Virus record (IMG/VR): IMGVR_UViG_3300042196_000163
Span: 10,030 to 74,029 of that record
Length of the DNA: 64,000 bases
Reading direction: 5' to 3' (one strand)
DNA from: a virus
Taxonomy: Duplodnaviria > Caudoviricetes
This document shows positions 1-64,000 of this stretch, piece after piece. How positions within the stretch are numbered: the stretch's first letter is position 1; the number at the start of each line of letters is the position of its first letter. A program made the position numbers and the translations under genes. The notes under the pieces are model-generated. The model did not search any database. It saw nothing but the letters and a program-made list of their open reading frames with translations, and was not told the origin of the DNA.

Positions 1-790
1 CGCGGCGCTCGGCGCGCCGGTGCGCTATCTCGTGCACACCGACGATCCCGATCGCATCCGCGCAACACTCGGGCAAGTGCCGATCGAGTTTCGTCCTGTC
101 GACACCACCGAACACTATGACGCCTTCGGGGCCGCGCATCGCGACGCCATGGCCTTCGCCCGCAACGACGAGCCGATCATCTTCCTGTCGGCGGATAGCA
201 TCATCTCTTGCGAGGCGATAATCGCTGCGGCCAAACGTTTCGCCGCCGGCTATCGTCTGGTGATGTGTTCTGGCACCAGGGTCCTCGCTGATCCGACGAT
301 GCCAATCGGGGCGACGGCCGCACAGCTCAACGCGTGGGCGATGGAGCACATGCATCCGATCATCGCCGAGACGGTGTGGCCCGCAATCTCGAGGATACCG
401 GCGGTCCTGCACTTCCGACATGCCGGCGGCGTCGTTGCCCGGAGCTTTCATCTCCACCCGCTGGCGATGAAGAACGACCGCAGCTTGGTATTCAAGGGAA
501 CCGTCGACGGCGAACTCCCGAGCTGCTTCCGGGAAGAAGATATCCATGTGGTGGTCGATCCCGACGAGTTGGCCGGGGTCTCGATCACGCCGCCGTCGCG
601 GCGGTTCGGCACGGCAGACGGACTGCGCCTCGACCACATCAGAAATTGGGCGGCCCGCCGCGCCACGCCGCGGCACTGGTGGTTTTTGAGGCACCGCATC
701 GTCCTGACCGGAGACGGCGCGCAAAGCGAAGAAGAGGGCCGCATCATGAGCGAAATTCTTCGCGATAGCCCCGCGCGCTCGGCCTTATAG
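1..790 (+). CDS. Putative glycosyltransferase-like (GT-A-like) protein, probably 5'-truncated by the window
   Basis: The frame is open from position 2, so the true start is likely upstream. Motifs IIFLSADSIIS and VARSFHLHPL resemble proteins I recall from alphaproteobacterial glycosylation loci. Confidence 0.45.
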   Translation, partial: AALGAPVRYLVHTDDPDRIRATLGQVPIEFRPVDTTEHYDAFGAAHRDAMAFARNDEPIIFLSADSIISCEAIIAAAKRFAAGYRLVMCSGTRVLADPTMPIGATAAQLNAWAMEHMHPIIAETVWPAISRIPAVLHFRHAGGVVARSFHLHPLAMKNDRSLVFKGTVDGELPSCFREEDIHVVVDPDELAGVSITPPSRRFGTADGLRLDHIRNWAARRATPRHWWFLRHRIVLTGDGAQSEEEGRIMSEILRDSPARSAL

Positions 791-805
791 GTCGGCGCGC
801 GTTCA

Positions 806-1663
806 ATGCTGACGGCCGTCTACGATCTCGCGGTCTCACCGCCGACCTTCGACTGCGTCGGGTTCCTGGCGGCCGCGGATCGTTACCGGATCCAACTCGG
901 CGACGAACAATTCAAGGTCGCCATTGTGCCGGGCCCCGATCACGGCTTCCGGGCCGATTGCCTCCCACCGCGCGCGCCTGAAAAGCGGATGACGATGCGC
1001 CGGCAAATCGTCGAGGCCGCCTGCGGGCTATTACCGGCTTGTATCGGCGTCGACATTGTCCAGCGCGCAGCCCTGCGGCTCACCGGCCCGGTGTTCCCGC
1101 TCGCCTATCATCCGGGCAACCCGGAAGCGCATTACGGCGCCGGCAGGATATTGGAGTCTTGTCGCGCCAAGCATTTTCCGTTCCGCGCCGAGCCGGCACC
1201 GCTGGCGCCGCGCACCGTGACGATGACGCTGCGCGAATCGCATTATTGGCCGCAGCGCAACAGCAACCGCTACGCATGGCTTGCGGCCGGCGACCGTCTC
1301 ATCGATTTGGGCTACCAGGTCATCATCATTCCCGACGTCGACAGCGCGCCGCTGCCCGGTCGTTTCGGCATCGCCGATTTCGCCACCACCGATCTTCGGG
1401 CCCGCGCGGAGCTCTATGCCGGGGCCGCTGCGAACCTATTCATCAACAACGGCCCGGCCTGGCTGGCAACGCTCATGGACCGCGTGCCGGTCACAATTTT
1501 CAAGATGCTGGCCGAAGGCGCACCGGCGTGCTCGGCGCCGTTCTTTGCCGGTCATGGCCTGCATGTCGGCGCGCAGATCGGCCGGCCAGGGCACCGCATC
1601 GCCTGGGAGGACGATACCGCCGACGCGATCGTGCGTTCCTTCGAGGAGCGCGCCGCGGCATGA
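806..1663 (+). CDS. Putative GT-B/GT9-like glycosyltransferase
   Basis: The C-terminal VTMTLRES...YQVIIIPD...ARAELYAGAAANLFINNGPAWLA segment resembles the GT9 (heptosyltransferase-like) nucleotide-binding half. Confidence 0.5.
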   Translation: MLTAVYDLAVSPPTFDCVGFLAAADRYRIQLGDEQFKVAIVPGPDHGFRADCLPPRAPEKRMTMRRQIVEAACGLLPACIGVDIVQRAALRLTGPVFPLAYHPGNPEAHYGAGRILESCRAKHFPFRAEPAPLAPRTVTMTLRESHYWPQRNSNRYAWLAAGDRLIDLGYQVIIIPDVDSAPLPGRFGIADFATTDLRARAELYAGAAANLFINNGPAWLATLMDRVPVTIFKMLAEGAPACSAPFFAGHGLHVGAQIGRPGHRIAWEDDTADAIVRSFEERAAA

Positions 1664-2358
1664 GCCGGGGCATCGAGGATCATTTCTGGATTCCGGAACG
1701 GCTCTGGGAAGGACAGACCGCGATCCTGTTGGGCGGCGGGGATAGTCTCCGCGAATTCGATCTCGAGCGGCTGCGCGGAATCAACGCCAAGGTGATGGCG
1801 ATCAACGCGCTGGAGCTGCGCGCGCCGTGGAGCGCGGCGTGGTATTTCACCGACAATAATATTTTCGAGTGGTGGCGGCCGCGGATCGAGGCGTTCGAAG
1901 GCCTCGTCATCACGGCGTCACGCATCGCCAAGCGCGAGTTGCCCGAGAAAATCCGCCGCGTGCAGCTCGAGCCCGACAACAAGCCGGTACGCTTCATGCC
2001 GCCGGGCTGCCCCACAATCACCCATGGCCGATCGAGCGGGCATCTGGCGATCAGCGTTTCGGTGGCGCTCGGCGCGGCGCGGGTTCTGCTTTTGGGTTTC
2101 GATATGCGGGTCGTCGACGGCCGTTCCAACAGCCACGACGAATATCGCAAGCGCCGGGCCATCGGCTACGGCGACACCGACCCAGCGGTCTACACCGACG
2201 AATTCCTGCCGGCCTTCGCCGGCTGGCAGCGCGCAGCCGAACAGGCCGGCGTCGCGATCCGAAATTGCACCCCAGGATCCATGCTCTTGGAATTTCCGAT
2301 GTCAACGATTGAGGTCGAGCTGGCGCGCCTCGGCGCGGCCCCGAGCCAGGCGGCCTGA
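1660..2358 (+). CDS. DUF115/MAF (MptE-like) family protein
   Basis: ATGA overlap with the upstream stop. Motifs AILLGGGDSL, VMAINA, SSGHLAISVSVALGAARVLLLGFDM and IRNCT are typical of the family. Confidence 0.7.
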   Translation: MSRGIEDHFWIPERLWEGQTAILLGGGDSLREFDLERLRGINAKVMAINALELRAPWSAAWYFTDNNIFEWWRPRIEAFEGLVITASRIAKRELPEKIRRVQLEPDNKPVRFMPPGCPTITHGRSSGHLAISVSVALGAARVLLLGFDMRVVDGRSNSHDEYRKRRAIGYGDTDPAVYTDEFLPAFAGWQRAAEQAGVAIRNCTPGSMLLEFPMSTIEVELARLGAAPSQAA

Positions 2359-2573
2359 TGACCACGTATGTGCTCCGGCTGCTGCGGGATTTGTGCATCA
2401 AGCCGATGCCGCATCTGCAGCGAAAGATGTTCGGCCGTCCGACCGGCAACGAGCCCGGCCGCGGCGGCTCCGGCGCCATCTCGTGCCCGGCCACCCCACC
2501 GGCCGCCGTCGCGCCAGCACCAAAAGCCGCACCGAAACGTCCATTGCCGGCCACCAAGTTTCGCCGCCACTGA
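2358..2573 (+). CDS. Small basic/Pro-rich hypothetical protein
   Basis: TGATG coupling to the upstream gene; 71 aa. Confidence 0.5.
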   Translation: MTTYVLRLLRDLCIKPMPHLQRKMFGRPTGNEPGRGGSGAISCPATPPAAVAPAPKAAPKRPLPATKFRRH

Positions 2574-2642
2574 CCTGCGGCCCGGCCGCTACCCGCAAAT
2601 CCCGACACCGCCAACGCGCCTCTAGGCGCGCAAGGAGAGTCC

Positions 2643-5069
2643 ATGGCCAAGGAACCGCATATCGAAGACGCCAACACCCGGCTGACCGAGACCTTCGATA
2701 CCACGGTCAGGTATTCGCGCTATTTCTCGAAGGGACGCGAGGCGCGCGCGCGGGGCTATCAGAAGATTCTCTACGAGGGCAATGCGGACGTCGCTGAGCC
2801 CGACCCGACGCGCACCGTCATCCTTGAGGCGCTCGCCGCGACGGCGGAGGAGGGCGCCGCGGCCGGCTTCCGCTTCCGCTATCGCACGACCGATGGGCCG
2901 GTCGCGCTTGGCGCCCGCATCCCGTGGGGCGTGGACTCGGATGGCGCCGATCCCGCAGAGCCCGAGGATTTCGTCGACGGCGTGTGGCCGGCCGGCGTCG
3001 CCGTGATCGCGCCGGGCGCCGAGATTTCCGACGAGTTCGGGTTCGGCGCTGTGGCCGATGATCTCGACGAGCTCGCGGAAGGCGCAAAGCTGGTCACGCG
3101 CGAAGGCATCGAGGGCAATGTCCGTCTCGGTGCGGCGAGCACGGCGCTGCTCGTGATCATGGACACGACACCGACGCCAACGCCCCCACCGCCGCCGGAG
3201 CCGCTCCCGGACGTGACCGAGGTCATCAAGCTAGGCACGGTCGACGGCGTGCGCGGGCAGACCTTCGATGGCTCGAAGGCGCCGCAGACCCGCGACGTCG
3301 TCAAATACGCCCAGCCCCGCGCGCATTACAAACTCAATCCTGAGAAGGGCGCCCAGATCGTGGTCGAGGGGCCCGGCTTCATGGACACGCTCAACGACAT
3401 CGAGCGCATCCGCTTCACGGACGGCGACTATGACTGCCTGACCGGCGCCATGGTCGGTGGTGAGCCGGCGCCGCAGCCGGAGCCCGAACCTGAGCCGGAA
3501 CCGGTGCCGGAGCCCCCACCGCCGCCGCCCCCACCGCCGCCGCCAGAGCCGGAACCCGAGCCACCGCCGCCAGTCCCGCAGCCCGCCGGCAGCGTCAGCG
3601 CGCGTCTGAGCAACGGCGTGACGCTGACCGAAGCGGCCCCGCGCAGCGGTGACTGGTCCATGATCGTGCGCCGCGCCAGCGACCGCACGCAGGTCGACCT
3701 CGACTATGCCCGGGCCTTCACCGGGGCCAACGCCAACAGCCCGATCACGGCCTGGTCGGTCTATGACGGCGACACGCTGATCGCAACGGTCAAGGTGCCG
3801 CGCTTCAACTGGCGGGGCCGCTCGCGCTGGGAGAGTGCGCCGGCGCCGTTCACGCGCTCGGTGGACGAAGCCACCGCCCAGGGCTTCTTCGCGAAATATT
3901 CGACGGCCGGGTTCAACAACGTCAACAAGCCGGGCAAAGTCGTTTTCACGCCGATGGGCAATGCCGGCCTGCGGATGAACATGGGCGAGACCGGCGGGCG
4001 CGCCGATATCGGGTTGCTGACCGGCTGGGCATCGGAGTTCCTGGCGACGCGCTCGGCCGACGCGGAAGCCAATATGCGCGCGGTCGCCGAGGCCGCCGGC
4101 TCGATGCCGACCCTGGTGCGCGACGAAAGCACCGGCCGGGCCGTCAGCGTCCTGACCTATCCCAACATCACGAACCAGGAGCTGCGCTTCAACGGCTCGC
4201 CGCGAATGACCTTCGTCGACACCGGCTGGTCGATGGACACCGCGCACTTCCCCGACGTCTCGTACCCGATGGCGGTGCTGACCGGCGACGAATGGCATAT
4301 CGAAAACCTGCAGATGCAGGTGATGGCCTTCTTCGTGAACTCGGACCCGTTCTATCGGGAATCCGGCAAGTGCATCGTGATCCCGCTCCAGGTCCGCCAT
4401 TGGGCCTGGCTGATCCGCCTGATCGCGCGCTGCGCCAAGATCTCGCCGATCGTCGCCACCGGCAACCTGCTGCCGCGCCAATACTTCCTGGACATCCTGG
4501 AAAACAATCGCAAGTGGATCATCGCGAACTACGTCAACAACCTGAACCGGCAGCAGTCGGTCTTCCACGACATCATGGACATGCCGGGCCAGCCGGCCGA
4601 GGGCGGCGCCGACATCCAGGGCTGCTATATCAAGATCTGGCAGGGCTTCTTCTGCGTCCAGGTCTGCGAGGATCTGGTGCGCATGGGCTTCGCAGAATGG
4701 GCGGCGGTCGCGGATTGGTTCCTCGATCCGGTCCTCAAGCGGCTGCTGCCGAACACCGGCTGGAGCCGCGCCTATCCAGGCAACTATCAGGACGTCATCG
4801 GCGTCCGTAGCGGCTCGATCGTCACGATCGTCGGCAGCTACGCCGAGGCCTGGGCGCTGACGAGCAAGAAGTTCGGCCTGGTGGCGCCGGCGAACGACGT
4901 GCTCGGCAGCGGCTACCAGGATTGGAACTATCTCGCCAACGCGCTCGGCGCCGCGACGCTGGCGTCCTATCGCAACGCGCAGGCGAAGCAGGCGGCGGAG
5001 TGGCTGCGGCCGCAGCTGGCGAACTCGCCCTGGGGCGTCGACATGCAGCTCTGCTTCGCGGCGGCATAA
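2643..5069 (+). CDS. Large multidomain virion/surface protein: Calx-beta-like, RTX-associated and Pro/Glu-linker modules plus a putative alpha/alpha lyase-like domain
   Basis: AAGGAGAG RBS. Motifs V.IAPGAEIS..F..VADDLDE.AE, DTLNDIERIRFTDG, PEPEPEP linkers, GGRADIGLLTGW and DTAHFPD. Confidence 0.5.
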   Translation: MAKEPHIEDANTRLTETFDTTVRYSRYFSKGREARARGYQKILYEGNADVAEPDPTRTVILEALAATAEEGAAAGFRFRYRTTDGPVALGARIPWGVDSDGADPAEPEDFVDGVWPAGVAVIAPGAEISDEFGFGAVADDLDELAEGAKLVTREGIEGNVRLGAASTALLVIMDTTPTPTPPPPPEPLPDVTEVIKLGTVDGVRGQTFDGSKAPQTRDVVKYAQPRAHYKLNPEKGAQIVVEGPGFMDTLNDIERIRFTDGDYDCLTGAMVGGEPAPQPEPEPEPEPVPEPPPPPPPPPPPEPEPEPPPPVPQPAGSVSARLSNGVTLTEAAPRSGDWSMIVRRASDRTQVDLDYARAFTGANANSPITAWSVYDGDTLIATVKVPRFNWRGRSRWESAPAPFTRSVDEATAQGFFAKYSTAGFNNVNKPGKVVFTPMGNAGLRMNMGETGGRADIGLLTGWASEFLATRSADAEANMRAVAEAAGSMPTLVRDESTGRAVSVLTYPNITNQELRFNGSPRMTFVDTGWSMDTAHFPDVSYPMAVLTGDEWHIENLQMQVMAFFVNSDPFYRESGKCIVIPLQVRHWAWLIRLIARCAKISPIVATGNLLPRQYFLDILENNRKWIIANYVNNLNRQQSVFHDIMDMPGQPAEGGADIQGCYIKIWQGFFCVQVCEDLVRMGFAEWAAVADWFLDPVLKRLLPNTGWSRAYPGNYQDVIGVRSGSIVTIVGSYAEAWALTSKKFGLVAPANDVLGSGYQDWNYLANALGAATLASYRNAQAKQAAEWLRPQLANSPWGVDMQLCFAAA
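3463..3585 (+). repeat. Low-complexity coding repeat (PEPEPEP...PPPPPPPP)
   Basis: Reiterated ccggag/ccgccg units in frame with the 808-aa ORF. Confidence 0.85.
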
Positions 5070-5081
5070 GGGCGGCCGCTT

Positions 5082-8072
5082 TTGATCCCCTGGCACGGCC
5101 GCAGTTTCAAGGAGCGCCTTGACCGGGCGCCGCTCCCGCGCTGCGCGCTGCTGCCGGAGATCAGCATCCTGGTGGGCTGGGTGGCAACGCAGGGTGGCGC
5201 CCCGCCGCCAAACGAAGCGCCAACCGACATACAGATTTCGAGCGCGACAATTGTCTCCGACGCGGCGTCGGGCACCGTTGTAGGCGCTTTGACTGCAACC
5301 GACGTCGATGATTCGTCCTTCACCTGGGAAATCATCAACGGGAATACAAAATTTGAGCTGTCTTCCAGCACCGGCCTCACCGTCAATCTTCGCCGCAGCG
5401 CGACCGGCACTCTCTCGATCGGGGTCAGTGAAAACGTTCAGATCAGGATCACGGACGGCGGCCTGAACACATATCAAGAAACACTGTCGATCGCCGTTAC
5501 CGATCCTGCGGAGGTCGTGCAGGTCGATACGCTCACTATCACCAATCTGTCCGGCTCGACGCTGGCCACGAACTTCGTCACCGATATCTTTGGGCTGGCC
5601 TTTAAGAAAGGCGACATCCCGAGCGGCAGTTACCCGCGCATCGAACTCTCGGATGGCACGCTGTGCCCGGCGACGTTCTCGAACTTTTCCACCTGGTCGG
5701 ATGGTTCGCTTAAAAACGGATATGGCTTCTGCCGCGTGCCAGAAAGCTTGGCTGGCTCAGGCACCAAGACACTCAACATCAAGAACAATGGCACGGCGCC
5801 GAGTGCGTCGGGCTTCACCACCGCCAACATCAACGCGTCCGCCAGCCGCGATTTCAAGGTGACGCTGACCGGCGTTGAGAATCTGTCGGGCGCGTTCACG
5901 TCGGCGCTCAACCAAGGCATCACCGACAACGACAAGATCTACAAGGATTGCGACGGCGACGCAGGCGCGATCTGGGTCGTAGAGGAAGAATGCTCCGCTC
6001 ATAGCCATTTGCTTGCCCGCCACTACATCCGTGTCGGCAAGGACGCCAGCGCCGCCGTCTATGACTGGCTGTGGTGTCCGCTGGTCTTCCAGCCGAAGAT
6101 GAACACGGCAACGCCCTTGCGCCGCGCTTTCCAAATGGCCGTCTTTGATGGCGCCTCCGAATTCTCGACGGGCTATCACGGGTCCGGGACGGTCACGTAT
6201 GCCGGCACGGCGTCTCGCCTCAACTGGACAGCACACGGGATGGCCAGCGGCGAGGGCTTCACTGTTTCGAATTCCGGTGGAGCGCTGCCGGCTGGCCTGA
6301 CCGCAGGCACCGTTTATTTCGCCAGCGTCATAACCGCGAACCAGATTGAGGTCTGGTCGAAGCCCATGCTCGGCGAGAATGGGTCCGGGGCTCTGGTCGC
6401 GTTTTCGACGAGCGGCAGCGGCACGCACACCGGCCAGCGCGTGACGGCCCTGGATCTTCATGGCGGTGTGTACGGTATGCAGACCGATGGGAAATGGCAG
6501 TGGGTGGCAGGTTCGGCCGCCGCGCGTCCCAACCTTTCAATTCTCCAGAGCGCGGCTTACCAGCACTCAACCAAACTGTTCCCGCCGTGGGATTTGACGC
6601 TAACGCCCGATGCGACGGCCTCAATCAATTATGCGCCCAACACGGCCGGCGACCAGCGCCGCTTCATCGGCGCGGGCGGTGGGCATCCACAAATCGGGTT
6701 ATGGCCGATGTGGTCCATCATTCAGCTTATGCGTCGCGACACGACAAGCGAGCGTGTCGCCCGCGTCAATGGCCTCGTCAGCGCGCACCTGAACATTTGG
6801 GTCTATGACGAGACGACCAGGCAGTTTCCCGTCTACAACAACAAGAGCTATAGCGGGTTGCCGGCGTCGAGCCTCACCGTTCGATACAACGGCAATGGGG
6901 AAAACATCTCGGGGATGAATTGGCCGCCGTCGCAATGGGATCTCTTCAGCCAGTACGACACGTCCCACAACTGCTCGGCGCCGACGCACCAGTTTCTCGT
7001 GTTCGGGGGCCCCGTCTACCGCGACATCGTCGCGAGCATGGCGGGCATGAGCACGCTTGGACGATATACCGATCCTGGCGAGGGCCGGCAGATCACGGTC
7101 GGCCCCACCACGTATTACGCCAATGCGCTGTTCTTTCCGTCGCTGCCGCGCGTCGATGCGTGGTCCTTCCGTGATCAGGTCGGCAGTTTCCTCTTGCCCG
7201 ATGCGCATCCTGATGGCACGGCGAGCACTGCGCATCTCCAAGATATGGCGACCGGCACAGCGGATTGTTACGTCGCTTATCGAAACACCAAATCGGCACA
7301 GTATCGCTCAAGCGGCATCTATGAAAGCGCCACCCGCGCCGATGGACAGGGAAGCCCGTGGGCATACCCCGGGTATTTTGGCTGGGCCCTTGCCTGGGGC
7401 GCCGGCATTTCCGAGGATGCGGACATCACGACGGTCGCGCAGCACGTCGCTAACTTCTACGCCGCTATCACCACCGCGCAAAGCATGTATGGCCTGACGA
7501 CAGCGTACATGATGGGCGTCAACAACACCGATCATGGAAGCAACGCCAACGATTTCAGCGAGGCGACGGTCATCACCGATCCCACCCTGATCTGTTTCCA
7601 GGGCGGGATAACGGCCACGACGGATGCAGGGACGGACGTGGTCACGCTGGTTCTGCCTGCCGGATCGCCGACATTGGCCGACAACGACGTGATCGCCGTC
7701 AACAGCATCTCTGGCGCGCTGCCGGGCGGCCTCAACGGCTTCCAGCCCTACTACATGCGGGACGTGTCGGGGAGTACCGGCAAAGTCGCTGCCACGCCGG
7801 GCGGCACGGCGATCAATATAACGACGACCGGGTCATTCAATCCGATGATGGCGTTCCCGGGCGAGACGATCCCCAGCGGGTCGGATGGCATCACGCCGGG
7901 CGACAACTACGAGGGCAGCTACAGCGCGCTACACCACGCGACGATGTGCACAATGCTCGCGAACGGACTGACGGGCCTGACGACCGCGAAGTCACAAAAC
8001 GATACGATCATCGCCAATGGCACGCACGACTATCAGGTGAACCCCATTCACGCCTATCAGCCGACCTTCTAG
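5082..8072 (+). CDS. Large multidomain protein: cadherin-like, PcRGLX/YetA-like RIFT barrel and lyase-like domain (putative depolymerase)
   Basis: NEAPTDI..GTVVGALTATDVDD (cadherin-like); FGLAFKKGDIP..TWSDGSLK (RIFT-like); GGGHPQIGLWPMW..DTSH. The TTG start is uncertain. Confidence 0.55.
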   Translation: MIPWHGRSFKERLDRAPLPRCALLPEISILVGWVATQGGAPPPNEAPTDIQISSATIVSDAASGTVVGALTATDVDDSSFTWEIINGNTKFELSSSTGLTVNLRRSATGTLSIGVSENVQIRITDGGLNTYQETLSIAVTDPAEVVQVDTLTITNLSGSTLATNFVTDIFGLAFKKGDIPSGSYPRIELSDGTLCPATFSNFSTWSDGSLKNGYGFCRVPESLAGSGTKTLNIKNNGTAPSASGFTTANINASASRDFKVTLTGVENLSGAFTSALNQGITDNDKIYKDCDGDAGAIWVVEEECSAHSHLLARHYIRVGKDASAAVYDWLWCPLVFQPKMNTATPLRRAFQMAVFDGASEFSTGYHGSGTVTYAGTASRLNWTAHGMASGEGFTVSNSGGALPAGLTAGTVYFASVITANQIEVWSKPMLGENGSGALVAFSTSGSGTHTGQRVTALDLHGGVYGMQTDGKWQWVAGSAAARPNLSILQSAAYQHSTKLFPPWDLTLTPDATASINYAPNTAGDQRRFIGAGGGHPQIGLWPMWSIIQLMRRDTTSERVARVNGLVSAHLNIWVYDETTRQFPVYNNKSYSGLPASSLTVRYNGNGENISGMNWPPSQWDLFSQYDTSHNCSAPTHQFLVFGGPVYRDIVASMAGMSTLGRYTDPGEGRQITVGPTTYYANALFFPSLPRVDAWSFRDQVGSFLLPDAHPDGTASTAHLQDMATGTADCYVAYRNTKSAQYRSSGIYESATRADGQGSPWAYPGYFGWALAWGAGISEDADITTVAQHVANFYAAITTAQSMYGLTTAYMMGVNNTDHGSNANDFSEATVITDPTLICFQGGITATTDAGTDVVTLVLPAGSPTLADNDVIAVNSISGALPGGLNGFQPYYMRDVSGSTGKVAATPGGTAINITTTGSFNPMMAFPGETIPSGSDGITPGDNYEGSYSALHHATMCTMLANGLTGLTTAKSQNDTIIANGTHDYQVNPIHAYQPTF

Positions 8073-8074
8073 CG

Positions 8075-8944
8075 CTAGGCCGCGGCAACCCGCCGACGGC
8101 TCTCCGCTACGGGCACTGCACCCGGTCTGGCAACGATACGCGACGTGATGGCGGCGAGGTCATCGCGCTGATAGCCGCGGAAACGACGATCGAGAGATAG
8201 GTCGCCGAGCGCAACGCGCGCTCGCTCGCAGATTTCCGACTCTTGGGACGTCACGTCGAACCCCATGTTCTGGAGCATGGTCAGGTAATCCGAGTGCCGT
8301 AGCCGGTTCTGATAGAACAGCGGGTGGAAGTTGATCGCGTTCCAGGTCAGATCGCCGAATTTGAGGAAGTTGACCCGGCTGATCGACTTGTCCTTGTGCT
8401 CCCAATGATCCGAATTATCGACGATGTGCGCCATCACGCCGCCGGGTTTCAGGATGCGGCGGAACTGACGCAGGATCTTACGAAGGATGCCCGGCGGGAT
8501 GTGCTCGAGGCACGCGCGCGACCAGATGACGTCGACAGACGCATCGGCGATCTCCGACCAGTCACACGGTGCCAGATAATCGAATTCTGAGAACTCGGCG
8601 CGCACGGCGTGCCCTTGCTTCACGAGCAGCGCCTTGGCGCGATCGAAATAGGCGCCGTCCATCAGCGCCTTGTCGTCGGTCATGATCACCTTGGCGGCGC
8701 CGGCTTCCTTGAACAGAAGCGGGATCAACGGCTGCCAGCCCGAGCCGAGTTCGAGAACCACAGCACCACGGATGCGATCGCGACCGATCATCTCGATCAG
8801 ACGCAGCCCGTCCTCGATGCAGCCGGGTTCATTCGCAGCGTCGCCCTCGATGCCGGAAATGCGGCGCTTCAACGCACGAAGCTGAGACTGAAATGGCAGC
8901 GAGGCTAAGGCCAGGCTGCGGGCGTACTGAAGTTGCCAGCGCAT
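8075..8944 (-). CDS. Class I SAM-dependent methyltransferase (polysaccharide-locus type)
   Basis: VLELGSGW motif I; SVDVIWSRACLEHIP; RILKPGG. Oriented opposite to the structural operon. Confidence 0.85.
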   Translation of the reverse strand: MRWQLQYARSLALASLPFQSQLRALKRRISGIEGDAANEPGCIEDGLRLIEMIGRDRIRGAVVLELGSGWQPLIPLLFKEAGAAKVIMTDDKALMDGAYFDRAKALLVKQGHAVRAEFSEFDYLAPCDWSEIADASVDVIWSRACLEHIPPGILRKILRQFRRILKPGGVMAHIVDNSDHWEHKDKSISRVNFLKFGDLTWNAINFHPLFYQNRLRHSDYLTMLQNMGFDVTSQESEICERARVALGDLSLDRRFRGYQRDDLAAITSRIVARPGAVPVAESRRRVAAA

Positions 8945-9058
8945 TGCGGAACTCCCCGGTTATTCGCCTTTGGAGTGTAGCACGTGCAGCGGCGGCATGG
9001 GTTAACGGGCGTCGACAACTAAGCGGCGGAAATCATTACATCTTTGCGGGGGCGCTCA

Positions 9059-9517
9059 ATGCGGAAACTGGCGGCCGAGTTCAATTCCGGGGAGTTCCAC
9101 TTCTATCTGAACTCGACCGATGGGCGCGGCGACGGGACTCCGGAGCACCTCCACGACCTTGCTCACACGGTAATTCCGCTCTCGCCGATCACGCCCGTCC
9201 GCGTCGATGCCATCTTGACGACCGGCCCGACATGGCTTGATGCCGATCTATTCGGCTTTCTTCACGATGGAGTTTCGACGCCGGGTTTTCCCGCGCTGCA
9301 AGCCGGCGTCCTTCACCGAATCTCGGTCCCGTATTTCACTGTATGGACCGCCGATCTAGTTCGTGCGCGCGCCGAAGAAATCGCCGGCGCGCTCAACGCA
9401 GTCGAAGGCAAATGGCTCTGCGGCTTCTCGCGCTTCGGGCCTGGCGGAACAGGCCCGGATCTCTATCGCGCGGACCCGAAGGCGTGGACCGGCAACCCGA
9501 AGCCCTGCCGGGTCTGA
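9059..9517 (+). CDS. Hypothetical protein
   Basis: Clean ORF in operon orientation; ATG at 9059 chosen over the upstream TTG. Confidence 0.55.
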   Translation: MRKLAAEFNSGEFHFYLNSTDGRGDGTPEHLHDLAHTVIPLSPITPVRVDAILTTGPTWLDADLFGFLHDGVSTPGFPALQAGVLHRISVPYFTVWTADLVRARAEEIAGALNAVEGKWLCGFSRFGPGGTGPDLYRADPKAWTGNPKPCRV

Positions 9518-9518
9518 C

Positions 9519-9911
9519 GTGGCGCGACTTATCTTCATCTCGGAAACCGACAGGCACGCCGATCCTCGGTTCGATTACGAGGTCATGTTTCCAGGCGACT
9601 GCGTTGAAGTTTTCAAGAGCGGAACATTTCCCGGAACGAAGGTTGTCAACAACCCGCGGTTTCGCATTGTCGACGATGATTCGGTCGGCGTCGCGCCCTA
9701 CCTTTTCCTTCTCGAGCGCGAGCCTTACGAGCCAGGCGTCGGACGGCATCAGCGACGCTGGAACGTTGACCTGCCGCGCCTCGTCAAAATCACGGCGCAA
9801 CGATTTGGACGACGCATTGATCGCGTCGAAATCATTCAAGCGACACTGCCCATCATCACTTCGTTGGCCAGCGTCAAGCGGCTGGTTGGCAATCGGAGAA
9901 TGATCGGATGA
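9519..9911 (+). CDS. Hypothetical protein
   Basis: GTG start one base after the upstream TGA; its stop overlaps the next ATG. Confidence 0.55.
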   Translation: MARLIFISETDRHADPRFDYEVMFPGDCVEVFKSGTFPGTKVVNNPRFRIVDDDSVGVAPYLFLLEREPYEPGVGRHQRRWNVDLPRLVKITAQRFGRRIDRVEIIQATLPIITSLASVKRLVGNRRMIG

Positions 9912-10888
9912 GCACAGATCTGATCGGCTCCGGTGAGGCGTATACGACCCCGGCGCTGTGGTGGGCGGATATCCCCGCCACCTTGCTGGAGGCTGAAATT
10001 GGCCGCGGCACCAACACCGCCGAGATTGTGACTTCGGCAGCGACGGACTTTTCCGGCAAGACAGTCGGTGCTTTCTCGATCGTCCTTGAAACCGAAACTG
10101 GCGACAGTTTCCGCGACCACGCCAATAAGCTCACCAACGCGCTGCGCTATAACGAAGCCAATGGGACCGCGTGGTCGAATAGCGGCAACGTTGACATGAT
10201 CACCGTCGGGTCAAACCCGATGACATTCCGCCATTGGCAGTTCGAGATGGCGGCCGGTTACGGTTACATGGTTAACAGAACGGACGCAGCGCCCGTTGTA
10301 TTCGACTCATGCATCTTCGATGGCCATACCCTCACCGGAACTCAGCAGCTTCTGAAACTCAGAGGCACGACGCTGCAAAACAGCCTAATCATTGATCGGT
10401 CGACAGATGGTGCTGGCGACGCCGTGTTCTTCGACGGCGACGGATCGATCGTCAGCTGCAGCATAGTTCGCATAGCTGCGGCGACTGCTCGGCGCGGCAT
10501 CGAGCAGTACGTCGGGACCGTCAACGTCCTTAACACGGCTGTCTTTGGCTTCTTCGACTCCGATTTCGGAACATTTACGGGGTCGAACAACGCATCTGAT
10601 CTGACTTTGGGCTTCGGCTCTGCCAACCAGAACGCGCTCAGCTACGCCGCGCAATTCGAGAACATCTCGGGTGGGACAGAGGATTTCCGCGCCAAGGCCG
10701 CGGGTGGATTGCTTGCCAACGGCACGTCGTCCGGCACGCCGACGACCGACATTCTCGGCCAGACCCGCGATACCAGCCGCGACATCGGCGCGCACGAGCA
10801 GATCGCCGGCGGTGGCGGCACCGACGTCGGCGCCAAGATTAACGCGGGCCTCATCGGGGCCGGCAAGTTACGAGGGCTCGCGGCATGA
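9908..10888 (+). CDS. Putative virion protein with right-handed beta-helix (pectin-lyase-like) repeats
   Basis: FDSCIFDG/LQNSLII/IVSCSIV/VLNTAVFG rungs; C-terminal TDILGQTR...DIGAHE motif. Confidence 0.55.
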   Translation: MSTDLIGSGEAYTTPALWWADIPATLLEAEIGRGTNTAEIVTSAATDFSGKTVGAFSIVLETETGDSFRDHANKLTNALRYNEANGTAWSNSGNVDMITVGSNPMTFRHWQFEMAAGYGYMVNRTDAAPVVFDSCIFDGHTLTGTQQLLKLRGTTLQNSLIIDRSTDGAGDAVFFDGDGSIVSCSIVRIAAATARRGIEQYVGTVNVLNTAVFGFFDSDFGTFTGSNNASDLTLGFGSANQNALSYAAQFENISGGTEDFRAKAAGGLLANGTSSGTPTTDILGQTRDTSRDIGAHEQIAGGGGTDVGAKINAGLIGAGKLRGLAA

Positions 10889-12567
10889 ATCATCTCGGCG
10901 ATTTCCCAGTCGGTGCCACCGTCGACCTGATGTGGAATTCCAACGGGGCCAATGGCGCGAGCATCACGCGCGCCACGGACGGCACCATCAAAATCTACAA
11001 GAACAACTCCGTCACCGAGCGCTCCTCGGCGGCCGGCATCACCGATACCGAGGATTTCGACGCCAACACGGGCGTTCACCATCTCCGCATCAGCCTCTCC
11101 GACAACACCGATTCCGGCTTCTATTCTGCCGGTAGCGAATATCATGTCGTGCTGACCGCTGCGACCATCGACGGTCAGACCGTCAACGCGCATCTGGCGT
11201 CGTTCTCGATCGAGCGGGCCTCCGGCATCCTCGCCGAGATCAAACGCCGCCTCCCGGATGCCGCCTTCAACGCCGCCGGCGGCCTCTCGTCGATGGTTCA
11301 TCGCGCCAGCACGCTGCCGGCGCAGACCGGCGCCAACCCGGCCGTCGGTACCGTCAATCTCGCCGCCGCCGGCATTGGCGCCACGGACGAACTCGTCGGC
11401 CAGTTGCTGGTCATGTTCTCGACCGGCATCACGGTGCGCGGCGTCGGCATCATCACGGCCGCGGACAACGCCAATGATCGCGTCACGCTGAACGGCGGGA
11501 CCGCGCTCACGTTCACGCCCACCGCTGGCGATATCTATGTCGTCCGCACGGATCCCGGCCTGGCCGGCCTCGCCAGCGCCGACGTCGCCTCGGCCGTGCT
11601 CGATGCCGTCGCCGCCAGCTACAACGCGGCCGGCTCGATCGGCGAGGCGATCAACAACGCCGCGGTCGGCGGCGAAGATCCGTCGATCCTGGTGTCGACG
11701 ACGATCGCCACCCTCGCCAGCCAGACATCGTTCACACTGACGGCGGGCAGCGCCGACAATAACGCCTATGTCGATGCGATCGCGGTCGTCACGGATTCGG
11801 TGACGGCGGTGCAGAAGGCGGTCGGCTGGGTCAGCGCCTATACCGGCTCGACCAAGACCGTCACGCTCGCGTTCGATCCCGCGATCTTCACAATGGCCGT
11901 GGGCGACTCCATCAGCATCATCTCGGCCCCCAAGCGCTTGGCGGCCAGCGCCATCGCGGCGGCGAGTTTCCAGGCCAGCGCGATCGATGCCAACGCCATC
12001 GCTTCGAACGCGATCGCCGCGGCCAAGATTGCGACCGGCGCGATCACGAATGCCAAGTTTGCCGCTGGTGCCATCGACAATACCGCCATTGCGGCCAACG
12101 CCATCGCCGCCACCAACATCGCCACTGGTGCCATCACCGCGGCGAAGTTCGCGGCGGGGGCGATTGACGCCGCCGCGATCGCGGACAATGCGATCGATGC
12201 GGGCGCGATTGCCACTGGTGCCATCACCGCGGCGAAGTTCGCCGCCGGCGCCATCGATGCCGCCGCGATTGCAACCGACGCCATCACGGCGGCCAAGATT
12301 GCGGCCGACGCGATCGGCGCCTCGGAATTGGCGGCAGATGCGGCAACCGAGATCGTCACGGCGGTCTTCGCCCGCGCGTTCTCGGCGGCATATGGCAGCT
12401 ACACGTTCGATCAGATGATCGGCATGTTCTCGTCGGTGCTGATCAGCAAGGTCTCCGGCATGGAGACCGGGCTGCCGGTCTTCCGCAACCCCGCTGACAG
12501 CGGCAACGTTGTTTCGGCCGTCACCGATGCCGACGGCAACCGCACGTCGGTCACCCGCACGCCGTAA
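10885..12567 (+). CDS. Minor virion/fibre protein with Ala-rich period-5 repeats
   Basis: AITAAKFAAG/AIDAAAIA repeats; ATGA-coupled. Confidence 0.65.
   Translation: MNHLGDFPVGATVDLMWNSNGANGASITRATDGTIKIYKNNSVTERSSAAGITDTEDFDANTGVHHLRISLSDNTDSGFYSAGSEYHVVLTAATIDGQTVNAHLASFSIERASGILAEIKRRLPDAAFNAAGGLSSMVHRASTLPAQTGANPAVGTVNLAAAGIGATDELVGQLLVMFSTGITVRGVGIITAADNANDRVTLNGGTALTFTPTAGDIYVVRTDPGLAGLASADVASAVLDAVAASYNAAGSIGEAINNAAVGGEDPSILVSTTIATLASQTSFTLTAGSADNNAYVDAIAVVTDSVTAVQKAVGWVSAYTGSTKTVTLAFDPAIFTMAVGDSISIISAPKRLAASAIAAASFQASAIDANAIASNAIAAAKIATGAITNAKFAAGAIDNTAIAANAIAATNIATGAITAAKFAAGAIDAAAIADNAIDAGAIATGAITAAKFAAGAIDAAAIATDAITAAKIAADAIGASELAADAATEIVTAVFARAFSAAYGSYTFDQMIGMFSSVLISKVSGMETGLPVFRNPADSGNVVSAVTDADGNRTSVTRTP
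11930..12340 (+). repeat. Pentapeptide coding repeat including an exact 30-nt duplication
   Basis: gccactggtgccatcaccgcggcgaagttc occurs at 12121-12150 and 12211-12240. Confidence 0.9.
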
Positions 12568-12783
12568 ATGTTCGGTCACCGGTACTTCGCGGCCTCATTC
12601 TTTGGCGACCGCTTCTTCGGCGACGGACCGGATGACGGGGCCTTCGTCCCCGAGAATCCTGCCGTGGCGCGTACCGGCGGCGCGGTGACAGCCGGCGGCG
12701 GCTCTGTCGGCGTCGCTGCAGCACGAATTGCCGCCGCAGCCGCCGTGGCCCGCGCAGCGGGAACACCGGCAATTCCGAGGTAG
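12568..12783 (+). CDS. Small virion-associated protein with an FG-pentapeptide N-terminus
   Basis: MFGHRYFAASFFGDRFFG; abuts the upstream TAA. Confidence 0.55.
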   Translation: MFGHRYFAASFFGDRFFGDGPDDGAFVPENPAVARTGGAVTAGGGSVGVAAARIAAAAAVARAAGTPAIPR

Positions 12784-12786
12784 ACA

Positions 12787-13416
12787 ATGGCGCTGTTGCC
12801 GTACAAAAGCATCGTCACCGTGCCGGCTGCGTCAAAGGACATGACGCTTCTGGCGACGGTTAAGACCGAGCTCGGCATCACAGACGCCGCTTCCGATGCC
12901 AAGCTCTCGGCGCTGATCCAGCAGGCCTCGGCCGCGATCGTCTCGTTCTGCAAGCGAGAGTTCGCGCAGGAAACGCTGGCCGATACCTTCCGCACGGATT
13001 GCGGCGATTCGGTCCTCCAACTATCCCGCAGGCCGATCGTATCGGTGACGTCGATCGTCGAGGACGATGTCTCGCTGACGGCAGCCGACTACGAGATCAT
13101 CGCTGCCAACGGCTGGATACAGCGCATCGATTCCGAGGAGAGGCCGATCGGCTGGGCCTGGGGGAAAACGGTTGTAACCTACGTTGCCGGTTGGATCATG
13201 CTCACAAATTTGCCATCGGATCTCGAGCGAGCGTGCATCGATCTGATCAAGGGAAAATGGTTTGCGCTTGAGCGCGATCCGCTTGTGAAATCAGAATCGA
13301 CTCCAGGAGTCTACTCGGTCGATTATTGGGTCCAGAGCGGGGAGTCCGTGCGAGGTCTGCCAGCCGATGTCGCGCGCCAGCTCGAGGAACTCGGCTACGT
13401 CGAGGTCATCGCGTGA
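12787..13416 (+). CDS. Head-tail connector (gp6/phiE125 gp8-like adaptor)
   Basis: TLLATVKTELGIT..DAKLSALIQQASAAIVSFCKR..VVTYVAGW..LPSDLERAC; consistent synteny. Confidence 0.8.
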   Translation: MALLPYKSIVTVPAASKDMTLLATVKTELGITDAASDAKLSALIQQASAAIVSFCKREFAQETLADTFRTDCGDSVLQLSRRPIVSVTSIVEDDVSLTAADYEIIAANGWIQRIDSEERPIGWAWGKTVVTYVAGWIMLTNLPSDLERACIDLIKGKWFALERDPLVKSESTPGVYSVDYWVQSGESVRGLPADVARQLEELGYVEVIA

Positions 13417-13748
13417 GCGTTGCCCGCATCCGCGCCCTGGTCGAGCGCGCCGGCGAGACGGTCACGCTGCGGCGCATCACCGGCACGACGTCGCAGACCA
13501 ATACGGACGTCTCGCTGAAGGCCAGCATCAGGGGTTATGCGCCGGACCAAATCGACGGAACGAGCATTAAACAGGGCGACAGCGAAGTCATCATCTCAAC
13601 GCGCGAAATTGTCGCGGCTGGTTGGCCGGCACCGCCACAGCAAAACGATAGAATTCTGCGCGACGGCAAGCCGCTCATAGTACATATCTGCGAGACCCGG
13701 AATTTCCGCGAAGAGGTTGGGCTCTACATCTTGCAGTGTCGCGGCTAG
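13413..13748 (+). CDS. Head-closure/stopper protein
   Basis: GTGA overlap; GETVTLRR..IKQGDSEVII..QNDRI; position after the adaptor. Confidence 0.7.
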   Translation: MSVARIRALVERAGETVTLRRITGTTSQTNTDVSLKASIRGYAPDQIDGTSIKQGDSEVIISTREIVAAGWPAPPQQNDRILRDGKPLIVHICETRNFREEVGLYILQCRG

Positions 13749-13933
13749 CGCCTGATCGGCGTCGAGCACGACCACAGTAGCGCCGCCACCCAGCCCGCCC
13801 CGGTCCAGCCAAGCAGGATGTTCAGCCAGGTGATCGCCGGTCGCTCCGGATGCCCGCGCTGCGCCGCGATGAACGCCGGCAGGAAATAGCAGGCGATGAT
13901 GGCGATGAGAATTGCGACGGCGAGCGGGTCCAT
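13745..13933 (-). CDS. imm: Superinfection immunity protein (T4 Imm-like)
   Basis: YFLPAFIA..RGH..AI..LNILLGWT..GWVAALLWS is the Imm_superinfect signature. Confidence 0.85.
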   Translation of the reverse strand: MDPLAVAILIAIIACYFLPAFIAAQRGHPERPAITWLNILLGWTGAGWVAALLWSCSTPIRR

Positions 13934-13987
13934 GGCGGGTCTCCTTCAGCGTAGTCATAGCAACAACCCGGCGTTGAGGGCAAATCT

Positions 13988-14701
13988 ATGACCCGCACAT
14001 CCCTCGATGCCCTGAAGCAGACGGTCACTGTGACGTGGCCCACGCGCGACAAGGCGCGCGCCAAGGAATTCCTTGTTCGGTTCGCACGCGAAAATACCGC
14101 GCGGATCGTCAACGAGCAGCAGGCCCGCGCCGGCGTTAAACCGGGCGTCGACATGTATGCGAACCAGAAGGGCAACTCGAACCTGCAGAGCGTCGTCCTG
14201 CCGGGTCCGATCATCAGCGACTTCCAATATTTGGGTGAAATCATTCTGGTGACTCTAGGCGCGTTGCGCGCAGCGAGCCCGGTCCGTTCCGGCGCTTATC
14301 GCGATGGGCATCAGATTTTTATCAACGGCGCGCCGGTAGCGACGCTGCCGAATCCGTTGCCGCCTGGGTCAGAAATAATGATCTCAAACACCGTGCCGTA
14401 CGCCAGACGTATCGAGATCGGCAAGACCGCCGCCGGCCGCGCCTTCGTCATCCAGGTTCCGAACCGCATCTATGAGCGCGTCGCCAAGAACATCATCGGC
14501 AAGCGCTACGGAAATATCGCAAAAATTTCGTTCGGTTATGTGACCTTGGGCAGTTCCGGCATTCGTCGCCAGCAACTCTCCAGCCACTACCGGACCGGCA
14601 AGGCGGCCGGCAAGCGCGGCGGCGGCGTTCTCCGCAAACGCCAGCAGCATATCGGCGAGAAAATCCAGGCGCCGGCGATCTTCTTTGAGGCCTTCCGGTG
14701 A
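13988..14701 (+). CDS. Neck/tail-completion protein (HK97 gp10-like)
   Basis: SPVRSGAYRDGH and ISNTVPYARRIEIG motifs. Confidence 0.65.
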   Translation: MTRTSLDALKQTVTVTWPTRDKARAKEFLVRFARENTARIVNEQQARAGVKPGVDMYANQKGNSNLQSVVLPGPIISDFQYLGEIILVTLGALRAASPVRSGAYRDGHQIFINGAPVATLPNPLPPGSEIMISNTVPYARRIEIGKTAAGRAFVIQVPNRIYERVAKNIIGKRYGNIAKISFGYVTLGSSGIRRQQLSSHYRTGKAAGKRGGGVLRKRQQHIGEKIQAPAIFFEAFR

Positions 14702-15123
14702 GCGTCACGACGGTCGAAGCCCTGGCATCAATACGCGCACGGCTGACGGCGAACTTCAGCACCATCACGGTCCTGTGGGATGGCGACAATAACCTCGCCG
14801 CGGTGCCGACGCCGCCGACGCCATGGGCCTTCATGCGCTTCGTCGTCGATCCCGAATCCTTCCTGGCCCATGGCGGCGGTGCCACCAACAACGACTGGCT
14901 CAACGAGGGTTATATCGAGGCGGCCGTGATGACCGACGTGATCGGTGGCGCCGCGGCGGGCATGACGTATGCAGAATCAATCGCCGCCGTCTTCCGCGGC
15001 CAGATATTCGATGGCGTGACCTGCATGGCGGCGACTATCTCATCCGACGGCGAGAAGGATGAGGAAGGTCTGTACCGGATAACTTTTCTCATGATCGACC
15101 TCAAGTTCCACCGCCGCGCCTGA
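14698..15123 (+). CDS. Tail terminator-like protein
   Basis: GTGA overlap; size and position immediately before the tube gene. Confidence 0.6.
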   Translation: MSVTTVEALASIRARLTANFSTITVLWDGDNNLAAVPTPPTPWAFMRFVVDPESFLAHGGGATNNDWLNEGYIEAAVMTDVIGGAAAGMTYAESIAAVFRGQIFDGVTCMAATISSDGEKDEEGLYRITFLMIDLKFHRRA

Positions 15124-15268
15124 TCCATCGCCCGCGTGAGGCCCGCGCGGGAGTTTTCAAAGTCGACCTTGGGCAAGTCGCGCTGCCGCGCGCAAAGCGG
15201 CAATCCACAACCTGAGCCCAACCTGAGCGCCGCGGCGACGCGCGCGCTCTTGTTTATGGAGACATATC

Positions 15269-16516
15269 ATGAGCTTGGCCGAGAGTTTTGCCGAAAGGCT
15301 GTCGTTCAAAAAATATTCCTCGGGCGTCATCACCGCCGGCAGCGAGCCCGTCGCATCGGTGTCGCCTGGAGCCTCTGGCGGCCAGGTCCTGCGCCACGTC
15401 AGCCACAACATCACGCTGGCGAAGGACGCTTATGCCTCGACCGAGAAGCGCACCGATCGTCAGCGCCCGATGGGCCGGCACGGCACCAAGCGCGCGCCCG
15501 GCACCATCAACGGTCTGCTGAGCCCACTCACCTATGAGTCGCTGTTCGAGGCGGCGCTGCGCGGCACCTGGTCAACAGCGGCGATCTCGCACAGCCAATC
15601 GTCGCTGACCTCCGTCTCGGCGAGCAATGTGGCGGCGACCTTCACCTTCACTGGCGGCGATCCGGTCGCGCTCGGGTTCCGTGTCGGCGACATCATCCGA
15701 TTCACCGGCATGCTGGACACCGACAACAACTCGAAGAACTTCCTGATTCTCGGGTTCAGCGGCGCGAGCAATCGCGTCGTCAATGTCTACCCCGCACCCG
15801 ATACGCAGACCGGCGATACCAGCTTCACGGTTGCCACCGCCGGCCGCAGCCTCTTCATTCCCTCCTCGGCCCATGTCAGCCGCCTCTACGCCTTCGAGGC
15901 CAACAACCCCGATATCGACCTCGCTACATTGTTCACCGAATGCCGCATCGGCGGCTTCAATCTGGCCGTGACGCCCAACAACAACATCACTGTCGCCTTC
16001 CCGGTGCTGGGCCGCAATCGCACGACGCTGGTCAATACGAATGCGCCGTTCTTCACGGCGCCAACGGCGGAGACGACGACCGATCTCTGCGCCGCGGTCG
16101 ACGGCGTCCTGCGGCTCAATGGCGAGGTCCGCGGCGTCGTCACGGACCTTTCGATCAACCTCACGCTCAATCCGCAGGGCCCGCCGGTCATCGGCACCAA
16201 TCTCGTCCCGGAAATCTTTCTCTCCGATGCCGCGATCACCGGGCAGTTCTCGGTGTTCCTCGAGGATGGCGATTTCCTCGACGCCCTCGATCTTGAAAGC
16301 GAGTTCGACATCAACGCGCTCTACAAGACGAGTTCCGCCGCCGCATCGCCGGCGATGAGCTTCCATCTGCCACGCGTGAAGATCAACACCAACGAAATGC
16401 AGGACGATCCGTCGGGCGGCAAGTTGATTCGCTGCTCCTACGATGCCGCGCGATATTTCGGCGCGCTGCCTGGGGTGGAATCGACGGCACTTCGAATTTC
16501 AGATTCCGAGAAATAG
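15269..16516 (+). CDS. Tail tube (major tail) protein
   Basis: GGAG RBS; LRHVSHNITL..STEKRTDRQ..RHG..GTINGLLS and LFTECRIGGFNL; followed by tail chaperones and the tape measure gene. Confidence 0.8.
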   Translation: MSLAESFAERLSFKKYSSGVITAGSEPVASVSPGASGGQVLRHVSHNITLAKDAYASTEKRTDRQRPMGRHGTKRAPGTINGLLSPLTYESLFEAALRGTWSTAAISHSQSSLTSVSASNVAATFTFTGGDPVALGFRVGDIIRFTGMLDTDNNSKNFLILGFSGASNRVVNVYPAPDTQTGDTSFTVATAGRSLFIPSSAHVSRLYAFEANNPDIDLATLFTECRIGGFNLAVTPNNNITVAFPVLGRNRTTLVNTNAPFFTAPTAETTTDLCAAVDGVLRLNGEVRGVVTDLSINLTLNPQGPPVIGTNLVPEIFLSDAAITGQFSVFLEDGDFLDALDLESEFDINALYKTSSAAASPAMSFHLPRVKINTNEMQDDPSGGKLIRCSYDAARYFGALPGVESTALRISDSEK

Positions 16517-16634
16517 CCCTAATCCGCGCCGCCAGCGCGGAAACGAGCCGCCGCGCTTGCGTGGCGGTGGTTGCAACCGGGGGTCGGGCTGCTGGCGGCG
16601 GGCCGACCCCCAACCCTTCCGCCAAAGGTGAATC

Positions 16635-17057
16635 ATGGACAAGTTCGACGCCCTCGGGCTCGACGTTGAAGAACCGTCGCGCCTCATCCTCCTCAACCCT
16701 GCCGACAACAAGCCCATCCTCGATCTGGAAGGCAAAGAGGCCTATATCGATCTGCTGTCGACCGACAGCGATGTTGCAAGGCGACATGAGCGGGCGAACG
16801 GCAACCGCCGCATGAGCCGCCGCGGCAAGACCAAGATCGAAGAGCTGGAAGACGAGAACAACAGCTTGCTCGCGGCGCTGACCAAGGGCTGGCATCTCGT
16901 CAACCCGAAGGACGGCAGCGTGATCGATGTCCCGCTGACCGCGCAGGACGCCTATCGCCTCTACAGCTCGGGCAAGACGGCCTGGATCCGGGACCAGGCG
17001 TGGGCGCACGCGGGCGAACGCGCAAATTTTTCCGGGAGCTCGTCGAAGACCTCTTAG
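16635..17057 (+). CDS. Tail assembly chaperone (G-like)
   Basis: Lies between the tube and tape measure genes; ends ..ERANF at a slippery site. Confidence 0.8.
   Translation: MDKFDALGLDVEEPSRLILLNPADNKPILDLEGKEAYIDLLSTDSDVARRHERANGNRRMSRRGKTKIEELEDENNSLLAALTKGWHLVNPKDGSVIDVPLTAQDAYRLYSSGKTAWIRDQAWAHAGERANFSGSSSKTS
17024..17030 (+). promoter_or_regulatory. Programmed -1 frameshift heptamer A AAT TTT
   Basis: X XXY YYZ pattern in the frame of 16635; the -1 frame stays open to 17479. Confidence 0.8.
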
Positions 17058-17479
17058 GCTTCGCCGGGCATCAGTTCCGCCTCGACGTTCCAGATGACAG
17101 CGGCAAGAGCATGCGCTGGCATCTGGAGCAGCGGGAATTCAATTCCGGTAAACGACCCAAAGGTCTCGATGGCCCGCCGCTGCCTGACGAGATCGCCTAT
17201 CTCTGGGCCTGGTTCTGCGAGATGCATGCTGGCCGCAGCCGAAACGCTCTGGGGCCGTCGCCGGCGACGCATCTCGACCTGCTGGCCTGGCGGCAAAACC
17301 TCGACATCGAAGTCAAGCCTGCGGAAGTCCGCGCGCTCATCCTGCTGGGGCAGCGCTGGATGGAGGCGATGAGTGGTGGCGGCGAAAAAGCGTCGGCTCC
17401 GGCCAGCGATGAGCCAGAGAAACCGCCGGCCAAAGGCAAGCCCGCGCGCGCACCGCGTGGGCGAGAAAGGGGACGCTAA
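17024..17479 (+). CDS. Tail assembly chaperone C-terminal extension (GT-like, -1 frame)
   Basis: PPLPDEIAYLWAWFCEMHAGR..SPATHLDLLAW..EVRALILL is typical of T-like chaperones; no good independent start. Confidence 0.75.
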   Translation, partial: KFFRELVEDLLGFAGHQFRLDVPDDSGKSMRWHLEQREFNSGKRPKGLDGPPLPDEIAYLWAWFCEMHAGRSRNALGPSPATHLDLLAWRQNLDIEVKPAEVRALILLGQRWMEAMSGGGEKASAPASDEPEKPPAKGKPARAPRGRERGR

Positions 17480-20400
17480 TGGCTGACGCCGTCGAACGCG
17501 CAATTCACGTCCTGGACGGCGATAGCCTTGGCTATCAGCGGTCGATGGATGAGGCCGCGCGCGCCGGGCAGCGTCTAGTCGATTCTGCGGGCAAGGTCGA
17601 GACATCGACCGAGCGTCTTGGCAAAGCACACAAGAGCGCGGCGGATCAGGTCTCAGGCCTTGAGCGGCGGCTTGAGCCGCTCATTCGCGCGGAGCAGCAG
17701 CGCACGCGGGATATGGCGCTCCTGAATCGCGCCTATCGCGAGGGCGATATTCTGGTCGGGCGCTATACGGAGAACGTGCGGCGCGTCGAATCTGCCTACC
17801 AGCGTGCCGCCGAACGATCGAAGGCGCTCACGACTGCGGCCAACGACAACGTCTCGGCCTTTAGCGGATTCAGTGGCGTTCTAGGTAGGGTCAATACGCT
17901 GCTGGGCGGCTTTGGCGTCGCGATATCTGCAGTCGCACTGATCGCCTTCGCCCGCAACACGATCAACACGATCGGCGGGCTGGGAGAATTGGCGGACCAG
18001 GTCGGGCTCACGACCGATCAGTTGCAGGCCTATCAATTCGCCGCGGCGCAATCGGGGGTCAGCGCCGAGCAGCTACAGGGCGGCATCTCCCGGTTGACGC
18101 GTACCATCGGCGATGCGGCGCGCGGCGAGGACGCGGCAATCATCACATTCCGCCGCGCCGGTGTCGGCATCCTGGATTTTGCCGGCAATGTCCGCACGAC
18201 GGATGAAGTGTTAGGCGACATCGCCGAGCGCATCAAAGCCGCGAGCACAGAAGCGGAGCGCGGCGCTATTGCCTACGACATTTTCGGCAAGAGCGGCCAG
18301 CGCCTGATCCCGATGCTGAAGGATGGTCGCGAAGGCCTGGAGCGCTGGCGGGAAGAGGCGATCAAGGCCGGCGATGTCGCGTCGCGCGAGCTCATCGATC
18401 GCTTCGACAAAATGGCCGACCGGCTTGCCGTTGTCGGCATGCGCATGACGATCTGGTTCGGCGAGACACTCGACAGCCTGCTGACCAAGCTACAGGACCC
18501 AAAATACAAAGCCCTCGCAGCAGTCCTTGGCGGCGCGGCGGCCGGCGGATTTCTGGCTGGGCCTCTGGGTGCCGCTGCCGGCGCTGGTGTTGGTCTTGGC
18601 ATGACGATTACCGATCTGTTCCCCGACAAGGAAATCGAGGAAGCCGCAGCGCGCGTCGAACGTCTGCGCGTTGAAATGGAGAAATTGACCGCAACCTATC
18701 TCGACGCACAGGCGGCCGGCGCCGGCGGCGGGATGTTCGCGTTGCTCGGCGGCCAGCTCGCGGCCAAGCAGAAGGAATTCACTGTCGCTTTCCAAGCATT
18801 GCAGATCGCCCGCCAGCCCGGCGGTCCCGGCAATCTAGGAGGCGGCGGCGGCTCGCCCGAACTCGGCTTTGGCGCCGGCGGTCCTGGCGGCGGCAGCGGG
18901 GCCGGCACAGGGCAAATGTTGACGGTGGCCGCAAAGGCGATCGCCGAGCTCAACGATGAAGGTTCGAAGCTTCGTGAGCTGACCGACGCGCTCGACAAGG
19001 GCGACGTCGCAATCCAGCGCGTGACCGATCATTACGCCGCGTTGGTTGCCGTCCGCAAGCTCGGCAAGGACGCCAGTGATGACGAACGCAAGTCCGTTTA
19101 CAACCTGACGCGTGACAATGCCGAGCTGGCGCGCTCCTATGAGCTCGTAACGGCCGCGCGCAAGCAAGACATCGCGATCATCGACAAATACGTCGACGCC
19201 TTCGATCGCCAGGAAGAGGCTGACCGCAAGCGCACGGAGTCCTTCAACGCCTCGCGCGATTCCTTCAAGCAGGGCCTCGACGACCAGATCAAGGACAACG
19301 AGCAGCTCGCAACCGCCGCCGAAAAAACGACCATCGTCTATAACCAGCTGACCGGCGCATTCGAGTTAAACACGAACGAGCTGATCCGCCGCCGGGCGAT
19401 CCTCGAGGCCGAGCGCAAGGGCCTCGACCCCGAAGAGGCCAAGCGCTACGCCGACGAGCTGGTCCGGCAGAGCGAGCGCATCAAGGCGATCAACGACGGG
19501 CAGCAGCGGGCACTGGAGCGGCAGCAGGCCACGTTCAACGAGCTCGCCAACTTCGCCGATCGCGCCTTCGACCGCATCGGGTCAGCCATCACCGAGGCCT
19601 TCGTCCAGGGCAAGGACGCGGCGATCAACTTCGGCTCGATCGCGAAAGGGGTGATGTCCGAGCTTCTGCAGGAGATGCTCAAGCTCGCGATCCTCAACCC
19701 GCTGAAAAACAACCTGTTCGGCCAGAACAACCCGACGCTGGGCAACGTCACCAGCATGCTCAGCGGGGGGTCGACGTCGGGCATCAGCGGCGGCGGCTTC
19801 AACCCGCTGTCGATGTTCTCCGGCGGCGGCGGGACCGGCGGCAGCACGTTCGGCGGTATCGGCGACATCTTCGGGGGCCTCTTCGGCAGCGCTGCGGGGC
19901 CATCGACCGCGGCGGCTGCCACATCCTCCGCTATTGGCCCAGGCGGCCTCTTAGCCGGCGGCGGGGCTACCTCCCTTGCCGGCGGTGCCTCTGGGGGCCT
20001 CAGCGCCGGCCTTAGCGGCGCCATGGCGGCCATCCCGGTCTGGGGCTGGATCGCACTCGCCGCGAGCACGGCGAAGAAATTCACGACCGGCAAAGACCCG
20101 AAGTCGGTAATGGGCGGGCTCAATACCTTCCTGCTGCCGTCGATCGACGAGTGGATGCAGAACCCGGTCCGCTCGTTTGGCAACGTCATCGACCCGATGG
20201 GCACGTTCCTCGCCGACCACCTGGGAGAGGACAACCCGCTTCGCTATCTCAGCCCGGGTGGGCTCTTTGCATTTGCAGAGGGCGACGTGCCGAAACCCTA
20301 CGCCAGCGCCGGCGGCGTGCTCACGCGCGGCAAGTTCAACATGACGCAGACCACGCAGCTCGACGACATGCCGCTCGAGGGCGTGACCGGGAGCGTGCAG

Positions 20401-21327
20401 TCGATCGCGAACGCGCTGCAAAGCTTGAGCGAGGCCGGTGGCGGCCGCCTGGTCGGCGATCTCCATCTACTGGCGGCGACCGGGAAAGAGGCCGGCGGGT
20501 TTTCGCTCGCGGCCCGCGCCTTCGGCGGATCCGGCTGGAACACGGACACCAATCAGGTTGCGCCGTTCATGCCCGGCTCGCCCGAGCAATTGACGCTCGC
20601 GGTCTTCAAGCAATTGGTCAATATCGGGGCCGTCAGCGGCCTGTCGCCGAGCGCCAAGCAAGTCGCACTCACGTCGACATCGACCGACCTCAATGAATTC
20701 GCCAAGGACATCGATCTCGCGCAATTGCTGTCGGCTGGGTCGGTCGCCGCGCGCGAGCTCACCAAGAATTTCGAGGCGCTCAACGATCAGTTCGGAGATA
20801 TGAGCTCGCGCGCGCAGCGCCTGGGCCTCGATCTCTCCGTCGTTCAAAAGATGCAGACCGAGCAGTTCGACGCCCTGATCGGGCAGGAGCTCGATTCCCG
20901 TTACGGCGGCCTGTCAGCCCTGGTCGACAGCTTGAAAATCGGGGCTGGTTCGGCCTTGTCGCCGCAATCGCAGCTCGACGAAGCGCAGCGCCAATTCGAT
21001 GAGCTTTTTGCCAAATCGCAAAGCGGCGATGCCGGCGCCCTGTCCGGGCTGGGCCAAGCCGGCCGCAACCTGATCGATCTCGGCCGCGACTATTTCGCGA
21101 CGACCGATCCGTTCGCGAAGATCTACGAATCGGTCCTCAGCAAGACGCAAGAGATTCTGGGCGCCGCCCAGAGCAGCGATCCGATCGTGAAGATCATCGC
21201 GGAGAGCGGCGCAATGGGTCGCGCGTCGACCGAGAAATATTTCACGGCGCTGATTGAGGAAGTCCGGCAGCTCCGCGCCGAGGTCCGCCGCGGCAACGAC
21301 ACGCCATCCATAGGGGCACAGATCTAA
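17479..21327 (+). CDS. Tape measure protein
   Basis: 1282 aa, helical and Ala/Gly-rich; QVGLTTDQLQAYQFAA motif; position after the chaperones. Confidence 0.9.
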   Translation: MADAVERAIHVLDGDSLGYQRSMDEAARAGQRLVDSAGKVETSTERLGKAHKSAADQVSGLERRLEPLIRAEQQRTRDMALLNRAYREGDILVGRYTENVRRVESAYQRAAERSKALTTAANDNVSAFSGFSGVLGRVNTLLGGFGVAISAVALIAFARNTINTIGGLGELADQVGLTTDQLQAYQFAAAQSGVSAEQLQGGISRLTRTIGDAARGEDAAIITFRRAGVGILDFAGNVRTTDEVLGDIAERIKAASTEAERGAIAYDIFGKSGQRLIPMLKDGREGLERWREEAIKAGDVASRELIDRFDKMADRLAVVGMRMTIWFGETLDSLLTKLQDPKYKALAAVLGGAAAGGFLAGPLGAAAGAGVGLGMTITDLFPDKEIEEAAARVERLRVEMEKLTATYLDAQAAGAGGGMFALLGGQLAAKQKEFTVAFQALQIARQPGGPGNLGGGGGSPELGFGAGGPGGGSGAGTGQMLTVAAKAIAELNDEGSKLRELTDALDKGDVAIQRVTDHYAALVAVRKLGKDASDDERKSVYNLTRDNAELARSYELVTAARKQDIAIIDKYVDAFDRQEEADRKRTESFNASRDSFKQGLDDQIKDNEQLATAAEKTTIVYNQLTGAFELNTNELIRRRAILEAERKGLDPEEAKRYADELVRQSERIKAINDGQQRALERQQATFNELANFADRAFDRIGSAITEAFVQGKDAAINFGSIAKGVMSELLQEMLKLAILNPLKNNLFGQNNPTLGNVTSMLSGGSTSGISGGGFNPLSMFSGGGGTGGSTFGGIGDIFGGLFGSAAGPSTAAAATSSAIGPGGLLAGGGATSLAGGASGGLSAGLSGAMAAIPVWGWIALAASTAKKFTTGKDPKSVMGGLNTFLLPSIDEWMQNPVRSFGNVIDPMGTFLADHLGEDNPLRYLSPGGLFAFAEGDVPKPYASAGGVLTRGKFNMTQTTQLDDMPLEGVTGSVQSIANALQSLSEAGGGRLVGDLHLLAATGKEAGGFSLAARAFGGSGWNTDTNQVAPFMPGSPEQLTLAVFKQLVNIGAVSGLSPSAKQVALTSTSTDLNEFAKDIDLAQLLSAGSVAARELTKNFEALNDQFGDMSSRAQRLGLDLSVVQKMQTEQFDALIGQELDSRYGGLSALVDSLKIGAGSALSPQSQLDEAQRQFDELFAKSQSGDAGALSGLGQAGRNLIDLGRDYFATTDPFAKIYESVLSKTQEILGAAQSSDPIVKIIAESGAMGRASTEKYFTALIEEVRQLRAEVRRGNDTPSIGAQI

Positions 21328-21328
21328 C

Positions 21329-22495
21329 ATGCTCAATCTGTCGCGCGTCAAAGCCCTGACCTCGACTCCAGGGCTCAGCACATATGAGCTGGTCGCCGCC
21401 GGCGCGTTGTATCGGTCTTGGGATACCGACATGCCGACGGGGGCGGTTGTCCGGTATTTCGTCACCGACCTGACGCAGTTCGAGCGCGGCGTCGGCGTCT
21501 TCACCGTGGGATCGCCGTCGACGATCTCGCGCGACACAATTCTTGAGAGCTCCACCGGCGGCAAGATCAACTGGGCGGCCGGCAACCGCGACATCTTCTT
21601 AGATCCGGAGGCCGGGTGCGAGCCATCGCTGGCGGTTGCCGGTGCTCTCACAATCGCCATCAAGCATATCGGTGCACGGCTCGTCTACAGCGGGTCAGGC
21701 CATACCTGGACCGTGCCCTCGGCGGCGACTCTCGGCAACGGCTTCAGGGTCCTCATCGATAACCAGGGGACGGGTTCGATCACGCTGAGCGGGCCGACTT
21801 TGTCGGTGCCTCCCGGCGCCGTGGCGCTTCTCACGAATGACGGCAGCGCTTGGCGCCTGATGCCGGGCATCGGCGACACGCATCGCGGGCTGCGCGGCAT
21901 CGACATCACAGCGGCCTCCTCCATCGCGATCCCGGATGTCGGCGATTTCTTCGTGGTCACCGGCGCCACGGGGATCGCCGGCATGACCTTCGGCGCCGCG
22001 GCACGGCCTGGGCGCGAATTCGAATTGTATTTTTCCGGGGCGCCGACGCTGACGAATAGCGCCGGGCTGCTTCTATTCGGCGGCGTGAATTTAAAGGCCG
22101 TTGCCGCCGACACAATCCGGTTCCGCAAGGGCACTGGAAACAACGTTCAGATGGTCGGCGCGCCGACGCCGCCGCATCACTCGTCGATGTGCAAGGGCTG
22201 GGCGAAACTCAACTATAACGGCACGTTCCAAGCGGCCTACAACGTATCGAGCGTGGGCGATTTGTCGGCGGGGCTGATGGAGGTGAATTGGGCCCAGGAT
22301 TTCGCATCGGCGGAATATGCGGCTTTTGCCAATGCTGTGCTCGATCCAGGCGGAGCGGCCGCGTCGACAATTACAACGATAATCGGCAATACCTCCTTGG
22401 CGGCCGGCACGACGCGCCTCTATTGCATTGTTTTGAGCACATTCGCCGGGGCCGATACCAATTTCATGATGGTGGGAGCGTTCGGCGATCAATGA
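21329..22495 (+). CDS. Tail fibre/receptor-binding-like protein
   Basis: N-terminal RVKALTSTPG; C-terminal CKGWAKLN..AYNVSSVGD..G.MEVNW, as in short fibres. Confidence 0.6.
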   Translation: MLNLSRVKALTSTPGLSTYELVAAGALYRSWDTDMPTGAVVRYFVTDLTQFERGVGVFTVGSPSTISRDTILESSTGGKINWAAGNRDIFLDPEAGCEPSLAVAGALTIAIKHIGARLVYSGSGHTWTVPSAATLGNGFRVLIDNQGTGSITLSGPTLSVPPGAVALLTNDGSAWRLMPGIGDTHRGLRGIDITAASSIAIPDVGDFFVVTGATGIAGMTFGAAARPGREFELYFSGAPTLTNSAGLLLFGGVNLKAVAADTIRFRKGTGNNVQMVGAPTPPHHSSMCKGWAKLNYNGTFQAAYNVSSVGDLSAGLMEVNWAQDFASAEYAAFANAVLDPGGAAASTITTIIGNTSLAAGTTRLYCIVLSTFAGADTNFMMVGAFGDQ

Positions 22496-23082
22496 TTAGG
22501 CCCATCCTCTGCACCATGCCGGACAGGTCGGTCGCCATTTACACGCCCAGCCTTGAGTGCATGAAGGCGTTGACACATGGCGGCGGTCTGATCAAGCCGT
22601 GGATGCGGCAGCGCGCCACAGACAATATGATTCGCAATGGCCGCCGGCCGCAATTTGCTCGCCTGTGGATTGAGGCGGCTATCAATGGCGGGATGACCGA
22701 CGCTGAGTTCTACGAAGCGCTCATCGAAAAAGACGCGACGCCGAAAGGGGCTGCCGCGCCGGAGCTGATCGACGAAACGCCCAGGGACAGATGGTTCCGC
22801 GACGCCTGGCGGCGCTCGCACAACGGCGGACCGATCGATATCGATCTGGAGGTGGCTCGGCGCGTGCACGCCAAGCACATCTTAAGCGCGAAGGACGCCG
22901 TTGAGGGCAGCGAAAAAGCGCGGATCGACGAGATCTTGCTTGGAAAATCGAAAGTCGCCGCCATCGATATGAGGGCGGTCGGCGTTCGCATCAACCGCGC
23001 GCGCGACATCGGTGAATTGCGGCAGATATGGCCGCGCGCGCTGCAAAAACCGGCGCTCTATCCGATTGGCCTCGGCGCGTGA
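22492..23082 (+). CDS. Putative tail fibre assembly chaperone
   Basis: ATGA overlap; DRWFRDAWRR..IDIDLEVARRVH motif; follows the fibre gene. Confidence 0.5.
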   Translation: MIRPILCTMPDRSVAIYTPSLECMKALTHGGGLIKPWMRQRATDNMIRNGRRPQFARLWIEAAINGGMTDAEFYEALIEKDATPKGAAAPELIDETPRDRWFRDAWRRSHNGGPIDIDLEVARRVHAKHILSAKDAVEGSEKARIDEILLGKSKVAAIDMRAVGVRINRARDIGELRQIWPRALQKPALYPIGLGA

Positions 23083-23246
23083 GCGGGTTCGCGCCACACG
23101 GAGAGTTGCCGCACGGCGTCCTGCCGGCCGCAGACCAGGACGCAGAGATCGCGGTCGCTCCGCCGCTGGTGAAGGGTGCGGCCGGCCGTGACTGGATCAT
23201 CCTTCTCGAGATCGATGCCATACAGAAAACGGTGACCGACACATGA
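23079..23246 (+). CDS. Small ORF sharing its N-terminal motif with the next gene
   Basis: GTGA and ATGA overlaps; begins GFAPHGELPHGVLP. Confidence 0.5.
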   Translation: MSGFAPHGELPHGVLPAADQDAEIAVAPPLVKGAAGRDWIILLEIDAIQKTVTDT

Positions 23247-24784
23247 CCGGTTTCGGTCCGCACGGTACGCTTCCCCATGGCGTCCTCCCGGACTCCGCAG
23301 CGGTCGTCACGACGACCGCGACACTGCGCTATTCGACCCATGGCTATACATCAAAGCCCACCGATACGCCGGCAAACATCGGATTCGATCCCCGCATTGT
23401 CGACGGCCCCGTCTTCGAGCAATCGGTTCCCCTGATCGGCACCGCCGGCCGCGCCGCGTTAGGCTTCGGCGACATCGCGTTATGGAATGGCGATTATGCG
23501 CTCACGCCGCTGCTGGATCAGTATGCGATCGACGGCCGATCGGTAACGCTGCTGGCTGGTGACGGCACCCGGGCCTATATCGGCACCTGGCCAGCGGTTT
23601 CCACGTTCTCGACGCTATTCGCTGGCACCTCGCTCGGCTGGCGCCCCGACGGCGATCTCATCCGGATTCGCCTGCGCGACATTGTCTCCCGCCTCGACAT
23701 CCCGGCGCAGGCCGAGATCTATGGCGGCACCGGCGGCATCGAAGGCACGTCCGACCACGCCGGCAAGCCAAAGCCGATCGCGCTGGGGGCATCCTTCAAC
23801 GTCGCCCCTGTGCCGCTGGGTCCGGTCGATCTCGGCGATGGCCTGCTCTATACATTTCATGTCCATTTCAGGGCCATCCAAGACGTGACCTCGGTGCGCG
23901 AGCGGGGCGCCGAGATCACACGGACAGCGGCCGCGCCAGGCCTCGCCGAATATAAGGTTTGGCCGTCGTTGGGAGTCTTCCAGCTCGGCTTCACGCCCAA
24001 CGGTGAAATCAAGTGCGATATCCAAGGCGACGCCGTGCCCTATTATCTGGCATCGCCGAGCCGACTGGTGCGGCGCCTCGTCGAGGATCTCGGCACGCTG
24101 ACGCTCGCCGATATCGATACGGTCGCGTTCGACACCTTTGAGTATCTGCGTCCTGGTAACACCGGTCTTTGGGTCGGCGCCGAAACCGTCACCGTCCGCG
24201 CCCTTGTCGAATATCTTGTTGGCGGCGTCGGGGGATTCGCGACCCAGACCAGGGCCGGCTTGCTGCGCATCGCGGTTCTCGACGCGCCCACGCTGGTCGC
24301 CGACGCGACGCTCGACGAAGTCGATATCCAGGCATTGGAGCCCCTCGAACTCCCGGCTGGGCTCAACCCGCCGCCGAAGCGTTTCCGGGTCGGGTGGAAG
24401 CGTAACTGGGCGCCGTCGGCCGATCTCGCGCCCGTCGTGGCACAGGATTTCGGCGCCACCTTGATCGAGGAATGGCGGTTCGTGCAGGAGTTCGTTGGGT
24501 CGGTGGCGCTCAGCCATGCCCAGGCCGGCGAGCTCACCATCACCAGCGCTTATGCCGACGCGGTCTACGCGCAGATGGAGGTCGAGCGGCTGGCGAACCT
24601 CTATACGCCGGCGCGGCGCGCCTTCCGGATCGTGACCGGCGCCTATCTCGGTCAGATCGAGCTCGCTCACACCGTTCGATTTACGTGGCCCTTTCACGGG
24701 CTGTCTGCCGGCCGCAATGGCGTCGTCTATGGCTGGCGGGAAAACCGGCCCGCCGGCCAGATCGAACTCTATGTCTACGGGTGA
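23243..24784 (+). CDS. Tail tip/hub protein
   Basis: TLRYSTHGYTSKPTDTPAN; YGGTGGIEG..GKPKPIALG; located in the tail tip region. Confidence 0.7.
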   Translation: MTGFGPHGTLPHGVLPDSAAVVTTTATLRYSTHGYTSKPTDTPANIGFDPRIVDGPVFEQSVPLIGTAGRAALGFGDIALWNGDYALTPLLDQYAIDGRSVTLLAGDGTRAYIGTWPAVSTFSTLFAGTSLGWRPDGDLIRIRLRDIVSRLDIPAQAEIYGGTGGIEGTSDHAGKPKPIALGASFNVAPVPLGPVDLGDGLLYTFHVHFRAIQDVTSVRERGAEITRTAAAPGLAEYKVWPSLGVFQLGFTPNGEIKCDIQGDAVPYYLASPSRLVRRLVEDLGTLTLADIDTVAFDTFEYLRPGNTGLWVGAETVTVRALVEYLVGGVGGFATQTRAGLLRIAVLDAPTLVADATLDEVDIQALEPLELPAGLNPPPKRFRVGWKRNWAPSADLAPVVAQDFGATLIEEWRFVQEFVGSVALSHAQAGELTITSAYADAVYAQMEVERLANLYTPARRAFRIVTGAYLGQIELAHTVRFTWPFHGLSAGRNGVVYGWRENRPAGQIELYVYG

Positions 24785-24790
24785 GGCCTG

Positions 24791-25684
24791 ATGTTCGGCG
24801 CAACGTATTTCGCCCCCCCGTATTTCGGCCCTCCATACTTCGGCGGTGAAGGCGGCGACATCATCGTCGTGCCGCCGCCGGCGCCGGCGGCCGAGCTGGG
24901 CTCCGGCGTCATCCTGTATAACGACCGCATTGCATCCGCGATTCTTTCAGGGTCGACCACGCCCTCGACGCTGACGCTCGACCGTCTGCAGGACCCGCAG
25001 CCGACCAACGTCGCCCGCATCCTGGCCTCTTCCGGATTCATCATCGGGGATTTCGGCTCAGCCGTCGCCATCGGCGCGAGCGTGTTCCATGGCACCAGCC
25101 TGGGGGTGACCGCCACCGTTCGCCTGCGTCTATCCAGCGCCGACCCAACGGGCGTTGCCGGCGATATCTACGACAGCGGCGTCGTCCTCGCCGGTGCCGA
25201 CCAGCGCTACCGCGGCAGCTTCTATCAAGTTCTCGATGAGGATCTGTCGGCGCGTTTCGTCCGCGTCGATATCGTCGACCCCGCCGCATCAACCATCGAC
25301 CTCGGCATCTGGCTTGCCGGTCCGGTGCTGCGCCCGGAAATCAACTTCTCGCCGCCGCGCCCGTTGGGGTATGTCGATTATGGCTCGGCCATCCCGAGTG
25401 CCGCCGGCATCACGCATGTCATGGAGCGTCGGCGCGCGCGCAACACCGAGCTGCGCTTCGAATGGGCCGACCAGGACGAGGCCTTCGGCGACCTCTCGTT
25501 CTTCGACATGCAGCGGATGTGCGGGATCGTGCAGAACGTCGCCATTATTTCCGACCCGCTGTCGTCCTATCGGGCGGCTGAGCTCGTGGTCGGAACGGTG
25601 ACGCAGCTCATCCCGATCCAGTTTCCGGCGGTGATGGATCCGCAGCCATTCGTTTGCGTCGTCAACGTCATCGAGCGATTGTAG
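24791..25684 (+). CDS. Tail tip (distal-tail-like) protein
   Basis: DRLQDPQPTNVAR..RFVRVDIVD..DLGIWLAGP; last tail gene. Confidence 0.6.
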   Translation: MFGATYFAPPYFGPPYFGGEGGDIIVVPPPAPAAELGSGVILYNDRIASAILSGSTTPSTLTLDRLQDPQPTNVARILASSGFIIGDFGSAVAIGASVFHGTSLGVTATVRLRLSSADPTGVAGDIYDSGVVLAGADQRYRGSFYQVLDEDLSARFVRVDIVDPAASTIDLGIWLAGPVLRPEINFSPPRPLGYVDYGSAIPSAAGITHVMERRRARNTELRFEWADQDEAFGDLSFFDMQRMCGIVQNVAIISDPLSSYRAAELVVGTVTQLIPIQFPAVMDPQPFVCVVNVIERL

Positions 25685-25808
25685 CCGAACATAGATAGGC
25701 CGTGCATTTGGCGCGCATTATGACAGAATAATTTGAGAGCGCCCCCCGACCGCTGGTTGCACAACGGCCGGGAGGACTACCACAGAGTACCTGTATGAGA
25801 GGTGCCCC

Positions 25809-26120
25809 ATGGGTCGGCGTAAGGTATCGATTTTCTTCGCGCTCGCAACAAGCCTGGGGATAACTCCGGTCCTGGGGCATGGTTCCGCCGATTGGATCCG
25901 GCAGCATCCGGACTTCTCGTACTGCTGTAACGAGCGCGACTGCCACGCCATCAGCCCGGCGACCGTGACGCTGAATGGCGACACCTACAGCTTCGCTCAT
26001 GACGGCAAGGCTTATCTCGCGAGCGAATCCGAAGCCAAGCCATCGATCGATCATCGGTTCTGGGCCTGCATCTGGGATGGCAAGGTGCGGTGTTTCTTCC
26101 GCCCGTTGCTCGGGTCATGA
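25809..26120 (+). CDS. Exported Cys-rich hypothetical protein
   Basis: Signal-like N-terminus; YCCNERDC and FWAC..RCFF motifs. Confidence 0.55.
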   Translation: MGRRKVSIFFALATSLGITPVLGHGSADWIRQHPDFSYCCNERDCHAISPATVTLNGDTYSFAHDGKAYLASESEAKPSIDHRFWACIWDGKVRCFFRPLLGS

Positions 26121-26446
26121 CCCGCCTGGTCGCCTTCCTCGTCCTGGTGTCGGCCTTGGGCCTGCTGGTGATGCGATACGCGGAAGGCCAGACGCCCGAT
26201 GCTGCCCCACAAACCGCGCCTCCGTGTGTGAAGCGCGCCACGCTGGTCGCGCACCTGGCGAACAAATTCGAGGAGCGCGTGCGCGTCATCGGCATCGCCG
26301 AGAACGGCACCGCTTTTGAACTTTTCGAATCCCCGGGCGGCGAGACGTGGACCGCCTTCATCACGATGGCCAACGGTGTGTCATGTCTAGTCGCGACCGG
26401 AACCGATCTCACGATCCTTCCGCGCAACTCGGGCAGGGGCACGTGA
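26117..26446 (+). CDS. Exported hypothetical protein of an alphaproteobacterial type
   Basis: Signal peptide; C.KR..L..KFEE..ELFES..ETWT..SCLVATG. Confidence 0.6.
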   Translation: MTRLVAFLVLVSALGLLVMRYAEGQTPDAAPQTAPPCVKRATLVAHLANKFEERVRVIGIAENGTAFELFESPGGETWTAFITMANGVSCLVATGTDLTILPRNSGRGT

Positions 26447-26688
26447 CGCGCCGCGGCGTGATCAGCTTCGTCGACTGGTCGCACAAGCTGGTGAGCCTGT
26501 TCCTGGCACCGCTGATCCTCGGGATGCTTTATTGGGCCGGCGGCACGTTCATCGAAGTGCGCGATGCAGTCCGGGACCTGCGCAAGACCGTCGAGATCGA
26601 GGTCCCGCATCTGCAGCGCGCCGACCGGCAGATCGATGAGCGCGTCGTGCGCCTCGAAGGTTGGGTGTTCGGGCGCAGAGAACGATGA
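26443..26688 (+). CDS. Holin-like single-TM plus coiled-coil protein
   Basis: One TM helix; directly upstream of the endolysin. Confidence 0.45.
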   Translation: MTRRGVISFVDWSHKLVSLFLAPLILGMLYWAGGTFIEVRDAVRDLRKTVEIEVPHLQRADRQIDERVVRLEGWVFGRRER

Positions 26689-27176
26689 TGGGCCTCGACG
26701 CCCGCCATCTCCGCCTTCACATCGTCCGGCCGACGCTGGCATATCTCAATCCAGCGTGGCGCTACAGCCTCGCCGCCGAGAACTTATTGATGGGGACAGC
26801 CGCCCATGAAAGCGGCGGGTTCAAATGGCTGGTGCAGCGCGATGGTGGGCCGGCGCGCGGCCTTTGGCAGATCGAGCCGGCGACGCTCAAGGACATCATC
26901 GACCGATATCTGCACAAGCCGAAACACGTCGAGCGTTTCAGCCATGTGATGGCGCTCACCGGGACGGCGCCGACGCGCGAAGAGCAGCTCGTCACCAATC
27001 TTGCTTTTGCCTGTGCGATCGCGCGGGTGCGCTACGCGATGTCGCCGGACCCGCTGCCCGCGGTCGCCGATGACATCGAGTCGTTGGCCCGAATATGGAA
27101 ACGAGTCTACAACACCCATATCGGGGCCGGCAGCATCAGCGAGTTCCGCGCGGCATACGAGACCTATTGCCGATGA
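26685..27176 (+). CDS. Endolysin (lysozyme/lytic transglycosylase-like fold)
   Basis: LLMGTAAHES..LVQRDGGPARGLWQIEPAT; YNT near the C-terminus. Confidence 0.75.
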   Translation: MMGLDARHLRLHIVRPTLAYLNPAWRYSLAAENLLMGTAAHESGGFKWLVQRDGGPARGLWQIEPATLKDIIDRYLHKPKHVERFSHVMALTGTAPTREEQLVTNLAFACAIARVRYAMSPDPLPAVADDIESLARIWKRVYNTHIGAGSISEFRAAYETYCR

Positions 27177-27502
27177 GCGTGCCGATCACCTTCGTCGAGC
27201 GCATCAAGAACGGCGCCGATCGCGACGACACCGATCGCCTCTTGCGCAAGGATCTCCCGGCCGGCGCCGTCAGCTGGTCTGTGGACCTCGACGGTCGCAT
27301 CGCCATCCTCAATTTCGTCTGCCCCTGCGGCTGCGGTGTGGTCGGATCACTGCCGGTACGCGCCGGTTTCGGCCAGGCCGACAAGCATTGGACCTGGGAC
27401 GGCAGACGCGACAAGCCGACGCTGACGCCCTCAATCGAGCGGACCAGCCCGTGCAAGTGGCGCGGCTATCTGACATCGGGCGAGTTCCTGGCCATCAACT
27501 GA
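27173..27502 (+). CDS. DUF6527-like protein
   Basis: FVCPCGCG..WTWDG..KPTLTPSI..CKWRGYLTSG. Confidence 0.7.
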   Translation: MSVPITFVERIKNGADRDDTDRLLRKDLPAGAVSWSVDLDGRIAILNFVCPCGCGVVGSLPVRAGFGQADKHWTWDGRRDKPTLTPSIERTSPCKWRGYLTSGEFLAIN

Positions 27503-27527
27503 CTGCGCCGGCGCTGGAGGCGGACTC

Positions 27528-27773
27528 ATGATTCGCGACTGGTTTATCGCCATCATTCAGGGCCTCGCCTGCCTCAAGGGGATCGAGCGCTATTGCAGCA
27601 TCGCCGCCGGGGCGATCTGGATCGACCGCCCCGAACTCAGTTGGCTCGGCACCTACATCTTCATCTTCGGCGCGGTGTTCGGCCTGCTCGGCGCGATTGC
27701 GGACAAATTCAACCAGCGTTTTTTCCATCGCATGATCGAACGGTTACGCGCGCCGCATCCGAATGGCCTCTAA
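27528..27773 (+). CDS. Small membrane protein
   Basis: Hydrophobic segment; GGAGG upstream. Confidence 0.45.
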   Translation: MIRDWFIAIIQGLACLKGIERYCSIAAGAIWIDRPELSWLGTYIFIFGAVFGLLGAIADKFNQRFFHRMIERLRAPHPNGL

Positions 27774-27781
27774 CGAAGACC

Positions 27782-28045
27782 ATGCAATTCACCTTTGAAC
27801 AAGTCGCGACGCTCCTGGGAATGCTCGCCGCCCTCGGCGTCTCGTGCTGGCGGATCGTCGAATATGTGAACAGAGAAATTAAGGAGACCCGCGCCGCGCT
27901 GCACGAAGAAATCGAATTCGTGCGGGCGCGCTACCACGATCTCGCCAACGAAATCCAGAAGACCTATGCCGAGAAAGACGACGTCGAGCGGCTGGAGCGC
28001 TTGGTGCTCGGCGCGCGCAATCAAAAGAAGGGTGGCGACGAATGA
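27782..28045 (+). CDS. Single-TM plus coiled-coil protein (holin/spanin-like candidate)
   Basis: N-terminal TM followed by a heptad-rich helix. Confidence 0.45.
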   Translation: MQFTFEQVATLLGMLAALGVSCWRIVEYVNREIKETRAALHEEIEFVRARYHDLANEIQKTYAEKDDVERLERLVLGARNQKKGGDE

Positions 28046-28260
28046 AAGGGATTGTCATGGCCGCCGCCCTGTTGGCGCTGCTCGCCGGCTGCGAAGCGGG
28101 ACCGTTCACCGAACGCTGCCGCGACGCGCGCAATCTCAACAGCCTCGACCGGCGCTTCGCGAGCGCGGACCCCGCCGTGCGCGCGGCGGCCGAGCGGTCC
28201 TATCAGGTCAACACCGGCTACTACTGCGACCCCTTCGCCGACCCGCATTGGCCGAATTAA
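28042..28260 (+). CDS. Lipoprotein (o-spanin candidate)
   Basis: Lipobox LAGC. Confidence 0.55.
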   Translation: MKGIVMAAALLALLAGCEAGPFTERCRDARNLNSLDRRFASADPAVRAAAERSYQVNTGYYCDPFADPHWPN

Positions 28261-28269
28261 GGAGTCATC

Positions 28270-28482
28270 ATGCTTGCGCAAACGCTTGCCAAATATGCCG
28301 CCGCCGGCGTGCTGCTGGCCTCGGTGTTCTATCTCGTGCTCGAGGGCAAGGTCGAGGCCAGCGAATACGTGATCCTCGTCATCGCCGGTCTTGCCGCGCT
28401 CGGCGTGACGCGCCCGGGCTTGCCAGCGGCATCGCCGCCATCGCCGACAGCCCCGACAACCACCGAAGGAGTCAAGTCGTGA
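28270..28482 (+). CDS. Two-TM holin-like protein
   Basis: AAGGAG RBS; two hydrophobic helices. Confidence 0.5.
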   Translation: MLAQTLAKYAAAGVLLASVFYLVLEGKVEASEYVILVIAGLAALGVTRPGLPAASPPSPTAPTTTEGVKS

Positions 28483-28985
28483 TAAAGTTGCTTCGCTATA
28501 TCCCCATCCTCTGCGCTCTGTTCCTGCTGCCCGCCTGCGGCACGATCAGCGGCGACCTCAAGCAGGACATCGTTGGCGGCCTATCGACCGGCGGCGAACG
28601 GCCGGCGCCCCTCGAGGCCATCGGCACGGATCTGGTGAATGTGGATTTCAACCTGACCAAGGCCGTTGAGGTCGGCGCGCTTCTCCCAGATGATCCGGCC
28701 CAGGCCTGCGTGCATGGCGTCGTCACCGACCTCGGACTCAATCCCGAAGCGCCGAAGGAGCCGGCGCCATCCTTCACGCCACGCTCGGAAGGCGTGCTGG
28801 CGAAAGGCTCGATCGCCTATATCCGCGTTCAACAGGCCCGTCGCGCCGCCCGCCAGCCCGATTATGAATTAAGCGCCGATTGCGAGCGACTACTCGGTCG
28901 CATCGTGCTGGACGCAGCAAGAGCGGCCCGGCGCATCGGATCCAATCTTCCCGGCGCTGGAGTGATCGGCCGTATTCTCGACTGA
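28479..28985 (+). CDS. Lipoprotein
   Basis: GTGA overlap; lipobox LPAC. Confidence 0.6.
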   Translation: MIKLLRYIPILCALFLLPACGTISGDLKQDIVGGLSTGGERPAPLEAIGTDLVNVDFNLTKAVEVGALLPDDPAQACVHGVVTDLGLNPEAPKEPAPSFTPRSEGVLAKGSIAYIRVQQARRAARQPDYELSADCERLLGRIVLDAARAARRIGSNLPGAGVIGRILD

Positions 28986-29010
28986 CCGCAGGCACTACAC
29001 CGACAAGCGA

Positions 29011-29046
29011 AAGGCCCGGTGCCGAAAGGTGCCGGGCTTTTTGTTT
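29011..29046 (+). terminator. Intrinsic terminator ending the late operon
   Basis: gcccggtgcc-GAAA-ggtgccgggc stem (two G-U pairs) followed by tttttgttt. Confidence 0.8.
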
Positions 29047-29103
29047 ATCGCGGGTTGAGTTATTGAAGGTATGGCGAACCCTCACTGGAGACCGGTCCGA
29101 TCG

Positions 29104-29886
29104 ATGGCAATGAAATTTACAACCGACCAGATCTTCGCGCTTTATGAAGCGGAAGCGAAGAAGCACGGCGAATCCGGCGCCTCGACGATCCAGGACATAC
29201 GCACACGCAAGTTGGAGATGGACGCGCTATTTCCCTATCTGCGCGACGGTCTGAAAGTGCTTGAGGTCGGCTGCGGCAACGGCTTCGTCGCTCGTGCCAT
29301 GGTCGACCGGTTCAATATCGATCTTGACGCCATCGACTTCTCGCCCGATCTGATGGCGCTGGCCAAGCAGCGCTCATCGGCAGGCGGGTGCGGTCGCGTT
29401 AGCTTCAATCGGGGCAATATCCTCGCCTATCGCAAGCCGGGTATTTACGATCTCGTCTATAGCGAACGCTGCATTCAAAATCTCGTCTCGTGGGAGGAGC
29501 AGCAAAAGGGTCTGCGCAATATCGCGGCTTCGCTCAAATCAGGCGGCACCTTCGTGATGCTGGAATCGTTCTGGACCGGCCTCAACAACCTCAATGCCGC
29601 GCGCGCCGAACTCGGACTCGAGCCGATTCCCGAATCCTGGCACAACGTGTTCTTTCACGAAGATCGGACCAAGGAATACATGGAGCAAATCGGCTGTCGC
29701 TATGTCGATCAGAACTGCTTCCTGAGCGGCTATTATTTCGGCTCGCGCGTCCTACTGCCGGCGATGCTGCCTGCGGGTAAAAAGGCATCGTCAACATCGA
29801 TCCTGAACGAATTCTTCTGTGCGCTTCCCGCCGCAGGCGATTTCTGCCCGATGAAAATCGTGCGCTTCGAGAAGCGCGGGGCTTGA
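29104..29886 (+). CDS. Class I SAM-dependent methyltransferase
   Basis: VLEVGCGNG; AIDFSPDL; YDLVYSERCIQNL; LKSGG. Confidence 0.85.
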   Translation: MAMKFTTDQIFALYEAEAKKHGESGASTIQDIRTRKLEMDALFPYLRDGLKVLEVGCGNGFVARAMVDRFNIDLDAIDFSPDLMALAKQRSSAGGCGRVSFNRGNILAYRKPGIYDLVYSERCIQNLVSWEEQQKGLRNIAASLKSGGTFVMLESFWTGLNNLNAARAELGLEPIPESWHNVFFHEDRTKEYMEQIGCRYVDQNCFLSGYYFGSRVLLPAMLPAGKKASSTSILNEFFCALPAAGDFCPMKIVRFEKRGA

Positions 29887-29896
29887 CCAAGAAGCT

Positions 29897-31006
29897 TCAG
29901 GCACTGCGGCGTATCTCGAAGAATCGCCGGACGGCGGCGATGACGTAGTCGACCTGCGCTTGCGTCAACTTCTCGTGGATTGGCAGGCACAGTATGCGCT
30001 GCACCACCTCGCGTCCGATCGGGCATGGCCCCTGCGCCGCACCGGCATATATGGGATGCTCGGGCATCAGGTGCGCATGATAGATCTTAGTTTCGATGCC
30101 CTGGCCGTCGAGCGCGGCCTTGAGCGCATCGCGCTGCGGCGTCTGGATTGTGTAGGTGTAGTACACATTGCGCGTCCCCGGCGGCTCCGGCGGCACCTGA
30201 ACGATGTCGCCCAGCCCGCGGGTATAAGCGCTCGCCACGGCGCGGCGGCGCGCGATCGCGTCTTCGATGCGGCTTAACCGCTGCAGCAGCACGGCCGCCT
30301 GGATCGTGTCCATGCGGCCGTTGAACGTGACCGTCCGGCAGAACTCCTTGTCGAACATGCCGTGATAGCGTAATTCCTCCAGCGCCTGGCGCGTCTTGGC
30401 GTCGTGGCACAGCACGATTCCCGCCTCACCGAATGCGTTGAGCACCTTCATCGGGTTCATGCTGATGCAACCGACCGGCCCGAACGAGCCCGCCTTGCGG
30501 CCATCACGCATAGCGCCGAAGGCGGGGGCGGCATCCTCGATCAGCACCAGGCCGCGTTTGCGCGTGATCGCCTCGATCTGCGCCATCCGGCACATTGCAC
30601 CCGTGAAATGCACCGGCATGATCGCCTTAGTCCGCGCGGTGATCGCGCACTCGGCCGCCGCCGGGTCGATCAACATGTCGTCGCCGATATCGACGAAGAC
30701 CGGCTTTGCGCCGGTCAGGGCCACGCCGCTCGCGGACCCAACGAAAGAGAGCGCTGGCAAGATCACTTCGTCGCCGGCTCCGATGCCGAGGCTGCGCAGG
30801 GCCAGAAACAACGCCGCCGTGCCTGAGCTGACACCGACAGCATAAGGGGTGCCGCAGTAGCGCGCGACCGCCGCCTCGAACTGCGCAAGTTCCGGCCCGT
30901 TGAGGATTCTTCCATGCTGTAGGATGCGATCAATTGCCGCCAGATAGGCGCCGCGCTCCTCCGCCGAATCGACCCGGAGGTCGAGGAAGGGCACGATTAT
31001 CTGCAC
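29897..31006 (-). CDS. DegT/DnrJ/EryC1/StrS family PLP-dependent sugar aminotransferase
   Basis: AVGVSSGTAAL; IMPVHFTG; LIEDAA; SMNPMKVLNAFGEAG (PLP lysine). Confidence 0.95.
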   Translation of the reverse strand: MQIIVPFLDLRVDSAEERGAYLAAIDRILQHGRILNGPELAQFEAAVARYCGTPYAVGVSSGTAALFLALRSLGIGAGDEVILPALSFVGSASGVALTGAKPVFVDIGDDMLIDPAAAECAITARTKAIMPVHFTGAMCRMAQIEAITRKRGLVLIEDAAPAFGAMRDGRKAGSFGPVGCISMNPMKVLNAFGEAGIVLCHDAKTRQALEELRYHGMFDKEFCRTVTFNGRMDTIQAAVLLQRLSRIEDAIARRRAVASAYTRGLGDIVQVPPEPPGTRNVYYTYTIQTPQRDALKAALDGQGIETKIYHAHLMPEHPIYAGAAQGPCPIGREVVQRILCLPIHEKLTQAQVDYVIAAVRRFFEIRRSA

Positions 31007-31213
31007 ATGTGGCCCTTTTGCGTTTCGGATGGCGAGGGTTCCGACTTTCCGTCACCCACAACCCGCCAGCCTGCATCGCGCGCGGATCATGGCCGTCCGC
31101 AACGGCTCTTGCCAGGTTAAGCCGTCAACACCCTACCCAGATTCACCCGTTGAAGCGGTCGGTACGCTGGGCGCGCTGTCACTCCGCCTCGTTGGCCAGG
31201 CGGTGGGCCTTTA

Positions 31214-31402
31214 CTAGACGGTTGCGGCGAGGGCTTTGATCGCCTCTTCGCCGATGCTCTGGAAAATCTCACACCAAATCTCGTCATCGTGAATGCCGAG
31301 CTGGTCATACCGGAAGCCGCGGCGATCATCGAGCGCGCCAAGGTAGATGGCCTTGCCAATGCGGCCCTCGCGCGTCTCGGGCGTGAAATCGTGATAACTC
31401 AT
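31214..31402 (-). CDS. Hypothetical protein (left array, 4th gene)
   Basis: Preceded and followed by the array linker. Confidence 0.65.
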   Translation of the reverse strand: MSYHDFTPETREGRIGKAIYLGALDDRRGFRYDQLGIHDDEIWCEIFQSIGEEAIKALAATV

Positions 31403-31417
31403 CCTTCTCGGCCTTTC

Positions 31418-31654
31418 CTAGATCTTGAACGTTGCTTTGTGGGATGCGACGACATCGGCCGGCGGAACAACTGACCGCGGGTGGTCGTTCCAGCGCCACC
31501 ATTGCCACCACCGGGGCGGCGTCCAGCCACTCAGCAGCGCCAGCCGAAGCACCTGAAACCATCCCTCATGCAGCCGGTCCTCTGGCACGGCATCGCCGAC
31601 GATCTTCGTGTCACCGCTGCGGCTGGACCATCGGAATGAATAGCTGGTGAGCAC
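31418..31654 (-). CDS. Trp-rich hypothetical protein (left array, 3rd gene)
   Basis: GTG start after GGAAAGGCCGCGCC; its TAG lies within the next linker. Confidence 0.65.
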   Translation of the reverse strand: MLTSYSFRWSSRSGDTKIVGDAVPEDRLHEGWFQVLRLALLSGWTPPRWWQWWRWNDHPRSVVPPADVVASHKATFKI

Positions 31655-31673
31655 GGCGCGGCCTTTCCTGTAA

Positions 31674-31925
31674 TTACTCCGGCACCTTGCCGGTTCGTTC
31701 AAAAATCCACTGCTTTGCGGACCAAGCGAATTGAACCCAATAGGCGCTGTGCTTGAGGCCGCCGAGCGAGGCCGCCCCACCAGATTTGATCCTTTCAGCC
31801 GGCGGCACAGGGAAGGGCCCCCAGTCCCAATCGTGGGGAAACGTGGCGTCCGGATCGATGTCGACCGCGGCGCACATGGCACGCGCCAGATCTTCGATCT
31901 TCTTGGGAATGTTCCACTGTTCCAC
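31674..31925 (-). CDS. Hypothetical protein (left array, 2nd gene)
   Basis: GTG start after the identical linker. Confidence 0.65.
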   Translation of the reverse strand: MEQWNIPKKIEDLARAMCAAVDIDPDATFPHDWDWGPFPVPPAERIKSGGAASLGGLKHSAYWVQFAWSAKQWIFERTGKVPE

Positions 31926-31938
31926 GGCGCGGCCTTTC

Positions 31939-32121
31939 CTAGGGCTTCAGGATGCGGTCGAGGTGGGCGGCCGCCTCGTCATGGGTGACATAGCGAGCCA
32001 CCACCTTATTGCCGTGCAACACCTGATATTCCAAACCGCGCTTGGTCTGGCGCGTATAGAGCATATAGGTCCGGGGCGGGCGGCGGGTCTTGGCGGGCCC
32101 GGCTGCAATTTGAGTTTCCAT
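31939..32121 (-). CDS. Hypothetical protein (left array, 1st gene; probably leaderless)
   Basis: ATG lies 7 nt downstream of a -10-like box. Confidence 0.6.
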   Translation of the reverse strand: METQIAAGPAKTRRPPRTYMLYTRQTKRGLEYQVLHGNKVVARYVTHDEAAAHLDRILKP

Positions 32122-32128
32122 GCAACTT

Positions 32129-32156
32129 ACGATACTCCCGGCTTGCATCTTGTCAA
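32129..32156 (-). promoter_or_regulatory. Sigma70-like promoter TTGACA-N16-TATCGT
   Basis: Perfect -35 element; faces the left array. Confidence 0.55.
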
Positions 32157-32171
32157 TAGCGATGTCACACT

Positions 32172-32195
32172 GTGCCACCCAATCAGTTATGGCAC
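32172..32195. promoter_or_regulatory. Inverted repeat GTGCCA-N12-TGGCAC upstream of the recombinase
   Basis: Read directly from the sequence; candidate operator or res-type site. Confidence 0.4.
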
Positions 32196-32204
32196 TTAAT
32201 TCCT

Positions 32205-32756
32205 ATGCGTCGTGGCTATATCCGTGAGAGCCCCCGTCATCCAGCCCGTTACCAGCGCGAAGCCCTTGAGGCGGCTGGCTGTCGGGCTATCTACGAGCAG
32301 AACGGGGAGGCGCTATCCGCGTTCGTCCGTGGCCTGCGCAAGGGCGATATCGTTGTCGTCGACGGGCTGCATCGCCTGGCGGCCACTCGGCCAGACTTCC
32401 ACCGCGCAATACACGCCATCGAAAGGAAGGGCGCGCAGGTGATGGACGCCAGGTCCGGCCAGATCGTTGATTCCAAGTGCGTGGCGCTGGTTGCTGAGGC
32501 CTTTAGCAACATCGCCGGCGAGGCCCGCATCAAGGACGCCGCGGCGCTTGGCGAGCAGGGCGGGCGCCCCAAGATCAAGCTTAAGCGGGATCAGCGCGAG
32601 ATCTGGCGCGATCTCACAATCCCCTCGAATGCGGAGGCGGCTGACATTATCGGCGTCTCGACACGGACGCTCTACCGCCGCTACGGACCATCGGGTCGCC
32701 CGGCCGGTTGGCCGGAGCGGCTGACGACCGGCCGTAAACCCAAACCCTCTAAATAA
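32205..32756 (+). CDS. Small serine recombinase (resolvase/invertase family) with C-terminal HTH
   Basis: GYIRES (catalytic Ser); LRKGDIVVVDGLHRLA; GRPK and AADIIGVSTRTLYR. Confidence 0.85.
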   Translation: MRRGYIRESPRHPARYQREALEAAGCRAIYEQNGEALSAFVRGLRKGDIVVVDGLHRLAATRPDFHRAIHAIERKGAQVMDARSGQIVDSKCVALVAEAFSNIAGEARIKDAAALGEQGGRPKIKLKRDQREIWRDLTIPSNAEAADIIGVSTRTLYRRYGPSGRPAGWPERLTTGRKPKPSK

Positions 32757-32766
32757 GGCGCGGCTG

Positions 32767-33030
32767 ATGGACCTCGAACAGAAAAAGCAGCTGCTGCAGA
32801 ACTGGCGCGGTCGGCGCTTGCTGGCGTGCCGCGCAGCTGACGACTTGTGTGCCGTCGTCGCCGCCCTTGGCATCGAGGATGCGTCCGAGCTGCCGCCAGA
32901 GGGTGGTCCGCGCCCGAAGCCATCCGAGGGCATGATCGCGGAGCTGCAGAACTCGGTTGTCAATGTTAAGCGGCTGATCCTGCTGATCAATGATGGCCAC
33001 GTTTCACGATCGAAGCTCAACGGCTTCTAG
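32767..33030 (+). CDS. Hypothetical protein (right array)
   Basis: Bounded by linkers. Confidence 0.65.
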   Translation: MDLEQKKQLLQNWRGRRLLACRAADDLCAVVAALGIEDASELPPEGGPRPKPSEGMIAELQNSVVNVKRLILLINDGHVSRSKLNGF

Positions 33031-33044
33031 GAAAGGCGCGATTC

Positions 33045-33263
33045 ATGAGCACGAGTGCAGCCCCAAATCAGAACTGCCAATGGTGCGGCCAGCTGCACCC
33101 GGGCGTTGTCTGCTCGCGGATCGCGGCAATTGAGTATCAGCCTGACGGCGTGACGGTGAAGCGGATCGAGTTTCATCCGCCAGCGGCGAATTTCGATCTC
33201 GGCCGCGTTCTCGTCGGTGGACATCAGCGCGTGGTTGGCTTCACCCCCGAATCAGACCTGTAG
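33045..33263 (+). CDS. Small Zn-ribbon-like protein (right array)
   Basis: CQWCGQLHPGVVC; bounded by linkers. Confidence 0.65.
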   Translation: MSTSAAPNQNCQWCGQLHPGVVCSRIAAIEYQPDGVTVKRIEFHPPAANFDLGRVLVGGHQRVVGFTPESDL

Positions 33264-33278
33264 GAAAGGCGCACTTCG

Positions 33279-33515
33279 ATGACTACTTCCGTCACGATCA
33301 AGAACAATGGCCCTTATCGCGTCAACGTGAATGAGGTCGAGCCGGTCGAAGGCCGCCGCCTGGAAGGTGCGGAGCAAACGGTCAACTCGCATTGCCTCGC
33401 CGTCGGCGAGGAGATCACGTTGAATCTCTGGGGTGCTAATCACTATCTATGCGTCATCGAGACAAATGACGTGGATACGCCGGCCGAAAAGCTGGCAGCA
33501 GCGGGCATCCCTTAA
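33279..33515 (+). CDS. Hypothetical protein (right array)
   Basis: Bounded by linkers. Confidence 0.65.
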   Translation: MTTSVTIKNNGPYRVNVNEVEPVEGRRLEGAEQTVNSHCLAVGEEITLNLWGANHYLCVIETNDVDTPAEKLAAAGIP

Positions 33516-33537
33516 TCTCTAGATAAGGCGCGATCCC

Positions 33538-33723
33538 ATGAAAGACATGGCAAAGAATGACTGGCCGCCAAGGGCGAGTGCATCGCGTTTTAGAGATGGA
33601 ACGCAAAGGCGCGGATCGACTGGACAGCTTTGGGAGGCCCGAAACGGTCAATGGCATAGGGTTGACGATCCTGAGCGCGGTCGCCTCGTTCCGCTGCACG
33701 GATCTGGGCCGGATAACATCTAG
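33538..33723 (+). CDS. Hypothetical protein (right array)
   Basis: Bounded by linkers. Confidence 0.6.
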   Translation: MKDMAKNDWPPRASASRFRDGTQRRGSTGQLWEARNGQWHRVDDPERGRLVPLHGSGPDNI

Positions 33724-33736
33724 GAAAGGCGCGCCC

Positions 33737-33994
33737 ATGATCGATATGGCAAAACATCGGCTCGAGCACGGGGATGAGTTCCCCTACGACGCGCCCGACT
33801 TGTGGTGGGGTAGCGACAAGGCCGCGCCCCCGCCGCCGAAGGATTGGGCGCATCGTGCCGCGCGCGGCATCCTGGCCGATCTCGGTGATCGCCACACTAT
33901 CAAGCAGGGCTTCCGCGAGATCGACGAGGAAGTCCGCGCGGAGCTCGTTGAATCGCTGGCGGATATCATCCGCGCAGCTGCACCCTCTAACTAA
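33737..33994 (+). CDS. Hypothetical protein (right array)
   Basis: Bounded by linkers; ARGILADLGDRH motif. Confidence 0.65.
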   Translation: MIDMAKHRLEHGDEFPYDAPDLWWGSDKAAPPPPKDWAHRAARGILADLGDRHTIKQGFREIDEEVRAELVESLADIIRAAAPSN

Positions 33995-34002
33995 GGCGCG
34001 CC

Positions 34003-34140
34003 GTGGGCTACCTCATTCTCCTCGCAACACCGTTGATCGTGTGGCTGGCGGTCTACGTTGTCTTGGTGCTGCCGGCGCGCGAGGATTTCAAGCGCGTCAC
34101 CGGCCGCACGGCTCCGAAGCACTGGCTGTTCCCGTTCTAG
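34003..34140 (+). CDS. 45-aa single-TM protein (right array; absent from the ORF track)
   Basis: GTG after TAAGGCGCGCC; translates MGYLILLATPLIVWLAVYVVLVLPAREDFKRVTGRTAPKHWLFPF. Confidence 0.6.
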   Translation: MGYLILLATPLIVWLAVYVVLVLPAREDFKRVTGRTAPKHWLFPF

Positions 34141-34152
34141 GAAAGGCACGAT

Positions 34153-34347
34153 ATGCCGAGCTGCCTCCGAAACAAGGAATGCTCCTGGTGCGGCCAGCCT
34201 TTGACGCAGGCCGCCAAGGGACATTGCGGCGCGATCTATGATCGCTCGGTGTGTTACTGGGTGCCGGCGATCAAAGAGCACGGGCCGCGCGAGGCTATTA
34301 AGCGGGCGCGGAAAACCGTGCCAGTGCCCGCCGCTCAACCCTCATAG
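34153..34347 (+). CDS. Cys-rich hypothetical protein (right array)
   Basis: CSWCG..C..C pattern; bounded by linkers. Confidence 0.6.
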   Translation: MPSCLRNKECSWCGQPLTQAAKGHCGAIYDRSVCYWVPAIKEHGPREAIKRARKTVPVPAAQPS

Positions 34348-34358
34348 AAAAGGGACCA

Positions 34359-34526
34359 ATGGCGAAGTGCTGCGATTGCGAGCGGGAAAGGCTGGAGGAT
34401 GGCTCGCTCCTCGGCCGCGTGCATTGCTGCTGGCGCTGCTACCAGGCAGTCGAGCAGGGTGCCGCGCCGCAGCACACCCCTGAGTGCGACGCCCGCCACG
34501 CTGCTCGCCAGCAACCCTCTAGGTAA
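34359..34526 (+). CDS. 55-aa Cys-rich protein (right array; absent from the ORF track)
   Basis: MAKCCDC..HCCWRC; bounded by linkers. Confidence 0.55.
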   Translation: MAKCCDCERERLEDGSLLGRVHCCWRCYQAVEQGAAPQHTPECDARHAARQQPSR

Positions 34527-34533
34527 GGAACCA

Positions 34534-35046
34534 ATGCTGGCCGGCTTCAAAACGAAGAACCATCCGCAGCAGGTAAAGACCCGCGGCGCGGATGACGAGG
34601 TCGACCAGCGGATCACGCCGGACTGGCTGTTCCGCGACTATCATGCGCGCTTCAATTTCACGATCGACGTGGCCGCCAACGAGGCCAATAGAAAGCTCGA
34701 TCGACACTACGACCTCGCGGCCAATGGCCTCCGGCAACCGTGGGCGCCTGAGCGCGTCTGGTGCAATCCTCCGTACAGCAATGTGCCGGCGTGGATGTTC
34801 AAGGCTCACCAGGAATTCGAGCGCGGGTGTCCGGTGATCGTCATGCTGCTGCCGTCGAACCGGACCGAACAGAAGTGGTGGCAGCAATTTGTCGAGCCGC
34901 ATCGCGATCGCGCCGGCGGGTTCATGCGCACCGAGTTCCTGTCCAAGCGCATCAACTTCGGCGCGCCCGGCAACGAGGGCGCGGTCTACAACAGCAGCCC
35001 ACCGTTCGGCTTGGTAGCCGTCATCTTCGAAACACCTTCAAGGTAA
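34534..35046 (+). CDS. Phage-type DNA N6-adenine methyltransferase (Dam-like)
   Basis: TPDWLF..FTIDVAA..VWCNPPYS..VMLLPSNRT. Confidence 0.9.
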   Translation: MLAGFKTKNHPQQVKTRGADDEVDQRITPDWLFRDYHARFNFTIDVAANEANRKLDRHYDLAANGLRQPWAPERVWCNPPYSNVPAWMFKAHQEFERGCPVIVMLLPSNRTEQKWWQQFVEPHRDRAGGFMRTEFLSKRINFGAPGNEGAVYNSSPPFGLVAVIFETPSR

Positions 35047-35053
35047 GGAACCG

Positions 35054-36460
35054 ATGATCTACGGCTCAGTCTGCAGCGGCATCGAGGCGGCAACTGCCGC
35101 TTGGCATCCGCTGGGCTGGCGGCCGGCGTTCTTCAGCGAGATCGACAAATTCCCGCGCGCCGTGCTGGCGCACCACTACCCGACCGTGCCGCTGCACGGC
35201 GACTTCACCACGATCGAGGCCGGACAATATGCAGCTATCGATGTTCTCGTCGGAGGCACGCCCTGCCAGTCGTTCAGCATCGCCGGACTCCGCGGCGGAC
35301 TGGCCGATGATCGTGGCAACCTGGCACTCGAATACCTTCGCCTTGCTCAACGCCTTCGGCCCCGCTGGTTGGTTTGGGAGAATGTCCCCGGCGTTCTATC
35401 AAGCCTATCCCATGAAGCGCCCGATCCATGTGCGCCGCCGCCACCAGTGGATATGGAGCTCGACGGACAAGAAGTGGCAACTGAAGACGACTACGGAAGC
35501 GAAGAGCTACACGCCCTCCAGTGCTTCCTGGCCGGAGTTTCAGAACTCGGGTATGGGTGGTCCTACCGGGTATTTGACGCTCAGTTCGCCGGAGTTCCAC
35601 AGCGCCGCCGTCGCGTCTTCGTTGTCGGATATCTTGGAGACTGGCGACCTGCCGCAGCGGTTCTATTTGAGCCCGAAAGCCTGCGCGGGGATCCTGCGCC
35701 TCGCCGAGAAGCGGGGGAAGGAATTGCCGACCCGCTTGCGGCTGGCACTCGCAGCAACGGCGGGTATCGGAACGACGCCGACACCGCAGCGAGCCTTGTC
35801 GCCAGCAATGGCGGACTGAGCGGCAAGGACGATCCCGCCGGCCGCGCCGACGCCGACGGCGGCAATAACAGCTCTGGGCCGATTGATGTCGCGACCGCGC
35901 GCAACGCCCATGCGGGACCGCATGGGCGGCTGGATTTCGAGAGCGAGACGTTCGTGACACATGCGCCGCGCGCCGACGGATTCGATGCGAGCGAGGACGG
36001 GACGGGACGGGGAACGCCACTGTGGCCCGTGTGCTACTCGATCATGCCCATGAACAGCGGCACCGATTACAAGGCGCGCGAGGTTGATGTTGCCCAGCCC
36101 GTGATGGCCGGCGGACCTGTCGGCGGGAATCAGGGCGGCGACTACATCGTGTTCTCGGCCAAGGACCACGGCGCCGATGCGGGCGAGATGTCGCCAACGC
36201 TGCGCGCCGGACCGCACCACAAGTCGCACGCGAATGCCGGGGTCATGCCGGCAGTGCTGTCGCCCGGGATGGCCGTGCGGCGCTTGACGCCACGGGAGTG
36301 CGAGCGCCTGCAGGGCTTCCCCGATGACTACACGCTGATCCCCTATCGCGGCAAGCCGGCGCAGGACTGGCCGCGCTATAAGGCGCTGGGCAACTCGATG
36401 GCGGTGCCGGTCATGCGCTGGATCGGCCAGCGCATCGATCTGGTCAACCGCTGCCTATAA
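35054..36460 (+). CDS. DNA cytosine-C5 methyltransferase
   Basis: SVCSGIEA; GGTPCQSFS; WENVPG; PQRRRRVF; RRLTPRECERLQGFP; YKALGNSMAVPV. Confidence 0.95.
   Translation: MIYGSVCSGIEAATAAWHPLGWRPAFFSEIDKFPRAVLAHHYPTVPLHGDFTTIEAGQYAAIDVLVGGTPCQSFSIAGLRGGLADDRGNLALEYLRLAQRLRPRWLVWENVPGVLSSLSHEAPDPCAPPPPVDMELDGQEVATEDDYGSEELHALQCFLAGVSELGYGWSYRVFDAQFAGVPQRRRRVFVVGYLGDWRPAAAVLFEPESLRGDPAPRREAGEGIADPLAAGTRSNGGYRNDADTAASLVASNGGLSGKDDPAGRADADGGNNSSGPIDVATARNAHAGPHGRLDFESETFVTHAPRADGFDASEDGTGRGTPLWPVCYSIMPMNSGTDYKAREVDVAQPVMAGGPVGGNQGGDYIVFSAKDHGADAGEMSPTLRAGPHHKSHANAGVMPAVLSPGMAVRRLTPRECERLQGFPDDYTLIPYRGKPAQDWPRYKALGNSMAVPVMRWIGQRIDLVNRCL
35229..35819 (+). CDS. Possible overlapping +1-frame ORF inside the C5 methyltransferase
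   Basis: ATG with GAGG 9 nt upstream; contains SLSDILETG..RFYLSPKACAGILR. Confidence 0.35.
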   Translation: MQLSMFSSEARPASRSASPDSAADWPMIVATWHSNTFALLNAFGPAGWFGRMSPAFYQAYPMKRPIHVRRRHQWIWSSTDKKWQLKTTTEAKSYTPSSASWPEFQNSGMGGPTGYLTLSSPEFHSAAVASSLSDILETGDLPQRFYLSPKACAGILRLAEKRGKELPTRLRLALAATAGIGTTPTPQRALSPAMAD

Positions 36461-36472
36461 TTAAGGAGTTCC

Positions 36473-36817
36473 ATGCGCCTCGCTGATCTCGATCCCCGAT
36501 GGCTCCTGCGCGGCGAGGAACGCTGCGGCCTGATCTTCCGTTGCCCGCACTGCCGGAATGTCTGGCTGACCTGCTTCTTTGCGACCTTGCCCAGGGAGGA
36601 GCAGTTCCGCATCTGGGGGAACAACGGCGGCGAGCTCGACGAAGATGGCTGGCCGGAGAAGGGCGACACCGTGGTGTTCTGCAGCCCCAAGGCGAAGTGG
36701 TCGATCATCGCCGGCTCGACGTTCGAGGATCTGAGCGTGACGCCCTCGGTTGATGCCAGCGCATCGGGACACTGGCATGGTCACCTCACTGCCGGCGCGA
36801 TCACCGGCGGGCTATAA
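36473..36817 (+). CDS. DUF6527-like protein (second copy)
   Basis: LIFRCPHC..WS..LSVTPSVD..GHWHGHLTAG. Confidence 0.6.
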   Translation: MRLADLDPRWLLRGEERCGLIFRCPHCRNVWLTCFFATLPREEQFRIWGNNGGELDEDGWPEKGDTVVFCSPKAKWSIIAGSTFEDLSVTPSVDASASGHWHGHLTAGAITGGL

Positions 36818-36831
36818 TTAAGGAGCGTCAG

Positions 36832-37083
36832 GTGACCGACATGATTCAGCGGATCGCGCGGGCGCTTGCTGCCTTACGAAAAGAGGAAGATCGGGCCGCT
36901 GGATTTCCAATCGTTGAGAGCCGATATGCCCCGCCGTTGGCGATGGATATCGGTGCCGCTGAGTGGGCCATTGCAGCGCTCGATCAAGGCGGCTATGTCA
37001 TCGTGCATCGGGACATCAGCCCGTTTAAGACGACAGAGGCCGCAGCGGCGGTCTATGAATCATATCTTAAGATTCGTCGATAG
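36832..37083 (+). CDS. Hypothetical protein (last array gene)
   Basis: GTG after CTATAATTAAGGAG. Confidence 0.55.
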   Translation: MTDMIQRIARALAALRKEEDRAAGFPIVESRYAPPLAMDIGAAEWAIAALDQGGYVIVHRDISPFKTTEAAAAVYESYLKIRR

Positions 37084-37138
37084 GCAGCCCGCGCGCCGAG
37101 GAAAGTCGTTTCCCGAATTCGCCGTCTCAGGTCAAGCG

Positions 37139-37180
37139 AAGGCCGCCGATCCCGGAAGGGGCCGGTGGCCTTTTCGTTTT
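37139..37180 (+). terminator. Intrinsic terminator after the right array
   Basis: aaggccgccg...cggtggcctt stem followed by ttcgtttt. Confidence 0.7.
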
Positions 37181-37309
37181 CCGGCCCCGTGGGCGCCGCT
37201 GCCGCCGCCACCGGTGGGCACTAGGGGCCAGCGCATGGCCCGCGCCAGCGCCCCCGGCGCGGGGCGACGTGGGGCGGTTCAGCGGCACCGGTGCCCGGTC
37301 CCGGAAATC

Positions 37310-37495
37310 CATCCAACTCCGGGCGGGTTTCGGCCGCTTTTATGGGCTGGAAAGTTGGACGGAATGGCGGTTTCCCGCGGGGTAGCAGCGAATTACAAAA
37401 CCGCTGCTCTACCGCTGAGCTAATCCGGCATTTCAAGGACTTAGCATATTTTCGTCCAACTCACTTGGCGGCCGCCAGTTGGATGCGTCCAACTT
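37310..37495. repeat. Five copies of RAGTTGGAYG-like motif (integrase arm-type site candidates)
   Basis: At 37310(-), 37352(+), 37453(-), 37476(+) and 37486(-), flanking the core. Confidence 0.7.
37393..37429 (-). other. attP core: 5' half (37 nt, through the anticodon loop) of tRNA-Thr(UGU)
   Basis: The - strand reads GCCGGAT TA GCTC AGCGGTA GAGC A GCGGT TTTGTAA and then diverges; 31 nt from the integrase stop. Confidence 0.85.
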
Positions 37496-38564
37496 TGTCC
37501 CGCGCGCGGGAGCGTTTTAGCTTGCCCATTGCCGTCTTGGCAAACCGGTCATCGGGCAGGACGTAGACCGACACCACGCCGCGGGTCTTGTGGCCGGTGA
37601 TGGCCCGGATCTCGTCGTCGGTGCAGCCGGCCCGGCCGAGCGCGGTCGCCACGGTGCGGCGCAGATCCGCGAAATGCAGATCCTTGGGCAGCTCGGCCTG
37701 TTCCCGGATCCAGGCGAACCAGTGCTGGAAGTCGCTTTCCTGATAGGCCCGGCCGGTGACCTCGCTGACCACGATCTGGACGGCCGCGGCCTTGGGCGCG
37801 GCGTCGATCGCCTGGCGCAGATCGGGCAGGATCGGAATCAGCATCTCCTTTGCCGTCTTGGCCTGCGTCAGCGCAATGTGCCGGCCTCGGTCGGCCGAGC
37901 GTGGCATGGTGAGAATGTCGCCGGGCCTTTGCCCGGTGCACCACGCCAGCATGACCGCCAGCGCGATCGAGCGGCGGCCCTCCTTTTCGGCCTGGCGACA
38001 GAACGTCACGCGCTCGTTGTCGGTCCACATCCGCGCCCTTGGTTTCGGCGCCTTGATGCGCAGCTTGCGCGCGGGATGGATGTCGATCCAGCCTTCATCC
38101 TCAGCGACGCTCAGCAGCTTGCTCAGCGTGGCGGCGCAGTGCCGTGCCACGTTGGCCCCGCGCTTATTCTTCATCTCCCGCAGCCACGTCTTGACCGATT
38201 TGCGCGTGATCTCCGCGATCGGGATGTCACCGACCCAAGCCTCGACGATAGCCGCATAATATTTATGGTCGCGCTGCGTGCGCGGCTTAAGCGCGTTAAA
38301 GGCTTCGTTTTCCGGGCTCTCGTAAAGTCGCCGGAGCGCCTTGAGCGAGCCCTCCGGTGCCAGCGCCTCGGCCGGTTGGCCGGCGTACCAGCGGTCGAGG
38401 CCGTCGTTCAGATCCTCGGCTTCCTTGATGGCCGCAGCGGGGCTGTCCGACAGGCGCCTGACAAGGAAGCCCGCGGCGACCAGCTTCTCTGTCGGCTGCC
38501 AGTAAAAGGCCGGGCCGCGCCTACGCGGTTTTTCGACCAGGTATCGGACCTTGATTTTTCCCAC
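37461..38564 (-). CDS. int: Tyrosine integrase
   Basis: TGQRPGD (R); TQAKT (K); FADLRRT; TGHKT; SVYV (Y). GTG start inferred at 38564. Confidence 0.92.
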   Translation of the reverse strand: MGKIKVRYLVEKPRRRGPAFYWQPTEKLVAAGFLVRRLSDSPAAAIKEAEDLNDGLDRWYAGQPAEALAPEGSLKALRRLYESPENEAFNALKPRTQRDHKYYAAIVEAWVGDIPIAEITRKSVKTWLREMKNKRGANVARHCAATLSKLLSVAEDEGWIDIHPARKLRIKAPKPRARMWTDNERVTFCRQAEKEGRRSIALAVMLAWCTGQRPGDILTMPRSADRGRHIALTQAKTAKEMLIPILPDLRQAIDAAPKAAAVQIVVSEVTGRAYQESDFQHWFAWIREQAELPKDLHFADLRRTVATALGRAGCTDDEIRAITGHKTRGVVSVYVLPDDRFAKTAMGKLKRSRARDKVGRIQLAAAK

Positions 38565-38820
38565 GCGCGCGCTCCAGCAGCTCGGCCTCGAAGTCGCGCT
38601 TTTCCCCGGGAGGGCATTCCAGCCCGTAGCGGCGCGCGAGCCACGCGTCAACCTGTGCTTTCGAAAACGTGTTGTAAACGGCGTCGGGCCTGGGGAAATC
38701 GGGGATAGCGGGGATATGTCCACGCAACCAGGACTCGCTGCGCCGAAATGCGTATTCCGCCGCCTCGGCCCACGTCATGGTGGCCGGCTCGAAACGGTGG
38801 CGGTGGCGGCGCGCAGTCAT
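38521..38820 (-). CDS. Excisionase-like winged HTH protein
   Basis: MTWAEAAEY..SESWLR..FPRP..FSKAQVDAWL; overlaps the int start. Confidence 0.7.
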   Translation of the reverse strand: MTARRHRHRFEPATMTWAEAAEYAFRRSESWLRGHIPAIPDFPRPDAVYNTFSKAQVDAWLARRYGLECPPGEKRDFEAELLERARGKNQGPIPGRKTA

Positions 38821-38833
38821 GCTACGGCCCGTG

Positions 38834-39145
38834 TCAGGTCCGGATACCGCCCAAGGGCGGCGCGGAAGAAACAGAAGGCGCGCCGGTCAAGTCGGCGATC
38901 GTCTTGCGTACCACGTTGCCGACGACCTGCGCGGCCGCACCCGCGGCGCCGTTCTCCGCAGCGATGCGATCGGCGACCGCCGCTGCCCATGTCAGCCCCC
39001 GCTCGTAATAGAGAATCTCGGACGGCGTCGGCAGGCAGGCGTGATGATGCGCGCCAACATGGGCGACGAAATAGAGATCGAACGGATGGCTGATCGGCTT
39101 GCCGCAGCGCACGCAGTTGCATATCGGCTTTTCGTGGTCACCCAT
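38834..39145 (-). CDS. Hypothetical protein with Cys/His motif
   Basis: CNCVRCG..HHHAC. Confidence 0.5.
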   Translation of the reverse strand: MGDHEKPICNCVRCGKPISHPFDLYFVAHVGAHHHACLPTPSEILYYERGLTWAAAVADRIAAENGAAGAAAQVVGNVVRKTIADLTGAPSVSSAPPLGGIRT

Positions 39146-39161
39146 TGACGACAGCACTCCC

Positions 39162-39410
39162 CTAACCCTCAGACTTCACGATCTTTAGTTTTGGCTGCAT
39201 TCCGGCGGGGGCCATGTGCCAGCGAGGAACGGGGCGGGTGCGGAACTCGCAGAACACCATCCCGTCCTGGATCGACCGCGAAATGGGCACGTAGAAGCGA
39301 AACCCCATTTCCTCGTGCTCAAGATCGCCTTCCATCATGCCGCGCGTTACCTCGTGGCGGAGTTCGTGAAGCAGCCGCTCAATGCGCTCTTGGCGGTATT
39401 TGTCGCTCAT
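39162..39410 (-). CDS. Hypothetical protein
   Basis: ATGA-coupled in the leftward operon. Confidence 0.6.
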   Translation of the reverse strand: MSDKYRQERIERLLHELRHEVTRGMMEGDLEHEEMGFRFYVPISRSIQDGMVFCEFRTRPVPRWHMAPAGMQPKLKIVKSEG

Positions 39411-39652
39411 CGGCTCTGTTCCTTGATCTCGGCTTCGATCTTAGTGGCAATCTCGGCGGCGGCCTCTCGCGCGGCATTGAGATTGTCGTGTTGCCCCCAA
39501 ACGCCGCTCCAGTCGTCATAAGCCCGCGCGATCTCCGCACCCCGGCGGAGGCCAAGGTTGTAAGCTTCCAACGAAAGCGTCACGTAATTAACAACGCCAG
39601 CATGGCGCAGAACGAATTGGCAGAAGAATTCGATTGGCTTGAATTCGCTCAT
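39407..39652 (-). CDS. Hypothetical protein
   Basis: ATGA-coupled. Confidence 0.55.
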   Translation of the reverse strand: MSEFKPIEFFCQFVLRHAGVVNYVTLSLEAYNLGLRRGAEIARAYDDWSGVWGQHDNLNAAREAAAEIATKIEAEIKEQSR

Positions 39653-40293
39653 ACCCCACCCCCAGCGAGATGGGCGCGCAAAGCATAAGCGCTGGCGTCA
39701 AGCACAAGCCGCGCGCCCCCACAAATTTTCCGCTGCTGCTCGTCGAGCGACACGCCCTGAGCAATATTGAAAAGGATGTTGGCCGCCGGACCGATGGCAT
39801 TGAGGGCAGCGGCGATATCTTGGCGAACCGCCTCCGGCAGCCCGTCCTTGTCCTTCTTGCCCTCGGTGTAGCCTTGGGCGTGGGCGGCTTGGGCGACCTT
39901 CGCGATGAACTTGTAATCTTCCAAGCTGCCTTGCCACGCGAAGTTACGACCAAACCACGTCATCGCATCCCAAGGCGCCCCCTTGTCTCCCGTGGATGGA
40001 GAGGAGGTGGTGGGGGCATCATCGAAGTTGAACGGCGGAGGCGGTGCGCCCTTGATGATCTTCGCGTAACCGATCACGTCACCGGGTTTCGCCTCTGCGG
40101 GTGTGGCGCGCTCCCGCTGGGCGGAAAGTTCGGCCAGCATGGCATCGGCATACTCGTATGCCTTCGCTGCCAGCAGGTCCGGCCTGTTGTGATAGGCCTG
40201 GCCAAGCGCGGGGATTGCTAGCGCCTGCCCGGCGAAATAGTCTCGCAACTGCCCCGGCGTCAGAGCGGCATCCGGTCCTGGGGTGGGGATCAT
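39649..40293 (-). CDS. Hypothetical phage protein
   Basis: LRDYFAGQAL..AAKAYEYADAML is a common small phage-protein motif. Confidence 0.65.
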   Translation of the reverse strand: MIPTPGPDAALTPGQLRDYFAGQALAIPALGQAYHNRPDLLAAKAYEYADAMLAELSAQRERATPAEAKPGDVIGYAKIIKGAPPPPFNFDDAPTTSSPSTGDKGAPWDAMTWFGRNFAWQGSLEDYKFIAKVAQAAHAQGYTEGKKDKDGLPEAVRQDIAAALNAIGPAANILFNIAQGVSLDEQQRKICGGARLVLDASAYALRAHLAGGGV

Positions 40294-40312
40294 TGCTTCA
40301 CGTTCTCCAAAG

Positions 40313-40341
40313 AAAAGCCGCGCCCGGTTAAGAGCGCGGCA
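40313..40341 (-). terminator. Intrinsic terminator
   Basis: gccgcgc/gcgcggc stem followed by TTTTCTTT on the - strand. Confidence 0.6.
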
Positions 40342-40345
40342 GTAA

Positions 40346-40690
40346 CTAAGCGGCTTCGTAAAAGTCTTCCTTCGCGGCGTGCGCCGGGTTCAGCTCGCGG
40401 CATTTGTTGTTGATCTCTCTAATGCCGTCATCGGCTACCAAAGAATTTGTCGGCTCCGAACGGCCGTACCAAAGTTTCATCCCCGGCTTGCATGAACCAT
40501 CTTTTGAGTGTTCGGCGTATTCAGCCGTGACATGCCAAATACTGACCCGCTCAACTTCGACAGTCTGTTTTGTGCGGCGCGGTTCCGAGTAGTGCCACTT
40601 GATTTCACCGCGTCGCTGTTCGATCCAGACCGGGATTAGGTCGGCAGACAGCAGGTTGACGCGCACGCCCCATCGTGTGTAAATCGCCAT
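40346..40690 (-). CDS. Hypothetical protein (stand-alone unit)
   Basis: GGAG RBS; extended -10 TGGTAGAAT at 40748-40756 on the - strand; own terminator. Confidence 0.6.
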   Translation of the reverse strand: MAIYTRWGVRVNLLSADLIPVWIEQRRGEIKWHYSEPRRTKQTVEVERVSIWHVTAEYAEHSKDGSCKPGMKLWYGRSEPTNSLVADDGIREINNKCRELNPAHAAKEDFYEAA

Positions 40691-40873
40691 GTTCATCTCC
40701 ACATTGTCAAAGAGCATTGCCGGCCGTTTCCCCGACCGGCAATGTTGATTCTACCATAGCGGGTTTCGCGTTTTCGGCCGCGCGCGACAAGATCAATGAG
40801 TTAGCGTCGGCCTCACATTGAATTTGTTGCGAAACAAAATTTGAGATTTTGCTTTTTCGCATTTTCATCGCCA

Positions 40874-41155
40874 TCACGTCTTCTCCTTCTGGCTCACCTC
40901 AGCCGCGATAGACGAGGGGTTGAGGGCGCGCGTCATTGGCGGATTGAATGGGGCTTCTTCGTGTGGTCGGATCATCCAACCGGCGAGCCAAAAGCCTCCA
41001 TCGACCTGCGTTAAGCGATGCCATGTCGAGCCGTTCGCCTTCATCTTGACAAGCGCTTCTTCAATAGGTGGCGGGTGCCCTGGCCCGTCGATGTAACTCC
41101 AGAAATCAGGCTCAACAGGTTCCCGGCTCAACTGCGGTTTCTCTTCCATCGTCAT
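40874..41155 (-). CDS. Hypothetical protein
   Basis: ORF in operon orientation. Confidence 0.55.
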   Translation of the reverse strand: MTMEEKPQLSREPVEPDFWSYIDGPGHPPPIEEALVKMKANGSTWHRLTQVDGGFWLAGWMIRPHEEAPFNPPMTRALNPSSIAAEVSQKEKT

Positions 41156-41324
41156 CGATCCTTATTTCCCTGCAGAACTTGCACCCGGCTTGTTGCGCCG
41201 TCACAGCCTCGTCGCCCTCCAAATCGCAGCGCGGCGGGCCTTGGCAAACCCATATCGAAACGTATTTCTTCGCCGCCGCCTCGATGCCCGCCTTGACGCC
41301 CTGGAGGGTGGAGGGGGATGTCAT
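41112..41324 (-). CDS. Small Cys-containing hypothetical protein
   Basis: C..C...C..C pattern; ATGA-coupled. Confidence 0.5.
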   Translation of the reverse strand: MTSPSTLQGVKAGIEAAAKKYVSIWVCQGPPRCDLEGDEAVTAQQAGCKFCREIRIDDDGRETAVEPGTC

Positions 41325-41635
41325 TGCTTAAGCACCCCATTGAAGCGCGCGACAGCAGCCTTGTACTCATCGGAGTCAGGCAGCGGGCCGGTATATGCGT
41401 AGAAGCATTCTGCCCTCGGATCGACTTCCGTAATCAGAATGTCCACCGGATCGCGACCATTGCATTCTTTGTTGAACGGCGCGTAAAGATGCAGCCAAGG
41501 CCCGATCTTGCCGTCAATAATGTCGATCTTGATGTGGTCTAGCGGATTTGCCCACTTCGGATCATAGACGCGCTGGATGCCACGACGGGCTGCCTCAATG
41601 GCCGAAAACATCGGCACTGGCTTTTGCTTTGGCAT
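41321..41635 (-). CDS. Hypothetical protein
   Basis: Coupled ORF. Confidence 0.6.
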   Translation of the reverse strand: MPKQKPVPMFSAIEAARRGIQRVYDPKWANPLDHIKIDIIDGKIGPWLHLYAPFNKECNGRDPVDILITEVDPRAECFYAYTGPLPDSDEYKAAVARFNGVLKQ

Positions 41636-41920
41636 CTACTTCCCCTCCAGTGGAACAGAGAGAAGGCCAGCCGCGCGCGCTTCGGCCAGAAGGTCAGCCC
41701 TCTTAGCGTAGGCATGCGCGGATGATGAGGTGCCAGCAAGGAACCCGATTGACGATTCCTCCAACATGCGCGCCAACCGCTGCGCCAGATCGCGGAGCTT
41801 GGCGGTGTCGGATTGGGCCGCAAGTAAGCGGTTGATATCTTCGCGCTGCGCCTTTATCTGCGAGTAGGCTTCCGCCAATTGGTCCTCTGTGGACGGCCAC
41901 GGCACTGCTTTGTCGCTCAC
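41636..41920 (-). CDS. Hypothetical coiled-coil protein
   Basis: GTGA-coupled. Confidence 0.5.
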   Translation of the reverse strand: MSDKAVPWPSTEDQLAEAYSQIKAQREDINRLLAAQSDTAKLRDLAQRLARMLEESSIGFLAGTSSSAHAYAKRADLLAEARAAGLLSVPLEGK

Positions 41921-42189
41921 GGCTTCGACCCCTTCATGGCTCTGATGATCGTGGCGATGTCCTTTTGCGTGACGATTGCGCCGGCTGCCATCGTGCAACT
42001 CGCGCCCTCGCCAATCACGTACACGTCCGCCACCTTCGCGCACGCTTCGATCTGGTCGTGGAGCGCCTTCTCGATGGCGTCGGCCACAGCTTGCTCATCA
42101 GGCCCGATCTGGAAAAGAACGCAGTGCGCAATCTCCTCCGCCACACGTCGCGGCGTCATCTCTGGGGCCTTCAATCCGGGGCTTGGCAT
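41917..42189 (-). CDS. Hypothetical protein
   Basis: EACAKVAD motif is common in small phage early proteins. Confidence 0.5.
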   Translation of the reverse strand: MPSPGLKAPEMTPRRVAEEIAHCVLFQIGPDEQAVADAIEKALHDQIEACAKVADVYVIGEGASCTMAAGAIVTQKDIATIIRAMKGSKP

Positions 42190-42389
42190 CGGCCTTCTCC
42201 AAATCGAGAGTTGTTTCGTTCCGCCCACCCAGCATTGTGTTCTTCGAGGCTCTCGCTGTAGGCGTACACGCCAGCCCATGAAAGCAGCCAGTTGTGCGCG
42301 CGGTAGTACCAGCGGGGCCAATCCCACAGCGGCGTGAATCTCCAAACCCAGTAGGCGAGATGGCAGAGATGCCAGCCGGTGCGGGTCAC
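42171..42389 (-). CDS. Trp-rich hypothetical protein
   Basis: Coupled ORF. Confidence 0.5.
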   Translation of the reverse strand: MTRTGWHLCHLAYWVWRFTPLWDWPRWYYRAHNWLLSWAGVYAYSESLEEHNAGWAERNNSRFGEGRCQAPD

Positions 42390-42610
42390 CGCCGTTCCCC
42401 CGCGTCGAAAAGGATGTCGCTGGCATGCTTCTCAAAATACCAGCGCGGCGTTCTGCGAAGCTCTTTACTCAGGCGGATGATGTTCTTGCGGAGATTGCCT
42501 TTCCAAACCTCTCGCCAGATGATCGTTTCCGCCGTCTGCTCGACGACAAACGCCTTTGCTTTGTTGAACTGATATGTCGCGCCGGCCTGAATGGATTCGG
42601 GCGGCATCAT
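42386..42610 (-). CDS. Hypothetical protein
   Basis: ATGA-coupled. Confidence 0.55.
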   Translation of the reverse strand: MMPPESIQAGATYQFNKAKAFVVEQTAETIIWREVWKGNLRKNIIRLSKELRRTPRWYFEKHASDILFDAGERR

Positions 42611-43221
42611 GGCGCTCCACCGAGTTCCTTGCGCGCCTCAGCAATCGCGGCGTTGAGTTCAGACATCTGCTGGTGGTTGCCGCCGTTGTCCGGGTGGCGC
42701 TCCCGCGCGAGAGTGCGATAGGACGCCTCGGCGCCAGCTAGCGCGACGGCGGGGATGCTGCAGGATAGGCCTTCGACTAGCAGCACTTGGCGCCAAGGTC
42801 TGCGGTTGTCGGCGCCGGGCGGCGGCAATGCCTGAAATCCGCTGAACGCTGTGTCGAGCATGTCGCCGGAACCCCAGCGTTCGATGCCGCGCATGGCCTC
42901 GATGGTCTTGGCAATCGCCCAGATGTTGTCCTCAGCGCGGTCCCACCGGTCGCAGGCGAAGACCATCGGCCGGTCCTTGTAGCGGAAATACACGGCCACG
43001 CCGGGATCATCGACGCGCTTCGCGCTCGCCAGCGGCAGGCCGTCGCGACGCTGCGGGACGTTCGTCGAAACAACCTGATTGCGCGCGCCGAGGAGGCGCA
43101 GATTGCTGACGACCGCGCGGATGGCCACGCCGAAGCCGGTTTTGAATCGGGAGCGCTGCCGGCGGTTTGGCGCGGTACGCTGGTGGTTCTCTGGCCAGTG
43201 AAGCGGAAATGATTCGGTCAC
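42607..43221 (-). CDS. Phage protein with C-terminal J-domain
   Basis: FPLHWP..DPGVAVYF..CDRW; YRTLARERHPDNGG (HPD motif). Confidence 0.75.
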   Translation of the reverse strand: MTESFPLHWPENHQRTAPNRRQRSRFKTGFGVAIRAVVSNLRLLGARNQVVSTNVPQRRDGLPLASAKRVDDPGVAVYFRYKDRPMVFACDRWDRAEDNIWAIAKTIEAMRGIERWGSGDMLDTAFSGFQALPPPGADNRRPWRQVLLVEGLSCSIPAVALAGAEASYRTLARERHPDNGGNHQQMSELNAAIAEARKELGGAP

Positions 43222-43359
43222 GCCGGTCTCCCCCTCATCACGGCCGCCATGCACGCGTTCCAGAATTCCTGCCGCCATGATCGATCAGCTTGACCGCGAC
43301 CAGCTCATCCATATCGACGCTGGTCAGAATGCGGAGCAAGTTACTGAATTCGGCTCGCG

Positions 43360-43560
43360 TCATGGGCTCGCGACCTGCGGCGCCATCTTGTCGACCACAT
43401 CCGAGAACCGCTGCAGCCAGTCGTCGAGGAAGCGGCGATGCTGTTCAAGCGATGCATCGATACTCGCCGCCGCGCGCTGCATGTCCGCCGCGGCACCCCG
43501 CATGGTGCTCGCCGCGCTGGCAACCTGTTCGGCGCCGAGAAGGGTCATGTACTCAGCCAT
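43360..43560 (-). CDS. Hypothetical helical protein
   Basis: YMTLLGAEQVASAASTM motif. Confidence 0.55.
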   Translation of the reverse strand: MAEYMTLLGAEQVASAASTMRGAAADMQRAAASIDASLEQHRRFLDDWLQRFSDVVDKMAPQVASP

Positions 43561-43834
43561 TCGTCGTTTGCTCCGCCTTAGCAATCACGAAAAGATGCGG
43601 CGCGAACTCGCCGACCATGTCGTGAAGCGTAACCATGCCGGTGAAGCCGACCGTTTGGACGCGATGCTTCGGACCGTCCGGCTCATCATTGAAACGGACG
43701 TCCTTGCCGATGAGATTCAGCGCTAGATCCTTCTGCGCCAAATCTTCTGCCGACATGATCCTCTCATGCGGGCACACCGTCGTGCGCCGGGCATCGTCAA
43801 AGCTCAGCCGGCATTTCTGACAGGTCACTTTCAT
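43553..43834 (-). CDS. Hypothetical protein with N-terminal CxxC
   Basis: CQKC..CPH; AAGGAAG RBS. Confidence 0.55.
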   Translation of the reverse strand: MKVTCQKCRLSFDDARRTTVCPHERIMSAEDLAQKDLALNLIGKDVRFNDEPDGPKHRVQTVGFTGMVTLHDMVGEFAPHLFVIAKAEQTTNG

Positions 43835-43886
43835 TCGGCGGCTTCCTTCTGCGGGTGCGCCTTCGTGCCTATCCGGTTGCCGCCCA

Positions 43887-44963
43887 TTATGCGGCACTCC
43901 GGCTTTCCTCAACAGGACGCTCGACACTGAGCGCAAGCGCGAGAATATTCCGGGCCGCATTCACGTCGCGGTCGTGGCTGGCGCCACAGGCGGAGCATTC
44001 CCACGCTCTTATTCCAAGCCCTGCGATACCTTTCGGCCGCTCCGGCGGCAGCGCGCCGCACGAAGAACAGGTTTGGGTCGTGAACTTCTCATCGACCTCC
44101 ACGAACTGCGCCGCCTTGTAGCGGAGCATGCCGCGGAAAGCCGACCACCCGGCGTCGAGGACGGACTTCGCCATCTTCGTTTTCGTGAGGGCTGCTGCGT
44201 TGACGTTTCCCACCGCGATGAACGCGTATTCGCGGGAGAGACGGGTAGAGAGCTTGTGATGGAAGTCGCGGCGGGAGTTGCCGATCTTCACGTGAATGGT
44301 CCTGGCGCGCCGAACGTTGCCCGCTCGCTGCGCGGTGGCGAGAGCCTGGGCGCGCCGCAACAGATGACGCGGGTTCTCGATGACCTCGCCGGTGGACAGA
44401 GTTGCGAGCGACTTCAGCCCAAGATCGACGCCGACTTCGGTGTTCGGTTTCGCCTGAGCTTCGGCGGCCACTTCAACGTGGAGGCACACGAACCAGCGTC
44501 CGAGCGCGTCCTCGACGAAGAAACCGCCATTGGCGTTCTCCGGCAGCGGGCGACGCTTGCTCCCAAAAAGGCGATAGCGGTGGCCGAGATAGGTGATGCT
44601 GCCGCCGTTGATCTGGCGGCTTTGGCGCTGGAACGGCACCCACCCGAGCGCGCGTTTGGAGCCGAAGCTTGACCGGAATCGCGGGCAGCGTTTGTGCTGG
44701 TCGCGGCTCCGGACGAATTGCTCGCAGATGGCCTGCACCGTCTGCTGATGAATGCCGAGATCCTTGCCGACCCCCTTGCATTGCTTGGCCAGATCGAAGT
44801 GCGACGCCCACTTGCGCTTCTTCGCGCCGGACCGATAGCGGGCCTCGACATCGCGCTGATGCGCAACGCACCAATTCCAGACTTGATTGCAGGCGTAGGC
44901 ATGGGCGTTCAACGCCTTGCGGGCAGAACGGTCTTTGAGCCGGTATTTGTAGGTCTTAATCAT
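43887..44963 (-). mobile_element. tnpB: Solo TnpB-family RNA-guided nuclease gene (no tnpA nearby)
   Basis: TYKYRLK; VGVDLG (RuvC-I); IAVGNV (non-canonical RuvC-II); DEKFTTQTCSSCG..CSACG Zn finger; HDRDVNAARNI (RuvC-III). Confidence 0.92.
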
Positions 44964-44993
44964 TGGGTGAATACCGGATAAGCATTGTTCGTG

Positions 44994-45170
44994 TCATGCC
45001 GCCTCCGTGCAGTCAGGGCATGGCACGCGAACATCCGTCTGTTGCGGGCCCCGCGGCCCCTTCACCGGCCGTTGGCGCTTCACCATGATCCAGCGCTTGC
45101 CGCCGCAGGTCTTGCAGGGACCTGGGCGGGGCGGGGCTTGCGAGCGGCGCAAGGGGTAGATGCGACGCAT
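44994..45170 (-). CDS. 58-aa Zn-finger protein (absent from the ORF track)
   Basis: CKTCGGKRW..VPCPDC. Confidence 0.55.
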   Translation of the reverse strand: MRRIYPLRRSQAPPRPGPCKTCGGKRWIMVKRQRPVKGPRGPQQTDVRVPCPDCTEAA

Positions 45171-45496
45171 CAGGTAGCATCCCGCGGCGCCTGGTCGCCG
45201 TTGATGTCGATCGGAAACAGTCGGCCGATCATCCGCGCCTCATCGAAGTCACGGGCGATGATCAGCTCGCGGCCGTCCGCCAGCGTGATCAATCCGGATC
45301 GGTGACCATGGCCGCAGCAAGACGCGACGGTCGGAATACCGGCATCATTGAGCGCTTTGACCAGCGGCACGATGCAGGGGTCGCACCAGACGCCGCCGCG
45401 CGGGCGGCCGGTTTCGTCGGGCACGCCAGGCTTGACCACGACCATCTTGATCTCGCGGTCCTGGTTGCAATCGACGTGGCCGCATGGGGCGATCAT
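45170..45496 (-). CDS. TYW3-like fold hypothetical protein
   Basis: DPCIVPLVKALNDAGIPTVASCCGHG. Confidence 0.5.
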   Translation of the reverse strand: MIAPCGHVDCNQDREIKMVVVKPGVPDETGRPRGGVWCDPCIVPLVKALNDAGIPTVASCCGHGHRSGLITLADGRELIIARDFDEARMIGRLFPIDINGDQAPRDAT

Positions 45497-46866
45497 GTCC
45501 CGCCACCCTCCGCCGCCTTCTTGGCGATATCCGCCTTGCGCTGCGCGGCCTGCATCACCAGCCCGTTCTTGCCGCGGTCGATCTTGTCGAGATTTGCCGC
45601 CTCGATCGCCATCAGCGCGTCGACCTCCGCCTCGGTCGTGCACATCGACAGTTCCTCGCGGACCGCCTCAACGTACTTGTTGACGTCGGGCTTCTTGTCC
45701 TTCATCGGCATGACGATCGCGCGCAGACCCTCTCCCTGCGGCTGGGAGGGTTGGTCGCTCTCGGCCTTGGCGGGCGCATCGCTGGCGGCAGGGGCGGAAG
45801 ACGCGTGCGGCGGCGTTCCGTTCCCTGCCGCCTCACCGGCGCCTGTTGTGGACGGGGCCGGCGGTTCCTTCTTGGCGTAGAGCGCTGCCAGGGCTTCGGC
45901 AGCGCCGTCGTCCTCGATACCTTCCCAGGCCGCGCGAGCGGTCTCCTTGTTGTTCTCGAGAATGGCGGCGCCGCGCGTCTTGTCGCGGCCGAGCTCGACC
46001 AGTTTTGCAGCGAAGCCATCGGCGGTATCGAAGCGATCAATCTCGCCGCCAGCCTCATCCACCAGGATGAAGGCGTCCTCGTCCGCGGGCGGTTCCTTCT
46101 TCTCGAAGTCCTTGCGCTCCGGTCGCGCCGGCGCGTCTTCGGCAACCGCCTCGATGACATTGCCGGGGCGCTGATAGATGCCGGCCTCTTCGGCGACCGG
46201 CTGGTCCCCAAATTCTTCCGGGAAGGCGCGGCGAAGCGCGGCGGCCTCGGCGCATTTCTCCAGCATCTGCGACGGCGCGCGGCACCAGCGGTCATTCGGT
46301 ACGTCGGCGCGGCCGCGCTTCGAATACGTCTCCAGCCAGTAGACGCGTGGGCCGGGGTAGGCATGGCGCTGGTCGCCGAGCATCCGGAACACGGTGATCT
46401 GCGCCCACTCCGGGAAGCTGACGGTGGCGCCGAGGTTCTCGCCCTTGTGGTTCTTGCCGGTGAAAGTTTGCTTGACCACCGGCCCGAACGCGGTCGGCTC
46501 CTGGCCGGCGAATTGCTTCGTGCGATGCGCCGTGATGCGGTGGTCCGCTATGCCTGGCCAAACCGTCTCGACCTCTCGGCGCTGAACGCTGTCATAGATA
46601 GGCACGATATGTACGACGCGCTTGAAGGGGTCGAGATTGCGCGACCGGCAGTAGGACAGCGCCAACATGATGGCCTCGGGCGTCTTCGCCGTCGGGAAGA
46701 TCGCATCGCTGAGCGCGCGCCAAGTTGCTTGGTCGATGCCGAAATCCTGCTGCGCGGCGAGCGGGTAGGGCAGGCGAGGCGGCGCGATCGTGGACAGCGC
46801 GCCCTTGCTCGCGGCTTCCTGCGGTGGGGCCTGGGTCGTGCGCTCGGCGGTGGCTTGCTGATTCAC
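45493..46866 (-). CDS. recT: RecT/Bet-family single-strand annealing protein with acidic C-terminal extension
   Basis: YCRSRNLDPFKRVVHIVP..WPGI..W..APSQMLEKCAEAAALRRAFPEE. Confidence 0.8.
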   Translation of the reverse strand: MNQQATAERTTQAPPQEAASKGALSTIAPPRLPYPLAAQQDFGIDQATWRALSDAIFPTAKTPEAIMLALSYCRSRNLDPFKRVVHIVPIYDSVQRREVETVWPGIADHRITAHRTKQFAGQEPTAFGPVVKQTFTGKNHKGENLGATVSFPEWAQITVFRMLGDQRHAYPGPRVYWLETYSKRGRADVPNDRWCRAPSQMLEKCAEAAALRRAFPEEFGDQPVAEEAGIYQRPGNVIEAVAEDAPARPERKDFEKKEPPADEDAFILVDEAGGEIDRFDTADGFAAKLVELGRDKTRGAAILENNKETARAAWEGIEDDGAAEALAALYAKKEPPAPSTTGAGEAAGNGTPPHASSAPAASDAPAKAESDQPSQPQGEGLRAIVMPMKDKKPDVNKYVEAVREELSMCTTEAEVDALMAIEAANLDKIDRGKNGLVMQAAQRKADIAKKAAEGGGT

Positions 46867-47058
46867 GGATGATTCCTTTCGAAGCGGGTTAAACGGTCTT
46901 CTGCGCCTTGCCGGCGCGCCAGCGGTCGTAATCGGAGCGAGACAGCCCGAGCAGCTTGCGGTGGCGCTTGAGCTGTGCCGCGCGACTGCCGCGGCCAACG
47001 TTGCGGCGGGCACCGCGATAAGTCGAAGCGGAGCGGGCGGTCGATTTCGATTTGGCGC

Positions 47059-48426
47059 TCATCGGATGTGCGTCTCCCGGTCCTCGATGATCAAAGTGCC
47101 GCGAAGCGTGCGCCCGCCGGCTTCAATGAACGACCGTACCGCCTGTTCGAGAGCATCCATCGGCAGGTGCGAGCGCAAGGCTTCGAGATCGAGCGCCTGG
47201 CGATCGATCGGCGTGAACACCCATGCGCGCTGGCTGACCGCCAGAGAGTTGAATTCGCCATGGACGTTGGAGAGCTCCGACGGCTTCGCCATGTAGCGGC
47301 GGGCGGCTCGATCGCCGGCGGCCTCCTCGCGATCGGCCTCACCGTCGGTCTTGATGGCATCTTTGAGACCGCGGGCGGCGGCCTTCTCGTTGAGCGTGGC
47401 AACGACGCCGTGCGCTTTGGCGGAGTCCGCGGCGGCATCGACGGCCGTCTCGGCGGTGTCGGCACTCTGCTGCGCCAGGCCGGCGGTCTCGCGGGCGGCG
47501 TCAGCGGCGGCGCGCGCGCGGGCGGCCTCCTCTTCGCGGGCCTTCTCTTCTTGACGGAGGCGCTCGGCTTCGGCCTCCCGCTCCTTGGCTTTCCGTTCGC
47601 GCTCTTCGGCCTCGGCCTGAGCCTTCTCTGCGGCCTTGCGCTTGCGGTCGCTCTCCTCGGCCTCGGCCTGCGCCGCCTCGGCCTTCTTGCGCTGCTCATC
47701 CGCGCGCGCCTGCTCCTCGGCGGCCTTCTTCTCGGCGCGTTCCCGCTCCTCGCGGGCTTCATCCGCCTTGCGTTTTTCCTCTTTGGCGACGCGCTCGGCT
47801 TCCTTGCGGGCGACCTCGGCCTCGGCGGCCTTGCGCTGTTCGTCCTTGGCGCGCACCTCGGCTTCATCCCGCTCGCGCTTTGCCTTGGCCTCGGCCTCGC
47901 GCGCAACCCGCGCCTTCTCCTCGGCTTCGGCGGCTTCGCGGGCTTTGCGATCTGCCTCGTCGCGGAGTTCCTTCTCCTTCGCCTCGCGCTTCCGCTGCTC
48001 CTCGAGCGCCCGCTGCCGGGCAGCCTCCTCCTTCACCTTCTGGTAGGCGGTCAGCCGCGGCTTCAGATCTTCGATCGACTGGTCGAGTGGATTGATCAGC
48101 TTGAGGAAGAACGTCTGCACCGTCTTCGCCAGATCGTCGAAGGGGCGCTTGCGGCTCTTGCGGCGCTCGTCCAGGGCTGAGACGACGCCCTTCGCCTTGC
48201 GAAGCCAATCAGTCAGCTTCGCGGCCTGTGCCTCATCCTCGATCACATCAGGGATGTGTTTGATCTCGGCCTCGCACTCGATCTTCTTCGCCAGCAGGTC
48301 GAGGTTCTCCTCGTCGAGCTTGGTGCTGAGGATTTCGATGTCGGATGGCGGCGCGTTCCCGCCGATGGCGAGGCGGGGATCCTCGACCATGTCTTCGGAG
48401 GTGATGGCGATGGCGGCGTCGGTCAT
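47059..48426 (-). CDS. Long charged coiled-coil protein (Gam/Gp157-like, recombination-linked)
   Basis: RKSRKRPF..F..LINPL..LKPRLTAYQ followed by about 200 aa of E/A/K/R heptads; adjacent to recT. Confidence 0.55.
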   Translation of the reverse strand: MTDAAIAITSEDMVEDPRLAIGGNAPPSDIEILSTKLDEENLDLLAKKIECEAEIKHIPDVIEDEAQAAKLTDWLRKAKGVVSALDERRKSRKRPFDDLAKTVQTFFLKLINPLDQSIEDLKPRLTAYQKVKEEAARQRALEEQRKREAKEKELRDEADRKAREAAEAEEKARVAREAEAKAKRERDEAEVRAKDEQRKAAEAEVARKEAERVAKEEKRKADEAREERERAEKKAAEEQARADEQRKKAEAAQAEAEESDRKRKAAEKAQAEAEERERKAKEREAEAERLRQEEKAREEEAARARAAADAARETAGLAQQSADTAETAVDAAADSAKAHGVVATLNEKAAARGLKDAIKTDGEADREEAAGDRAARRYMAKPSELSNVHGEFNSLAVSQRAWVFTPIDRQALDLEALRSHLPMDALEQAVRSFIEAGGRTLRGTLIIEDRETHIR

Positions 48427-48809
48427 GATTGCGCTCCTTGGTCGGGCGGTGCAGGCTCAGCCGGCTTCGCGGCACCGGCAGCCGCGGCCTGCGCGGCACT
48501 GGCGCGGGCGGTGCGGACCTGGCTCATCGCCGTTAGATGGGCCATCAGTTCCATGACGGCCTGGCGCCGGAAGGCGATTATCCTATCCAGCTCCGCGAGC
48601 TCGGAACGAATGCTGGCGGCGCGATCGACGTGCTCCGCAAGGTCCCGGACATTCTGCTTGAGCGCGTTCTCAATGACCCTCTCACCAGGCGCCAGGGCAT
48701 CCGGGGCGCCGAGCGGTATCCTTCGTGGCGCCAAGAATCCGCGGACGTGGACCAGCAGGGCGTCGGATTCGCTCGGCGTATCGATCGGGTCGAAGTCGGG
48801 GTCGGTCAT
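48423..48809 (-). CDS. Hypothetical protein
   Basis: ATGA-coupled. Confidence 0.5.
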   Translation of the reverse strand: MTDPDFDPIDTPSESDALLVHVRGFLAPRRIPLGAPDALAPGERVIENALKQNVRDLAEHVDRAASIRSELAELDRIIAFRRQAVMELMAHLTAMSQVRTARASAAQAAAAGAAKPAEPAPPDQGAQS

Positions 48810-48866
48810 TGAACTCTCTTCTGTCGGCGATGTAGTGGGCGAAGCTACGGCTCCGCCCACTGCTGG

Positions 48867-49499
48867 CTATTTCGTGGCGGCCTGTTGCTTCTGTTCGTCG
48901 GTGTAGTTCATCGCCGCGCCGGTCGTGTCGTAGGCAGCGCGCATATCCGCGGTCGCTGCCATCGTCGCGCGAAGATTTCCGACCGAGGATTTGATGGTCT
49001 GGCTTGCCGCCACGCCATAACTTGCGGCCTGCGCCGCGTTGTCGAAATCAGCGCCGAGGAAAATGACCTGCCAGCCCTTGCCACGGCACTCGTCGAGCAT
49101 GGCCTTGGCTGCCGCGTGAGTGAGCTCCTTGCTGGAGTTCTCCTGGCCATCGGTCACGATGATGATTGCCACCTTCTCGTATTGCTCGCCGCCGCCGTTG
49201 ATGCCGGCTTTGGCCATCGTGACGATCTGGCCGATCGCGTCGTTGAGCGGAGTCCAGCCCCGCGGCTGCGCATCCTCGTTGGATACGGCCTTCCATGTCG
49301 ACGGCGTGATTCGGGAGCGGATGATCTCGAACTTCAGGTCGCCGGCCGGCTTGTCGAAGGTGGCGAGCGTCACGCCAGTATCGACGTTGTTCTTCGCCAG
49401 CTTCTCCACGTAGGCGTTGATCGCGGCAAGCGCTTCCGGCCATTTGCCGGCCTCGCTCATGGATTGCGAGCGATCGAGCAGGATGAAATCGTGTTGCAT
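48867..49499 (-). CDS. vWA domain protein
   Basis: MIDAS motif ILLDRSQSM; TPLNDAIG; IIVTDGQENSS. Confidence 0.9.
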   Translation of the reverse strand: MQHDFILLDRSQSMSEAGKWPEALAAINAYVEKLAKNNVDTGVTLATFDKPAGDLKFEIIRSRITPSTWKAVSNEDAQPRGWTPLNDAIGQIVTMAKAGINGGGEQYEKVAIIIVTDGQENSSKELTHAAAKAMLDECRGKGWQVIFLGADFDNAAQAASYGVAASQTIKSSVGNLRATMAATADMRAAYDTTGAAMNYTDEQKQQAATK

Positions 49500-49523
49500 T
49501 GCTTCGTCCTTTCTTGGGTTAGC

Positions 49524-49865
49524 TCATACGAAGAGCCGAGGGATATTCAACGGATCGATCTTCTTGCGGGGGTTTGCCTTCGGATCGGCAGGGCTGTAGC
49601 GATGCGCCCAGCGGGATTCGGCCAGCAGAAATTCGAACTCGCTCGCAGTGATCGGCTCGCCGAAATGCCAGACCCTATGCGCCTCGACGTCTTCGCCGTT
49701 GATCTCGGCGCAGATCAGGCGCGGGCGTTCGGTCGGCTCGCCGGTGAAGGGGTCCATCGGGCAGGGGATGTATATGCGCGCGCAAACCCACGGGCCCCCG
49801 CGCACCAGGCGCAGGCGGAAAAAGCCGGGCTGCGGCTGGTCAACGATACGCGCGGCCTCGGTCAA
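49524..49865 (-). CDS. Hypothetical protein
   Basis: TTGA overlap with GGAGG RBS; PGFFRLRLVRGGPWV motif. Confidence 0.55.
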   Translation of the reverse strand: MTEAARIVDQPQPGFFRLRLVRGGPWVCARIYIPCPMDPFTGEPTERPRLICAEINGEDVEAHRVWHFGEPITASEFEFLLAESRWAHRYSPADPKANPRKKIDPLNIPRLFV

Positions 49866-50101
49866 GCGATCCTCCGCAACGCAGGCGCTGGCGCCACGCT
49901 CGGGATCAGCGGCGACGCCTTGCGGCACTCGTCGGCCTTCTGCTCATATTCGGCCGCCAGGCGCAGATGCTCATCGGCGTGCGGACTGTAGATGCCGAGA
50001 TCGCGCGCATGGTCGAGGCGGGCTTGCGCTTTGCCGCGCCACCAGCCTTCGAGGCGTTCGAGGAATTCGAGGCATATCTTGCAGTCTCGCATCGGTTTCA
50101 C
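49862..50101 (-). CDS. Hypothetical protein
   Basis: GTGA-coupled. Confidence 0.5.
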   Translation of the reverse strand: MKPMRDCKICLEFLERLEGWWRGKAQARLDHARDLGIYSPHADEHLRLAAEYEQKADECRKASPLIPSVAPAPALRRIA

Positions 50102-50322
50102 GGCGCGATCTCCCATAAGTTCCGCGCGAACCCCGTCGGCCCGGACACGACGCCGGCGACGCGGATCACACCTTCGTTCTTCAATTCGCTCAGCGTCCGA
50201 CCGAGGTTGCTGTCGCGCTTATCGAGCGGCAACCCGATGGATTCTGCGATCTCATGCGTCTGCATCGGCAGGCGGCCTTGCATCGCGGCGAGAATGGCGG
50301 CGCGGTAGTTCATCGGTGTCAC
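50098..50322 (-). CDS. Small winged-HTH protein
   Basis: THEIAESIGL..LGRTLSELKNEGVI. Confidence 0.6.
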   Translation of the reverse strand: MTPMNYRAAILAAMQGRLPMQTHEIAESIGLPLDKRDSNLGRTLSELKNEGVIRVAGVVSGPTGFARNLWEIAP

Positions 50323-50323
50323 C

Positions 50324-50461
50324 TCAGCGAACGATGAAGGTTGCGACGACGCCCGCGATCAGCGCGAACGTCAGACCGATCCCGGTTGTGTGCCGGTTGA
50401 TGCCGATGAGGGCGACGGCGATCCAGATGCCCGCGACAGCGATGCCGGCTCCGTCGGTCAT
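50324..50461 (-). CDS. Small membrane protein
   Basis: 45 aa, two hydrophobic segments. Confidence 0.4.
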   Translation of the reverse strand: MTDGAGIAVAGIWIAVALIGINRHTTGIGLTFALIAGVVATFIVR

Positions 50462-50568
50462 GGCGCCGGCCCGCCGAGCGCCGCCGCCAGCATGGCGATC
50501 GAGACGATGGCGATCATCACCGCGAGCTCGCCCCAGGACCACGGCCGCGTGCCGAGAAAGCCAGTCAT
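50458..50568 (-). CDS. 36-aa single-TM peptide
   Basis: ATGA-coupled at both ends. Confidence 0.4.
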   Translation of the reverse strand: MTGFLGTRPWSWGELAVMIAIVSIAMLAAALGGPAP

Positions 50569-50876
50569 GTCGGCACCCGCTCACGCTGCTTCGGCGCGAC
50601 CAGCTCGTGCGCCCACGCAATATCTGTCTTGCGCTCCTGGACGGGGCGGAAGCGATGCGCGCGATAGCCGGCATCGCCGCCATCGGTCGCCCGGCAAATC
50701 GGGCCGCGCGCCAACTCGAAAAACTGAAGATAGGGATATCCATCATGGGTTCGATAGGCGCGTGAAACAGTATAAATTGCCCCTTCCGTTGGGCCGTCAT
50801 TGTCGACCCAGGAACCGACACCGCTGGATGCATCCACGCAAACCACTTTCTGCCCGATGTAAAACGCCATCTCCAT
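50565..50876 (-). CDS. Small SH3-like phage protein
   Basis: FYIGQKVVCVD..GAIYTV..YRAHRFRPV. Confidence 0.55.
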   Translation of the reverse strand: MEMAFYIGQKVVCVDASSGVGSWVDNDGPTEGAIYTVSRAYRTHDGYPYLQFFELARGPICRATDGGDAGYRAHRFRPVQERKTDIAWAHELVAPKQRERVPT

Positions 50877-50887
50877 GTCTCCCTGTG

Positions 50888-51190
50888 TCACGCCAGCCGT
50901 ACCCGCGCGATGGTCTCGAGCTGGTGCCGAGTCAGCCAGTGCGCGATCATGCTGTCGCAGAGTGCCCGCCAGACCAGCGCCTCGACGTTGCCGCTGACGC
51001 GGAGAAAATGCGCCATCATCGCGAGCGCGACCTGCGCCGACCTCTCGGTCTTCTCCTCGCGCCAGAGCTGCATGGCGAAGTCGCAATCCTCCCATGCGCG
51101 CGCGGCGCGGTCGTCGATTGCGCTCGGGACGACGACCAGGAACGGGCGCGGGGCGCGCGTCGGGAGCGGCAGCGGGGTGACGCTAGCCAT
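50888..51190 (-). CDS. Hypothetical protein
   Basis: ORF in operon orientation. Confidence 0.5.
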   Translation of the reverse strand: MASVTPLPLPTRAPRPFLVVVPSAIDDRAARAWEDCDFAMQLWREEKTERSAQVALAMMAHFLRVSGNVEALVWRALCDSMIAHWLTRHQLETIARVRLA

Positions 51191-51347
51191 TGGCGGCCCG
51201 CTTCATCTGGCGCTGCGCCTTGAACAGCCGATTGAGGTTGCCAAGGTTGTCCGAGATGCCGATCGGCCGCTTGCGGCCATACTTGTCGCGCACGATCAGC
51301 GGCGACGTCCTCGGCTGCTTCCAGCCCTTGGGTTTCTTGCTAGCCAT
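51183..51347 (-). CDS. Small basic protein
   Basis: GAGG RBS; overlaps neighbouring genes. Confidence 0.4.
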   Translation of the reverse strand: MASKKPKGWKQPRTSPLIVRDKYGRKRPIGISDNLGNLNRLFKAQRQMKRAANG

Positions 51348-51621
51348 GGTTGACCTCTTTCAAAATCGCTTCGTCCAATTGCCGCTGCGCGGCCAGCCAT
51401 TCGGCGCCGGTGAGGCGGCGGGACTTATGCCCGTTGCCCTTGGCGACGCCCTCAAACTCCATCATCCGGGCGTCGGCGGAGGTCTTGGCGGTGTCGCGGA
51501 TCGCAAAAAGGGAAACCACGCTGCAGTGATCGCGGACCGCGAGGAACCGCATCGCCGGATCGGCGGCGATCTCTTCCATCGTGCGGGTCGTGGTGTCGGG
51601 CGCGGTCATGACATCCCCCAT
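51340..51621 (-). CDS. Hypothetical protein
   Basis: ORF in operon orientation. Confidence 0.45.
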   Translation of the reverse strand: MGDVMTAPDTTTRTMEEIAADPAMRFLAVRDHCSVVSLFAIRDTAKTSADARMMEFEGVAKGNGHKSRRLTGAEWLAAQRQLDEAILKEVNHG

Positions 51622-51746
51622 TTCGCGAGCATGTAGGCGACGGCGAGGACCGCGGCGATGAGCAGCGCAGTGCGCATGACCTTGCGGTCCATCGCGCGGA
51701 TCGCGGCGAGTTCTTCGGGGGTGTTGGCGCGCTCAACAGCCATGGC

Positions 51747-51941
51747 TCAGCCCTCCCCGCGCGCGGCGATGAACAGCTTCGCCAGCGCCATCTTCTGATC
51801 GGGCTTGCCCCAAAGCGACGCCAGCTTCTTGCCGTCGGCGTCGACGAGATAGACATGGCCGTTCCCGTCGGGCGTGCCGGGCGCAGCCGTGGTCAGGTAG
51901 GACCAGGGGCCAGCGGGCAGCGTGTCGTTGGTGGCGGCCAT
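51747..51941 (-). CDS. Hypothetical protein
   Basis: GGAG RBS; PAGPWSY..HVYLVDADG. Confidence 0.55.
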   Translation of the reverse strand: MAATNDTLPAGPWSYLTTAAPGTPDGNGHVYLVDADGKKLASLWGKPDQKMALAKLFIAARGEG

Positions 51942-51944
51942 GGG

Positions 51945-52184
51945 CTAGGACTCCTCCGCCGCGGCGGCAACGTCGAGCTTTGCGTTCAGGCGCGCGGCGA
52001 TGTCGTAGGCCTGATCGATGTCGTCGACGATCGCCAGCACGTGGCCGCTGGCATTGCGCGGCAGCACCGGCCGGATATCGGCGTCCAGGGAGAAGCGATT
52101 GCCGTAGCGGCCGACGCGGATGAACCCGTAAGTCCAATCTCGAGTGCACATCTCGGTGTAGGCGGCTTCGGAAAACCCGGCCAT
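51945..52184 (-). CDS. Hypothetical protein
   Basis: GGAG RBS. Confidence 0.55.
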   Translation of the reverse strand: MAGFSEAAYTEMCTRDWTYGFIRVGRYGNRFSLDADIRPVLPRNASGHVLAIVDDIDQAYDIAARLNAKLDVAAAAEES

Positions 52185-52351
52185 GGCTCACTCCGCCGTC
52201 AGCGCGGCGAAGGCGGCCATCTCGACCGGGTCGAGCAGGTCGAGCGCCACGATGCCGCAGGCGAAGGCGATCGGCGCGGCGGCGAAGGGCGCTGCCGCCG
52301 CGATCAATGCGGCGAGCGCGACCCGGCGGGCGATGATGCGCATGGCCGGCC

Positions 52352-52576
52352 TCACGCGAAATGACCGGCTGCCGCCGTGAGCTGGCGGAACCGACGCGCG
52401 ACGTCCGGCCCCAGGCGCTGGTCGCGCGCGATATTGCGTGTCATCGCGACGATGATCCGCCCGCGATATTCGGGCTTGGCCACGAACTCTTGGGCCATGG
52501 CGGTGTAGCCGGCGGCGCGAATGGCCTCGGCGATGGCGTCAACGGTGGTGGTGATCGGGGAGGTCTGGTTGGGCAC
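52352..52576 (-). CDS. Hypothetical protein (first gene after the PL-like promoter)
   Basis: GTG with GGAG RBS. Confidence 0.5.
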   Translation of the reverse strand: MPNQTSPITTTVDAIAEAIRAAGYTAMAQEFVAKPEYRGRIIVAMTRNIARDQRLGPDVARRFRQLTAAAGHFA

Positions 52577-52607
52577 GGCGTCCACTCCATGCGAGGTTGT
52601 GGACGTC

Positions 52608-52646
52608 ACCTTAAATCAAATTTGATATCAGTCAAGTTAAATTTGA
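52608..52646 (-). promoter_or_regulatory. PL-like promoter TTGACT-N16-TAAGGT with an embedded operator palindrome
   Basis: ATCAAATTTGAT palindrome at 52615-52626 lies in the spacer; a second TTAAATTTGA at 52637. Confidence 0.7.
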
Positions 52647-52659
52647 GACCGGACTCAAA

Positions 52660-52686
52660 AGAGAGGCCCGGTCCTTGCGAACCGAG
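52660..52686 (-). terminator. Probable terminator downstream of the repressor gene
   Basis: aggctcggt/accgggcct stem followed by ctctttt on the - strand. Confidence 0.45.
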
Positions 52687-52731
52687 CCTTTATCCCCCCT
52701 CATCTTGGCTTGGCGGGAAAAGGTACGACCT

Positions 52732-53127
52732 TTATGCCCGCTTCGAAGGGCTTAAGGGGTCAACCTCATCTTTGGGAGTGGTCGCCTCCAAAACCTGATC
52801 CAGCGCTGAAATTGCCGCTGGTGAGAGCCGTCTCTCCCTAATTTTCTTTATTAACAGGGCCTTATCCGCAGTCATTGGCTCCCCCTGTTCGGCGTCGGGG
52901 TATTTCGGTCCACTTCCGTATAATAGCCACTGCTCTAAAACCTTCAACTCTCGTGCGAGCGCACCCCAGATTGCGGGCTCTGGCGTGTTCTTCCCGCGCT
53001 CCCAGCTCGATACTGCGGCCCCTGTACGTCGGATGGCGACACCCAACGCATCCTGGCTAAACCCGCGTTCGCGCCGGGCTTCACGGAGACGTGAAGCAAA
53101 TCCGTTGAAAATTATTACATCCGCCAT
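52732..53127 (-). CDS. CI-like XRE-family repressor (no S24 peptidase domain)
   Basis: RLREARRERGFSQDALG..AAVSSWERGKNTP; divergent from cro. Confidence 0.85.
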   Translation of the reverse strand: MADVIIFNGFASRLREARRERGFSQDALGVAIRRTGAAVSSWERGKNTPEPAIWGALARELKVLEQWLLYGSGPKYPDAEQGEPMTADKALLIKKIRERRLSPAAISALDQVLEATTPKDEVDPLSPSKRA

Positions 53128-53175
53128 AGGGACATCAAGCCGCGCTTGAGCCGGATTCGTCATCTAAAAAGGCGC

Positions 53176-53204
53176 TTGACAAAAAACAAATTAGATTTGA
53201 GAGT
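53176..53204 (+). promoter_or_regulatory. PR-like promoter TTGACA with operator-like TTAGATTTGA
   Basis: AT-rich interval between cI and cro. Confidence 0.6.
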
Positions 53205-53211
53205 GGCACCT

Positions 53212-53412
53212 ATGGATGACGGACTTTCTAAGGCGGTCGAGGCGGTCAAGACAAAGGCCAAACTCGCCGAGTTACTCGGACTCACCCCGCAGGCCATCTC
53301 GTATTGGGATCGCGTGCCGCTCGAGCGGCTGCTGGATGTCGAGCGGGTGACCGGCGTGTCGCGAGCCGTGTTGCGGCCGGACATCTTCGGGCCGGTGCGT
53401 GAAAGCGCCTGA
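53212..53412 (+). CDS. Cro/YdaS-like HTH regulator
   Basis: AKLAELLGLTPQAISYW..RVP..VTGVSRAVLRPDIFG. Confidence 0.85.
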   Translation: MDDGLSKAVEAVKTKAKLAELLGLTPQAISYWDRVPLERLLDVERVTGVSRAVLRPDIFGPVRESA

Positions 53413-53811
53413 TGGCCGCACAGGGTGAGGCCTGGCAAACGATGGATTAGGGGCTGGAATCGCTACGGCGCGCGGCAGGGGCCTGCAGCGCCGAGACTGA
53501 AGCGGGGTCTGGGTTATGAGGGTGGTAGGTCTATCCGAGCAGCGCGAGAAGCGCATCGGCCGCGGCGAGGCCGAAGACGAACCCGGCTGGGACGCGGTGA
53601 TTCCTAACAGCCGTTGCCAGATTACACCGTTTCCAAAGCCCGAAATCGCCGACGCCCCCGGGGCCGCGCGCTCCGAGGACATCGCTCTCTCCGCCGCCAA
53701 GCTGGAAAGCGTTGCCCTCACCATCGCGCTGCTGCCCGCCGTCATGTCGCTGCATTTCTTCGCTCTCGGTTGTGCGTCGTTGCTGCACGTCACGAACTAT
53801 GGAGGTTCGAC

Positions 53812-54348
53812 GTGCAGCGATCATCAGGGAAGAACGGGCGGGATTTCCTCCGTGCCCAAGGGCCAAAACCCGGCAGGCAGAACATGAGCGGTGTCATCAC
53901 GAACGATGTTGTCGTGGAGACGTTCGCGCAGGCGCTGCGGCGTGAGTACGGCGGCGACGCGAAGCGCGTCGCCCGCGAGTCCGGATCCGGCAAGGACGCG
54001 GCCCGCAACTGGATCGAGGGCCGCAATGCGATGTCCCTCACCAATTTCCTCCGGCTCTGCCAATCGAACCCGACGTTCTTCGCCGAAGCAAAGCGCCTCG
54101 TGATGATGGACGCCGCGCTCGATCCGCAGACCGAAGCCGAGATCATGCGCTTCGCCATGTCGATCGTCAGGCATCGTGGAAACGCCATCGAGAACCGATT
54201 GGCCGAACAAGAAAAGCGGGAGGAACAGAATGTTCGCTCTGCTCAGCCGGTGGTGGCGGAAGCTGAAAAGACGACGCGCCCGCTGGCAGCTCAGCAGGGC
54301 GGTGCACCTGCAGAACAAAGCCGCAAGCGTGTTGGGGCCGAGCGATGA
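53812..54348 (+). CDS. HTH regulator in the CII position
   Basis: AKRVARESG..AARNWIEGRNAM. Start is either GTG 53812 (GGAGG RBS) or ATG 53884. Confidence 0.6.
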   Translation: MQRSSGKNGRDFLRAQGPKPGRQNMSGVITNDVVVETFAQALRREYGGDAKRVARESGSGKDAARNWIEGRNAMSLTNFLRLCQSNPTFFAEAKRLVMMDAALDPQTEAEIMRFAMSIVRHRGNAIENRLAEQEKREEQNVRSAQPVVAEAEKTTRPLAAQQGGAPAEQSRKRVGAER

Positions 54349-54581
54349 CCTGCCGCACCAGGATCAATGCGGCGCTGATCGACCCTGAACGGCCGCGCTT
54401 TCGCGAGTTCGTCCAACGCAGTCTTGCCGATCCCCGCGCAAGCGGCGATGTGCCCGGGCGCGAGCTCCCAGCTTTCGATTGCCTCTCCCCGACGCGCGAG
54501 CTGAACTCCCGCGCGCCGCACCTCGAGCCGGCGCCGCGCCACCGCTCGGCGCCGGTTTTTTTCGACAAGGGGATGCTCTGA
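54345..54581 (+). CDS. Hypothetical protein
   Basis: ATGA- and TGATG-coupled. Confidence 0.45.
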   Translation: MTCRTRINAALIDPERPRFREFVQRSLADPRASGDVPGRELPAFDCLSPTRELNSRAPHLEPAPRHRSAPVFFDKGML

Positions 54582-55285
54582 TGGTGATGGGCTTCAATCC
54601 GTCCGCCGCGACGATCGAAGATCCGCGCGCGGTTAAACCGGGCCAAGACCGGGAGTGGGCCGCCATCACACACGCGCAGCGCGTCGCACTGATCAAAGAG
54701 CACGCCGCGGACGGGGAAGGATTCACCATCGTTGCACAGCGCATCGCTGGCGTGACAGGCAGCAGAGTCGGCAAGAACCAGGTCTTGGGCGTGCTCTTCC
54801 GCGAGCGCAAGGCGACCGGCGTCGACCCGCTTGGGGGAAAGACGCGGCCCGGTCATCTCAAGATCGCCCATTTGAGGGAATCAAAGCGGCTCGCCGTGCT
54901 CGATCAAAAGCAGCGCGATGAGGTGGCAGCCGCGCGCAGCGCCCGCGCGCCGTTACCGACCGGCGCTTCGGTAGCAGAGGCCCTATCGCGCGACTGGATG
55001 GCAGGCCCAATTCCCAACGCCGGGCGGATCCCCGCCGCTGCGGCGCAACCGGCGATCCCCGTGCTTCTCCCCCCGGAGCATGAGGGTCGCCGGCCCCAAG
55101 TAGCGCGGCACACAGCGCCGCCGCGGGGGTACTGCCAATTCCCCCGCGGCGTGAGGCCGCTCTACGACTTCTGCGGTGCACCAACCGCGCGGGGTGAATC
55201 CTGGTGCGACGCCTGCCGCGCCCGCGTCTGGGTGAACCCACCGCCATTCCGACCCGAATCAACCGCCGCGGCCCCTAATTTTTGA
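54581..55285 (+). CDS. GcrA-family regulator
   Basis: N-terminal HTH with KNQVLGVLFR; C-terminal CQFP..FCGAP..SWCDAC..VW. Confidence 0.7.
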   Translation: MVMGFNPSAATIEDPRAVKPGQDREWAAITHAQRVALIKEHAADGEGFTIVAQRIAGVTGSRVGKNQVLGVLFRERKATGVDPLGGKTRPGHLKIAHLRESKRLAVLDQKQRDEVAAARSARAPLPTGASVAEALSRDWMAGPIPNAGRIPAAAAQPAIPVLLPPEHEGRRPQVARHTAPPRGYCQFPRGVRPLYDFCGAPTARGESWCDACRARVWVNPPPFRPESTAAAPNF

Positions 55286-55296
55286 GGAGAGCGATC

Positions 55297-55944
55297 ATGG
55301 CAAGACGTGCCCGTCCCAATGGATCCCTGCAGCAGCCGGCCGCCGCGCAGCGCGAGCTCGACAATCCCGGCCGCGCCAGTATCGGCGGCACCACGGCCGG
55401 CCATAATGCTGGCAATCGCGCCGACATGATCCGCGACGCCAAGCAGAAGCTCGACGTCCTGCAGGCCGATATCGAGAAGCTGAATTCCGAAAAGAAGGTC
55501 AAGACGAAGGCGCGCGTCGATATTTTCCGCGACCTCAAATCCGACCTGAGCATGAAGCGCGAGGATGTCGAGGCGGCGCTCCGTCTCGCCGGGCTTGATG
55601 GTGCCGAACGCGACAGCGCGCTCGACACGATCCGCGAGATCCACGCCGCGCTGGGGATCGGCGAGCAGGTCGACATGATCGACGCGCTGACGAAGGCCGC
55701 CGGCGCGCGCCAGGACGATCCGACCGTCATTGTCGACCCGTTGGCAAAAATCTATTTCGATGCATGGAACCTCGGCCACGACGGCAAAGGTGTCATCACC
55801 GACAACCCCTTCGACGAAGATGCCGAACCCGAGAAGCACGTGAAGTGGGCCGACGGCTGGACGAACGGCCAGGCCACGCTGATGGCGGAGAGCCCCCTGA
55901 CCGGCGGGGCTCCGGCTACCGAGGACGCGACGGCCGAAGCCTAA
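55297..55944 (+). CDS. GapR/DUF2312-like nucleoid-associated protein with extension
   Basis: IEKLNSEKK..DIFRDLKS..VEAALRL..RD pattern. Confidence 0.45.
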   Translation: MARRARPNGSLQQPAAAQRELDNPGRASIGGTTAGHNAGNRADMIRDAKQKLDVLQADIEKLNSEKKVKTKARVDIFRDLKSDLSMKREDVEAALRLAGLDGAERDSALDTIREIHAALGIGEQVDMIDALTKAAGARQDDPTVIVDPLAKIYFDAWNLGHDGKGVITDNPFDEDAEPEKHVKWADGWTNGQATLMAESPLTGGAPATEDATAEA

Positions 55945-55958
55945 CCGCCGGTCGGCCC

Positions 55959-56498
55959 GTGCGCATCCTCACCTTCGACATCTCCAGGCATTGCGGCTGG
56001 GCGCATGACCGCGACGGCGGCGGCGTGCCGTTCTCTGGCGTCGAGCATTTTCCCTCGATCGGCGGCAACAAGAACGACGGCTACGAGTACGGAGACTGCG
56101 GTGCGGCGGCCCTGGAATTCTTCATGGGCAAGATCAATCTGGTGAAGCCCGACTTGATCGGCGCCGAGGCTCCGCTTCCGCCGCAATTCTACCGCAACCA
56201 GCCTCGGGACGAATCATCGGCGTTCAATGGCATCGGGCTTTTTTACATGTGCGAGGCCGTCGCCAAATGGCTCGCCGTGCCGTTTGAGCAGGCCAACATA
56301 GCCGAGTGGAAGAAGCATTTCGCAGGCACATCACATGGTGGGAAAGAACCTGTGAAGGCGCGCTGCCGGCAGCTTGGCTGGAAGTATCGCGACGACAACG
56401 AGGCCGACGCCCTGGGTTTGTTCTCGTACTTCAAATCCATTCATGAGCCGGGGTTTGGATATACAACGACGCCTCTGTTTGGCCGGGTGTCGGCATGA
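55959..56498 (+). CDS. RuvC-like Holliday junction resolvase
   Basis: ILTFDIS..GWA; IGAEAP; WKKHF..GGKE..DDNEADALG. Confidence 0.8.
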   Translation: MRILTFDISRHCGWAHDRDGGGVPFSGVEHFPSIGGNKNDGYEYGDCGAAALEFFMGKINLVKPDLIGAEAPLPPQFYRNQPRDESSAFNGIGLFYMCEAVAKWLAVPFEQANIAEWKKHFAGTSHGGKEPVKARCRQLGWKYRDDNEADALGLFSYFKSIHEPGFGYTTTPLFGRVSA

Positions 56499-56926
56499 GC
56501 GTGCTCGACGCGATCGGCCCCTCCGGCTGGATCATCATCGGGCTGCTGGCGTTGTGTCTGCTGGCGCCTTTAGCATCTGCGGCCGTATTTTTCGCGCGGC
56601 AGAGGAAAGCGGCGCACGCTGCCGAAGACTTTGGCGAACTTCGGCCGGTGTTCTCGCCCGGTCATTTCTTCATCGATAGAGCGTTTATCAAGTCCACGGA
56701 CCTGACGTTCGAGCCGGATCCTTTCCCCGCCGGCGAGCCCATCGACTACATCCACGCCGCGGCCTGCGAGGCCGAGCATGAAGCCTATCTTCGGCAGTGC
56801 GCGCTCGAGCAAACGGGGCAAGTCGTGCCGCAGATTGCCGGCATGGTTTGGGGCGGCCCGCCGGCGATGGATGAGACGGAGAACGGGCCGGCGATCCGGC
56901 ATTCGGGGGATCAAGCATGTCATTAG
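56495..56926 (+). CDS. Membrane-anchored hypothetical protein
   Basis: N-terminal TM; ATGA-coupled. Confidence 0.5.
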   Translation: MSVLDAIGPSGWIIIGLLALCLLAPLASAAVFFARQRKAAHAAEDFGELRPVFSPGHFFIDRAFIKSTDLTFEPDPFPAGEPIDYIHAAACEAEHEAYLRQCALEQTGQVVPQIAGMVWGGPPAMDETENGPAIRHSGDQACH

Positions 56927-58062
56927 AGACAATGAAAATTACCGATATTGTTGTTGGATCGCGCCATCGGCGCGACATGGGTGATGTCGAGGCCTTGGCG
57001 CGCAGCATCAAGGAGGTCGGCCTTTTGCATCCCGTCGTTGTGCATCCCGATGGGCGCCTGATTGCGGGCGAACGGCGATTGCAGGCGTTTAAGATTCTTG
57101 GTCTCAACGAGATTCCGACGACAGTAGCGCCGCTGGCCGAGATCGCACGGGGCGAGGCGGCGGAGAACTTCGAGCGCAAGGACTTCACGCCCAGCGAAGC
57201 CGTCGCCATCAAGCGGGCGCTGGAGCCGGAGATCAAAGAGGCATCCGAAGAGCGGCGCATCGCGAATCTTAAGCGTGGCGATGGGCGTCCCGAGGTGGCA
57301 ACTTGCCACAACGGGGACGCCGGAAAGTCCCGCGACAAAGCCGCTGCCTTCACCGGCTTCGGCGCCCGCACGCTCGATAAGGCCGAGGCCATCGTTGCTG
57401 CCGCAGAAGCCGAACCGGATAGGTTCGGCAAACTGGTTGCTGACATGGACCGAACCGGTCGCGTCGACGGGCCTTTCAAGCGTCTAAAGGTAGCGCGCCA
57501 AGCTGAAGAGATCCGCAAGGAACCGCCGGGCTTGCCCGGCAAGGGGCCATATCGCGTCATCATCGCAGACCCACCGTGGCCATACGAACTGCGGAAGGAA
57601 GATCCATCACATCGCGCGACGCATCCTTACCCGCAACAGAGCATCGCCGACATCTGCAACATGGACATCAAGTCGATCGCGCATGAGGACTGCATCCTTT
57701 GGCTATGGACGACCAACCATCACATGCGTGAAGCATTCAGCGTCCTGGATGCCTGGGGCTTCCTACACAAGACGATCCTTACGTGGGTGAAAGACCGCAT
57801 GGGCACTGGAGATTGGCTGCGAGGGCAGACCGAGCACTGCCTGATGGCGGTGCGCGGCTCGCCGATTGTCCATCTCACGAATCAAACAACATTGCTCAAT
57901 GGCCCACTGCGTGAAAACTCCCGAAAGCCTGACGAATTTTATGATTTCGTTGAGCGCCTCTGCCCGGCGCCGCGTTATGCAACGCTCTACCATCGCGGCG
58001 GCACCCGCTCTAACTGGGACGGTCATGGCGACGAGGCCCTGCAAGGGGGGCAGCTCCTATGA
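56917..58062 (+). CDS. ParB N-terminal domain fused to an MT-A70 family N6-adenine methyltransferase
   Basis: GLLHPVVV..LIAGERRL; YRVIIADPPW; LWLWTTN..W.KD..GTG..LRG.TEHCL..SRKP. Confidence 0.9.
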   Translation: MSLETMKITDIVVGSRHRRDMGDVEALARSIKEVGLLHPVVVHPDGRLIAGERRLQAFKILGLNEIPTTVAPLAEIARGEAAENFERKDFTPSEAVAIKRALEPEIKEASEERRIANLKRGDGRPEVATCHNGDAGKSRDKAAAFTGFGARTLDKAEAIVAAAEAEPDRFGKLVADMDRTGRVDGPFKRLKVARQAEEIRKEPPGLPGKGPYRVIIADPPWPYELRKEDPSHRATHPYPQQSIADICNMDIKSIAHEDCILWLWTTNHHMREAFSVLDAWGFLHKTILTWVKDRMGTGDWLRGQTEHCLMAVRGSPIVHLTNQTTLLNGPLRENSRKPDEFYDFVERLCPAPRYATLYHRGGTRSNWDGHGDEALQGGQLL

Positions 58063-58658
58063 TCTCCCGACGGTCATCGGCGGCATTTCGCGACAAACCA
58101 GAATTCAAACGCGGGCGCAGCGGTGAGAAAATCGTTGCGCGGCTGTTGCAGCGTCGCGGCTGGTTTGTCGTGCCGAGCTACGATTATTCAGGAGAAGACG
58201 GTGACAAGGCGCCTATAATGCAAGGCACCACGCAGTCTTTCGTCATCCCCGACCTCGATGTTGCTCAAGCTGGCCGCCGTATCTGGGTTGAGGTCAAGAC
58301 GAAGGCGTGCGCCAATCTCCACCGAAAGACCAAGACCTACGAGCACGGCATCGACCTTCGTCACTATCAGCATTATTGCCGCGTGCAGGAGGAAACCGCC
58401 ACTCCGGTTTGGCTGTTCGTGTTTGAGGAGCAGTCCGGCTATGTGCTGGCCGCCAGCCTCACGCAATTAGGGGCGCCGCGAGTTTACGCGGGAGACAAAA
58501 TGGGCCGCGACGGGATGGCTTTCTTCGCGCGTAATAAGTTCAAAGTGGTTGAGCTTGTCGTTGAGGCACCCTCGAGCAACGCTGATGCTGCCGATTCTCA
58601 GCGCCGCCCCGTCCAAACGGCCGCAGAGCTTGCATTGTTTCAAAGTGGTCGGCCATGA
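58059..58658 (+). CDS. PD-(D/E)xK nuclease-like protein
   Basis: GEKIV..IPDLDV..WVEVKTK. Confidence 0.7.
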   Translation: MISRRSSAAFRDKPEFKRGRSGEKIVARLLQRRGWFVVPSYDYSGEDGDKAPIMQGTTQSFVIPDLDVAQAGRRIWVEVKTKACANLHRKTKTYEHGIDLRHYQHYCRVQEETATPVWLFVFEEQSGYVLAASLTQLGAPRVYAGDKMGRDGMAFFARNKFKVVELVVEAPSSNADAADSQRRPVQTAAELALFQSGRP

Positions 58659-58990
58659 GGCTCGTAATATTAGAATCTCCCTACGCCGCCCCGACACCCG
58701 AGGGCATCACTGCGAACATCGCGTTCGCCAAGGCCTGCGTGCGGGATTGTCTCAAGCGGAACGAGGCTTGTGCTGCCTCGCATTTGCTCTATACGCAGCC
58801 CGGTGTCCTTCATGACAACGTTGCCGCCGAGCGTGCGCTCGGTATCGAAGCCGGCCACGCGTGGATGATCGTCGCCGATGCGGTTGTCGTCTATACCGAT
58901 CGAGGCATCAGTTCGGGCATGCAGAAGGGGATCGCCCGCGCGGAGTCGCTTGGGGTGAAGGTCGAGATGCGCACGCTGGGGGTCGCATGA
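58655..58990 (+). CDS. Nucleoside deoxyribosyltransferase-like hypothetical protein
   Basis: VILESPYA..ASHLLYTQ..VVVYTDRGISSGM. Confidence 0.55.
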   Translation: MRLVILESPYAAPTPEGITANIAFAKACVRDCLKRNEACAASHLLYTQPGVLHDNVAAERALGIEAGHAWMIVADAVVVYTDRGISSGMQKGIARAESLGVKVEMRTLGVA

Positions 58991-59853
58991 CCGATTGGAC
59001 CCATGACGCTCTGGCGATTGATCTAGCGCAGCACACACGCGCCGGCGGCGAAAACTTCGCATGGCTTGACATGCCAGTGGGTTCGGCGGGCTCAGTGCGC
59101 CCCGATGTGTTCACCGTCAAGCGCTGGTCATATCACGCTGCGATCTTCATCACTTACGAGGTGAAGGTCTCGGTCGGCGATTTTCGCGCCGATGTGACGT
59201 CGGGCAAATACCTGGAGTATTTCAAGTTCTCTTCGGGTGTGACTTTTGCCTGCCCGGCCGGGCTGTTGAAGCTCGATGATATTCCGGAAGGCTGCGGATT
59301 GATCGAGCGCAGCGCGCGTGGCTGGCGGCATCGGCGACGGCCGACGATGCAGAAGGTGGCACTTGCGCTCGAAACAATGATCAAGCTGATCTCGACAGCG
59401 CCGTTCTCGGCCGTGCCATTCCGGGGTGGCGATGCAGAATGGAAGCTGGCGCAGTACACGCGCGAGAGGATCGAGGAGGACGCCCGCTCTCGCGCAATGC
59501 GCCAGATCGGGAAGCGGCTGGGCAAGGACATCGCTCTGTATCTCCGCGCCCCGGAAGCCGCGCGCGCGGCGGTCAAGGCCGCCGATGGAGAGGCCAGACG
59601 CATTGTCGAGGCCGCACACATCGAGGCCAAGCGCATCGTCGACCAAGTAGAATCCGAATGGCGCGAGATTCGATTAGCCCTAGGCATTCCCATCGACACG
59701 CCGAGGCATGAGGCGCGTGTCAAGCTTGTGCAGCGCCTACGCAGCGTTAGCGCCGACCACGAGGTGAGGCGGCTCACGGAGTTGCTTCAGGGCATACAAC
59801 GCAAGCTCGATGACGGGTTAGCCATCGCTAAGGCTGCGGAGGTCGCGGCATGA
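58987..59853 (+). CDS. MmcB-like PD-(D/E)xK domain protein
   Basis: RPDVF..YEVKVSVGDFRAD..KY.EY..FACP.GL..IPEGCGL. Confidence 0.65.
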   Translation: MTDWTHDALAIDLAQHTRAGGENFAWLDMPVGSAGSVRPDVFTVKRWSYHAAIFITYEVKVSVGDFRADVTSGKYLEYFKFSSGVTFACPAGLLKLDDIPEGCGLIERSARGWRHRRRPTMQKVALALETMIKLISTAPFSAVPFRGGDAEWKLAQYTRERIEEDARSRAMRQIGKRLGKDIALYLRAPEAARAAVKAADGEARRIVEAAHIEAKRIVDQVESEWREIRLALGIPIDTPRHEARVKLVQRLRSVSADHEVRRLTELLQGIQRKLDDGLAIAKAAEVAA

Positions 59854-61331
59854 ACGCCCTCGTCCCCATCTCGGCGCCCGAGCTCAGGCTGCCGCCGCAC
59901 AATTTCGAAGCCGAGATGGCGCTGCTCGGCGCCCTCATGGCGAACAATCGCGCCTGGGACGACGTCGCGCATTTCTTGAAGCCGGAACACTTCGCCGACG
60001 ACCGCCACGGCAGGATCTACGAGGCCTGTGGCAAGCTGATCGAGCGCGGCCACACCGCCAACGCCATCACCCTCAAGAACCACTTCGAGCAGGATGCCAG
60101 CCTCACCGATGTCGGCGGCGCGCAGTATCTGGCGCGCCTCACCGCCGCGGTCATCTCGATCATGAACGCGCCGCAGTACGGCCAGGCCATCCTCGACCTC
60201 TACCTGCGCCGCCAACTCATCCTCAAATGCGAGGAGTGGCGCGCGGCCGCGCTCGATGATGAGGACATGGCGCTCACCGGCGTCGGCCGCATCGAGATGG
60301 TCGAAGCAGATTGCTCGGCGCTGGCCGAAGGTGCGGAATCATCGGGCGGCCCCGAAGCGGTGGGCGAAGCCTTGGGACGACAGGTCAAATCGATCGAGAC
60401 GGCATGGAAGGCTGATGGCCACGTCGCCGGCATCGCCACGGGCTTGCGCGAGCTCGACCTCAAGATCGGCGGGCTGTACCCCAGCGACCTGATTATCGTC
60501 GCCGGTCGGCCGGGCGCCGGTAAGACTGCCTTGGCAACCACGATCATGAAGAACGTGGCGGGCGCCTACCGCGAGGAGCGCCAGGCCGACGGTTCGGTGC
60601 AGATCGTCGCCGGCGCCAAGGTCGGGTTCTTCTCGCTCGAGATGTCGAAGGACCAGATCAGCGCACGCATCCTAGCCGACGAAACCGGCATCGGTACCGA
60701 TCGGCAGCGCCGCGGCGGCGTCGACGCCCTCGATATGGGCAACCTCGTCGAAGCGCAAAACCGGCTGCGCCATCTATCGATCTTCATCGACGACACCGCA
60801 TCGGCCTCGGTCGCCATGATCCGATCGCGCGCGCGACGCTTGAAGCGCCGGCGCGGCATTGGCCTGGTGGTGATCGACTATCTGCAGCTGATGGGCGGCG
60901 CCGGCAAGGCCGAGAACCGCGTCCTCGAGCTGTCGGCCATCACCCGCGGGCTCAAGGCCCTGGCCAAGGATCTCGCCATCCCGGTGGTGGCGTTGTCCCA
61001 GCTCAGCCGCGCCGTCGAGCTGCGGGAGGACAAGCGGCCGCAGCTCTCCGACCTTCGTGAATCCGGCTCGATCGAGCAGGACGCCGACAGCGTCATCTTC
61101 GTCTACCGGGAGGAGTATTACCTGCAGAAGCTGAAACCAAGACAGCGGGAGAACGAGAACCAGCCGGCCTTTCAGATCAGGCTCGATGAGTGGGGTGCCG
61201 CCATGGAGCGCGTGAAGGGCTTGGCGGAACTGATCATCGGCAAGAATCGGCATGGGGCCGTTGCAACCGTCGAGTGCCATTTCGACGGTGCCCGCACCCG
61301 ATTTTCTAACCTAGGGAGGCTCGAGGTATGA
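59850..61331 (+). CDS. dnaB: Replicative DNA helicase
   Basis: PPHNFEAE; GRPGAGKT; FSLEMS; VIDYLQL; LSQLSR..PQLSDLRESGSIEQDAD; KNRHG. Confidence 0.97.
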   Translation: MNALVPISAPELRLPPHNFEAEMALLGALMANNRAWDDVAHFLKPEHFADDRHGRIYEACGKLIERGHTANAITLKNHFEQDASLTDVGGAQYLARLTAAVISIMNAPQYGQAILDLYLRRQLILKCEEWRAAALDDEDMALTGVGRIEMVEADCSALAEGAESSGGPEAVGEALGRQVKSIETAWKADGHVAGIATGLRELDLKIGGLYPSDLIIVAGRPGAGKTALATTIMKNVAGAYREERQADGSVQIVAGAKVGFFSLEMSKDQISARILADETGIGTDRQRRGGVDALDMGNLVEAQNRLRHLSIFIDDTASASVAMIRSRARRLKRRRGIGLVVIDYLQLMGGAGKAENRVLELSAITRGLKALAKDLAIPVVALSQLSRAVELREDKRPQLSDLRESGSIEQDADSVIFVYREEYYLQKLKPRQRENENQPAFQIRLDEWGAAMERVKGLAELIIGKNRHGAVATVECHFDGARTRFSNLGRLEV

Positions 61332-61341
61332 GCTCGAAGCC

Positions 61342-61695
61342 ATGAGTTGCGGAAGAATTTCGGCTCATTTGAGCGATGCGGCAATTGGGGGCTTGGTCGG
61401 TCGGATCGTTGCGGCGCTGCCGGTGGCTGCGCCAATTCCTTTTCCGATCGCGTATCCGTTGCACGGCACCGGTCGAAACAGTGGCCCACAAAGGCGCTGG
61501 GCGGCTCGGAAGCGGATTTGGGAACGCACCGGAGGACGATGCGCTTATTGCCACCAAGCCCTCGATCAGCGATTCGAAATCGACCACGTTGTGCCTCGGT
61601 TCCGCGGTGGTCCTAATCGCACGGTCAACATGTTGCCGGCTTGTCCGGCGTGCAACATCGAAAAGGGTGGCGGCATGCCCAGAGGTGTCGCATGA
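61342..61695 (+). CDS. HNH endonuclease
   Basis: CAYC..IDHVVP..GG.N..N..AC..CN..KG. Confidence 0.85.
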   Translation: MSCGRISAHLSDAAIGGLVGRIVAALPVAAPIPFPIAYPLHGTGRNSGPQRRWAARKRIWERTGGRCAYCHQALDQRFEIDHVVPRFRGGPNRTVNMLPACPACNIEKGGGMPRGVA

Positions 61696-62738
61696 GCTAC
61701 GGCAAGGTCAAGGACACGTTCTGGACGGACGACAAAATCATCGGTCTTTCGGACGCCCCGAAGCTGCTCGCGCTCTACCTGTTGAGCGGGCCGCATCGCA
61801 ACGCAATTGGGTGCATGCGTCTGCCTCTGGGCTATATCTGGGAGGACCTTGGATGGTCCGAGGAAGGGGCTGCGGAGGCCCTTCAATGCCTCTCCTCGAT
61901 TGGGTTCATCACCAGGGACGAGGCGACCGGTTGGACGCTGGTCAACAACGTCCTCAAGCACGATCCAATTAAGCAGGACAAAGCTGGTATCGGCGCCGCC
62001 AAGCTCGCTATGGCCGTGCCCAAGAATACAAAGGTGTATCAACTTCTTAAGGAGAAGCTTGAGCCGCAATTGATGATAGCCCTTAAGGGCAAAAAGGATG
62101 TGCCTGGATGGCCCATGCCAGAGGCTTCTATGGCCCTCCAATATGAGCCTGACGTGGTACCGGCAAGGCCCTACGAAGGGCCTTCGAAGGCCCAGCCTTC
62201 TCCGGAACCTTCTCCGGAGCCCTTACCTAAGCCAGAGCCGCAGCCCCAGTTTGGCGATACCCCATCGATGGGTCAGCCGCGCGGCTCGGCTGAAGTTAAA
62301 CCCAATCCGGATCCCGCAGTCGAAATCATCGCGCTGTTCGACCGCGTGCAGGCCGAGGTCTTCGGGCCGCAGCAACGCCAGATGCCTGCCGGTGACGACA
62401 TCGTTTTTGCCCGACGATGGCGCGAAGCCGGCGCGGATCTCGGGCTGCTCGGGGCGCTGTTCCATGCCCGCTTTGCCGCCCGCAAGGGGTCCGGTGCCGA
62501 CGCGCCGCGATCGCTGAAATATCTCGATGCGGCGGTAAACGACGCTCTGCGCGCGGCGACGCAAACCGGCGCCCGGCCGCAAGCACCACCCCCGGCCATG
62601 ACCCCGGAAATGGAGGCAAAATCGAAACGCTACACCGACGCCGTGAACCGCTGGCACGCCGACGGGATGCAGGGCCAGATGCCGAAGCCCGAAGAGTTTG
62701 GGCTTCCGCCGCGCGTCAAAACTACAGCTGCGGCCTAG
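61692..62738 (+). CDS. Replication initiator/replisome-organiser-like protein
   Basis: YGKVKDTFWTD..KLLALYLLS.PH.N..GC winged-helix N-terminus; Pro-rich linker; SLKYLDAAV DnaD-like end. Confidence 0.65.
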   Translation: MSYGKVKDTFWTDDKIIGLSDAPKLLALYLLSGPHRNAIGCMRLPLGYIWEDLGWSEEGAAEALQCLSSIGFITRDEATGWTLVNNVLKHDPIKQDKAGIGAAKLAMAVPKNTKVYQLLKEKLEPQLMIALKGKKDVPGWPMPEASMALQYEPDVVPARPYEGPSKAQPSPEPSPEPLPKPEPQPQFGDTPSMGQPRGSAEVKPNPDPAVEIIALFDRVQAEVFGPQQRQMPAGDDIVFARRWREAGADLGLLGALFHARFAARKGSGADAPRSLKYLDAAVNDALRAATQTGARPQAPPPAMTPEMEAKSKRYTDAVNRWHADGMQGQMPKPEEFGLPPRVKTTAAA

Positions 62739-62742
62739 CCCG

Positions 62743-62949
62743 ATGACGCGCGCTGCCTTCGCCCCGCTGATCTCCGACCAGCGCGCCGCGCCGCCGGCCG
62801 TCCTCGACGACATGCGCCGGCGCGCTTGGACCGAGCAATCGATCGGCGTGCTCTACCCGCATGAAATCGAGGATGAAGCGCTGCGGGAAAAGTTCATCGA
62901 AACGCTCAACCGAATCTTCGGCCAACGCAAAAACGGGTGTTTCACGTGA
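62743..62949 (+). CDS. Hypothetical protein
   Basis: GTGA-coupled to the next gene. Confidence 0.5.
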   Translation: MTRAAFAPLISDQRAAPPAVLDDMRRRAWTEQSIGVLYPHEIEDEALREKFIETLNRIFGQRKNGCFT

Positions 62950-62953
62950 AACC
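62938..62953. promoter_or_regulatory. parS-like site TGTTTCACGTGAAACC
   Basis: 15/16 match to the canonical chromosomal parS TGTTTCACGTGAAACA, with a perfect 14-bp palindromic core. Confidence 0.7.
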
Positions 62954-63464
62954 ACTCTTGGAACCACTCTGGTACGTCGCGACGACGAAGCCCAACGAGG
63001 AGACGAAAGCGCGAGACTGGCTGCTGGATTACGGCCTGAACGTGCGGCTGCTGCGCTACAAGGGCCAGCGCATCATGGCTGGGCGCAGGGTGACATGCCT
63101 CAAGCCGCTGCTGCCAGGCTACCTGTTCGTCGAGCTCGACATTCGGGTGCAGCAGTGGGGCTTCATCGCAAACACCTACGGCTGCACCGGCATGATCATG
63201 CGGGGTGACGTGCCGGCAGCGCTCACCGAGGACGAAGCCAAGACGGTGTTCAGCCGCTGCGACAGCAAGGACATCGTCGAGGACATTCGGCTGCCATATC
63301 GGCGCAAGGCCACGTTGAAGCTAATCGATGGACCTGAAAGCATGCGCGATCTCAGCGTCATCTTCGACGAGCCAGACGAGCGCAACCGCATCTGGATCCT
63401 GCTCAACGTCCTTGGCGCGGTGCGGCGCATCAGCGTGCCGGCGGTGTGGTGCGAGGCTGTATGA
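62946..63464 (+). CDS. NusG-family transcription factor (candidate late antiterminator)
   Basis: WYVATTKPNEE..PLLPGYLFV (NGN domain) plus a KOW-like VKLIDGP-type tail. Confidence 0.8.
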   Translation: MKPLLEPLWYVATTKPNEETKARDWLLDYGLNVRLLRYKGQRIMAGRRVTCLKPLLPGYLFVELDIRVQQWGFIANTYGCTGMIMRGDVPAALTEDEAKTVFSRCDSKDIVEDIRLPYRRKATLKLIDGPESMRDLSVIFDEPDERNRIWILLNVLGAVRRISVPAVWCEAV

Positions 63465-63473
63465 CGCAATATC

Positions 63474-63502
63474 TTGACTTAAGAAAGCTGTTGCCGTACA
63501 AG
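63474..63502 (+). promoter_or_regulatory. Late (PR'-like) promoter TTGACT-N17-TACAAG
   Basis: Immediately after the NusG paralogue; 17-bp spacer. Confidence 0.65.
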
Positions 63503-63639
63503 GGCTTCGCCGTTTGGGCCCATGCGTCCGAACCGGCGGAAGCCCGCCAAGGCACCGAAAACCCCCGTAAATCCGATGCAAAGTGAACGCGCGAAGCCGC
63601 GCTTGCGCATGCAGGCGCCGCGCATCAAGTTGGCGTCCA

Positions 63640-63972
63640 ATGAGGCATAAGCCGGGGTTCTATCAATCGAAGGCGTGGCGCGCGTTTCGCGCCAAGATCC
63701 TTGCGGCTCGACCAACCTGTGAGACTCCCGGCTGCGGTCGCCCATCGACACGAGTTGACCATCGCGTAACTCTACGCAACGGCGGCGCCGGATTCGACCC
63801 GGGGAACGTGCGCGCGCGGTGCCCGGGATGTGATAGCCAGAAGACGGCACGCAGTGATGGCGCGTTTGGAAACCCACGTGGCGCGCCCGTAGAGCCCAAT
63901 GCCAAGGGCTGCCGTGCCGATGGGCGACCGCGCGATCCAACGCACCCTTGGAACGCCGGTAGGGGGGTGTGA
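63640..63972 (+). CDS. Terminase-associated HNH endonuclease (gp74-like)
   Basis: FYQSKAWR..C...GC..VDHRV..GG..N....C..C..KT; located at the start of the late region. Confidence 0.8.
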   Translation: MRHKPGFYQSKAWRAFRAKILAARPTCETPGCGRPSTRVDHRVTLRNGGAGFDPGNVRARCPGCDSQKTARSDGAFGNPRGAPVEPNAKGCRADGRPRDPTHPWNAGRGV

Positions 63973-64000
63973 CTTTCAATTTGCCGTTTACCCTTAGAGA

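Follow-up and report, generated by a model that had tools for sequence, protein, structure and literature searches.

A short junction unit in a two-arm array of small phage genes: a probable translational junction that may also serve gene exchange

Why do the gene boundaries in one part of a phage genome carry the same short sequence, and does this sequence take part in the exchange of genes? The question was raised by positions 31204-37083 of the window, i.e., the whole 64,000-nt stretch analyzed here, whose source record is a 74-kb temperate phage. The region, flanked by the phage late genes on one side and the integrase on the other, proved to be an array of 17 small genes in back-to-back operons, four leftward and 13 rightward including the resolvase-like gene. 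This agrees with the preliminary description (four to the left, 12-13 to the right, about 17 in total), and all 17 genes displayed coding-type GC1/2/3 patterns. The genes and the elements that control them are the following:

31214-31402, minus strand: leftward gene 4, 62 aa; an ORF with GC1/2/3 pattern, no Pfam or PHROG match
31418-31654, minus strand: leftward gene 3, 78 aa from the GTG at 31654, the start being set behind the unit
31674-31925, minus strand: leftward gene 2, 83 aa; GC1/2/3 pattern
31939-32121, minus strand: leftward gene 1, 60 aa
32122-32204, no strand: divergent control region with overlapping -35 hexamers of the two promoters
32205-32756, plus strand: right-arm head gene, resolvase/invertase-like HTH protein, 183 aa; PF00239, 25.2 bits
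32767-33030, plus strand: right-arm gene 2, 87 aa; no match in family searches
33045-33263, plus strand: right-arm gene 3, 72 aa; one CxxC motif
33279-33515, plus strand: right-arm gene 4, 78 aa
33538-33723, plus strand: right-arm gene 5, 61 aa; common to the related array L029
33737-33994, plus strand: right-arm gene 6, 85 aa; C-terminus PSN
34003-34140, plus strand: right-arm gene 7, 45 aa; hydrophobic, likely a membrane protein
34153-34347, plus strand: right-arm gene 8, 64 aa; Cys-rich, C-terminus PS
34359-34526, plus strand: right-arm gene 9, 55 aa; Cys-rich, C-terminus PSR
34534-35046, plus strand: phage Dam-type N6-adenine DNA methyltransferase, 170 aa; C-terminus PSR; PF05869, E = 1.9e-21
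35054-36460, plus strand: C5-cytosine DNA methyltransferase, 468 aa; PF00145, E = 1.6e-46
36473-36817, plus strand: BubE/DUF6527 protease homologue, 114 aa; PF20137 in its homologues
36832-37083, plus strand: last right-arm gene, 83 aa
37140-37180, plus strand: intrinsic terminator closing the right arm before the integrase; hairpin of -33.1 kcal/mol (z = -3.5), then a U run
37464-38723, minus strand: tyrosine integrase beyond the right-arm terminator, the sole tyrosine recombinase

The array is built differently from the rest of the phage. Gaps of 6-20 nt were found at 14 of 15 positions and overlaps at none; outside the array, 40 of the 87 same-strand neighbor pairs overlapped. TGA was the stop of none of the 17 array genes, but of 66 of 99 other phage genes (P = 1e-7). 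A scan of 30900-37500 returned one promoter-like site, which belongs to the control region between the arms; terminator-like sites were not in excess over shuffled sequence. The promoter-like motif (TTGACA, 16 nt, TATCGT at 32156-32129) stops 7 nt short of the ATG of leftward gene 1, which is probably translated from a leaderless mRNA, and the head gene has no Shine–Dalgarno site. The control region also contains an inverted repeat of 6 nt, its halves 12 nt apart, ending 9 nt before the rightward ATG; its right half-site is present before the head gene in five of eight related loci.

The genes are joined by 15 copies of a 16-20-nt unit, with one additional orphan copy. In each unit the last one or two upstream codons are followed by the stop (TAG or TAA), then by a ribosome site of the AAGG type and, 2-8 nt ahead of the next start, by a short GC tail (scores are those of the weight matrix described below):

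31204-31219, minus strand: orphan unit after the last leftward gene, no gene behind; score 14.4
31408-31423, minus strand: left-arm-type unit, tail GCCGA; 18.4
31658-31673, minus strand: left-arm-type unit, tail GCCGC; 15.4
31929-31944, minus strand: left-arm-type unit, tail GCCGC; 16.7
32747-32762, plus strand: unit 1, tail GCGCG; 22.2; the first 6 nt are head-gene codons
33025-33040, plus strand: unit 2, GCGCG; 23.9
33258-33273, plus strand: unit 3; 19.7
33517-33532, plus strand: unit 4, GCGCG; 22.8; 1 nt past the gene 4 stop
33718-33733, plus strand: unit 5, GCGCG; 22.6
33985-34000, plus strand: unit 6, GCGCG; 20.0
34135-34150, plus strand: unit 7, GCACG; 23.7
34342-34357, plus strand: unit 8, GGACC; 15.4
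34517-34532, plus strand: unit 9, GAACC; 22.4
35037-35052, plus strand: unit 10, GAACC; 18.9
36455-36470, plus strand: unit 11, GAG type; 16.1
36812-36827, plus strand: unit 12, GAG type; 20.6

All five linker examples cited in the preliminary description were found in place, and its impression that the linker is confined to the array was borne out. When the whole 74-kb genome was scanned with a 16-nt weight matrix derived from these 15 junctions (18.3 bits), at least 12 bits were reached at only 16 sites, all in 31204-36827; the top score was 10.5 outside the array and 9.6 at an ordinary gene start, and leave-one-out scores of the units ranged from 7 to 23. The 10-mer core (up to one mismatch) occurred 10 times in the window vs. 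1.57 expected, eight of the occurrences falling in 31207-34147, and none of 100 shuffles reached 10. The predicted pairing with the 16S tail was average (about -7.3 vs. -7.2 kcal/mol elsewhere in the phage), hence ribosome-site strength does not explain the conservation of the unit. PS or PSx C-termini in 5 of 13 right-arm proteins vs. 0 of 99 other phage proteins indicate that the unit extends into the upstream coding sequence, its reading frame relative to the upstream stop varying between copies.

The comparison set comprised nine metagenomic phage contigs representing eight distinct arrays, since L011 and L012 are one phage. All eight had the two-arm layout, with a resolvase-like gene heading one arm and a divergent arm opposite. 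Junction types were arm-specific across the arrays (P = 3e-14): AGGCC occurred at 28 of 44 left-arm vs. 0 of 59 right-arm junctions and AGGAG at 35 of 59 right-arm vs. 2 of 44 left-arm junctions, and this specificity persisted where the head proteins were only 40-45% identical. The window's own unit was carried by L003 and L029, with seven and 14 junctions matching the matrix, respectively, vs. 0-1 per control locus. In these three phages both arms share an 11-nt inverted core; in distant arrays AAGG is the only sequence common to both arms.

The right arms of the window, L003 and L029 differ in almost all cargo and show the same order of tails, GCGCG, GCACG, GGACC, GAACC, GAG (Kendall tau 0.76, P = 0.0015, and 0.97, P = 0.007). 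The drift of the linker along the array, noticed in the preliminary description, is thus real, but its attribution to serial local acquisition did not hold, because three phages share one variant order, which suggests an inherited scaffold with in-register exchange. The left arms of both relatives end with an orphan unit as well, unit 1 is identical in L029 and has one mismatch vs. L003, and unit 4 is identical (16/16) to the first unit of L003. L003 and L029 themselves have flanks 69-85% identical and just one 21-nt unit in common between their arrays. The proposed flipping of genes between the inverted arms found no support: each arm kept its distinct unit types, and all six cargo families common to several arrays stayed in the same arm. 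No arm-flip joint was present in the contigs of the sole public run, the likely source of the phage.

Does gene content change at the units, as previously suggested? About nine breakpoints were covered, and for the shared cargo (DUF6527, Dam and gene 5) every end of homology fell either within a unit or on a start codon. Gene 5 and its L029 counterpart, with intact ORFs in both, are 88.9% identical in nucleotides (window 33547-33726, L029 8500-8679), and the homology stops inside unit 5. The Dam homology with L029 (95% aa, 89.8% nt identity) begins inside unit 9, at 34524; with L003, homology stops at 32762 in unit 1, and that of the DUF6527 gene (95.8% nt identity) starts at 36471 and ends at the 3' edge of unit 12. 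The Dam gene lies between two GAACC units and the DUF6527 gene between two GAG-type units. In one relative a dispersed 238-nt duplicate of a single gene also ends in units. The junctions are the sole intergenic DNA in the array, so that any viable breakpoint must lie there, and position alone therefore cannot tell whether exchange takes place at the units or at random, with selection afterwards.

The two DNA methyltransferases and the DUF6527 protein expected among the cargo were recognized through Pfam E-values and, for the latter, through its homologues. The C5 methyltransferase gene is 78% identical in nucleotides to its counterpart in Caulobacter phage DMCA, where such junctions are missing. 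Together with an Acb2/Tad1-like gene carried by one relative, these genes fit the anti-defense profile proposed before, and the cargo probably consists of small counter-defense genes.

We propose, with a probability of roughly 0.6, that the unit is a translational-restart junction doubling as short homology for in-register exchange of single genes by general recombination. The array would be a hypervariable accessory-gene module of two divergent operons driven from one control region, whose regulator is probably the resolvase-derived HTH protein, acting in a Tn3-res-like manner. Judging from its anatomy, the junction would let ribosomes restart on the following gene. As the only sequence common to unrelated genes, it would also provide short homology for replacement, duplication and loss, presumably via the RecT-family annealing protein encoded by the phage or via host functions. 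The position- and arm-specificity of the variants implies that exchange between phages takes place in register and within one arm; otherwise unrelated phages might thereby draw on a common pool of small, probably counter-defense genes. Against exchange, identity between units extends over just 11-20 nt, little for homologous exchange to be efficient, and recombinant molecules were not seen in the contigs of the likely source run.

The arm-specific types that persist in distant phages could instead reflect another function.

The variants may go further and form a positional address code, in which the inherited scaffold keeps exchange in register within an arm and gives access to a shared gene pool, possibly aided by RecT or the resolvase-derived protein. 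We regard this as speculative and on balance improbable; if true, the array would be an integron analogue in function, built from translation junctions.

The best surviving competitor, which we consider possible but rather unlikely, treats the unit as a pure regulatory or translation signal, in the manner of the SAS (start-associated sequences) discussed below, which a protein or RNA factor would read differently in the two arms and selection would hold constant. Genes would be exchanged by illegitimate recombination at any position, those products alone surviving whose breaks lie in the junctions. It is favored by the fixed orientation of all units relative to transcription, with AAGG at ribosome-site distance, by the arm-specific types kept alongside diverged head proteins, and by the same pattern in published SAS (PMC3203893). 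The identity of unit 1 in the window and L029 points the same way, as it follows head genes without nucleotide similarity. The signal alone leaves unexplained the matching unit pairs around single genes, the PS/PSx tails of unrelated proteins, the identical variant order in three arrays and the orphan units. Moreover, the head protein is the sole conserved candidate for the factor, yet it is not tracked by unit type: the L029 protein is only 33% identical to that of the window and its gene is followed by an identical unit, so junction type is independent of the head gene.

Far less probable is a site-specific cassette platform, a serine-recombinase analogue of the integron in which the resolvase-like protein would cut and rejoin at the units, inserting, excising or inverting genes, also by flips between the inverted units of opposite arms. 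A resolvase-family gene heads every array examined, that of L008 being a canonical resolvase (155 bits), and the 11-nt inverted core could fit such sites. The head-protein family profile matches Gin invertase (4m6f) with E = 5e-17 over positions 2-168 (E = 9e-4 for the single sequence), and the homology to small serine recombinases spans the catalytic domain, the E-helix and the C-terminal HTH. In Tn3/gamma-delta resolvases, the Asp-Arg...Arg motif and the SG...RP loop are catalytic. Here the nucleophile position is occupied by Ser9, and by Ser or Thr across 30 relatives; the catalytic Asp is replaced by His and one Arg is lost (His-Arg-Leu-Ala-Ala), and alignment to Gin shows the SG...RP loop deleted. 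The junctions contain no dyad-symmetric recombinase-type site, the units being asymmetric and without paired half-sites; the arms of distant arrays share just AAGG, shared cargo families never cross arms, and unit type is unrelated to head-protein kinship. The recombinase-driven swapping envisaged earlier thus found no support, and from its sequence the head protein is more likely a regulator than a recombinase. Tn3 resolvase acts as a repressor from its res site between divergent genes. The array resembles it in having a small resolvase-family gene beside divergent promoters with an inverted repeat; it differs in the degenerate catalytic residues and the missing transposase partner, and a repressor role would be by analogy.

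That the unit is an ordinary strong Shine–Dalgarno site or a chance likeness, as AAGG at ribosome-site distance might suggest, is refuted by the low matrix scores at the other ~95 gene starts, the average pairing energy, the shuffles and the same unit in two independent metagenomic phages.

Among known systems, the array junction is a variant within kinds already described. The SAS of cluster K mycobacteriophages are, like the array units, short asymmetric repeats in one orientation, a few nt before starts (3-8 nt for SAS; Pope et al. 2011, PMC3203893). Both they and the array units combine a ribosome-site core with conserved bases unable to pair with 16S rRNA, sometimes include the upstream stop, and accompany only non-structural genes, being conserved across relatives before different genes. 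They differ in sequence, the 13-nt SAS consensus being absent from the array, and in host clade. Unlike SAS, the array units form one compact two-arm module, are arm- and position-specific, extend into upstream coding sequence, lack ESAS-like inverted repeats and have documented single-gene exchange.

In T4-type phages, PeSL (promoter-early stem-loop) cassettes are repeated regulatory elements that lie between the orphan genes of hyperplastic regions (Arbiol et al. 2010, PMC2839356). In both systems relatives differ by insertions, deletions and replacements at the elements, and genes between two copies are gained or lost. A PeSL is ~100 bp long with a sigma-70 early promoter and a terminator, making each gene its own transcription unit, whereas the array unit of 16-20 nt is too short for either and would act at the translation level within polycistronic operons. 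Mini-circles were demonstrated for PeSLs, unlike for the array.

The modular theory of phage evolution invoked homologous recombination at short conserved gene-border sequences, which are undetectable at the majority of mosaic borders (as summarized in PMC3029335). In the array, by contrast, no border within the block of 17 genes lacks such a sequence, which is common to otherwise unrelated phages and coincides with breaks in homology.

The array finally resembles integrons in the single promoter that serves a row of one-gene cassettes without promoters of their own, the adjoining recombinase-family gene and a repeat at the 3' end of each cassette. It differs in having no IntI-type tyrosine recombinase (the head is resolvase-like, and the sole tyrosine recombinase lies beyond the terminator), no attI, and, instead of attC hairpin sites of ~60-140-nt imperfect inverted repeats, gaps of 7-22 nt with asymmetric 16-mer units, at which exchange most likely proceeds by general recombination.

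The window belongs to a single virus record of 74,029 bp, which gene calls and family scans mapped as a temperate tailed phage.

Genome setting of the array
Up to about 29 kb, + strand: late genes, including that of the tape-measure protein (gene calls, family scans)
29.1-31.0 kb, between the late genes and the array: a methyltransferase and a DegT-type aminotransferase
31204-37083, both strands: the array
Directly after the array, preceding the integrase: a strong terminator
37464-38723, - strand: tyrosine integrase
Beyond the integrase: an early operon running leftward that includes RecT and a TnpB
After the leftward early operon: rightward operon with DnaB

This order places the array at the prophage end, beside the putative attP, which is the usual place for accessory cargo. 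In the one sequencing run found, the likely source of the record, contigs ended at 37394-37422, in the putative attP region, and at 35632-35650, inside the C5 methyltransferase gene. The former break may reflect integrated and free phage forms in the sample, the latter related methyltransferase genes from other organisms. The joints listed for that run had low depth and sides of 21-35 nt, and none lay at a unit; they are uninformative on rearrangement either way.

The array comprises 17 ORFs of coding-type base composition, 4 leftward and 13 rightward, the first rightward one (the head gene, 32205-32756, +) being resolvase-like, in agreement with the two-arm gene count around a recombinase-like gene given in the preliminary description. 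The same unit, composed of a stop, an AAGG-type ribosome site, and a GC tail, was found at all 15 internal borders. Alignment on the invariant AAGG revealed conserved positions from 8 nt before to 4 nt after it, and a 10-nt core was about 6 times commoner than in shuffled sequences, with 8/10 matches inside the array. Across the 74 kb, a weight matrix of 16 nt and 18.3 bits (leave-one-out scores of 7-23) reached a score of 12 or more just 16 times, always within 31204-36827; the 16th match is an orphan copy behind the last leftward gene. Among ordinary gene starts outside the array, the highest score was 9.6. The unit is thus clearly an array-specific linker, as had been claimed, and not a signal that scores equally at ordinary ribosome sites.

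The genes joined by this unit differ from the rest of the phage. No array gene ends in TGA (0/17 vs. 66/99 elsewhere), there are no overlaps, and 14 of the 15 gaps measure 6-20 nt. The conserved TCTA(G/A) provides the stop codon in some units and is read as sense codons in others, with the stop 3 bases later. The unit extends into the upstream gene: Pro-Ser or Pro-Ser-x forms the C-terminus of five of the 13 right-arm proteins, compared with 0/99 others, the frequency of the Pro-Ser dipeptide being 0.003. Two genes are flanked by matching pairs of units, the Dam (N6-adenine methyltransferase) gene by two GAACC copies and the DUF6527 gene by two of the GAG type. The predicted pairing of the junctions to an alphaproteobacterial 16S tail was average for this phage.

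Relatives were reached by homology to the head protein, whose family comprises 964 representatives at E<1e-10, and to two cargo proteins. Nine readable contigs represented eight distinct arrays: L003, L004, L005, L008, L010, L011/L012 (one phage), L013, and L029. In all eight, small genes form a rightward train that begins with a resolvase-family gene and lies opposite a divergent leftward train, the gaps are mostly 8-15 nt, and the location is usually between the late/lysis genes and the lysogeny/early region. The cargo is almost wholly unrelated between arrays. The junction types were arm-specific: AGGCC was present at 28/44 left junctions and 0/59 right ones (P=3e-14), and AGGAG at 2/44 and 35/59, respectively (P=2e-9), counts that are phylogenetically non-independent, though the arrays hold different genes. 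Three transposase genes, two IS1595-type and one ISL3-type, are located near the L008 array, the first some 1.3 kb outside the left arm, the second some 0.7 kb after the right end, and the third further downstream (2333-3277, 11743-12489, and 13839-15182).

The window matrix recognized 7 junctions in L003, 14 in L029, and 0-1 per control locus, and orphan units end the left arms of both L003 and L029. In the right arms of the window, L003, and L029, the tail variants follow an identical order (GCGCG, GCACG, GGACC, GAACC, GAG) with different copy numbers; Kendall tau was 0.76 in L029 (P=0.0015) and 0.97 in L003 (P=0.007). A gradient of ribosome-site strength was rejected as the cause, the Spearman coefficients being 0.08, 0.20, and -0.3, none significant. 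Since the variants are collinear and no trend in pairing energy was seen along the arms, we read their order as an inherited scaffold probably maintained by in-register exchange. Two L029 array genes (7375-7563 and 8492-8677) are absent from the public gene set, the second being a homologue of window gene 5.

Other searches yielded no further arrays. Scanning for related loci with single proteins and with alignments gave only short partial or weak hits: a 14-residue stretch, a 41%-identity C-terminal piece, and a 27%-identity match on a 2-kb contig, none an array relative, and an exact search of IMG/VR with the shared promoter stretch gave no match. The unit-pattern search of IMG/VR produced 13 loci without array-like clustering, 11 with at most one match and 2 with weak extras only. 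Seven of the contigs from that search (L016, L017, L019, L022, L023, L026, and L027; GC-rich, one phage family) have in common a single junction matching the left-arm unit and the same next-gene start, with no array.

The preliminary description had also proposed that gene content changes at the linkers. Relatives bore this out: cargo differs, and homology of the genes in common with L003 and L029 ends in units or at their edges. Only two array genes are homologous between the window and L003. Homology of the head gene (70.5% nt) stops at 32762, where unit 1 ends; that of the DUF6527 gene (95.8% nt) begins at 36471, immediately past unit 11, and reaches the 3' edge of unit 12. The window and L029 have only gene 5 and Dam in common within the array. 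Homology of gene 5 (88.9% nt) ends within unit 5; that of Dam (89.8% nt) begins within unit 9 and is gone in the last four codons, and the L029 gene ends at a different unit variant, again with a Pro-Ser-x C-terminus. Beyond these genes, the window phage shows no relationship to L003 or L029, even at the protein level, except for one weak cro-like match to L029. In L011/L012, one gene has a dispersed duplicate of 238 nt with 97.5% identity, and the stretch of identity starts and stops in the flanking units. Both flanks show 69-85% identity between L003 and L029, whose arrays have only a 21-nt unit in common; on the L003 side, flank homology resumes one base past the last unit. The bases following that unit were considered as a remnant of the last window gene, but the alignment showed them to be conserved flank in common with L029.

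Altogether, the simplest reading is that the junction is probably a restart signal that now also provides the common short homology for single-gene exchange via general recombination; the phage encodes a RecT-family gene. The strongest competitor is random recombination followed by selection for viable breaks in junctions. Since the array has no intergenic DNA other than the junctions, breakpoint position alone fails to separate it from recombination at the units. Selection on a translation signal alone hardly accounts for the matching flanking pairs, common C-terminal tails, orphan units, and collinear variants. The recombinase-driven swapping and arm flipping suggested initially found no support; common cargo families stayed in the same arm in 6/6 cases.

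The head protein is a true small serine recombinase homologue over its full length. In place of the catalytic Asp-Arg...Arg motif it has His-Arg...Ala, it lacks the SG...RP loop, and either Ser or Thr occupies the nucleophile position in members of the family. The head gene has no ribosome site and is directly preceded by an inverted repeat (32172-32195); within 32122-32204, two divergent promoters have overlapping -35 hexamers, one on each strand. On the model of Tn3 resolvase at res, we infer that the head protein may regulate both arms. The first leftward gene also lacks a ribosome site, both genes appear leaderless, and the half-site just before the head gene recurs in 5/8 related loci. 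A sigma-54 promoter at this repeat was rejected on visual inspection, since the -12 element was absent and the space did not suffice for a leader. The head proteins of L029 and the window are only 33% identical, and the unit after the head gene and its preceding codons are identical. Units as binding sites of the head protein are disfavoured because unit type does not track this protein. In L011 (8001-8834) and L012 (2656-3489), the 277-aa head protein has T5orf172/MUG113 (GIY-YIG-related) as an additional domain at its C-terminus, and the same may hold for several further members of the family with 257-311 aa.

The window cargo includes Dam-type and C5 DNA methyltransferases and a BubE/DUF6527 homologue; the anti-defence role that the preliminary description had proposed for the cargo is plausible. 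A recent study showed BubE/DUF6527 to be a Ser-His protease encoded in bacterial ubiquitination-like operons (bioRxiv 10.1101/2024.11.21.623953). The phage homologue may cleave host Ubl conjugates as counter-defence. Stand-alone homologues are located in the arrays of the window (36473-36817), L003 (12104-12448), and L008 (8001-8312). L008 also encodes an Acb2/Tad1-hairpin protein (E=1e-7) and a MazG domain; a precomputed AcrVA2-like label there was not reproduced by Pfam search. Pfam and PHROG assigned no family to the 13 small window cargo genes, and the methyltransferases gave the only matches in the nucleotide search of cultured phages. The C5 methyltransferase gene (35054-36460) has 78% nt identity to its counterpart in Caulobacter phage DMCA, which lies among overlapping genes without units; this likeness hints at an alphaproteobacterial host.

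The array offers a compact natural system for studying the movement of single accessory, probably counter-defence, genes between phages. A resolvase-like head gene with standard junctions is a practical signature by which such genes can be sought in metagenomes, and the unit suggests a natural standard connector for polycistronic assembly in GC-rich hosts. Three features are new: a two-arm module conserved around a gene of resolvase descent, junction types specific to each arm, and position-specific variants common to three phages with different cargo.

Phage mosaicism via short conserved boundary sequences is an old idea. It has been left without clear examples because such sequences are absent from most module borders (PMC3029335). 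The array, unlike those, has one at every border of a 17-gene block, and the units and their order recur in two independent phages with different genes, the few common genes ending their homology in units. It is a clear instance of something rarely met in practice. The array is not an integron. In form, its unit most closely resembles the start-associated sequences of cluster K mycobacteriophages (PMC3203893), and in evolutionary behaviour, the PeSLs, cassette elements of T4-type phages (PMC2839356).
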